A stretch of DNA of 50,410 nucleotides, the filler included, from Jimgerdemannia flammicorona (Eukaryota): assembly GCA_003990765.1 (NCBI GenBank). It is 2 parts of 2 records of this genome, joined end to end, with 100 filler letters (N's around TTAATTAATTAA, not from the genome) between each part and the next. Parts side by side here need not be neighbours in the genome. Positions count along the whole stretch, not along the records: positions 1 to 25,156 come from RBNJ01000874.1; 1 more part is not named here. One strand, 5' to 3'. Positions 1 to 50,410 of this stretch are shown here, piece by piece. The notes beneath the pieces were generated by a model that was not told the DNA's origin, ran no database searches, and saw nothing but the letters and a program-made list of their open reading frames with translations. The translations under genes were made by a program, and so were the position numbers. How positions within the stretch are numbered: the stretch's first letter is position 1; each line of letters opens with the position of its first letter.

Positions 1-265
1 AGTCCTCCCAGCGCCCCCCCTCCCCCACCAGCCGACGCCCAACACCCAGTCTATCCCCTATCTCTGCCCAAAAATCCCCCAAGACCTCACACTCCCCCAG
101 CCAATGTTCTGGCGTCTGTACATATCCCCCAGCTTGCTCAACACCATAACACTCCTCGCAGTCAAATTGTCCACCCTCCACCAAATGCCCTGAGTGGAAA
201 TTCAGCATAACATTCCTCCACAACAATCTCCACCATACCACCCAGTACTTGGGAGGGAGCCATCA

Positions 266-1981
266 CTATACCTCAGCACTCCAAGACCAGATGCCTGCCC
301 AGTCCCACTCCTTGCCGATCCCAACTGCCTGCCAGCCACCTGGCCAAAGATCCTGGCCAAGCCCCTGCTGACACTCCACTCCCTCCCCAATATTGAATGT
401 AGCCAAGGGAGTACCCCCCAGGAGCAGTCTATCCCAACACCACATTTTAGGCCCCCACGCCACCTCCCCCTCATTACCCTGCCAGCGCAGGCCAATACGG
501 TGTGCCCCTTCAGCCACTCCCCACCAAAACCCCTTGAACCGCAGCCTCCGAATGCCATTCAGCCCCACCAAAGAGAGCAGATCCCCGGAGGACTCTCGAG
601 GGGACACACGCATCTCCCATACCTTCTGCAGCAGAGGCACCCAACCGCCACCTCGCAATTCCACAGCTCTCTTCAACCACCAGGCTCTCAAGCAGTGCAG
701 CCTCTTAGGGAAATCCACCAGGCCTAGACCTCCTCTGACTACTGGCCTCGCAAGAGTATCCCAACTGACCTGGGACCTCCTCCCCGCCCAAATCCAATCC
801 CTAGCCACCTTTACGAGCTTCTTCACCACCCATGCCGGGAAGTCCAGATGATACGCCACATACCACAGCATAGGGAACCAATACACATTCAGGATCGACA
901 CCCGCCCTGCCAAAGAGATATGGCGGCCTCCCCAACCTCGAAGGGCCTCCCCCCAACTACGCACCTTGCTCTCCCACCACACCCTTGGCAAGACAGAACC
1001 ATAGACAGAGAGGAAGATGCCCAGATATCGCACCACCTCACCCGTAGGGACAATTGTTCCAATGATGTCCCCACCCACCAACCCATTCCCTAGCACCATT
1101 GTCTCACACTTATGCCAGTTGAGCTTCGCCCCGGAATGAGCCTCGTACCATTCCACCATCTCCCGAAGTTTTCCTACATCCACCACAGACCCCAGTCCAA
1201 CCACCATATCATCAGCAAAGGCCCCCACCTTCCACACTATACCATAGATAGAGAGCCCAGCTATCTTCCGGCGAATTCTATCCATCAACGGCTCCAATGA
1301 CAGGGCATAGAGAATAGGGGATAGAGGGTCCCCCTGAGGTACTCCTCTTCCCAAGGGAAATGCCCTCCCGCGGTGACTATTACACATCAGTGCCGCCCGA
1401 CTACTTTCCAGCAGACTCAACATAGAGACCCTAAATGTCATTGGGACTCCAATGCGGTCCAACACCTTCCCCAGCCATACCCGCCGAACCCGGTCGTAGG
1501 CCTTCTCCTGGTCCAAAAAGACCAGCCTTCCATCCAGTCCACAGGCCCGGACCCCTTCAATGACACCATGGACCCAAGCAGTCCCATCCCTTATTAGCCT
1601 ACCCCCAACAAAGCCCCTCTGCTCCTCCCCCAGCACCTGTTGGGCAACCTTCTGCAGCCTAGCGACAATCACCTTAGTCACCATCTTCCTGTCCATATCC
1701 AAAAGCATGATCGGCCTCCAGTTCTTCCAGTCCTCCCTTCTTCCTTTGTCTTTGTACAATAGGGCCACCAGTCCCAGATCCTGCTCTCCAACCCACGTAC
1801 CACTCTGAAGGACATGGTCACAAAGATCAGCCATCTCACCCAACACTCCGGGGACATTTGTGGTATCTGCTCCTATACTTGCTATCTCATCCCACTCCTC
1901 CTCTGAGACATCTACCAGCTCATCCTTACCAACTGCCACCATCTGTCTGCCTTTCATCAAGTCAGGAACCCCAAAGTACAC
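266..1981 (-). CDS. LINE reverse transcriptase, 571 uninterrupted codons; the N-terminal ~45 aa derive from ORF1
   Basis: Motifs WRPIMLLDMDRK, EQRGFVGGR, FLDQEKAYDRV, GVPQGDPLSP, FADD, RYLGI, GGLGLVD are typical of L1-clade RT. Confidence 0.92.
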   Translation of the reverse strand: MYFGVPDLMKGRQMVAVGKDELVDVSEEEWDEIASIGADTTNVPGVLGEMADLCDHVLQSGTWVGEQDLGLVALLYKDKGRREDWKNWRPIMLLDMDRKMVTKVIVARLQKVAQQVLGEEQRGFVGGRLIRDGTAWVHGVIEGVRACGLDGRLVFLDQEKAYDRVRRVWLGKVLDRIGVPMTFRVSMLSLLESSRAALMCNSHRGRAFPLGRGVPQGDPLSPILYALSLEPLMDRIRRKIAGLSIYGIVWKVGAFADDMVVGLGSVVDVGKLREMVEWYEAHSGAKLNWHKCETMVLGNGLVGGDIIGTIVPTGEVVRYLGIFLSVYGSVLPRVWWESKVRSWGEALRGWGGRHISLAGRVSILNVYWFPMLWYVAYHLDFPAWVVKKLVKVARDWIWAGRRSQVSWDTLARPVVRGGLGLVDFPKRLHCLRAWWLKRAVELRGGGWVPLLQKVWEMRVSPRESSGDLLSLVGLNGIRRLRFKGFWWGVAEGAHRIGLRWQGNEGEVAWGPKMWCWDRLLLGGTPLATFNIGEGVECQQGLGQDLWPGGWQAVGIGKEWDWAGIWSWSAEV

Positions 1982-3379
1982 CTACTGAGTACCTCTCATC
2001 TGCTCATCCTCTGCTAGAGGGGGAGTATCATCCATGACCTGTTTCCAGACTTTGAATATACTATCCACAAATGGGTTTTTGTGCAGTATCTTTCCATCTC
2101 CCTCTAGGCCCTCCTCCACATCTCCACCTCTCTTACTAGCCCAGACACTTGCCTCCACCCTCTCAGACTTCTCAGTACCCCCAGCCTTCAACTTCACCCC
2201 TCTCTCCATACTCACCAGCAGCTCTCTCTATCTCCTATGCCCTTGAGCCCTCTCTCACTACCTCTTGTTAGTGTGAATATGTTTTCCATCAATAATCTCC
2301 AGATGTATTGACTCCATATGCAACTTCCATACCTTTGCCTATTGTTTGATAGCTCCACTTATCTCCTCCAGAACCTCTAACAGATCCTCCTCCTCCTTCT
2401 CACTCCCTTTCACCCTCGATATCTGACAACTGAAAGCCCTCCAAAGCATTACTGCTGACTAGTTACTCATCTTTCCAGTGGCCTCCTTTTCTGCTAGTCA
2501 AATCCTGATATCAACATCTCTAGTCTTAATGGTGATCTCCTCCCATATCTGGAAACCAATATCAATTATATTGCCATACTCTGCTATGTATCACCTCCTC
2601 AACTCTCCTCCTCATCTCAACTGCTATTATCATTGGTACCCCCTTTACCAGCAACTGAACCACCCTGGGGTCCCACCTCAGACAACATACCATAGGGACT
2701 ACCACTTCCCCAACTGCCACTCCAGTCTTCAGAACCTCATCCAGTAGGCCATCTCCTCAAAGCCTACCTCAATTCTCTCCAGACCCTTCAGGAACTTCAC
2801 CAAGATGGCTCTAGCCACCTGCTTTGAGATAATCCCCAGGACTATTCTTGCCATCACTACCAAGTCCCAGAAGCATAAGATAGCTACAAACTCTGAAATC
2901 AACTTCTTGAGTAATGGTGCCACCACCAGCCCCATTACACTATCTGCCAGGTCCTTCTTCTATATCAGAAACCTCTGCCCCACCTTACCATAATCTATTA
3001 CATCTCTTTTTTTTTCCTGATTTCCCATCACACTCCTATCAGTAGTCCCACCCCCAGCTACAGTATCTCTAGCCCCTATGCTTATATCCCTTGCTAGAGT
3101 ACTGCTCTCCCTCCCAATGCTAGCCTTGCCCTTCTCCTCAGCAGCACCAGCTTTAGTTCCAGCTGGCCATCTACTTACCTTTATCTTGTCTGCAAAGCTG
3201 GAGGGTCCAGGCCTTCCCTCAGTTCTACCTAATACTGGACCTCCTCCAGAGCCTTTATCACTCTTCAACCCTCCAAAATTCCCTATCACTAGTCCATAAC
3301 CTCTCCCTATATGCTGCCAGCTAAATGCCCTGGGTCCACCTGACCCAGCATGCCCATCAGAACTCTTGCTTGATGACAT
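1850..3379 (-). pseudogene. LINE A ORF1 remnant
   Basis: Starts MSSSKSSDG.... Fragments such as KFLKGLERIEVGFEE and DELVDV are collinear with LINE B ORF1 (LKFIPSAEAVEIGFVE, DELVDV). Contains stops and frameshifts. Confidence 0.75.
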
Positions 3380-3507
3380 TTTTATAGTATCTTTTCTCTG
3401 AGTTGTGTTGAAAACCATTGCTTGAAGTTGGTATAATGTGAATTGTACAGGAGAAAGGTATCACTCAGATCATAGTAGTATCCTTCTTAATAACTATAGT
3501 TATAAGG

Positions 3508-4077
3508 AACTTATTCTTTACTATACATAGACTGATTTCACCTTAGAATTCAAATTCAATAAAAGGTTCACTTAAATCTTTGGAATTTATATACTAGTCT
3601 TAGTTCTGGCAGAAGTTAGCTAGGCTTCTGAAGTTTAGTTAGAAATACTAAAATCATTTAGATATCATTACTAAGACTTAGGAAAATATGTATATAGAGA
3701 GAGAACTTGATTTTTATATTAAAGATAGAACTAAAACTGTTTTTATTTTAGATAGAAATTGGGGGGTATTTATACAAGTTAGTTCACAATTTCTGACTAA
3801 GTATAAGTGACTAATTTGATAACTATGGATGAGGTTTGTAATTACAATCTTTGTCAGGTGGTTTGTGATTAGGATCTTTGTTGTTAGATAATAATTAATT
3901 GCTGTAGTGCTTTTGCTACAGTGCCAATTACTGGAAATAAGCTGGATATTGTTTATTACATTGTTTGCATTATTTATTACATTCATTATATTTGTCACAT
4001 GTCACATATCACTTGATGGTGATGTCTTCACCAGGTTACATAATCACTTGTTGTATGTTACATCTCATCTATTCACT
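3508..4077 (-). repeat. Partial, diverged LTR of the chromoviral Gypsy-1 family
   Basis: Aligns by eye to the LTRs at 15269 and 23693 (GTTCTGGCAGAAGTTAGCTAGGCTTCTG, TTAGATATCATTACTAAGACT, GGGGGGTATTTATAC, CACCAGGT). Both termini are missing. Confidence 0.85.
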
Positions 4078-4334
4078 CTGAATTGAATGAAATCAAGTCA
4101 CAATTTAAATTAAGAAGTTTGAAGTTTAAAGTTTGAATTCAATTCAAAACTAAATATGGTAATTCAAAACTCACATATGATATAATAATATATATATACA
4201 ATCAAGTATATCACAATCAAGCATATCAGACATATCTTCTACAGTACTACTTATGGTAGATACTATGACAACAGCTTTAGTGTCAGATATATATAGCTTC
4301 AATAAGCACAGCTATGATAAGTGCAGTCTCAACA

Positions 4335-5416
4335 CTCTTCTTGAATCAGAAGAAGATATATGACCAGGTTTGGTAGATTTGATTGATGAAAGTACTGGAT
4401 AGGATTAGTATCTCCCAGTAGTTCTGAGTAGTAATGATCAGTCTACTGGAAGGAAGTAGAGTGGTGCTTATATATAATAGACATCAGGGGGTGGCATTCT
4501 CTCTGGGTAGGGGTGTTCTCCAGGGGAACCCACTGTCTTCTATTTTGTATGCTTTATTCTTAGAGCTCTTGATAGATAGGATTAGATAGAAGATAGTAGA
4601 GCTCTTAGTATTTGGAATTGTAGAAAGTTGGAACCTTTGCAGATAATATAGTATTTGGTCTGGGATCAGTTGCTGATGTCAAAGAACTCCAGAAAATAGT
4701 AGAGTGATATGAGATATACTCTGAGACTAAACTCAATTGGCATAAGTGTGAAATGATAATGTTAAGCAATGGTCTGATGGGGGGAGATATCATTAGAATA
4801 ATTGTTCCTGTAAGTGAGACTGTGAGGTACTTGGATATCTATCTTTCAGTATATGGATCAGTTCTATCTTGACATTAGTGGAAGCAATAAGTGGCTATCT
4901 GGAGAGAGACTTTGCAGAGTTGAAAAGGTCATTACTTGTCTTTGGTGAGGTGTATTTTAGTTTTGAATGTCTACTAGCTACCAAAGCTATAGTATATGGT
5001 ATATCATCTAGACTTCTCTACTAGAGTAGTAAAGAGGTTGTTGAAGCAGACCAAAGGTTAGATCTGGGCTGAGAGGAGGAGTTAGATTAATTGAGAAATA
5101 TTATCATTATCAGTAGCTAGAAGAGGTCTTGAGCTAGTTGACTTCCTAAAGAGACTGCATTGTCTGCAAGTATAGTAGCTGAAGAGAGTGGTAGAATTGA
5201 GGGATAGTAGTTGGGTTCCTCTGATGAAGAAGGTCTGGGAGATGAGATTCTTGCCAAGAGGTTCTATAGGAGATCTATTATTCTTAGTTAGGCTTCAGAA
5301 TAGTGAGTATATATAGTATAAGAAATTCTGATAGAGGGTGGTTAATAGGGTGCACTACATCAGTATTTATTAGTAGAGGACTGAAAGAGAGATATCTTGG
5401 GGTCTGGAGATATGGA
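4335..5416 (+). mobile_element. Degraded RT-region fragment of a LINE A-family element (LINE C), ending at the Gypsy LTR at 5417
   Basis: Translates LFLNQKKIYD, AFSLGRGVLQGNPLSSILYAL, VRYLDIYLSVYG, REISWGLEIW, collinear with the LINE A RT. Many transition-derived stops. Confidence 0.88.
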
Positions 5417-5660
5417 TGTAATAACTCTTACTTCTATCTCTCTCTTATTCTTTGGATAATTAGGGAAGTAAGACTACTACTTAGAGCAGGGGACTTCTTT
5501 TGCTCAAACCACTCAGAGTGAGCTAAGCCACACAGGCATCTTTCAGCAAAAGACAACATGTTTTCAAGTTTTTATTTTGAATATACTGTGTACATCATGC
5601 AGCAGGAGTCTACCTATGAGACACAACAAGTTTTGAGAAAAATGGTCAAGTATTGGCAAT

Positions 5661-7520
5661 ATGGCTAGTCAAGGTTCCTCTAGCTCTGAGTGTCTGGTGA
5701 GGAGGGGGCCTGGTCTGGGTATTCCCAAGAGCTTTGCAGCTACTGCCAGGACTAGTGTGGCTACAGGAAGAGCTGGTGGACAGGGGAGGACTGGTGGGAT
5801 TGAGGTCTGGCATATGGTGGTGGAGAATAGGAGGACTGCAGTTAGGCCCATGGGAGTTGGGCAGGGGGGGTATAGTGTTGACAGGGAGAGGGGTCAGGTG
5901 ATGAGTCAGGTGATAGGTCAGATGGCTGGCAGGGGGCAGGGGTCTGGTGGTGCAACACTGGAGACTGGTTCTTCTGTGGCTGAGCAGGTGGCTAGGGAGA
6001 GGACTGCTGGTGGTGCAGCTGTACCTGGTGGGACAACTGTAGGTGTTTCAGAGACCAAGAGAAAGGTGACTCTGGCAGCAGAGACAGGTGAGCTGGTGGT
6101 GAGGCCTTTCTTCCACAAATCAGTATTGACATGGACAGTCTCGGTAAACTTCCTGAGATTGGCAATATCAGTGAGAGAGGTTCTGAGGCTGGTGGGGGAG
6201 GAAGTGGCTGGGGCAGAGTCTCTGAAGTTCATTCCTTCGGCAGAGGCTGTGGAGATTGGATTTGTGGAGAAGGATACAATGGTGAAGGCACTGGAGAAAG
6301 GAATGATGGTCAAGGGCATCTGGATTAGGATGGCAAGGTGTCTGAGATGGGATCCATGTGCTGTTCGGCTGGTGGTAGAAGGATTGCCAACCCAGGGCAG
6401 ACAAGAGACCAAGGAGATAGTGGTAGAGGCACTGGGAGGATATGGTGAGATGGTGGACTTTGGGTTCATGTTCTGGGAGGATACCAAATTTCAGAATGGC
6501 AACTGCAAGGTGATGCTGTGACTGGAAGGCAAGGAGGCTACTGGGCTGGACCATGATTGGTTTGAAGGGATTAGAATTGGGGGGCAAGAGTGCAAGATGT
6601 GGAGAAGGAAGAGAGCAGAACAGGAGGAGGAAGAGTTGGTGATTGCTCTGGAGGAGAGAGAGGCTGCTAAGGAGCTGTGAAAGAGAAAGTGGGAGGAGTA
6701 TACCAAGGACTGGATCTGGATTGAGGCTGATGGCAAGAGGAAGAGATGGAGGAAAGAGAACTGGGAGCATCTGCAAGCAGCCCTTCAAGGTGCAGCTGTG
6801 GAAGAGAAGGCAAGAGTAGAGGCAACCAAGAACCAGATGGAAGGAGTGGAGATGGCAGAGGTGTCCTTTTCTCAGCTGGGTGGTATAGAGAACTCAGCAC
6901 ATGTGCTGGTGAGAGAAAAGTAGGCAGATAAGGAGGAGGTTGGTGGAGGAGGCTTTGAGGTAGATAATGAAGTGGTGCCGGAGACTCAGGTGGAAGATAC
7001 CCATATGGCTAGGGCAGCGAATATCCATTGGGAGTGCCCAGAAGCTGGTGAGGTTATTCATTTGGAGAAAGTTGCAGAGGAGGATGAGCTGGTGGATGTG
7101 GCTTCTGATGTGTTGGCAGACAGAGAGCAACTGCAAGAACTGAGCAGGACCCCCAGGCCATTGACTCCTGGGCCCCTGGTGATGACAGCAGAGAGCTGGT
7201 ATCAGGCAGTACTTGAGGAGTTGGCAGAGGAAGACATCAAGGAAGTGGATGTGTTTCATGGATCTCAGAAGTCATAGGAAGGATTCCTCAATGTAGCAAT
7301 GCAAGAACCTAAGCTGGTGACAGTGATGGTTGCCACCCTTCTGGATAATAAAGGATATGATGTTGACAAGAGCAGGATGGCTGACATCAGGAAGGTGGCA
7401 ACAGAGAGAGTTGATCTTTTTTGCAGCAGTGCCAATAGTGATCAAATCTGGAGGGAAATTTGCAAGAACTAGCAAGAGATCATTAGAGGAAGGGCTGAGA
7501 AGGTGGTGGCAGTCTTAGCT
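5661..7520 (+). pseudogene. LINE B ORF1 (RRM-like nucleic-acid-binding protein followed by a charged region)
   Basis: 286-aa ORF ending at a TGA that is probably ex-CGA. VRLVVEGLP...ALGGYGEMVD is ORF1/RRM-like, followed by E/K/R-rich fragments. The 3' end is approximate. Confidence 0.8.
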
Positions 7521-7541
7521 GAGCTTTACACAATTTCCTTT

Positions 7542-10500
7542 ATGATGATGAACAATCTACATATTTTGTCAATCAATATCAATAGATTGTGGGATGGTGT
7601 TAAGAGATAGTGGCTTTTCAGATGGCTTAAAGTCAGGAGGTATGATGTTGTATTTCTTCGGAATGTTCAAGCTTATAGTGAGTTGGACTATGAGATGTAG
7701 AGTAAAGAATGATATGGTGGAGTGAGTTGGAATAAGCAGGTGGGCATCTTGGTTGGTGTGGGCAAAGGCAAGCTAGTGGAGGTAGAGATCTATGGTGACA
7801 GACTGATCTGGGGAAGACTAAAAGGTGGGATAGGTGATGGCTTGATAGTTGGCTCAGTTTACCTCCCTGCAGTTAGTAGAGAGCAAAAGCAATGGGTTGA
7901 GAGATGGCAGGCATGAAATGGTCAGGAGGTAGTTGCTTTGGACATTCTGGGGGGGGACTTCAATATGGTGTATGATCATATACTAGATAGGTCTGATGGT
8001 AGAGCAGAAGTCATGGTATCTTCTGGACTTACTTGATGGCTGCAGGTGGAGAGTGACATGGGTTTGGTGAATGGCATTCATCAATGACAGGGGGATAAGT
8101 TGGGACCTTTTACCTGGTGGCATCCAGTTGGAACAGCATTGGTTGAGATGTGAATTAATTGAGTGCTAGTGGCAGAGTACTGGGGCAATATACTGGATAC
8201 TGCTGGGGTGCACTGGTGCCCATGGTCTGATCACTGGGGAGTAGAGGTTTGTGGTAGATTCCAAGCAGCAAGCTGTAGTGGAGGGTGCTAGCACCTCAAT
8301 GTAGCCTTATTCAGAAGGAAAAAGGAGAGGGACAATTTTGTGACAGTTATGTGACAGGAAGTTTTGTGATGATGGAATGAAGGGCAGTTGATAGCAGAAT
8401 AGTGGGGTAAATTCAAACATTTGGCTGGTGCTTACTGGTGTGATGTTGGGAAAGTGACTGAGAAGGAACAGAAGGACAGAGAAAGGAGGGTAGAGAAGGG
8501 GCTGAGATGGCAATTGAAGCTTTTGGAAAAGGAGTACTTGTCTGGAGAGGTGTACCACTGGTTGGTAGTAGAGGTGACAGAGTTGCAGGTGGACTTAAGG
8601 GTGTCTGAGACCAGGGTGGTAGATGGCCTGCTAGCCAGACTGCGAGCTCAGAGGTTGGAAGAAGGAGAAAGGCTGATGAGATATCTGTCTGGTGTTTTGA
8701 AGGCCAGGAGAGTATGTCATAGTTGGGCCTTAGTTTTGCATGAAGATGGAGTAGAGGTCTCTGAAATTGCTGACATGATAGGGGAGGTATCCGGTCAATG
8801 GCAAGCTCTTTGGCAGGATGGAGATGAGTATGCTGAAGTTACTGGGCATAGGGAGGATAATGACAATATGGTGACCAATTGGCCAGTAACAGCAATACCT
8901 GAAATAGAAGAGGTGGTTATGGGGGAGGTGTCTCTAGATGAAGTATTGGAAGTACTGAGGAAGACACAGACTGGTTTGTCTCCTGGAGAGGATGGGTTGC
9001 CCTGGGAATTCTGGAAGGAGTTCAAGACTGAGTTTGGTGACTGATTGGTGGAGATGGCCAATGCTGTTCTGAAGGAGGGTAGCTGGATTGGCAATGGTTC
9101 CTTGGGACTGGTTTCTCTTCTATACAAGGAGAAGGGAGATCGACGAGTGTGGCATAATTGGTGACCTATCATACTGCTGAATGTAGATAGAAAGTTGGTG
9201 TCAAAGATTCTAGCAGGGAGGATGCAGCAGTATGTTGGTGTGCTAGTAGGCAAAGAGCAGCATGACTTTGTCAAGGGGAGGCAGATCAGAGATAGTACTG
9301 CTTGGGTGCAGAATGTCTTGGAGAGTTATAGGAGCCAGCAGGTGGATGGCCAGATGGTCTTTCTGGATCAAGAGAAGGCCTATGACAGAGTGTGGTGGAG
9401 CTATCTGGAGGCTGTTCTGAGGAGGGCAGGGTTCGGTGCAGTGGAGGCAGGGTGACTGATGGGCTTGGTATGGAGATGCTGAGCAGCAGTTATGATGAAT
9501 GGATGGTATGGACCAGAGTTTGCCTTGGGGAGAGGGGTACCACAGGAGGATCCTCTCTCCCCCCTTCTTTATGTACTTTTTCTAGAGTCTTTGCTGGCAT
9601 GGCTGAAGGAGTAGCTCTCTGGACTGCAGATGGGAGATGTGGTCTGGCAGTTGGGTGCCTTTGCAGATGACATAGTGGTAGGGGAGGATGTAGTAGTCCT
9701 ACAAGAAGGGGTTGGGCAGTACAATAGGCTAGTAGGGGCAAAGTTGAATTGGGGCAAGTATGAGACAATGGAACTTAGTACTGACCTGGGGGGACATGGA
9801 CAATTCAGACAATTGGTAGCCACAGGGAGTGCTGTTTGGTATCTGGGTATCTGGTTCTCAGTATATGGGACAGTCCTGCTAAGGGAGTGGTGATGTGGAT
9901 TAATTCAGAAGCTGGAAGGTGCATTGACAGATTGGTCAGGAAGGAGCTTCTCTTTGGTTGACAGAATAGTGGTTTTGAATGTGTATTGGTTGCCCAAACT
10001 GTGGTATCTGGGTTACCACCTGGATTTTCCAGAGTGGGTGGTGTAGCAGCTAAAGAAGATTGTAGAAGGGTGGATTTGGCATGGCAGACATCTGCAGATT
10101 GGATGGGAGACTTTGGTGATGAGGACTTCTGATGGAGGCCTGGGGCTGGTGGATTTCAGGTGCCAGCTAAAGATACTTCAGGGTTGGTGGGGGTGCCAAA
10201 TGATAGAACTTGGTGAGGAAGGTTGGGGTAGGCTGGCTATAGACAATTGGAAGGTCCAGTTCTGCTCTAGAGATGAGGTCTGGAAGGATATGCAGAGCTT
10301 GCTTCAGGTTAGAAGTGTAGGTAGACTGCAGTTTAAGGGATTCTGGTAGAGCATTGTAGAAGCCTGGCTGGCCATGGGGTTGGCAGGCCCAGAGATAGAG
10401 GTGGAGCAGAGATGGTAGTGATTGGGAGACCTGTGCATTGGTAGCCATAGTCTGAAGGAGTACTCTTTGATTGAGGCAATGGAGTGGATCAGGTCTGGCC

Positions 10501-11150
10501 CTCTGGAGATATGGCCACCTGGTTGGTAGAGAGCTGGTGTTGGTGAGGACTGGGAGTGGGTTCAAATTTGGAATTGGGGAGCCTTGGTATGCAAGATGGT
10601 GCCTCTCAAATACTGGGTGGTTTGGTGACAATTCTTGAGGTATAATGTGATGCTGAGCTATCGGACAGGCTGGATGGAGGTAGATGGCTATAGGGACCGT
10701 AAGTGGTATAATGAGATAGATGGAGAGGTTGTTCAGATGCTGGAACATGTTCTGGGGGCCTGCCCAGGAGTAGAAGAGTTTTGGCAGTGTTTAGAAGATT
10801 ACTGGGGCCCAGAGAGGCAAAGGGCAGAGGACCTGGCCAGTCTGGTGGTTAAGCACTAGCTGGTAGGGGAAATTAGTGATACATGGAGGAGTCTAGGTCA
10901 AGTTTTGAGGGTCTGGATCTTGATGGCAGTGCACTGGCGGTGGATTTTTGAACAGGACCTATGGATGGGGATTGGAGAGATGGTGGAGCAGTGGAGGTGG
11001 CTTATCCAGGAGGTGGTTCAGGGGTAGTAGTATCAGGGGAGGCAACTTCAGCCAGAGGCCTTAAAGAAGATGTAGGATATTGTATAGCAGAGTCAAGGAT
11101 ATCTGGTATTAGATAATAGTGGGGTACAATGGAAGGAAAGAGTTGGCTGA
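7542..11150 (+). pseudogene. LINE B ORF2: APE endonuclease, RT, C-terminal Cys/His region
   Basis: APE motifs LHILSININRL, GSVYLPA, ILGGDFN, FTW, WSDH. RT motifs SPGEDGLPWEFWK, FLDQEKAYDRV, FADD, WYLGI, GGLGLVD. C-terminal EHVLGAC. Confidence 0.93.
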
Positions 11151-11243
11151 AGAATTTTACTACTGTATATTGTATGATATTAGTAGTGGTTTGTGGTTCT
11201 TTGTTATTGTATTAGATAGCTCATAATAAAGGAGTCCAAGAGA

Positions 11244-11278
<35 letters not shown>

Positions 11279-12014
11279 ACTACTTAGAGACTTAGTATAC
11301 AATATATACTAAGAAGTCTTCATTTTGAGGAAGTGCTCACTTGAAAGTAATTATAGCAGTAGTGCCTTATCATTTAAAGATCTTTCTCTTTTGCTCTATC
11401 TTTCAAGAGTTTTGTTCATTACTGTGCACAGACTGAATTTGCCTTGGAACTCAGGTTCAATAGGTTTACTTAAGTCTTTAGAGATTTATATATCAGTCTC
11501 AGTGTTGGCAGAAGTTAGCTAGGCTTCTGGAGTTTAGTCAGAAACACTAGAGTCACTTAGATATCATTACTAAGACTCAGGGGAATATGTGTGTATGGGG
11601 GACTTGATTCTTGTATCAAGGACTAAACTATAACTGCTTTATTTTGAATAGAAACTGGGGGATATTTATACAAGTTGGTCTATGATTTTCTGACTAAGTA
11701 TGAGTGACTAATTTGGTAACTATAGTGAGATTTGTAATCATGACCTTTGTTAGGTAGTTTTTGGCAAAAACAACTTTGTGATCAGAATCTCAATTACTAG
11801 GTAATGATCAGCTGCTGTGACAATAGTTACTGCAGTACTGATTTTTAGGAATAAGCTGAATATTATTTTTCATATCATTTTCCACATTGTTCATTTATCA
11901 TTCATAATATCATATATCATACTTGATCATAAGATGACATTATTACTCACCAGGTCACATGATTGCTCATCTCATTGTGTCTCATCTGTTCACTTGTTTG
12001 TTCATTCTATTACA

Positions 12015-14364
12015 TTCTTTCCTCTTTAAAAATCAACATTCTTGTTGATTTGAAAATTGAGAACCAGGGGAGAGAAAGATGGGGAGTCTTCCTCAGTATT
12101 GTTGCCATCTTCTTCAGTAGTAGGGGGGGTGATTACTGATGGCTCACTGTCCAGGATAGAGAAGTCAATAAGATCTGCAAATAGTTCTTACATTGGTATG
12201 AACACTGGTATAGGGGTTCTCTATCTGATGTGGTTGAGACCATCTAAGTAGGGTTCTTGATCTTTATATCTAGGGATATCCATTTGGATAGGTGGTTCTT
12301 CAAGGAGGTCAGAGAGGCCTTGGAGCTATTAGTCTGGGTTGTTATTCAGAAGGGGGCTCCAGTGGGGCTTGATATCAGTAGACTTGAGGGTAATTACAGG
12401 AGTTGACTTCCTGGGCTATCATGATCTCTAGTTCATCAACCTCAGAGAAGAAGAGGTTCTGGAAGTCCTTCAGTTATATATAGTTGAGGTTAGGAATTGC
12501 AAAGGGTGCATGATACATAATTTGATAAACCTTCTTGGTAAGTCTTTGCTTGAGCCTATCTAGGTAGGTCTAGTCTGAGATCTGATCAGTAGATAGGCCA
12601 TTTGTATTTTGAAGAAGCTGGTGGCTAATTTTATATTTATGTCAGATCTCTAGGCAGCTGGTAGTAAGATAGGCCTTTTCAGTAAGTTTATGATGGTCAA
12701 GAACATACTGTCTTAGGTCCTTGCTGGAGAGGTTAAGGGCCTCAGAGTGGTAGTTCCTTCCTTGGATAGCAATCTGAATATATCTAAAGAGGCAGTCAAC
12801 CTGGCTTGGGAGAGGTTGGCTACAGTGGACAGTTTGCTAGCAGATAGCAGGCATTCTTATCTTATCTTTTCTTTATAAGGAGAGGGGGATAAGAGTTGCA
12901 GAGTATTCTGGCCTTGGGTATTTATACTTATTCCCCTGTCTGGTGTGACCTTCTTTTGATTATACTTTCCAGCAGGAAATGTGTGACCTGTTACTATAAG
13001 TAGAGCATGTACTAGTCATATGAGAAAAAATCCTGATTTCAAAAATATCACCACTTGGTATTGTAGTTACACAGGGTTGACAGATCTTGGTCCTCTTTTT
13101 TTTTTATCTAATTAGTGTATTTGTAAGGACTAGCCATCCTTATTTAGGATAAGGGCTCTCATTATTACAACTAGGGGTTCAAACCTCTTAGAAATAGTAT
13201 TTCTTATAATCTGAGACAATTTCTATTAACAATATCTGTCATATGGATGGGCTTAGATTAGTTTCAATATTATTGGTTTTCCTAAGTTCCATATGAAGTA
13301 TTTGTTATCATCTAGTAGAGATGACACAAATGGTATAAAATGGAGTTGTTTAAATACATTTTGCTATACTATACTAGATTGTCCTTCACCTGAGTGTTTT
13401 CTTATTAATTATAGTGTTCCTTTTTCTGCAATATTTAGTATTAATGTTTTGAATAAAATATATCATATCTTATTTACTATGTGCTCTAATTTTTAGAGCT
13501 ACAGTTCCTTCTTCTGCTGGGGGGTGAGTGTTTCCATATAGTTCTGGAGAGGTTCACATACATTCTCTAGAGCTTCTTCCTTTTTCTAGATAGTGTCATG
13601 GGTGGGGTAATCCTTCCACTTGATGAGAAAAAACTGCTTGACTGTTTTGGGATATTTGTGAATCTTGTGATCAAGTATTTACTCAATTTTAAATTCCTTG
13701 TGATTATTGATTCTAATTGGGGTTAGTGGTGGAACTATATACTTGAGAAATAGGTTCTCATAGTAGTTCACCAATTGGCTGATATGGAATACTGGGTGTA
13801 CTCAGATATTATGGAGAAGTTGTAACTTATAGTTGACTTTGCTAACTTCTTCCACAATCTTGTATAGTGTAATTCTTCTAGCATGGAGTTTCTTGGCCAG
13901 TTGTTATGCCAGGGTGTCTGGGTGGAGATAGTCTGTTCTAAGCATGACTATGTCACCAATATTATAGGAGACTTCTCTTTGCTTCAAGTTTGCATACTCA
14001 GTCTAGTAGTCTTATACTTCTATAAGAGCATCTCTTGTTATTTGGATAAGGTCAGAAATAGTCTCAGCCAGATCTTGAACTGCTGGGACTACTAATTTTG
14101 TAGTAATACTTGGGGTCCTTGAGTATTAACTGTGGTTCAGGAAGAATGGGGTCTTCTTTATAGAGGTTTACTGGCTATTATTATAGGCAAACTTGGCATA
14201 GGCTAGGTACTTGTCTCAATCATTCTGCTTATAACAGTAGAAGATACTAAGTATCTGTTTGAGAGTCCTATTGGTTCACTCAGTTTGACTATCAGTCTGA
14301 GGATGGTAGACAGTAGAGAACTTTAGCTTAGTTTTATGGAGAGAGAAAAATGCCTTCCAGAAGT
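12015..14364 (-). mobile_element. Partial Gypsy-1 copy (a): integrase C-terminal half, chromodomain, spacer and accessory ORF3, attached to the 5417-12014 LTR
   Basis: Collinear with 16065-18420 of the complete copy. Ends abruptly at an orientation switch at 14364/14365. Confidence 0.93.
12026..12854 (-). pseudogene. Gypsy-1 accessory ORF3, copy a (unknown function)
   Basis: ATG at 12854 and TAA at 12026-12028 next to the PPT. Collinear with 16076-16903, with a net 1-nt indel. Confidence 0.7.
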
Positions 14365-15268
14365 AGCTGAGATCTGATATACTACCCATGAGAAGGAACT
14401 CCTGGCCATTATCACTACACTCCAGGAATAATGCCACTTCCTCCTAGGACTATTATTTGTAACTTATACTGATCACTATACTCTATGATATATTCACATA
14501 TAGCCCATACTGACCAATAGATAAGCTTGCTGAATGGAAATTATTGTTAACTTTAATATAGAAATCAAGTATATCCCAGGCAAAACCAACTGTATGCCTG
14601 ATGGTTTCTCCAGATATATAGAAGATGAACTTATCTTTATAGTCAAGATAATTAGAGATCTTACACAGATAATAAAGAATGACCACCAATAGGACAGCTC
14701 TCTGGTAAATTTCCTTCAATTCTACTAAGATCCAGAGGCCAAATTCCAAAATCTATGAGACAAATGTCCAAAAGATTTACTTACTGTAATAGACTTATCT
14801 ATAAGGACCATGACAGAGTAGTTGTATCTAATAATAATACTCTGTGACTCAAGATCATACAGGAATTCTATGACACTTTTGTAGTAAGATATTTTAATTT
14901 CAAAAAGACCTACAATCTCCTCTCAAGAGAGTTCTACTAGCCAAAGATGACTAAGAATATTAAAATTTTTATGGCCTTATGTGAGATACATATACCAAAG
15001 GTTCAAAAGTAGTAATAAGCTATCTGTGGGACTTCTGCAACCCCTGTCTATCCTGAGTCATAACTAGAATCAGATTGCAATGAACTTCATTATTTAGCTT
15101 TCCAAGACTAAGATAGGATGAGATACTATTGTAGTATTTGTAAACTGCCTAAGGAAATAAGTCTATTTTACACTCCGTAAGACTATTACCACAATACCAG
15201 AGATTGCTGAGATCTTCCTCAACTAAGTATTTAGGCTCTATAGTATGCCCAGTACTATTGTATCTGAC

Positions 15269-16064
15269 TGTAATAACTCTTATTTCTACCCCTCTCTTAT
15301 CCTTTGAATAATTAGGGAAGTAAGACTATTACTTAGAGACTTAGTATACAATGTATGCCAAGAAGCCTTCAGTTTGAGGAAGTACTTGCTTAAAGTAGTT
15401 GTAGTAGTAGTATCTTATCTTTTAAAGGACTTTCTCTTTTGCCCTATCTTTCAAGAGTCTTGTTCTTTGCTGTGTACAGATCAAATTTGTCTTGAAATTT
15501 AGGTTCAATAGGTTTACTTAAGTCTTTGGAAATTTATATACTGGTCTCAGTTCTGGCAGAAGTTAGCTAGGCTTCTGGAGTTTAGTCAGAAACACTAGAG
15601 TCACTTAGATATCATTACTAAGACTCAGGGGAATATGTGTGTATGGGGGGGACTTCATTCTTATTTCAAGGACTAAACTAAAACTACTTTATTTTGGATA
15701 GAACCTGGGGGGTATTTATATAAGTTGGTCTGCAATTTTCTAACTAAGTATGAGTGACTAATTTGGTAACTATAGTGAGATTTGTAATTGTGACCTTTGT
15801 TAGGTGGTTTTTGATAAAAACAACTTTATGATCAGGACCTCAATTACTAGGCAATGATCAGCTACTATGGCAATAGTTGCTGTGATGCTAATTGTCAGAG
15901 ATAAACTGAATATCATTTTTTACATCATTTTTCATATTGTTCATTTATCATTCATAATATCATATGTTATACTCGATCATATGATGATATTACTACTCAC
16001 CAGGTCACATGATTGCTCATCTCATTGCATCTCATCTGTTCACTTGTTTGTTTGTTCTATTACA
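15269..16064 (-). repeat. Gypsy-1 3' LTR (796 bp)
   Basis: TGTAATA...TATTACA termini; TATAAATACC on the minus strand at 15711-15720. Confidence 0.96.
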
Positions 16065-16077
16065 TCCTTTCTTCCTT
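16065..16077 (-). promoter_or_regulatory. Polypurine tract
   Basis: AAGGAAGAAAGGA on the minus strand abutting the 3' LTR. Confidence 0.85.
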
Positions 16078-16903
16078 AGAAATTAACTTTCTCATTGATT
16101 CAGAAATTGAGAACCAGGGAAGAAAAAGGTGGAGAATTTTTCTCAATATTATTGCCTACTTCTTCAATGGCAGGGGAGATAGTTGCTGATGGCTTGTTGT
16201 CTAGGATAGAGAAGTCAATGAGGTCTACAAATGGTTCTTGCATTAGTATGAGTATTGGTATAGGAGTTCTCCATCTAATATGGTTGGGGCCATCCAAGTA
16301 AGGTTCTTGATCCTTATGCCTAGAGATATCCATTTGGATAGACAGTCCTTCAAAAAGGTCAGAGAGGCCTTAGAGTCATTGGTCTAGGTTGTTATTTAGG
16401 AGAGGGCTCTAGTGGGGCTCAATGTCAGTAGACTTGAAGATAATCCAGAAGTTGGCTTCTTGAGCTACCTTGATCTCTAGCACATTAATCTCAGGGAAGG
16501 AGAGGTTCTGGAAATCCTTCAGTTGAATATAGTTGAGATTGGAGATTACAAAGAGTGTATGGTGCATGATTTAATAGACCTTCTTGGCAAGTCTTTACTT
16601 ATACCTATCTAGGTAGGTTCAGTCTGAGACCTGGTCAGTAGGTAGGTCCTTTGTATATTGGAGAAGTTGGTGGCTGATTTCATATTCATATCAGATCTCT
16701 AAGTAGCTGGTAGCAAGATAGGTTCTTTCAATAAGTTCATAGTAGTTAAGGATATACTGTCCTAGGTCTGGGCTGGAGAGGTTAAGGGCCTCAGAGCAGC
16801 AGTTTCTTCCTCAGATAGCAACCTGGATATATTCAAAGAGGTGGCCAACCTGGCTTAAGAGGGGCTGGCTACAGTAGACAGTTTGGCAGTAAGTAGTAGG
16901 CAT
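16076..16903 (-). pseudogene. Gypsy-1 accessory ORF3 (~275 aa, unknown function)
   Basis: Single frame from ATG 16903 to TAA 16076 (828 nt), including the listed ORF 16100-16333. Internal stops are transition products, e.g. TGA here versus CAA in copy a implies ancestral CGA. Confidence 0.75.
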
Positions 16904-17571
16904 TCTTATCTTGTCTTTTCTTTATAAGGAGGGGGGGATAAGAGTTGTGGGGTATTCTTGCCTTAGGTATTTATATTTATTCACCTATCTGGTATGACCT
17001 TCTTTTGGTCATGCTTTCTAGCAGAATGTGTGACCTATTGCTGTAAGTGGAGCATATACTGGTCACATGAGAAAAAATTCTGATTTTAAAGATATCACTA
17101 CTTAGAGTTGTAGTTATACAGAGTTAACAGATCTTAGTCCCCTTTTTTTTTGTCTAGTTGGTGCATTTGCGAGGACTGGCCATCCTTGTCTAGGGCAAGG
17201 ACTCTCATTATCATAGCTGGGGGTTTGAACTTCTTGGAAATAGTATTTCTTGTAATCCAAGACAATTCCTAGTAACAATATCTATCACATAGATGGACTT
17301 AGATTGGTTTTGACATTATTGGTTTTCCTAAGTTTTATATAAAGCATTTATCATCATCCAGTAGAGATGATACAGATAGTGTGAAATAGAGTTGTTCAAA
17401 TACATTTTGCTATACTGTGCTAGATTGTCTTTTGCCTTAGTGTCTTCTTATTGATTAACTATAATGTTCCTTTTTTCTGCAATGTTTAGTATTATATGTT
17501 TCAGATAAAATATATTGTAACCTTCTTGTTTGCTATGTGCTCCAATTTTAGAGCTACAGTTCCTTTCTTTG

Positions 17572-17754
17572 CTAGAGAGTGAGTGTTTCCATATTATTCT
17601 GGAGAGCTTCACATATATTCTCCAGAGCTTCTTCCTTTTCCTAGATAGTGTCATAGGTGGGATAACCCTTTCACTTGATGAGGAAAAACCACTTGACTGT
17701 TTTAGAATATTTGTAGACCTTGTAATCAAGTACTTCCTTAATTTCAAATTCCTC
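17572..17754 (-). other. Integrase C-terminal chromodomain
   Basis: EEFEIKEVLD...FLIK*KGYPTYDTI*EKEEALEN matches the chromo consensus, with Trp codons mutated to stops. Confidence 0.88.
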
Positions 17755-20700
17755 ATGATCATTGATCCTGATTGGGGGTGGTGGTGGAACTGTTTGCTCA
17801 GAGAATGAGTTCTCATGGTAGTCCACCAATTGACTGGTATAGAATACTGAGTGTACTCAGATATTGTAGAGAAGTTGCAACTTGTAATTGACTTTGCTGA
17901 CTTTTTGTACAATCTTGTATAGTCTAATTCTTCTAGCACAGAGTTTCTTGGCTGGTTGTTGTGCCAGAGTATCTGGGTGGAGGTGGTCTATTTTAAGTAT
18001 GACTATGTCACTAATGTTATAGGAGACTTTTCTTCATTTCAAGTTTGCATACTTGATCTGGTTGTCCTGTGCTTCTATAAGAGCATCTCTTGTCATTCAG
18101 ATAAGATCAGAAATGGTCTCAGCCAGATCTTGGGCTGCTGGGACTACTGATTTTGCAGTAGTACTTGGGGTCCTTGGGTATTGACTGTAGTTCAAAAAGA
18201 ATGGGGTCTTCTTTATAGAGGTTTGTTGGCTATTGTTGTAGGTAAACTCAGCATGGGCAAGATACTTATCCCAATCATTCTACTTATAACAGCAAAAGAT
18301 GCTAAACATCTGTTTGAGAGTCCTATTAGTTTGCTCAGTTTAACTATCAGTCTGGAAGTAATAGACAGTAGAGAACTTCAGCTTGGTTCTATAGAGAGAT
18401 AAGAATGCCTTTCAGAAGTTGCTTGTAAACTTGGCATCTTGGTCAGATATAATAGTGCTAGGTATGCCATATAGCCTAAATACTTGGTTGAGGAAAATCT
18501 CAGAAATCTCTGGTGCTGTAGCAGTGGGCTTGGTGGGTGCAAAATGGGCTTGTTTGCTTAGGTAGTCTATGAATACTACAATGGCATTCCATCCTGTCTT
18601 GGTCTTGGGGAGCTGAATAATAAAGTTTATTGCAATCTGATCCCAGTTATAACTTGGGATAGGCAGAGGTTGTAGAAGTCCTGCTGGTAGCTTGTTACCA
18701 CTTTTGAACCTTTGGCACATCTTGTATGAGACCACAAAGTCTTTGATGTCTTTAGTCATCTTTGGCCAGTAGAACTCTCTTGAGAGGAGATTGTATGTCT
18801 TTTCAAAACCAAAGTATCCTACTGCAAGAGTATCATAGAGTTTCTGCATAATTTTGAGTTACAGAGCATCATTGTTAGGTATAACCACTCTTTTATGATC
18901 CCTGTAGATAAGTCTATCATGGAAAGTGAATCTTGTAGACATTTGTCTCATGAGTTCCAGGACCTTAGCCTCTGGGTCTTAGCATAATTAAAGAAAATTC
19001 ATCAAGGGGCTGTCTTGCTGATAGCCATCCTTGATCATCTGGGTAAGATCTCCAATTACCTCAACTATGAAGACAAGTTTGTCTTCCATATACCTGGAGA
19101 AACCATCAGCCACACAGTTGGTTTTGCCTGAGATATACTTGATTTCTATATTGAAGTTGGCAATGATTTCTATCCAGTGGGCTTGTCTGCATGTCAGTAT
19201 GGGCTGTGTATAGATATATATACCATAGAGTATAGTAATTAGTATAGGCTACAAATAGTTGTTCTAGGAGGAAATGGTGCCATTCCTGAAGTACAGTAAT
19301 AATAACCAGGAGTTCCTTCTCATGGGTGGTATACTAGGTCTCAGCTGGCTTGAGCTTTTGGGAAAGATAGGCTACTGGGCAATCTTCTTGACTGAGTACT
19401 GCCCTAATGACAATATCAGAGACATCTGTGGTCAGAGTAAATAGCTTAGTAGGGTCAGGTGCAATTAGCACTAGAGTCTCAGTAAGGAGTCTCTTGAGAT
19501 GGTCCATAGTCTGGATATATTCAGGAGTCCATTCAGTCTTGATGTTTACTCCTTTGTGGGCCAGGCTGGTCAGTAGGATTGCAATAGTAGAGTATCCTTG
19601 GATAAACCTTTGATAGTAACTAGCAATACCCAGAAAGCACTAGAGTAGCTTGAGGGTAGTAGAGATAGGAATATTCTTGAGGGCTAATACTTTTTGGAGG
19701 TTCACATTGATATCTTCAGTAGAGATGATATGTCCTAAGTACTCAATCTAGTCTTGATAGAACTTATACTTACTCATCTTAGCATAGAGCTGGTATTTTC
19801 ACAGAAGGGTCAGTATCTGTCTGAGGTGGGTATAGTGTAACTCTACTGTTTCACTGTAGATTAGTATATCATCAATATATACAAGGATACAGATGTTGAG
19901 GAGTAGTCTAAAGATATTATTTATCAGATACTAGAATATTGCTAGTATATTTATTGGTCAAACCAAAAGATATGACTTGGAACTGGTAGTGTCCAAACTA
20001 TATTCAGAAAGCTGTCTTTTCAATGTCCTTCTCATCAATGAGAATTTGGTGGTAACCATTTTACAAGTCTAGTAGGGAAAAGGTCTTGGTCTTGAAGATC
20101 TAGTACAACAACTCATCAATCCTAGGCAGGGCATACTGGTTCTTGATGGTGATCTTGTTGAGGGCTCTATAGTCAATACACATTTACAGAGAGCAATCCT
20201 TCTTCTTGATAAATAGAATGGGAGCTCCAAATGGAGAGTGGCTGGGTTCAATATATCCTTGGATCAGTAGTTTGATCAACTCATCCTTGAGGGTCTTGAG
20301 TTCAGGTTGGGCCAGTTGATAGATACTCTTGTATGGAGGTTCAGATCCTGGAATGAGATCAATTTCATGTTGAATTTGGCACTTGAGTGGGAGTCCTTAA
20401 GGGTCTTGAAATACTTCTTAGAATTCCTCAAATAGTTCTTGAGTTTCTGTTGGGATTGGGCTACTTGGAGCTTCTGTAACTTCTTGTACAGTTCAGATGA
20501 AGTAGGTGTTTCCATTTTTTTTGGAAGAGTCTCTTCATTTTGATGGCAGAGATGATTTCAATTCCTTGATGATTGGTACCTTCCTGGGGTGTCAGGGTGA
20601 TCTTTCTGCCTTTATGAGTCAGATTAACCTCATTGGTTCTCCAGTTGATATCTGGGTTATGCTGGGTCAACCAGGCTTTTCCTAGAATAATGTCTTGTCC

Positions 20701-21273
20701 TAAGAGGTCTACAATACTGAAGTCCAACTTCTCTTGATATTTTCCAATCTTGAGCAAGAGATCTTCACAGATCTTAGTCAGTGGTATAGTCTTACCATTA
20801 TCAAAGGTAACACACCTTTTCTCAGTAGCTGGTCTGCTTCGGGCTCCAATCCTCTTAGTAGTCTTGGTGCTAATATAGTTTTCAGTAGTACTACTATCAA
20901 GCAAAATATTGATATTCTGTCTGTGGACTTGGTCTGTGAACTTGATACAACTGTCCTTCTTCTTAATGGTATTGAGTTCTTTATTCTCATTGTTGTTGTC
21001 CCAATTACTGTCAGTCTCCTTGAAGTCAGTTTCTCCCTATCCTTCACAAGGAGAGTAGTCCTGTTTAGACTCCTCAGTCTGTTGGGCTTAGCACTTCTTG
21101 AATTGAATTTTGAAAACTTTGGAGAGGTATACATGATATTTACCAAAATGTTCTATACAGTACATTCAGATAGAATAAGGGTATCATCTACATAGTGCAT
21201 AACTATCTACAATTCTCTTATACCAGTTTTCATCATCTTTCTTCATAGTGGTGACCTTTTGACCAGGAGATTT

Positions 21274-21690
21274 ATTGGTTGATCCAAACTCTTTCTTGTT
21301 ATAGTCTGTCTGGGAGAGCTTGGAGACTTCTTCAATGGTGAGATCTTGATGGATTTCTTCAATGATTGCTTGGACAATTCTTTGGCCTACTTTGACTTCA
21401 AATGAGATATCTCCAAAATTTTGCAAGATAACATAGATTTTGCCAGTAAATCCTTAGTCAACTACTCCTCCTCCTAGTCTAATGTTAAACTCTTTGGCTA
21501 GGCTGCTTTATTCAGTAAGGCAGATATATGTACTGTTGGAAGCTTGCATTGCAATCTCTGTTTGCACTGTAACATTGGTACTGGATGGAATGGTGAGGTC
21601 TTGGCTACTATAGAGATCATATTCAGCATCAGTGGGATGAGCCTTAATGGGGATGGTAGCCTTATACCATATCTTTTGTACTTTGATAAC
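21274..21690 (-). pseudogene. dut: dUTPase domain embedded in gag-pol between the zinc knuckle and the protease
   Basis: All five trimeric-dUTPase motifs occur in order: DAEYDL (DAGYDL), *SSLA (RSSLA), GGVVD*GFTGKI, GQRIVQ (GxRIAQ), YNKKEFGST (RGxxGFGST). Confidence 0.9.
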
Positions 21691-22110
21691 ATTCTTAGAG
21701 TTCTTCTTTCCTGGACCTTTTCCAATAACAGTAATGTTCTGGTTACTGAGTTCACCTGATCTGTTTCTCTTCTCAGGGCATTTGAATGAGATGTGTCCTG
21801 TCTTCTTATAGATAAAGCATAATATTTTTTCATGAAGCTGCTTTTTTTCATCCTCAGTAAGAGGTCTTGGTCCTCTGGGATTTTGCTGGTTCCTTTGATC
21901 ATTTCTTTGGTCATTCCTTTAATTATTTCTCCTGATGAGATTCCTCCTATCTTGGTTATTTTTCTTGTATTCTGGATTTCATGGGGCCTATGCAGTAAGG
22001 ATTTCATAGGATCTTCTTTGTACTTAGGCAAAGCACCATGAGTAGTGGGGACATTCTTGGGAGAGGTCTTGTTCCTTAATCTTCTGAGTGAGCCAGTCTA
22101 GTAGGGCTGC

Positions 22111-22126
22111 AAAGAGATGATTAACT

Positions 22127-22160
<34 letters not shown>

Positions 22161-22171
22161 ATGGTTAACTC
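22111..22171 (+). mobile_element. Poly(A)-only retrotransposition scar inside gag
   Basis: AAAGAGATGATTAACTC (22111-22127), an A-run, then AAAGAGATGGTTAACTC (22155-22171): a 17-bp TSD with one transition. Confidence 0.85.
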
Positions 22172-23680
22172 TGGTACCATTGATGACTAAATTAGTTTCC
22201 TGATAGATAAGTTCAATGGTTTTGAGGTAGGTAGCTATTCTAGTGGCAAAGGTTTTGAGGTCCTCTTCATCATTCTTATAGAACTTCATCTGGACTAGTT
22301 TGTTCTAAGTTTCTTATATATAGACTATATTTTAGAATTTGGTCAATAGTAAGGTCTTGAGTTCTGGGCCTGCTTTATAGTCAACTCAACCTAGTCTGTT
22401 ATGGGCTTATGCTTGTCCATTGACTGGGGGCAGTCTTTCCAGGTTACTGGGTATTATTCCAAGGTATATCAGAATTTAGCTGCTGTTCCTATAAAGAATG
22501 TGGCTACTATTTCCACTTGTGCTACTGATGTGACAAACAACTGTTGAAGGGTGTGGTTCTGGTTATTAGTGAGTATTCCTACAGATACTTAGTTGTCATT
22601 CTATTGGTTTGCTTGATAACCTATATCAACTGTATTGATGAAGTTTTTAATGTCACTGTTTTTTCCACTAAATGTTAGAATTTAGAAGGTCTTGGTTGGT
22701 TTGTTCTGTTCAGCAATTTGTCTTACTATCTCTGCTACTGTGGCTAGCTAGGTAGTCAGTGCTACAATGTTGATATCTACCATTGTATTGACTATTGATA
22801 GTAGTCCTATGGGGGTAGATTCTCCTGAAGATTGTTCTGTCTGATAGGATTATAGTGCTATATGACTTGGGGTTACTTGATTCCCAGATATCAGATCAAA
22901 GAGTCCTGTGAGAGAGAGTAAACCAAACCTCTATATAGGTGGCTAGATTGATTCTAGGGTCCTATCTTCTTGACCTGTAGTTTCTTGGTAAATTCCTAGG
23001 CCTGCTGTTCCTTGTTGGCTATCATCAGACTGGTAACCTATAGAGTTCTCATCTGACTCCCTTCTCTGATGAGATAGTGCATCCTTATACTAACTAGGTC
23101 CTTCAAAGAGGATATCAGTTTCTGGCTAGATAGATGGGTCTGGTTCTTGTTCAGCAGTAGGAGATGGGTGACCTACTTGCTCATTCTCATCCCTAGTTAT
23201 ATATAGCAGAGACATAGTATATAACTAGCCTGTAGTAGAGTGAGGTCTTGGTGAGAGTATGATGACATCTGTCAGAGGTAATCTACTCGGCAGCTGCTTT
23301 CTTTACATCAGGGGGTGAGATATAATCTAGAAAATCCTGGGTGGCTATAGTAGTAGATTCTGGGGTCTTGGTGGTTCCAATATATCTATGGAGAAGTTCA
23401 TAGAACTTATGGTAGCTGACTATATTCCTAAGTCCTGGGTGGTAAGTTCTAAAGGCCTGATATAGATCCTTGTAAGTCTGGTCAATTAAAAGCTTGTAGG
23501 TCTCTGGGTCTGTAGTTTTCTGGTACCACTTGGTCCTAATGACAAGGGCTTCCCTGGCTCTGGTTAGGGGGTTTGATCCTAGAGAATCCACAGTTAGTTC
23601 TGGGGGTTACTCCTGTCCAAGGTTGGTCTTGTTCCAACTTCAGAAGTGTGTTCTTGGTGCCTTCTTGGCTTGGTAATCTA

Positions 23681-23689
23681 CTGCTACCA
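23681..23689 (-). promoter_or_regulatory. Primer-binding site, initiator tRNA-Met type
   Basis: TGGTAGCAG on the minus strand, 3 nt inside the 5' LTR. Confidence 0.75.
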
Positions 23690-23692
23690 AGT

Positions 23693-24487
23693 TGTAATAA
23701 CTCTTATTTCTACCTCTCTCTTATCCTTTGGATAATTAGAGAAATAAGACTATTACTTAGAGACTTAGTATATAATGTGTACCAAGAAGCCTTCAGTTTG
23801 AGAAAGCACTTGCTTAAAAATAGTTATAGTAGTAGTACCTTATCTTTTAAAGGTCTTTCTCTTTTGTTTTATCTTTCAAGAGTCTTATTCTTTACTGTGT
23901 ATAGACTGAATTTACCTTAGAATTCAGGTTTAATGAGTTTACTTAAGTCTTTAGAGATTTATATACTAGTCTCAGATCTGGTAGAAGTTAGCTAGACTTC
24001 TGGAGTTTAATCAGAAATACTTAAGTTACTTAGATATCATTACTAAGACTTAGGGAAATATGTATATGTGGGGAGGACTTGATTCTTATATCAAGGACTA
24101 AACTAAAACTGCTTTATTTCAGATGAAAACTGGTGGATATTTATATAAGTTGGTCCATGATTTTCTGACTAAATATGAGTGACTAATTTCATAACTATAG
24201 TGAGGTTTGTAATTGCAATCTTTGTCAGATAGTTTTTGGCAAAAACAACTTTGTAATCAGGACCTTAATTACTAGGCAATGATCAGCTACTGTGGCAACA
24301 GTTGCTATAGTGCTGATTGTTAGGAATAACTTGATATCATTTTTTGCATCACTTCCACATTATTCATTCATTATTTATAATATTATATATCACACTTGAT
24401 CATATGATGACATCATTGCTCACCAGGTCATATGATCACTTATCTCATTGTATCTCATCTATTTACTTACTCGTTTGTTCTATTATA
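23693..24487 (-). repeat. Gypsy-1 5' LTR (795 bp)
   Basis: TGTAATA...TATTATA (terminal CA mutated to TA); direct repeat of 15269-16064. Confidence 0.96.
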
Positions 24488-25156
24488 CTGACTAAGATAC
24501 CAAGTATACAAGCAACTTCTAGAAGACATTCTTCTCTCTATAGAACTAAGCTAAAGTTCTTTACTACCTACTGCTCTCAGACTGATGGTCAGACTGAGTT
24601 AATCAATAGGACCCTTAAGTAGATACTTAGTATCTTTTGCTGTTACAAGCAGAATAATTGGAACAAATATCTAGCTCATACTGAGTTTGTCTACAATAAT
24701 AGCTAGTAAACCTTGATGAAGAATACCCCATTCTTTCTGAACTATAGTCAACATCTAAGGACTCTGAGCACCACTGCAAAATCAGCAGTCTCAGTAGCTC
24801 AAGATCTGGCTGAGACTATTTCTGACCTTATCCAAATGACAAGAGATATATAGGACTACTAGACTAAGTATGCAAACTTAAAGTAAAGAGAAGTCTCCTA
24901 TAGTATTGGTGACATAGTTATGCTTAGAACAGACCATCTCCATCCTGATATCTTGGTATAACAACTAGCTAAGAAACTCTATACTAGAAGAATTAGACTA
25001 TATAAGATTGTTACAAGTTGCAACTTCCCCACAATATTTGAGTATACTCAGTATTCTATATTAGCAAACTGGTAGACTATTATGAGAATATATTCTCTAT
25101 ATATACGGTTCCACGACCATCTCCAATTAGGATCAATGAGTATGAGAAATAAAAAA

Positions 25157-25256
25157 NNNNNNNNNNNNNNNNNNNNNNNNNNNNNNNNNNNNNNNNNNNN
25201 TTAATTAATTAANNNNNNNNNNNNNNNNNNNNNNNNNNNNNNNNNNNNNNNNNNNN
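25157..25256. other. Artificial contig-joining linker (44 N + TTAATTAATTAA + 44 N)
   Basis: A six-frame-stop 12-mer centred in an exactly 100-nt gap. Confidence 0.95.
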
Positions 25257-25840
25257 TTTTTTTATAGTTATAAGAACTTCCACTTTATTACCAAACCATC
25301 TATAATATACTAATACAAATGAACCCCTTCACTCAATCCCACTCAGAAGTCTCCTCTCTCATCACTATTTTCCCAAAATGTTACCAACCTCTCTGCCATC
25401 ACAATCCTCCTCCTACTTTTCCTATAGATTGTCTCCACTAGTCACCTCTGATATTCCCCACTAGCACTCTCACCCCACTACCACCAATTCAACAAGTCTG
25501 TCATCAGCCACTTCTATCTAGCCACTCTCACTCTCAATATTAACCATTGACCCTTCTCAAATATATATAGTCAATGTCCTGCAAGTCTGACCCAAATCAC
25601 TAGTATCCATCTTAATGTCAACTACTCATCTCCCAACCCCCCCCCACCAGCTTCCTCTGGAGGTCACCCCACCTTTCTCTCACCACCAACTCTGGTAGGT
25701 ATACCCCCAGCTACCTCTCAATCACCCTCCAAAAGTCACCTATTACTTCACACTCTCCTAACCAATGTTCAGGAGTCTGTATCACTCCTCTCTCCTACCT
25801 GATATTCAGATACTCCTCATTCAAGAAAGATGTCCCTCAG
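25257..25840 (-). mobile_element. 5'-truncated 3' end of a LINE A-family element (LINE D)
   Basis: Minus strand reads GVIQTPEHWLGECEVIGDFW (LINE A: YVQTPEHWLGECEVLGDFW), then AATAAA and an A-run into the gap. Confidence 0.85.
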
Positions 25841-26383
25841 TAAGTATACTGCCAACCAGTCAAGCTATATAAGAACCTTATCTTAGAACTAGGAGAACAG
25901 ACCATCTTTGAAATTCTTATACCATCTGATTCTAGAAATCTCTTCTTTGATCCCAATAAGGACCTCAAGATCCTGGATATAGAAGAATATATATTTTCTA
26001 ACAAGATGAACCTTGTACACTCTTGAGCAATTAACCAAGACTGAGACAGTCTCATTTTGTTAAAAGAAATTATTATAGGCTATCTGGTATCTTATCTTAA
26101 TTAGATATATAGAGAAATTTATAAACTATACTTATTGAAAAATAGCAATAGATCTCAGAAGAAAGAAAAGACCTCTCTATATACCAGAAGAAAGTAAAGC
26201 CTTCTACCAATATTGAAGAAGAATTGACCTTACAGCAATAGCAGCAACTAGTAGAACTTCTTCAAAAATATCAGAATATCTTCATCACAGACTATGACAA
26301 CCTACTATATAACTTATTATATTACTATAGTATAAGTACAGAATATATAACACCTATCTAACAGAAGCCTTATAGAATACCTT

Positions 26384-26535
26384 TATTGAAATATCTTAGT
26401 TATAGCAACTTGATATATTGTGGCATAGCCTGACTATATCATTATTTGTAAATATCATCAATATGAATAAAAGTATATAAGATATTAATAAATAACTGTA
26501 GCTCTTCTCTCCACTCTTCTAAGTAATCCACAATA
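26384..26535 (+). repeat. Copia 5' LTR (152 bp)
   Basis: TATTGAAAT...CAATA (TG...CA mutated); direct repeat of 31209-31360. Confidence 0.9.
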
Positions 26536-26609
26536 AAGATTATTAGCCCTACTAGTGAAAGTAGATCACAAAGACAAAAGACACTCCTCTAATATATATA
26601 CTATACTAT

Positions 26610-29600
26610 ATGAATATATCAAATCTAACAGGTATGTCAAGCATGAGTCTTCTAAGTAGTATAAGCAGAATGGGATCCAGAATGGGTACTGGTAGTATAA
26701 GCATATCTAATATAATAGTCATAACTACAACTATTTCTGCAATAGTGCCAACAATAGTAAAAAGGATGATTTCTGTCTTTAATTATAAGTATTATACTAT
26801 ATGGATATACTATATGAAGAATCTCTTGAAAGAATATAGTCTGAAGGATTACTGGAAGCTATAGGTACAAATAATGAGATATGATACTATAAAGTACTGA
26901 GAGAGATTACTTTTACTCTTTTAAATATACAAATAAAACTCATCATTAATTTTATGATAGTAAATGAAGCCTGGAAGATCTTATATAATCACCATCAGCA
27001 GGCATCTGTATCAAACAGATTCCACCTAAAAGTACAGCTGTTCAATCTCTAAATGAAGTCCAAGAAAAGCATCTAGGACTATATCAACTGTGTCAATAAT
27101 CTGATAAATCAAGTGAATTCCCTTTCTATGCTAGTAGATACTATCAAGGATGAAGTCAAGATTCTAGCCCTTATGTATAGTCTTCCTAAGACATATAATG
27201 TAGTTGTCACTGCTATGAGGAAATCCAGCAAACTATTAAACTATAAGCATATTATCATGAGCCTTTTAAATAAGAAAATGAGGCTGGGTGGTAACAATGA
27301 TAATAGAGATAATAAGAAAGTATTCTATAGAGCATATGGATAAAGCAAAGGTAAACCAAACAAAGGATAAGGGCAAATGCAGTACAATGGTTAGTATGAT
27401 AGTCAATGAGCCAAATTTGATAGTAAATATTTCTAATATAATAAGCATAAATACTATAAGTAAGACTGTAACTATAAAAAGAAAGAAAAAGATGAACAAT
27501 GTAGACAGAAAAATATTATAGACACTAACAATAATGAAAGCAGTAGTAGTAGAGGTCTATTCTTCATAGAAGTAGTAATCTATCTATATGTAAAGAGAGA
27601 TTTAGGAGAAATTTGGGAAATATTTTTACACTATTGAAAAATATTGACATAAGTATCAGTACTAATATAAGCTATATACTGAGCACTTACACATATAGCA
27701 AAGAAGTCTGGTTTATAGATTCTAATATAATATAATATATACATAATAGTATACTATGAGTGGTTCTCTATATATGAGAAGTTCTACTCTATACCTATCA
27801 AATTAGATAACAATAACGTCATTTATGCTCAAGATAAGGGAAATTTTAATATACATTTATATGGATAAGTTGATGAACCTTCAGGCACCTTTATACATAT
27901 ACTATATACTCCAGATATAGATAGGAATCTCTCTCAATAGGCTGGATGATGGCTTGAGAAGATAATGGAGTATATATATATATTATCAAATAGTATAATG
28001 ATGATCAATATAAAGAACAATAAGAAGTTAATATATACATCAAAAGAGGGGAACCTATATACAATTGATAGCACACTAAGTAGTATATTATCTATATATT
28101 CTGTAATAATTAGAGAGAATCTCTGGTATATATAGTATAAATACTTAGAATACATTGGCAAGATGAGCTTAAAATAGATAATAAAGAGTAAGTCTGTATA
28201 CAGATTACTGAATAATATGTATATTACCAGATTTCAGTTTTTATAATAGATGTATAGCAAATAAGACTTCCTGGTGACCTTTTCAGAAATAGATGAAGCA
28301 AGCAGCTGGTATTCTCAACATAATATATATATGGATATCTGCAGCCCTATATAAATGGTAATATACTTCAGAAAGAAGTATTTTATTACTTTTATTGATA
28401 ATTATACTTGCAAAGCCTATATACTTCTTTATAGTAAAAAATGGAATATTTAAAAAATTCCAAGAATTTAAGGTAATTGTGGAGAATGAAACAGAATGTA
28501 AGATATGGACTCTATACTCAGATAATAATAAGGAATATATCAATAAAACCTTTAGATACTTCTTGAAGAAGTATGATATTTAATACTCTATAATTAATAG
28601 TAGAGATAGCTTGAATAATGATAAATATAGCTGACTTATCACACTCCTTCTGGGCTGAAGTAGTGAATACTGCAGTATATATCTGAAATCATTGTATTTC
28701 TTTGATCTCTAAGTAAGAATTCCAGTAGATCTAGCAGATCTAGCAATTATTAATTTAGGAATAATTAATAATTCAGAAATGATCACTGAAATAATTAGTA
28801 ATCTAGAAATGATAGTGATCTTACTCCTGAGAAATTATGGAGTAGATCTAAGCCTAATATTTCACACCTATGGATATTCAAAGCAAATTTTAGTCTAAGG
28901 TAAATATGCATATATTCCTTAGATATAACAGAGCAGTATATAGATTGTAAAATCTGTAGAAACATTATATAATTATCTCTCATAACATTCAATTCAAGGA
29001 GACTAAGCAGAAAATTTATATGGAAATTTCTATCTCAACCAATCTGATAGTATAGCTAGCAACAACTATGCCAACTTCAAAGGTAAGTGAAATAGTACCT
29101 ATACCAGTATTAGTATAACCCATATATACTAATGAGGCTATCAGAGCTAAGAATTACAAAAATTACAGATAAGAATAATAATGAGAATATCTCTCTAAAG
29201 AATAAGAAAAGTGCAAATCTAGACTATAAAATGAAGTCAAAGTAGATTTAGAAGATTATTGGAACCAATCTAAGATATCTTATTATAGACATTATATAAA
29301 CTATATCTGTGAGTATATATATATAGCAATGACTAGTGAGCTAGCAAACTATGATGAAGCTATATACTCAGATGATAAAAAGGAGTGGAAAAAGACTATA
29401 GATGAGAAATACAATTTACTTATCAAGAATGATATATGGGATTTAGTCTCTCTTTCAGCAAATTGACAAGTAATAGAATCCTGCTAGATATAATGTCAAA
29501 TATAATAGCAATAGTAATGTAGAATATTATATAGTAAAGAGATATTTATAAGGATATAGTGTAGACTATAATAAGACCTTCTTCCCAATATTCAAGCTTA

Positions 29601-30840
29601 TTTTAATTTGTAATCAGAGCTAAATATAACTATGAAATCTACCAAATAGATATTAAGACAGTCTTCTTGAATAATGATATAGATATAGAGCTATATATCT
29701 ATTAACTATAAGAATATAAACTATATAATAATGAAAATGAGCTCATATGAAAATTATATAAAGATCTCTATAGCATCAAATAAGTAGTAAGGCTGTAAAA
29801 TTAAAAAATTAATAAATATCTCTTAGATAATAGATTTAAGTATTGTGAGGCCAATCTATACATATATATCTGATATATATCCTCAGAAATAGTATATCTA
29901 GGAATTTGGGTAAATAATATCATTCTGATCAGAATGACAAATAATATTAATGATATAAAGATAATACTATACCAGAAATTCAAGATGATGAATATGAGTA
30001 ACACATTCTATCTTCTTAAAAATCAATCATATATAATAGATATGAATATACTATATATCTATTATAAGCTATATATATTTAGACTATACTTAAACAATTT
30101 AGCATGAGTGAATACAAACTTGTCAGGATATCTATAGAGACATCTGTAAGATTAAAGCAGTATAGTGATGATATATCCAAGAAATTCAATGATATCTTCT
30201 GTTAGTAAGCTGTGAGATCTCTCATATATCTTATACTTGTAATAATGTCTGATATATCATATATAGTCAACAAAGTGGTGCAGTACTTATTCTGCTATAA
30301 CAATTTACATTAAATGGTAATTAAGTATATTTTCCAATATATTAAAGATACAGTATACTATATACTCAGTTTGGGTGATAATAAAAGATAAAGCAGGAGT
30401 ACTATAAGGCTATTTCAGTGTTCTATGATCAGATATCTCTTCAAAATCAGTAAAAACAGAGTCATTTCATAGCAAACTTGCAAGCAATCTTCAGTGAAAA
30501 TATCATCTATATAAGCAGAGTATTAAACATTATCTACAGTAATAAAGAAAGCTATATGACTTTAGAAACTGCTAAAGATATTGGGATTTTCTCAAGATCA
30601 GTATTTTATACTACTTTAATAAGATAATCAGTCTATGATTATTATGGCAAATAACCCTATATATTATGCCAGAATGAAGTATATTAATATACAGCATCAT
30701 TTTATATAGAAATGCATGGAAAATGATACTATATATCTAGAATATACTCTGATAGAGTATATGATAGTAGATTTATTAACTAAAGCTCTTCTAAAGATAA
30801 AGTTTGACTTATGCATACAAGGAATGAGACTTATAGGTAA
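26610..30840 (+). pseudogene. Copia gag-pol remnant
   Basis: FNYKYYTIW (gag), WFIDSN (protease), LWYI*YKYL (LWHxRxGHL), MDICSP, KIWTLYSDNNKEY (integrase), QIDIKTVFLNN (QMDVKTAFLNG), IWVNN (VDD), KYINIQHHFI and DLLTKAL (RNase H). Confidence 0.88.
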
Positions 30841-31208
30841 CTCTATACTAACAGAAACTCTATACTAGTAAGCAGAAATTCTATGATAGCAAGTGACAAA
30901 CAATAGCAATAATGATAATAGAAAGTTTTTCAGAGTACTAAAAGTATTCCACTGTATCTTATATATATCTATCAATATTGCTTATATTTTCTCATTTGTG
31001 AGTAGATCTGGATTTATATTATAGGTAATCCTTTAATAACTTTGTTCTGGATCTCTATCTTTTACTACATTCTTTACCTATTTTTATACTTATAAGTAGA
31101 GAATTTTGACCTTTTTTAGTTATCTAGATAGCACCCAGTTAGTCATATTTAGTTAGTCTTTTATTTGTATATTCTGCATATTCTGAGACATATCTTTTTG
31201 AGCAGGAG

Positions 31209-31360
31209 TATTGAAATATCTTAATTATAGCAACTCAATATGAGGTAGTGCAGTCTGACTATATTATTATTTATAAATATTATCAATATACATCAAAGCA
31301 CATAAGCTATTAATAAACAACTGCAGCTCTTATTTTCACTCTTCCAAGTATTCTACAACA
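31209..31360 (+). repeat. Copia 3' LTR (152 bp)
   Basis: TATTGAAAT...CAACA. Confidence 0.9.
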
Positions 31361-34115
31361 ACTCTACTATCTAAAGACATTTAAGATAGAATGTATTTAG
31401 GAACTCTTAGACAATAGAGTTATCTGATTCTCTACCTGTCTCTAGATTAGCTATATATTTATTATATCTAAGAAAGAAAGATAGAGACTCTGCATAGATT
31501 ATAGAAAGCTCAACTCAGTGATAGAAAACTTTATCAAGAATTGATTATCTCTTAGACCAATTACAGGATATCAGATACTTTAGCTATATGGATCTTTTTG
31601 CAGAATTTCATAAGATCTATATAAACTTTAAGAATATTTAGAAAACAGCCTTCTTTGTTTTAGAAAAATTGTTTGAATATCTCTGAATGTTCTTTGGACT
31701 CTGTAATATATCTTTAACCTTTTAGAGAATGATGAACTTAGTCTATATCCTACCAAACCAATACTGCTTAATTATATATAAATGATTCTAATACATATCT
31801 ATTTAGCAAATTTTGAAGAATACCTATACTACCTAGAAGAATTCTTCCAGCTTATCCATAAGAACCACCTGAGACTTAATATCAAGAAGTACTACTTTGG
31901 AAAACAGAAACTCAAATTTCTTAGATTTATAGTTTCTAAAGAAAGAACTTATACAGATCTAAAGAAAACTAAGAAAATCAACAACTGGCCAGTATCTAAG
32001 ACTTTAAAGAAAACACTATCATTTCTGATAGTAGTATTCTATTATAAAAGATTTATCAAGAACTTTACCCAAATTGCTGCCCCAATTAAAACTCTTCTCA
32101 AGAAAGAAGTACTATATAAATAGATGAAACTAAGAACTAGTATTTAGAGAACTCAAGTACTATATAACTATAGTATCAATTCTTGTATAACTCAATCTAC
32201 AGAAGCCCTTTATCTTATATATAGATATCTTTAAAGATAGTCTTGAAGCAGTCTTAGCCCAAGAAGGATCTGACCAATAGTACTATATAATAACTTATTT
32301 AAGCCAAGCTACTAACTAGCAGCAAGCCAACTATAGTAACACTAAACTAAAATATCTTACAGTTATATAGACAGCTACTCTATTCAAGTACTACTTTTAT
32401 AAGAAATATACTAGAATTCTAGTCTACTGGATACTTATTCTATAGAATTATAAAATTATCATTATTTATAAAGTAAAATAATATTAATATACTTTCTTAT
32501 CTAATCTAATATATTAGAAGAAGAGTGTGTTAAGAAACTATACTCTAAAGAAAGTTTCAATAACTATCAAAGTATAAGAAGATCTCATCTAACAAGAATA
32601 TCAGAAAGCCTACCAAGGAGAGACAAATATAGAGGAGAAGCTATGAACAATATACTAACACTAGTCTTATCTCAGTATATAAGTTCAAGACATACTCAAG
32701 AAATACAATACCTACTAGAAGTACTAAGAAAAGAAGAACAATCAAGCACCACTATATCCAATTGCACCACTAGTTCATATCTTTCAAAGATAGAGAGTAG
32801 ATATTATTAGACCCCTATCAGTTATATTAAGAAAAAACAAATATATCTTAGTATTTATAAAATATCTGACTAAATGGCCTGAAGCTTTCTCAATGGAAAT
32901 CACTGATACCTTAATCATTTTTGATCTCTTTTATAGTCTCAAACTCAGATATAGACTCTTAGAAGAACTTATCTCTGACTGAGATATAGAATTTATCAAT
33001 AATATAATCACAAGTTATGCTCAAATTTATAAGATCTACTTGAAACAGACTACATCATATTACTTTCAAACTAATGATATAATAGAATAAATGAACCAGA
33101 CTATCAAGAAAGATCTTATCTAACTCAATTCTATTAACTGAGGTCTCTGCTTATCTAAGATTCTATGAGAATTTAGAATACCCCTACTATCTTTACTAAA
33201 TAAAGGTTATTTGAGATAATATTCATTAAGAAAACCAGAACTGCTGATTATGAGAACCTTGGAGATCTCTTCAAAATGACAGAACAATTACATAATTAAG
33301 CCTAAGCTTAGATAATTAAGATCCAGAAAAGATAAAAGAAGTACTATAACTAAAAGCAGAATAATCAAAAGATCAAGATTGGAAATCAAGTATATAAAGC
33401 ATAATTGAAACAAACTTTACTATCAAACTGGAGTCTAAATAAGAAGGATCTTATCTTGTATATAATTTTAGAAAAATAAGTATCTATATAAGAAGTATAC
33501 ATAGATATATCTTGAAAATACTAGTATATCAATTATCTTAAGATATACCTACTATTTATACAATAAACCAAAGGATTGATCACTGTCTTCAGATCTTTAT
33601 TCTTTGCTCTTTCTAAGCTTTACTAGTTCCCTTACTCCAGTTCTGAGAAACTAACAGAACTCATCTTCAACAGATCTAAATATACTAAGAAAACCACATC
33701 TTGGCAGAACATCTACTATAGATTTATCAACTGTAGGCCTACTATACAATTGGCCAACTTCTATAAGATCTTCTAGTCTCAGAACAGACTTACATCTACA
33801 ACATCACTAGTCTGTCATGAAGGAACACTATTACTGCAGATAGACTCTATACAATCTATAAATGAAATATTACAACACTGATCCAGGCCTAGTTCTCTTT
33901 AAATAACTTTTAAAGAATAACTCTGCTCACCTATCTGAGTATTATCAATCACATCAAAGTCCTGTTCTCTGAAGAAGAAGAAGAGTCTCTAGAATAGAGT
34001 GATTCAGATACTGAAGAAGATGATGGTATAGATGTAGATACAGAAGATATCTATAGATACTACAATAATAACTAAAGAATAGTCTGGGAATACACTATCC
34101 TTTAGTGGGGGCTGA

Positions 34116-34400
34116 TATAATGAGTGAATAACATAGTATAGCCAGATGATATGAATACTCAGCATGGTATAGTTATCTATATCTAGTTACCTACATATGC
34201 TATAACTTATATAAATAGCCAGATATACCAAATTAAGTATATTGATCTATATCTTAAGAATACACCTGTGTCCAGCAGACATATCTGTATCCATCAGACA
34301 CACCTGTTCCCAGTAGGTATACCTGGTCACTCTCTCTCTAAAGTAGCATTATTGTATATTCTATAATTAACCAGATAGCAACCAGATAGTAATACAACCT
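34116..34400 (+). repeat. Probable Gypsy-2 3' LTR (right end uncertain, about 34397 or 34529)
   Basis: TATAATG (ex-TGTAATG) follows the PPT; TATATAAATAG at about 34208; ~20-bp tandem repeats at 34260-34326. No partner LTR in the window. Confidence 0.5.
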
Positions 34401-34790
34401 GTATAAAATATTCCAGAGATTTAAGTGAATAAACCTCAGTCTGAAAAGTTCCAATGCAAAAGACAAGTCTGCCTAATATACTTTGAGAGATATACCTGCC
34501 AAAAGCCACTTGATTCAGGAAGGATTACAATACTTAGAAGAAATACCTGCTCTACAGTCACTATGTAGGAGATTGTAAACTCCCTTTTCTACTCCAGTTC
34601 ACTTTCTGATACAAAGAAGATAAGTCTACTGATTTTGGTATACTTGCCAGAATAAGTCAAAAAACTGGAGAAGTCTACTATTTACAGAAGTCTGCTAATT
34701 CAGGAATAATCTGCATTATTTGAAATTATCCACCATTTTCAAGAAATCTGCTTTGTTCAAGAAGTCTGCCAAATTACACCAATTCTATCT

Positions 34791-35338
34791 ATTAAATCTC
34801 CATCTTACTCCTTTGATAACTTATGCCCTCTTATGGCTGCCACCCTTACACTAAATTATATATAATAATAAATTAGATGAGTATAAGTTTGTATATTTAG
34901 GTGAATGCATGCATGAGAAATTTTTCTGTCTCAAATATGTTGCATTGGTTAGTTCCAAAGAACCTGACATACAATATGTGTATGAATAGAGAGATGAGTG
35001 GGAGTAAAACTGTATAATAGCAAAGATAATTGGATATAAGAGAAAGGGGACAAGGTGTTATATATACAATGAATTCTGTAATTGTATGATATATATATAT
35101 ATATAATTGCCTAATCAAGTAATACATATCTTTAACATACTATCCCTTCAAGATCTCTTCATTAAATCCCCATCTTACTCCTTTAATAATCTATGCCTTC
35201 TCATGGCTACCACCCTTATACTAGATTATACATAATAATAAATAAGATGAGTATAAGTTTATATATTTGGGTAAATACATGCATGAGGAATGTTTCTATC
35301 TTAAATGTATTGCATTGGTCAGTTCCAAAGAACCTAGC
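34791..35338 (-). repeat. Ngaro 3' terminal block B2-A2-B1
   Basis: A 178-bp direct repeat (ATTAAATC...CCAAAGAACCT) flanks the A2 segment. Confidence 0.92.
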
Positions 35339-35458
35339 TCAAAGAGATTATAACTTACCTCATAATTGTCAAGACTGTCTGAGATATATGCTTATAAGCA
35401 AGGGTCCTGCATGGGTGAAAGAATAGAATAGAGATAGATTGAAGAGTAAATACCAGAC

Positions 35459-35770
35459 CATAGTTATAGAATTCTGCACTACCACAGTCTTGGGACTTAT
35501 CTCATAAGGCATATCCTATATGGATCATTGTAGACCAATTCTGTATCATAGTGAGCCATACTAAATCATAGTCATGGAATTCTACACTACTGTAGTCTAA
35601 GAATAAAACATAAAATAGGTGTATCCTATACAGATTGTTATGGACTGATTCTGCATCATGGTGGTAAAGACTCAATCATAGTCATGGAATCCTGCACTAC
35701 CACAGTCTTGGGACCAAACACCAGTAAGCACATTCTATATAGATCATCATGGACTGATTCTGCATCATGA
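35459..35770. repeat. Three ~108-110-bp tandem units in the Ngaro 3' non-coding region
   Basis: CATAGT(C/T)AT(G/A)GAAT(T/C)CT(G/A)CACTAC starts at 35459, 35567 and 35677. Confidence 0.85.
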
Positions 35771-35789
35771 TCAGAGAGTGATAGGTATG

Positions 35790-36760
35790 TATAATGCTAA
35801 AGCTGATATAAGGTAAAGTATGTGGGATTTTGGCATCTGAATATATAGTTGATAAGCATCACTATACTACTGCCTAAGAATTTGAATCTCATAGTCTGAT
35901 AACCCCACTTCGGTGGCATCAGAGGCAGCTCTAATATAAAAACTATAACTGGTGAATATAGATGCTTGGAGCCTGATGGCAGTGAGGAGGGACTGTAGGC
36001 CAGATAAGAGCCAAGTACAAGAAAATAGGATATCACCAGTATATTAAAAAAGCAGTGAATTAGGTGGAGCAGAGAAGGAGAGAAAGAGAGCTCAGAGGAG
36101 AAGAATGGTACATAGGGCACCAGTAGGTACTCAAGCAATATAGAGAGTGGTATCTCTTTGAAATAGATCAGTTTTGGATAAAGGGATAGTCAGAAAGATA
36201 TAGGAGAGTTTGTATATAGAGAGTATAAACTGTATAGCCAAGCAGATAAGATTGATAGTAGAGTCAAATAATAAAGAGCTCCAGGTGAATTTGCCTGACC
36301 AGAGGAATCCAAAATATGTGAGTATAATGGTTACTGCAAAATTAAAGTGGTTTTCAATAGAGAGGTTGAGAAAAGGAAGGATCTATGACAAAATAAAGAT
36401 AGAGATAGAGAGGCATGGTTGGGAGAGAGGTTTACCAAGCCAGCATTTGATGCTCTAGAGGACTCAGGGGAGTTGAATCAAGCTATCCAGAGGGTCAGAA
36501 AGACTGATGTTGATATGAAGGAAGTAGATGGCAGAGAGGTATACTTTGATGGTAACTGGGCATAGACATCAGAGAGCCAGAGTAGATATCCATAGAATCA
36601 AACAATGTTCAGAGGCTGACAGAAGGGAACCATCTGAGTTGTAGAGGTTATTGGTAGTGTAGAAGTTGATGAAGCTATATTGGCTAGTGAAATATATCTA
36701 TCATATAGAGCCTGCCAGGCTGAGCCATAGAAAGAATGCAGTGAGAGGTGGAAAACCATA
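35790..36760 (-). pseudogene. Ngaro tyrosine recombinase remnant
   Basis: YFGFLWSGKF (AFFGFLRSGEF) and SKTD motifs on the minus strand. Boundaries are approximate. Confidence 0.75.
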
Positions 36761-36799
36761 ATAGGGAGAGAGCCCAGTATAGTAGAGGTCTGATCTATA

Positions 36800-38330
36800 T
36801 GAGAGGCAAGGGTGTGGAAGTAGGAGAAATTAAGATGAGACAATACATCAGGGAGGGTATTGAGGTAAGAGGAGATGTATGATGCACATAACTGAAATAA
36901 ATATGATGTACCTAGAAACAATAGTTGGCATAGTAGCTTGAGGAGTTTGGAGTTACAAGAGGTGCTCAAGTTGATATATGACATTGCTGCTTAGTTGTCT
37001 ATATGCATATAAATATGTCAAAAGTACCAGCATAGACCCCAAGTAGTGGTGACAACCACAATAGAATATAATTCCTTAAATTGAATATCCTCAGAATGGA
37101 GTTCTACTAGCCAAGGGATAGCAAACCAAGCTTCATCAAAAAAGACAGTAAAGCCCAAAGTACTGCTGGCATCTGTCCAGAACTAGTCATCAATAATCTC
37201 TTTCCAAGGTGTGATTATTGCAACTCTATTCCATAATGTAAGGAATTGTAACCACTATTGGAGATCAGCAAAAAGAGTCTGCTGATAAGTTAATATAGTA
37301 GTCTGGATGAGTGACAGAGGTTGAAATATCAATTAAGTAGTAGAGAAAGGATCAATCTTGCAGAATAACATAGCATACAAAGGAGAGGAAACCATGAGCA
37401 AGAGTATGTATTTTCTATTTCATAGCAGTTGCTCAGTTAAAATGACTGTGGAAACTGGAGATCATAGTGGGGATAGTTTGGATTTTTCCCTCCAGAAGAT
37501 GTACTTCCATATCATTGATATTGATATCAATACTCAAAAAGGGGATACAGGTCAAGGGGCCTTCAATCTTTTTGTCCCATACTGAAAAACTGATGGTACA
37601 GTAGATTGATAGGAGGAGCTACAGTGGAGCTGATGTCTGAGAAGGGTGGCAGGCACCTAGTGTATCATCGACATATTGGATGATGTCTTCCAGATCATGG
37701 TGCTTGAACAGCCAATCCAGCATCTCCCCAAACATGTTGTAGAGAAATGGCAATGATATAGATCAAATGGAAGAAACTGATCAAAGTAGAAAAGGCTGTG
37801 CCAATAGAAGCCAAGAAGTTCCCAGTCTTCTGAATATACTAAGATATGTCAAAAAGCATTGACCAGGTCTATCTTGAAGAGTAAAGTCCCTCTACTGAGT
37901 CATTATATAATGTCAAGTATCTGATCAAAGGCTGTGTACTTGAGAGTAAAATTGTCAGGTAAAATGCCATCATTGACTGACATGCTATAGGGCCATGATA
38001 AGTGGTGAATGTAGTGCTGTTTGATAGAATCTTTCTTTACCACTATGCTCAGTGAGGAAGTCTAAAAGTTTTGGAAAAGAGGGTGGAAGAAGAGGCCTGC
38101 AATGCAGCTCATGGTAATTTCAGTTATAATGTCATCTAAAATTACCTAAGAAAAGACATGTGCAGAAGGTAAGTTGTAATATATTTGAGCATAGTGCATA
38201 CTCATGAAGTCAATGTGAACACCTTGACATAATGTGAGTAAGATCATGGATAATAAGTGGTAGTCAGGGAAGTCCTGGAATGCCAATGCCCATATGTTGG
38301 CTCAAAGAGAGGTTTTTGAAAGAGGAAAGA
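36800..38330 (-). pseudogene. Ngaro RT-RNase H remnant
   Basis: LFKIDLVNAF*HILV...DWELLGFYW...FLPFDL...QYVDD; RNase H WTDASSTLGF, KEYYSIVV...WG, IDN*AAMSYIN. Confidence 0.88.
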
Positions 38331-38449
38331 TGTTCAGGATGTATTTGGCCAAAATCAGAGGGGTGGTGAGAGAGAAGAAAAAGGAGATATTAGGTGGTCA
38401 AGGGGGAAGCAATGTTAAAGGAGTAGAAGGGGGGGGGTCTTATTGATAG

Positions 38450-40171
38450 GGCAGAAGGGGAAACTACAACAAGGTCTACCAATTTGCCCACAAGATCCTA
38501 TAATATGCATTCAAATGTGCTATGTGGTCTTGCACAATGGGAGTACAGATGTCAGTAAGGGCAGTTTTAGTGAGTACAGCTAGTTAAGGAGGAGTCAACA
38601 GTACCATTCTGATTGATGTGGTTAAATGCATAGTATATAATTGATGACTGATAAGACTGATTGCACCAAGGTGGTCATAATGGAGGAGAGATTCTCAGTG
38701 AATCAGCAACAGATGAGATGGACTCAGTGGGATGGTACAGAGGTCAAAAGAGTAGATGCAAAGATATAAGTTCACCATCCTGAGTAGTCTATGCCAAATA
38801 TGATGTGTGAGAGAGGGGGGTAGCAATCTGTTGTGTATGGAACTTGATGTGGTAATGGAGTATTGCCTCTCATTGATAATCACTGTTTAGGTGGATGAGG
38901 TCAGAGATGTAGCAAAAGAATGCTGTTGGGTCAGTAAGGCCTGGAAATATATCATAGAGTATACTGAAATATAGTAACAAAGGGCCAATTAGCATAAGAA
39001 GATGGGGGAAATCCTTGACTATAGCAACTTTCTGTGGCCATAAGACATGTGTGAGAGTGGTAGGGTTGACCTCCTCAATAAAATAAGAATCAGGAGGAGC
39101 AAGGGTTGAAGGAGAGCAGATAACTAGTTTTTCCAGATCTCATGATCGAAAAGTATTAGAGAATGGCAGAGACTATAGTGGGGTTCACACTTAAGTACTT
39201 GGCAAGGTTGGGGCTATCATATACAGAAAGAAAAAAGGATGTACCTGGGATCACACCTATGGGTATTGAGGCAGCCATAGAGATGGGTAGCATAGTTGTA
39301 GTGGTAGGAGGTCTCACAGAGCTTGCCACATAAGGAAAGTAGCTGGATGCCAGAAATAGAGGTGAGATGCTGGAGTAGGTGGTAAGTGGAATGTCAGTAG
39401 GTGGGTGCTGGAAACTGGAAGGGTCCAGTGATGCCAGAAGTGGAAAGGTAGTAGGTGGTAACAATGGCCAAAAAACTGGCTGGACTGTTATAGGTAGAGA
39501 CCACTAAGTGGGAAGCTCCAGTGACTGAGGTACAAAAATATCTGAGACAGGAATGTCTGAAAACTTGCCCATATAGGGCTATCCACTCAGGAAGATAGTA
39601 TCATCCTTGTGCAGGGGCCATGCTAATCTTCTCTGAATCATTCCAATTTTTTCAAGTGTCAGTGGTCCCGAAGGACTTGACCAAGAATGTCTGAAACTCA
39701 TATTGTGGGTATGCCTATGCCTGAAACTGAAATTGGTACCAGATGTAACACAGATGCCACTAGTGCAGCACCCAGAGGTTCAGGGTCAGTGAGATAATCA
39801 GGGTTGGATGCCAGGTTGATGATAGTGGTTGGAAGAGGTGGAGCTTGGGCTTTTTTGAGATAGCAGTGTAAAGTGACAATTAGTTGGTCTTGCTCAGCGA
39901 TGTAGGTGTCCTGGTTGAAATCCGCCTGTGATAGTCTGGTGGATGTGCTCACAGTAAGTTCAGGTGAATGTCACAGTATATTGCAATGATCATGGAGTTG
40001 GAGAAGAGTTGTTAAAACATCATTGTCCCCTTCAGTACATACCATGATGGTGGCCATGATAGCCTCCATGTTATGAGATAAGGGGTACATATTTGAGCCA
40101 GTAGAATATCATCCAGGAAAGTTGTCACCTGCAGTATGACAGACCTGACAAGAGTTGTGGGGACATGTCAT
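38450..40171 (-). pseudogene. Ngaro ORF1 (gag-like) remnant
   Basis: ATG 40171 is in frame with ORF 39698-39952; Pro/Ser-rich middle; C-terminal Cys/His cluster (CTH*NCPY*HLYSHCARPHSTFEC) at about 38510-38590. Confidence 0.65.
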
Positions 40172-40189
40172 GGTCAGCACAATTTGTGT

Positions 40190-40245
<56 letters not shown>

Positions 40246-40463
40246 TATATATGTATTTGTATATTACTATTATAATTATTGATAGTTGTAATGATGACTA
40301 TGCTTTAATGATAAATGTGTAAGTAAAACTGTATGATAGCAAAGATAATTAAGCATAAGGGAAAGGGGACAAGGTGTTGGGCATACAATGAATTCCCGGA
40401 TAGACAAGGTACCATAGGTGCCAAAGTCTGTTCCAGACTTTGCGAGCTTGGGGAGGACTATGA

Positions 40464-40624
40464 AGAGTTGGTTTCTGCTGTCTAGAAAGTGATGGCATGC
40501 TTTATTTGTCTTAGAAATGGTGATTTTACATGTAACTGCAAATTCATCTGTCTAAGACATATGTGTGAGACATTTGTATAAAACATAGTAATAAAAGTAT
40601 CCCTGCTCCCACAGAGTTCCCTTA
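40464..40624. repeat. DIRS inverted terminal repeat (3' side)
   Basis: Reverse complement of 44991-45151. Confidence 0.93.
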
Positions 40625-40751
40625 ATCAAGAAAGATTGGCAGTGAGCCTGAAGTAGAAGTAAGGAAAAAAGAAAAAAACCCCCCAGTGGCTGGGGCCATT
40701 GGGGAAAAGAAGAACCCACAAAAAGGAAATGGAAAGGGTGGGAATGAGTGG

Positions 40752-40872
40752 GAAACCAACTCTTCATGGTCCTCCCCAAGCTCACAAAGTCTGGGACAGA
40801 CTTCAGTGCCTACAGTACCTTGTCTATATGGGACTAAGCTTTGCTTGGTCTCAGACTATTTCAGAGTTGGTT
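40752..40872. repeat. DIRS internal complementary region (ICR)
   Basis: 40752-40833 is complementary to 40394-40475 and 40832-40872 is complementary to about 45142-45182, so it is a copy of the circle junction. Confidence 0.92.
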
Positions 40873-42087
40873 GTTCATAGATTGGAGATAAGTGGAGCAC
40901 CAGGCCAGCATAGTGGCCTTGTGCTGGAGGACTGTATATACCAAAGATTTCACCCAAGAGGTCTTGAAAAGAACTGGTGACCTGTGGGATAGATGGTAGT
41001 GACATTTGAAAGTGGTCTTGGAGCTCCAGTTCCTGCTCTCCAGGACTTTGTTAATGGGAGTTCCCCCTTCCAATACCTCAGTGGAGGATTCCACCTGAAT
41101 AGAATGGGGGTGGTGGATGGGGTCAATGCCAGCGGCCACCATATATTCCAAAAACCAGTTGTGAAGGTGGTCAGTGGTTAAGTTATAATGGGGAGAGCAT
41201 GTACTGATGAAGAGGTGGTCTCTGCCATATAGTGGGCATAGGGGTTCTATTTTGTGTATCTAGTGGTAGACCCAGTATACCAGGAATATGTCTTTGCCCT
41301 CCAGAAGCACCAGAATAGTGTGGGAGGTTTTGAAGGGAGAGTTGGGTGTACATTCCTTGGTCATATCTACAGTGAGAACCATTTTGGTGGGCCAGTTGCC
41401 TTGGCCACCCCAGAAATCCATGGTCACCCAATATTGGGCAAAGTTACTTGCAACATGCCATGATGTGTAAAGTGTCAAAAGGGTATGGGTTTTCTTGCTA
41501 TGTAGGACCCACCGCTCAATAGAGTCAAAGGAGCCCAAAGAGGCCAACCAGTGGATGAGAACAGAGACATCCCACCACTAGGCCTTATCCTTAGGTGGGG
41601 GGGGGGCATAAGTTGCCTGCCCCCTGGATGAGGTGAGAGACTGTAGAGAGTTTGGAGAAATGGACACCATCGACAGCAGGGTCCATCAGCCAATAGTGAT
41701 GCAGACACTGCAGAGTTGTCAGGTGCTCATGTCCTCATGAAAGAGATGGGCAAGGCAGTTTGTCCGCTGCTTGGTAGATGCACAAAGGGGATCGATATGC
41801 CATTGATGATACCAACAGACATAGTGTTGGTAGGTAGACTCATAGTTCTTGGGAGAAGAGATCTGAATACTGGTGTGGATGAGATCATGAGCTGGCTCTA
41901 CCAGCACTATGGTGTCTGGGAAGTGCTGCTGAGTAGCCAGGCAAGGGCATCCCAATGACACATCTGTATGGCCACCATCAGAGCCCAATGTGGAAGGAAA
42001 ATTGGAGGGTCTACCACTATCCCCAGGAGTTTGGGCCACTAGCTCTGTTGTGGCCAGAAAGGGGTGATGAGGATGAGGTGAGAGCAT
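40861..42087 (-). pseudogene. DIRS tyrosine recombinase remnant
   Basis: N-terminal NYESTYQHYVCWYHQWHIDP; C-terminal HSIQ (HSIR)...RNWSSKTTFKCHY. Confidence 0.85.
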
Positions 42088-43740
42088 TGGTCCTCCTTCA
42101 TCTTATGGAGTGTGCAATTGATCAGGATCCAAGGAGGGTTCACATATGCCCCAGTTGGAGGCCAGTGGTGTCAAAAAGCATCCATCCCCAAGGTTTCAGG
42201 GTCAGCCCGCCAGCTGTAGAAGAGGGGGGTCTGCGTAGTTGTTTGTGAGGCAAATAGGTCGAGTTGGACTGGGCCCCACAGGTGGTGTAGACATTGAAAC
42301 ACTGCTGGATACAGCTTCCAGTCATTGGGGTTGGGATGGAGGTAGCTCAAAAAGTCTGCCTGAACATTCTCCGAACCTGGGAGGTATTCCACGAAGAGGC
42401 AAATGCAGTGTGTCATGCAGATTGAGTGGATGTACATTGCAATGGCATGGAGGTGGTGGAGAGAGTCTCTCTGTTTGTTGACAAATGCCTGTGTGGTCAT
42501 ATTGTCTGTCCAGACCAGGACTGTATGGTTCTGCCAATAGTGTGAGTTGATCTGGAGGGCAAAGAGAACTGTCTTCAGCTCATGGTAGTTGATGGACAGG
42601 CAGCACTCTGAGGATGTCCAGGTGCTGGCCGCCTACTGTGCAGTATGACTGATGTTGGTGGTGAAGGAGGAGATCTTGAAACTCTATCCCACATCACTGG
42701 TATCCATGTCCACTGTGATCTCAGGGATCTCGGTGAGGAGAGAGTGGCTGTTCTATCCCAGCAGTTTGTAGGACCACCAATGGAGGTCAGTCAATGATGC
42801 CCAGGAAAGTATCATCCATCTGTTCCAATCAGAGTGGCAGAGGGCAGCCTGTATATTGTGGATGAGTGCCCAAACATAAAAGTATACAGGGAAGATGGCC
42901 TGAGTTGTGAAATTGCAGAGGCCAACCAGAGAGGCCACCTTGCAGATTGGGATGCTGGATTTAGAGGCCTGATGGAGGAGAGAGGCCATCTCCTTGCAGA
43001 TCTTGTGTACCTTGTCCCTTGGCAGGTATAGCTCCATGGCATTGGTATCTATCAGGAATCCAAGGAATGTCTGAACTTGCTTGGGGTCTCATGCACATTT
43101 CGTCAGATAGAGAAGGAACCCCAAGGTCTCCAGGTGGTTGCAGACTATCTGGCTATAGTGAATAGCTTCGTCATAGCTGGAGGCCAGTAGGCAGATATCA
43201 TCAATGTAGTAGGTGAGATGAATACCACATTGCCATAGTGGTTCCAGAATGGCAGCCATCATCTTCATCCAGATTCAAGGGGCTGAAGATAGGCCAAATG
43301 GTATGACCCAGAATTTCCAGTTGATTTGTTGCTATTGGAAGGCCAGAAACTATTGATTGGCAGAGTGGAGGGGAATGTGGAGGTAGGCATCCTTGATGTC
43401 TATCTTGATGAGGAAGTCCCCTGAGTGTACCATATGGCAGAGTGTTTGAATACCTTCTATCTTGAAGTGCAATTACTGTACAAACTCATTCAGTAAACAT
43501 GTGTTGAGACAGGCCCAATTCTTGTCGATCTGGGAGATAGTGAAGATACTGGAGAAGAAGAGCTCTTCCCTGGGTTGGGCCTCATAAGTGGCCCCTTTGT
43601 CATGGAAGTTCTGGATGGCAGTATCCACCAGGGCTTTTTCCATGGCAGTCATGCCTCATTTATATGAGAAGTGGGGCCAGATGTGTAGCAGTGTTGGGAG
43701 GTATATCCAATCGATGTGTGTCTTGCTATGGGCCATGTCA
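41900..43740 (-). pseudogene. DIRS RT - RNase H - adenine-methyltransferase-like ORF remnant
   Basis: KIDIKDAYLHIP, PFGLSSAP, YIDD; INYHELK, TDNMTT, LPGSENVQADFLS; MT-like DW...LDLFAS...DAF...YVNPPW. Confidence 0.92.
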
Positions 43741-43799
43741 TTCACCCAGTAGTCGACTCCTAGGGCTTGCCAAACTGATTCAGGAACCTGAGCCAGATG

Positions 43800-44930
43800 G
43801 GTGCCCACCTTGGAGATGTTGGGCACCTTTGGGACCAGGGAGTGATATATGGGGGGATCCTTCAGAGATTAGTGGTAGGTGTTGTTATACCTGGCCCTGG
43901 TGTCTGGCTTCAGAAGCTGCTCTGCTGACTTGGGATGCAGTTCTGAGAAGATTGGAGAGAGTGGCAGAAGTCGGGGTATTGGTCACCCTGGAATCCATTT
44001 CCCCAACCCTGGCTCCCAGAGATGAATTTGCCACAGACAGAGGAGAAGTTGTTCTGAGGGGTGGAGGGCTTGCTAGAGGCTGCTCGAACTGTGAGTCAGT
44101 ATTTCTGGTGTCTTGCATCATCCTGGAAGCAGCAGATGAAGTCAGTACCAAAGAGGTTGCCATCATACTCAGAGCCAGATACAACTATGCAGCATATAGA
44201 GATAAGGGCAGGGGACCATCCTGCAGCTTTGGTGAGGTCGATCCAAAGGTGGATGCAGATGCTTTCTGCCTTGTGGAATCTGATCTGAAGAGAGTCTTGG
44301 AGTTTTTCCACCATGGAGATAACAACAGTGTTGTGGACCAAGCCTTGGTGAACATCAGCCCCATTATTCTGTGGTTCAAGAGTGTGGAGGAGAATGGTGA
44401 TGGGGCAGAGTGTATTGTAGATTGTACATTGTGAGTCAGCAAGGATGCAGTCGGCATCTCAAGTGGCTTTGGGGAAATTGTTGAGGAATGCCTCATTGAT
44501 GGAGAGAGTTCAAAAGACACCACTCTTGGGCTCTGGGTTGCAGCAGATGAGCTTCCTAAGGCTGGAAGGGGTGAGGTGTGTGTGGATGTGTTTGGTGGGA
44601 ACAATGTCAGTGAAGGTGGGCAGGATGTGAAAATGGCTGAGAGCCAGCTATGAGGAATTCCTCATCACTGCCATTGTCGTTGATGGGGGCATCATCATCC
44701 ATACCATCAGAGTGCCTGTCAGGTCCAGAGACCAGGCCCCTGGTGCATCCTATTCATTGGAGGAAGAGAGAATTGATGATACACTGTTGTTTGCATTTAA
44801 TCACAATAGCTGAATCTGGTGGTGCAGGGTGGAGGCTGACTGTGACCACCTCAGAGACCTGCTGAATGAACTTGGCTCATTTGGCCAAAGCAGCCTGTTG
44901 TTGTTGCTGTTGAAGTTGTTCATGGTTCAT
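43800..44930 (-). pseudogene. DIRS ORF1 (gag-like) remnant
   Basis: ATG 44930 (MNHEQLQQQQQAALAK...) just inside the 5' ITR. Assigned by position only. Confidence 0.6.
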
Positions 44931-44990
44931 AGTCAGAAAAGTTTCAAGGGTTGAAAGTAAGAAGGCAAACTGCCAAGCTTTCAAAATGGC

Positions 44991-45151
44991 TAAGGGAACT
45001 CCATGGGAGCAGGGACACTTTTATTACTATGTTTTACACAAATGTCTCACACATATGTCTTAGACAGATGAATTCGCAGTTACATGTAAAACCACTATTT
45101 CTAAGACAAATAAAGCATGCCATCACTTTCTAGATGGCAGAAACCAACTCT
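44991..45151. repeat. DIRS inverted terminal repeat (5' side)
   Basis: Reverse complement of 40464-40624. Confidence 0.93.
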
Positions 45152-45753
45152 GAAACGGTCCGAGACCAAGCGAAGCTTAGTCTGTAATTGTATGATATAT
45201 ATATATGTAATTGCCTAATCGAGTAATACGCGTCTTTAACGCGCTATCCCTTCGGGATCCCTTCAATTAGGAAATATCACCGAAATCATCTGCATTACGC
45301 GAACAGAACTTGCCTCTATTTTTGAACATTTTGTTGCTTTTTGAAAAAGTAACTGGGGGCTCAAGCCAATCTACATGGCAGCCCCAACCTTGTAATTTGC
45401 CTCCATTGAGCCGGCACGTTACAATATAATTACTTCTTATCTCCCAGATTGCGCTGATGGCCAGGAATATGTGTCTGCTAACGGAGCGCGAAATAATTAT
45501 ATTTGACCTTCTGAGCGGACTTTTGCCTTTCTTATTCTTTCCTTTGCCAATATCCGACATTTTTGGAACCATACGCAAAAAACCAACGGAATAAAGGTCT
45601 TGCGTATAATATAAATTGTAAGAGCTCAAAGACACCTAGTGAAATTCGAACGAGGATTGTTATTACTGAATAGGGTTTGGATTTCCCAAAACATATTTTG
45701 ATAGCGTGTAACTGATATGAATGTCTGCAAGGAGGCAAGGGCACGCTACAAGA

Positions 45754-45792
<39 letters not shown>

Positions 45793-46520
45793 CGAGACGC
45801 TTTACGAGGTTCCCAACCATTGGTATCGGATCAGGTGACTCACTTCTCGCCGGAAGGTGAACAGAGAGTGAAATCGCCAGCTAACCTGTCGAGGATAGCC
45901 AATGACGAGATATTCGGACAGCCCGCTCTTTTTGTATTGGCGTAGTTCACTCCATGGGGATTCGCGACGCCCTCTGGAATCGTAGGGCCGAAACGACAGA
46001 AAAGGAGCGTGCGAGTGCGTCGTCGGAGACAAATTCCACGCAGCTGCTGCGACTCGTAGACGGACATCCACTAGTCCTGCAACAATCATAATGCCCATCG
46101 TAACAAAACCGAAAAGCCCTTTCATTCTGTGCTTGGACGATGCCGACGCCAACGCCGATACAAGAGCTGCAAGGATTGTATATCAAATAAGGTCATGGCA
46201 ATTTTACGAGATAGTTTGAATAAAACACACAGGATAATTAGGACGGAAGTTACACCAGGTGAGACGACCGAGGTAGAAAATTTACATTTTATGCTATCAC
46301 TGCCTCTAGTAAACGCTGGTCCTCAAAAAAGAATTCTGATAGGTATTATCCGAGCAATAAATCGAACCTACGTGAGCTCTGATACTTTGTTAGGTGAGTG
46401 AACTTTCTGCGCACAAGTTAACAATGACAATGAGGAGGAATGATGACTTACAGATCTACTTTTAAATTATCGATAGCACCAAGGTCAATATTAACATCAA
46501 GCACATACTGGATTTTGACA

Positions 46521-48870
46521 ATGTCCGAACATAATATCGTCCAAGAAACGGAAAATGGATCAGATTTTTCGATGACATACCCGGCATGTCAAAATTCTGG
46601 CGACATCAAGAGTTCCAATGGGTTGGTCTGAAGAAAATCTTGTTGAGTTGGATGACTTGACACCATATGAAGTAATGTACGTCTTCCGACAATAGATCCT
46701 ACTTTGTCTGAATGACGTGGATCAAAGAAAATTAGCCAACTTGCCGACGGTCACCCATTGTCGATTCGCCTTCATGGAGGTGCATTCAACAAATGAAAAG
46801 AATCTACCAAACATTTAATTGACAAATTCAGTGAAGCTTGGGGAAGCAACGAGTTTCCTTGATAAACGCCACGCTTCTATCAACATCTGAATTCATTTCA
46901 GCTTTGATTATCTGAATTCATTTCAGCTTTGATTATCTGAATCCTACTCTTATCTCATTCATCTGTCAGTTGAGATTATTTGAGATTCCCATTTGCAAGG
47001 AGGATTTTCGATAACGAGACTATATTGGAAGATCTACATCAACGTCGGCGTCACAGCTGGCTGAACGAAATTAAATATGAGGAAGATCCAACAGTTGGTG
47101 ACTGGCTCCCAAGAAAGATGTGGAATTTTACGGTATGCATCTCCGACTACGTGTTTTCCTCAACAACCCTCTGATCGACCAGTCTGTAAATAATGAGGGT
47201 GCCATTTACCTCATTGCCCAATGATATGGAGTAGGTTTCGGCATTGTAAATGATCTGGAAAAGCAGATTGAGTGGTGCACTAAGGCTTCAATGAACGGCC
47301 ATTTGGAAGCACAACTGTCGCTTGCTGTATATTACTGGCAAGGAGTCAAGGTGATTTACAAAATACATGAAGGCATTTGAATGGTATCTTATGGCAGCCA
47401 CAAAATGTATTATGAGTTTGGCATGGGGATCAACAAGATCGTTAGTGTTCGTCATTGGCGTCGGAGTGCTTCAAAGAAGATTTGAAGATCAAATTCGACC
47501 TTACCCTTCCACCGCAGCCGAACGGTCATGTGAAATTGGTCAGATCACTGATGGAACAACGCTTGGCAAACAAAGGTGCGAGAGACAGTGAAGGTCGGAC
47601 TCCTATGCACATGGTTGCGCGTAAAAGACGCGCCGTCAAATACGGCGCCACTGCACCTGGCCGCGAAAAATGGGCTTGACGCTGCTGCATCAAGGCGCAG
47701 AACATGGGCACGTTGAGGTGGCGAGGTTGCTTGTTGCCGAGTTCGGAGCGGACGCCAACGTCAACCACGGATGGACACTGCTGCACAATGCCGCATCGGC
47801 TGGGCACGCCGAGATCGTGAGGTTGTTTGTGGTCGAGTTCGGGACGACATCAACGCCAAGGACTTTCGCAAATGGACGCCGCTGCACCAAGCCGCAGAGA
47901 TCGTGAAGTTGCTCGTGGGCCAACGCCACCGTCAAGAACACGAAGGATGGACGCCACTGCACCAAGTCGCAATGGGCACGTCGAGGTCGTGAGATTTCTC
48001 GTGGCCGGGTTTGGGGCCGACGCCAACGCCAAAGACTTCCGCGAATGGACATCGCTGTACCAAGCTGCAAGAGCATTGGCACGTCGAGGTCGTGAGGTTG
48101 CTCGTGGCCGAGTTCGGAACAGACGCTAACGCCAAGGGCATCGACGGACGGACGTCGCTAATGGTCGGGCACGTCGAGTTCGTTGCTGGACACCAATGCC
48201 AAGGATGACGATGGATTGACGCCGCTGTTTTGGGCGGCGAAAAATGGGCACGTCGAGATCGTGAGGTTGCTCGTGACCGAATTCGGGGCCAGCATTAGCG
48301 CCAAGTCCAAGCACGAAAAGACGCTGCTTCATCGGACGACGTATTACCGGCATAAAATTGCTCGTCGAAGAGTTCGGGGCAAACGCCAAAGCAAAGGATA
48401 ACAACGGAAAGACGCTGCTCCAACGGGCAGCGGCGGGCGGGCACGTTGAAGTCATGTGGTTGTTGGTGTCCGAGTTCGGGGTGGATGATAAAACAACGGA
48501 CAGACGTCACTCCATCAGGCCGCGGTGGTCGGGTCGAGGGGTTGCTGGTAACCGAGTTTGGGTCGGACACTAAAGCAAAGGAGAACAACGGACAGACACC
48601 ATTCCACCAGGCCGCAGCGGGAGAGCACCTTGAGGTCGTGCGGTTGATGGTAACCGATTTTGGGGCGAATGCCAAAGTAAAGGATAGCGACGGGCGGAGC
48701 CACTCCAGCATGCCGTGAAAGACTGAAACATTGAGGTCGTACGGTCGCTGGTAAATGAGTTCAGGACGGACACCAACGCGAAAAGCAGCGGTGGCCGAAC
48801 GCTGTTGCACGTTGCTGCATAGAGCTGGTTAAGTTACTTATAAGTGAAATTGGTGCAGATGTAAACTGAA
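46521..48870 (+). pseudogene. Frameshifted host gene with SEL1-like repeats and roughly ten ankyrin repeats
   Basis: SEL1-like GFGIVNDLEKQIEWCTKASMNGHLEAQLSLA and KAFEWYLMAA at about 47190-47400. Repeated GxTxLHxAAxxGHVEVVRLLVxEFGADANAKD switches frames across 47510-48870. A possible GTATGC intron donor lies at about 47132. The 5' extent is uncertain. Confidence 0.8.
46885..46942. repeat. Perfect 25-bp tandem duplication
   Basis: ATCTGAATTCATTTCAGCTTTGATT x2 plus ATCTGAAT. Confidence 0.9.
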
Positions 48871-49950
48871 GGTCCAACGCCATTGCAGCCGGTTATAAGC
48901 CAACCGATCAACTCTAAAAATTTCCTCAATGGAGCCCAAACGATACAAGTGCACAAGCTGTGCCGACTTTCGTTTCTGAAGTTTATTTTTTTACAAGAAA
49001 CTCTGTTATGTACTTAGCCTTGTTGAATTAACTAAGGATATAGTAGAGTTTTTGAAAGGCATACAAGTTAGTCGCCGGTGACGTTGATTCCCAACACTAT
49101 CTTAAATATAAACAATTATCGCATATTGTGTGTGCTAGCCCTTATCTTATTGATATATAACCTGATGCAAATAAAACACGCATCCACCTTCAAACACTAA
49201 TTATTTCCCTATAGTAAATGTCGACAGGGTTATCGTGGTAATTCCTTGAATATTCGTACCCTGATTACCTGAGTCAGCATAAGCGTACATACAAAGTAAG
49301 CTCGGCGAAATCCATACGCTCAACCAATAAGTCGCAGAATCGTGTAACGAAAGGTGTATATAGCCTTGACTAAGGCGGTGTGTTCATTTCAAGAAGTGAA
49401 ATCTACTCGATGTCACATCAGACACATTACGCAATGCAGGCCCCATCACCTCATGGATTACCAGCCCTCGTATGCACGGCGCCTCCGCCTTATCGCGCTT
49501 TCCCTGGCGACTGTAGAATCCAGCCAGATCGTCCATAAATGGTGTTGTTCCCGAGGGCATTTTTTCTCCTGACCTATCATTGGTCGTTTATAAAGCGATT
49601 CGGCCCTGTAACACTTGTCCTGGCTGTCGTAAATCACCGTGGCTGTATGCTCTGATCCCAACACACTCGTAAATATCCAGAGCTTATTTGTACAGCCCTG
49701 GCGTTTGTAGATTGTTTAGAGAGGTTGCCGTGCCTCGGTGCTCTATTTTCAACACCCTCTCGCCAGCGCCCGTTCGAACAGCGGCGGCCTTGTCGTATTT
49801 ACCCCCGATGATGATAGAAGATAGGCATGCAGTACTGACATTGGGTGAGCATACCCGAGCAATATCTTTGAAATCAAAAGCACAACGTTTCAGTTAAACA
49901 GAATTTACGAGTTGAAGGGGGGTAGGATGGGTCTCATGTGATATATTGCG

Positions 49951-49985
<35 letters not shown>

Positions 49986-50410
49986 ACTGGGATTATGTAC
50001 AGAATGCAATAGATATGAAGCCAGTATGCATCCAATATGGATCAGTTTCTCGGATGGTAAACACGTTCGGAGGATAAACCGTCCCACAAATATACTGTCG
50101 ATTCTACTTCTGCGCGCATCCTGCATTTAGAGCGGTATAATTGAACAAGTCGAATTTTGCCAAACTGGAGAAAATGGACGTAATGCGCGGATTGCTATCT
50201 TTTTATAGCTCGGCTTTGACGTTCATCTTTGAGCTGCAGACAGGTATGGTCGTCCGACCGAGGAATGAAGGAGGCGGATGGCTTGAAAAGCTCGTTCTTC
50301 TAAAATGGTCCATGGTGCATTCATACTAGTTAGTGCAGATGATTTCAATAAGCCAAGCGAACTATTAGCCTTTTTGTTTCTTTCATTCAGGTTTAGCCTT
50401 TTTTTTTTTT

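Follow-up and report, generated by a model that had tools for sequence, protein, structure and literature searches.

The minus strand of a 50,410-nucleotide stretch of Jimgerdemannia flammicorona DNA (the window) contains a decayed Ty3/gypsy chromovirus, element b, which carries a sense additional open reading frame between pol and its polypurine tract (PPT). This frame, here called ORFx, is a real gene belonging to the element. The best explanation of the whole, to which we would assign a probability of roughly 0.55, is that ORFx is a genuine chromovirus accessory gene that would need a subgenomic message and that encoded a soluble protein with an acidic tail, perhaps a regulator or adaptor. 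Its kind of position is already known; the protein family is new, and the gene is dead at the window locus.

Element b and its neighbours

Self-comparison of the window delimits copy b as a complete LTR retrotransposon of ~9.2 kb (24487..15269, minus strand), with the 5-bp target-site duplication GTCAG on either flank. Its 5' LTR (23693..24487) and 3' LTR (15269..16064, opening with TG at 16064 and closing with ..TTACA) are ~85% identical and enclose an internal region at 23692-16065; a PBS-like TTGGTAGCAG is present, and the PPT, GGAAGAAAGGA, lies at 16065..16075. The part of the internal region from 17857 to 23692 holds the PBS, gag, dUTPase, protease, RT, RNase H and integrase, all again on the minus strand: Pfam places the dUTPase at ~21184-21660, the protease at 20461-21036 (RVP_2, 3.7e-9), a frameshifted RT at ~19720-20210 (RVT_1, 7e-12), the RNase H at 19106-19639 (RT_RNaseH_2, 1e-15) and the integrase at 18412-18858 (Integrase_H2C2, 1.8e-15). 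The decayed pol end (17554..17856, minus strand) comprises the integrase tail and chromodomain; the Pfam Chromo domain is matched only on the homologous stretch of copy a (E 1.4e-5, 25.4 bits versus a cut-off of 25.1), copy b being too decayed. With its LTRs, target-site duplication, PBS and PPT, and with the order gag-dUTPase-PR-RT-RH-IN-chromodomain, element b is a Ty3/gypsy chromovirus. The two matches to PF00692 (dUTPase), at 21184-21453 (3.3e-8) and within 21508-21918 (4.8e-6), are both upstream of the protease, and element b thereby has the dUTPase placement of dUTPase-bearing fungal Gypsy elements of the PosPlaTy3-3 type.

Element b sits in the integrase of another copy, c, which runs in the opposite orientation and is split by the insertion into 14365-15268 and 24480-25150. 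Next to this lies copy a, which is truncated (11269-14368, minus strand); it has an LTR at 11269..12014 and a PPT, AGAGGAAAGAA, at 12015..12025, both on the minus strand. All copies in the window are dead: their pol regions have many stops and at least one frameshift in RT, transitions have eroded copies a and b, and nearly every CpG is gone (observed/expected 0.02 in element b versus 0.5 in the related metagenome contig L001, described below).

A sense reading frame that ends at the polypurine tract

In copy b, ORFx occupies 16076..16903 on the minus strand, a strand that the first-pass annotation left unnamed, with 275 codons plus TAA; it starts with the ATG at 16903, begins MPTTYCQTVYCSQPLLSQVGHLFEYIQVAI, ends INEKVNF and stops at 16078-16076, where the TAA directly abuts the PPT, which in turn is followed by the TG of the 3' LTR. 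This is the 828-nt sense frame reported in the first-pass annotation, which was also correct that the frame is kept with the same ATG and stop in copy a (12026..12854, minus strand, 829 nt); a 1-nt insertion at codon 153 of copy a, which goes unmentioned there, is the sole gap in the alignment of the two. Both copies are relics, with nine in-frame stops in b (codons 31, 71, 95, 103, 111, 165, 176, 178 and 268) and eight in a (codons 6, 71, 95, 127, 175, 176, 211 and 222). Comparison over 828 positions shows 161 differences between them, 149 transitions and 12 transversions, and since the two LTRs of element b differ as much from each other as a does from b (~15%), these differences are decay that followed insertion.

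The same annotation held that the stops can be turned back into sense codons by comparing the copies, and this is true for most of them: at 11 of the 14 distinct stop positions the other copy has a sense codon, and at two more (codons 95 and 176) one copy has TGA and the other TAG, both derivable from TGG. The exception is codon 71, which is TGA in both copies and is not settled by this comparison; it is W in all seven relatives that cover the column. A consensus of all genomic copies had been suggested as a check on the frame. With C>T and G>A undone at the columns where a and b differ, the ORFx frame keeps one stop in 275 codons, compared with 7, 8, 8, 22 and 22 in the other five frames. Genuine pol frames have no stops under the same correction, and the six frames of a 547-nt stretch of the spacer keep 7-10 stops in 181-182 codons each. 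A single uncorrected copy tells little by itself, with 9-10 stops in the ORFx frame where the other sense frames have 14 and 28; it is the comparison of the copies that decides. ORFx also has a three-base periodicity in its purines (0.53/0.50/0.37 by codon position) that is absent from the spacer (0.56/0.55/0.51). An antisense gene was considered and rejected: antisense frames stay closed, with 7-22 stops after correction, and ORFx is thus a sense gene.

Searches with the decayed window protein gave no relatives in a word index and no match in ORFx in Pfam. We therefore report the family from an exhaustive search with a profile built from copies a and b, which was run with HMMER over 1.84 billion representative proteins and returned four matches (E 2e-68, 1.5e-51, 2e-29 and 1e-5), and from a word-index profile search, which returned seven. 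Cluster members bring the number of intact predicted proteins to 10, with lengths of 138-342 aa; each is from an ENA/JGI metagenome contig of 0.8-4.8 kb and is either unnamed or called 'hypothetical protein'. A scan of viral contigs found no member of the family, and no fused or longer forms were found, the latter being weak evidence. One match to a genome contig (L002) was discarded as chance; it is an archaeal DNA-ligase-like ORF carrying the pattern DTPDQWLQ, with 13 aligned columns and a probability of 42%.

The relatives supply residues at the positions where copy b has stops. Counting only those that cover each column, W is found at codons 71 (7 of 7) and 165 (10 of 10), Q at codons 111 (8 of 8) and 178 (10 of 10), and R at codon 31 (5 of 6); codon 176 is W in 3 of 10 and F in the other seven, and codon 103 is Q in 3 of 8. 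Outside support is lacking at two positions: codon 268, which is variable, and codon 95, a stop in both copies, where W is deduced but the relatives show L, D or A. Four distinct relatives (P0014, P0004, P0005 and P0010) share the start MPxxx with both window copies.

The link to a retrotransposon was seen in DNA for one relative, on contig L001, and is assumed for the other nine proteins. L001 is a metagenome contig of 1535 nt with an intact ORF of 291 codons, whose product, P0014, is 50.6% identical to window copy b over 233 aa (tblastn, E 2e-64). After the ORF come TAA, the PPT AGGAGGGAGGA and then TGTAATA..., which is alignable with the start of the window LTR; as this stop/PPT/LTR junction is the same as in the window, the gene sits at the corresponding position in an element that has diverged from b but has not decayed. 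ORFx is present in both window copies that reach the region and in L001, while copy c ends before it. Transversions between L001 and copy b number 44/35/62 at codon positions 1/2/3, a pattern that we read as a modest, correctly shaped sign of purifying selection; since the bias is modest, constraint may be weak, or the protein fast-evolving. The frame test, the intact relatives and the L001 junction together bear out the original proposal of an element-borne accessory gene in the env position.

Protein, message and possible roles

The ORFx product is a soluble acidic protein of ~275-340 residues with a conserved body of ~215 residues that is predicted to be mostly helical. The relatives have a pI of 4.5-4.9 and a hydrophilic N-terminus, and the Kyte-Doolittle mean over 19 residues peaks at 0.59-0.74 among four intact relatives and at 1.45 in copy b. 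An env-like protein would be expected to have a signal peptide and one or more segments that span the membrane; none was found in these four relatives or in copy b. The hydropathy of the relatives thus upholds the earlier view that ORFx has no such segments and is not an envelope protein. After a conserved I-x-W-R-x-P there follows a tail of 56-126 residues, which is strongly acidic, studded with hydrophobics and predicted to be disordered. Its net charge is -15 to -22 in the four intact relatives, and the best 40-residue tiles have a net charge of -10 to -14 with 5-9 W/F/Y/L in all eight relatives examined; acidic activation domains and docking tails typically have a make-up of this kind. Two hydrophobic motifs, F-x-D-L-I-x-F-[SE] and [VI]-L-N-F, are conserved within the tail.

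That ORFx has no recognised domain, as had been noted from the window alone, agrees with the searches of Pfam, PDB and the ESM Atlas, none of which gave a credible match. With all 13 family members, Pfam returned only ATG5_HBR (E 0.028, three members) and DUF6887 (E 0.063, one member), both at chance level; the best PDB sequence match had E 1.2; and in the ESM Atlas recognition was 2174, below the 2300 mark, with unnamed clusters as the best matches (0.89-0.92), one of them from Mucoromycota. No DNA-binding domain was recognised in the Pfam and PDB sequence searches. Derivation from gag was rejected at an hhalign probability of 0.1-0.2%. The profile searches, which had been named as a check, thus gave no match to a known accessory family and brought up intact, unnamed relatives instead, and judged by its sequence ORFx belongs to no recognised family and stands for one that looks undescribed. 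Structure prediction, also named as a check, was less informative: AlphaFold2 did produce a model from a 13-row alignment, but with a mean pLDDT of 41.8. This poor model points to helices at residues 21-188, followed by a small hairpin (203-215) and disorder elsewhere, and it lends no function the backing of a fold.

ORFx is separated from the pol stop by a non-coding spacer (16904..17553, minus strand) with 13 ATGs, the nearest at -109, and with a block at ~17230-17110 that is conserved with L001. The first-pass annotation had placed a spacer of ~670 nt after the chromodomain stop; the spacer exists, but it measures ~650 nt, the supposed stop at 17574-17572 being CAG (Gln) in copy a and the first pol-end stop common to both copies lying at 17556-17554. 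Because ORFx is ~650 nt and 13 ATGs behind pol, we infer that it would not be translatable from the genomic RNA and would need a subgenomic message.

Separate transcription from its own promoter is a plausible source of this message. A TATA-like motif, TATAAATACC, is found at 16966..16975 in copy b and at 12917..12926 in copy a (both minus strand), exact in both and 62 nt upstream of the ATG, much as the annotation had it (~65 nt). Further exact copies of the motif stand in the 3' LTR of b (15720-15711, the TATA of this LTR) and in a solo LTR (3774-3765), and the other two window LTRs each depart from it at one base; near-matches in the window number 14 versus 6 expected. Eight of the ten bases are generic TATA consensus, and the spacer and the LTR of the window have only the 10-mer in common (local alignments, z = 1.3, -0.3 and 0.8; with transition-tolerant scoring, z = -1.1 and 0.1), so that its identity with the LTR TATA is weak evidence. 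A duplication of the LTR promoter into the window spacer was rejected, there being no similarity past the 10-mer. In L001, a 33-nt stretch with 26 of 33 positions identical is common to the ORFx upstream region and the LTR, a score reached by 2 of 1000 dinucleotide shuffles. The TATA core is aligned in L001, a and b at -81/-72, the L001 version being TATAAAAG at -81 in a spacer that has otherwise diverged; in all three sequences the interval from TATA to start is free of ATG, and there is an A at -3.

We consider it most likely, if at somewhat short of even odds, that the message would start from an internal promoter, some tens of nucleotides downstream of the conserved TATA. A substantial though smaller share of the probability goes to an env-like spliced subgenomic RNA from the 5' LTR, with an acceptor in the pyrimidine tract before the ATG and with the TATA-like motif being incidental. 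The sequence before the ATG (CTCTTATCCCCCCCTCCTTATAAAG in b, CATCCCCCACACCCAAACAAAAAAG in L001) indeed has pyrimidine-rich runs ending in AG in the window copies and in L001, and A/T-rich DNA readily yields TATA-like words, the chance of a TATAAATA somewhere in such an A/T-rich spacer being ~9% by a rough calculation from base composition. Spliced messages have also been reported for sense post-pol ORFs of plant elements, for example Bagy2, in the account of PMC7264820. What speaks against splicing is that the TATA core is held in place in L001 despite a diverged spacer and a protein that is only ~50% identical; on the donor side, the leader in the window is a single, decayed copy.

As for what the protein does, we tentatively suggest that it could be a regulator or adaptor acting through its acidic tail, with the foamy-virus Tas as the model for comparison; such a role is unlikely in absolute terms, even as it leads the functional readings. 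A further step, and a doubtful one, would be a 'complex' fungal chromovirus in which the internal promoter drives the element's own transactivator, a Tas-like circuit that arose independently: the helical body would recognise the sequence common to LTR and internal promoter, and the acidic tail would bring in the transcription apparatus of the host.

The protein might instead serve the integration or particle stage, as a histone-chaperone-like factor or a docking partner of the chromodomain-integrase or Gag. Histone chaperones and adaptor proteins, too, can have acidic tails with embedded aromatic or aliphatic residues, DLIxF and LNF could act as binding pegs, and the gene travels with a chromodomain integrase; as Pfam, PDB and the ESM Atlas gave no similarity to any such family, we regard this role as improbable. 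The anti-silencing role that the first-pass annotation floated, taken here as a blunting of RNAi or DNA methylation in the host, is supported by nothing and is very unlikely: host attack on the elements is clear from the CpG depletion (0.02 in b versus 0.5 in L001), which is nothing direct; Pfam, PDB and the ESM Atlas gave no likeness to known suppressors, and the window copies were silenced and mutated regardless. Retroelements capture cellular sequences in sense orientation, as described in PMC7264820, and ORFx could in principle be a transduced fragment of a host gene without a role for the element. We give this very little credence, given that the family is small and known only from short unnamed metagenome contigs (4 of 1.84 billion representatives), with none fused to longer proteins, and that start, stop and PPT junction are all kept between elements whose proteins are ~50% identical, which is unexpected for a passenger. 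That ORFx is no gene, and that its frame arose by chance within a 3' untranslated region, could be argued from single copies, each of which has 8-9 stops or about half the number of a typical frame, but this reading is already refuted by the corrected-frame test (1 stop versus 7-22), by intact relatives with E-values down to 2e-68, and by the W, Q or R that relatives have at seven of the nine stop positions of copy b.

Significance and comparison with known systems

Extra genes set 'complex' retroviruses apart from simple ones. To our knowledge, almost nothing is known of the roles of extra genes in retrotransposons, least of all in fungi. As an accessory gene with a putative regulator or adaptor product, ORFx offers a tangible test case for the idea that retrotransposons evolve regulators of their own: its start, stop and PPT junction define it cleanly, metagenomes of soil type contain intact relatives, its TATA box is conserved, and its tail resembles activation or docking tails in composition. 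It also illustrates that transposon-masked gene sets can miss whole protein families, since each of the 10 relatives is from a short, unnamed metagenome contig and not one is named in an annotated genome.

The closest functional analogy is with the tas/bel1 gene of foamy viruses, a transactivator made from an internal promoter and acting on both this promoter and the LTR, as far as PMC8670036, PMC4929722 and PMC13220597 describe it. Like tas/bel1 in these accounts, ORFx is an accessory gene behind pol whose product is acidic in its C-terminal part and which has its own, in this case putative, promoter, and L001 resembles a foamy virus in having a sequence element common to internal region and LTR; foamy viruses, unlike the ORFx element, are env-bearing animal viruses. 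No sequence likeness to Tas/Bel1 was found, Pfam at E<=1 giving only the two chance-level matches and PDB no sequence at E<1.

Among fungal elements, the Boty-like Gypsy elements of Botrytis cinerea have an additional gene, brtn (Zhao et al. 2011, cited in PMC8365987). As PMC8365987 presents it, brtn is, like ORFx, an extra, family-specific gene of a fungal chromovirus with no function assigned; it is antisense whereas ORFx is sense, which sets the two apart by description and not by sequence. Our literature search on fungal sense accessory ORFs found no description of the ORFx family. The suggestion in the first-pass annotation of an undescribed complex LTR lineage was overstated: Novikova et al. 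2010 (PMC2864245) already drew dUTPase-bearing fungal chromoviruses and, for some fungal elements, an 'add. ORF with unknown function'. In that account PosPlaTy3-3, like element b, is a chromodomain gypsy element with the dUTPase at the amino end of Pol, and the dUTPase elements it covers are from Basidiomycota and Tuber, not from an early-diverging fungus; its extra ORF is comparable with ORFx by drawing and description only, on which identity cannot be judged.

ORFx belongs to the class that Vicient and Casacuberta 2020 (PMC7264820) call aORF-3S, additional ORFs that lie in sense orientation after pol and before the 3' LTR. The plant and insect cases covered there are mostly env-like with membrane segments, while ORFx is soluble, acidic and without a membrane segment; it differs from the cases described also in its fungal chromovirus host and in having no sequence relation to anything named. 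With them it shares its position, its orientation, its presence across the copies of a family and a role not yet assigned: ORFx is a sense frame that extends from beyond the pol stop to the PPT, and it is present across copies and relatives.

Nesting and CpG decay of the chromovirus copies

The complete dUTPase chromovirus of the window, element b (15269-24487, minus strand), lies within the integrase of another member of its own family, copy c, which has the opposite orientation and flanks it on both sides (14365-15268 and 24480-25150, plus strand); GTCAG is the target duplication of this insertion. Copy c ends up against stretches of N at 25157-25200 and 25213-25256; past these, its region for the accessory gene, ORFx, is not recognisable.

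The CpG observed/expected ratio is 0.02 in element b, as opposed to 0.5 in the metagenome contig L001, which carries an intact relative of ORFx. Differences between the ORFx copies comprise 149 transitions and 12 transversions, and several stops are TGA in one copy where the other has CAA, both derived from CGA. The CpG loss, the excess of transitions and the CGA-derived stops are together the footprint of methyl-cytosine deamination.

Other elements in the window

A 571-codon uninterrupted frame with a reverse-transcriptase domain (266-1981, minus strand; RVT_1, E 1.3e-27) sits in a G+C-richer stretch (0.56) and may belong to a non-LTR element of recent origin. Long frames at 5637-10790 (plus strand) mark another non-LTR-like element, this one decayed, in which G strongly exceeds C (skew 0.3-0.44). 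Further along, two inverted repeats of 161 nt (40464-40624 and 44991-45151; 94% complementary) enclose a frame that weakly matches tyrosine recombinases (40861-41259; Phage_integrase at E 9e-5, which does not reach the Pfam cut-off); the whole span, 40464-45151, may be a DIRS- or Crypton-like element. A U6 spliceosomal RNA gene was located at 39569-39681 (minus strand; Rfam RF00026, 72.3 bits, E 1.9e-16). The stretch 26000-34000 is very A+T-rich (G+C 0.26-0.29) and has repeats particular to it, at 26384-26536 and 31209-31361. Nothing resembling the chromovirus was detected there.

Candidate signals in the spacer and LTRs

The spacer between pol and ORFx holds a well-conserved block of about 100 nt that the window copies share with L001 (about 17230-17110, minus strand; L001:1-100), including for example AGGATGGCCA and CTGTATAACTACA; the remaining spacer has diverged. 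Because the frame left open in copy b is interrupted by a stop in L001, the block looks like a non-coding signal.

Within L001, a 33-nt stretch (GTCAGGCGGAAC...TCAGAACA...) occurs both ahead of the accessory gene (169-202) and in that element's LTR (1480-1513), with an identity of 26/33; its score is attained by 2 of 1000 dinucleotide shuffles. A solo LTR fragment of the same chromovirus family (3510-3869, minus strand; about 82% identical) contains an exact TATAAATACC at 3774-3765. In each LTR, TTAGTCA occurs twice in the ~45 nt that precede the TATA box (15765-15725, 11715-11675 and 24190-24150, minus strand); the motif resembles AP-1/Yap-type bZIP sites.
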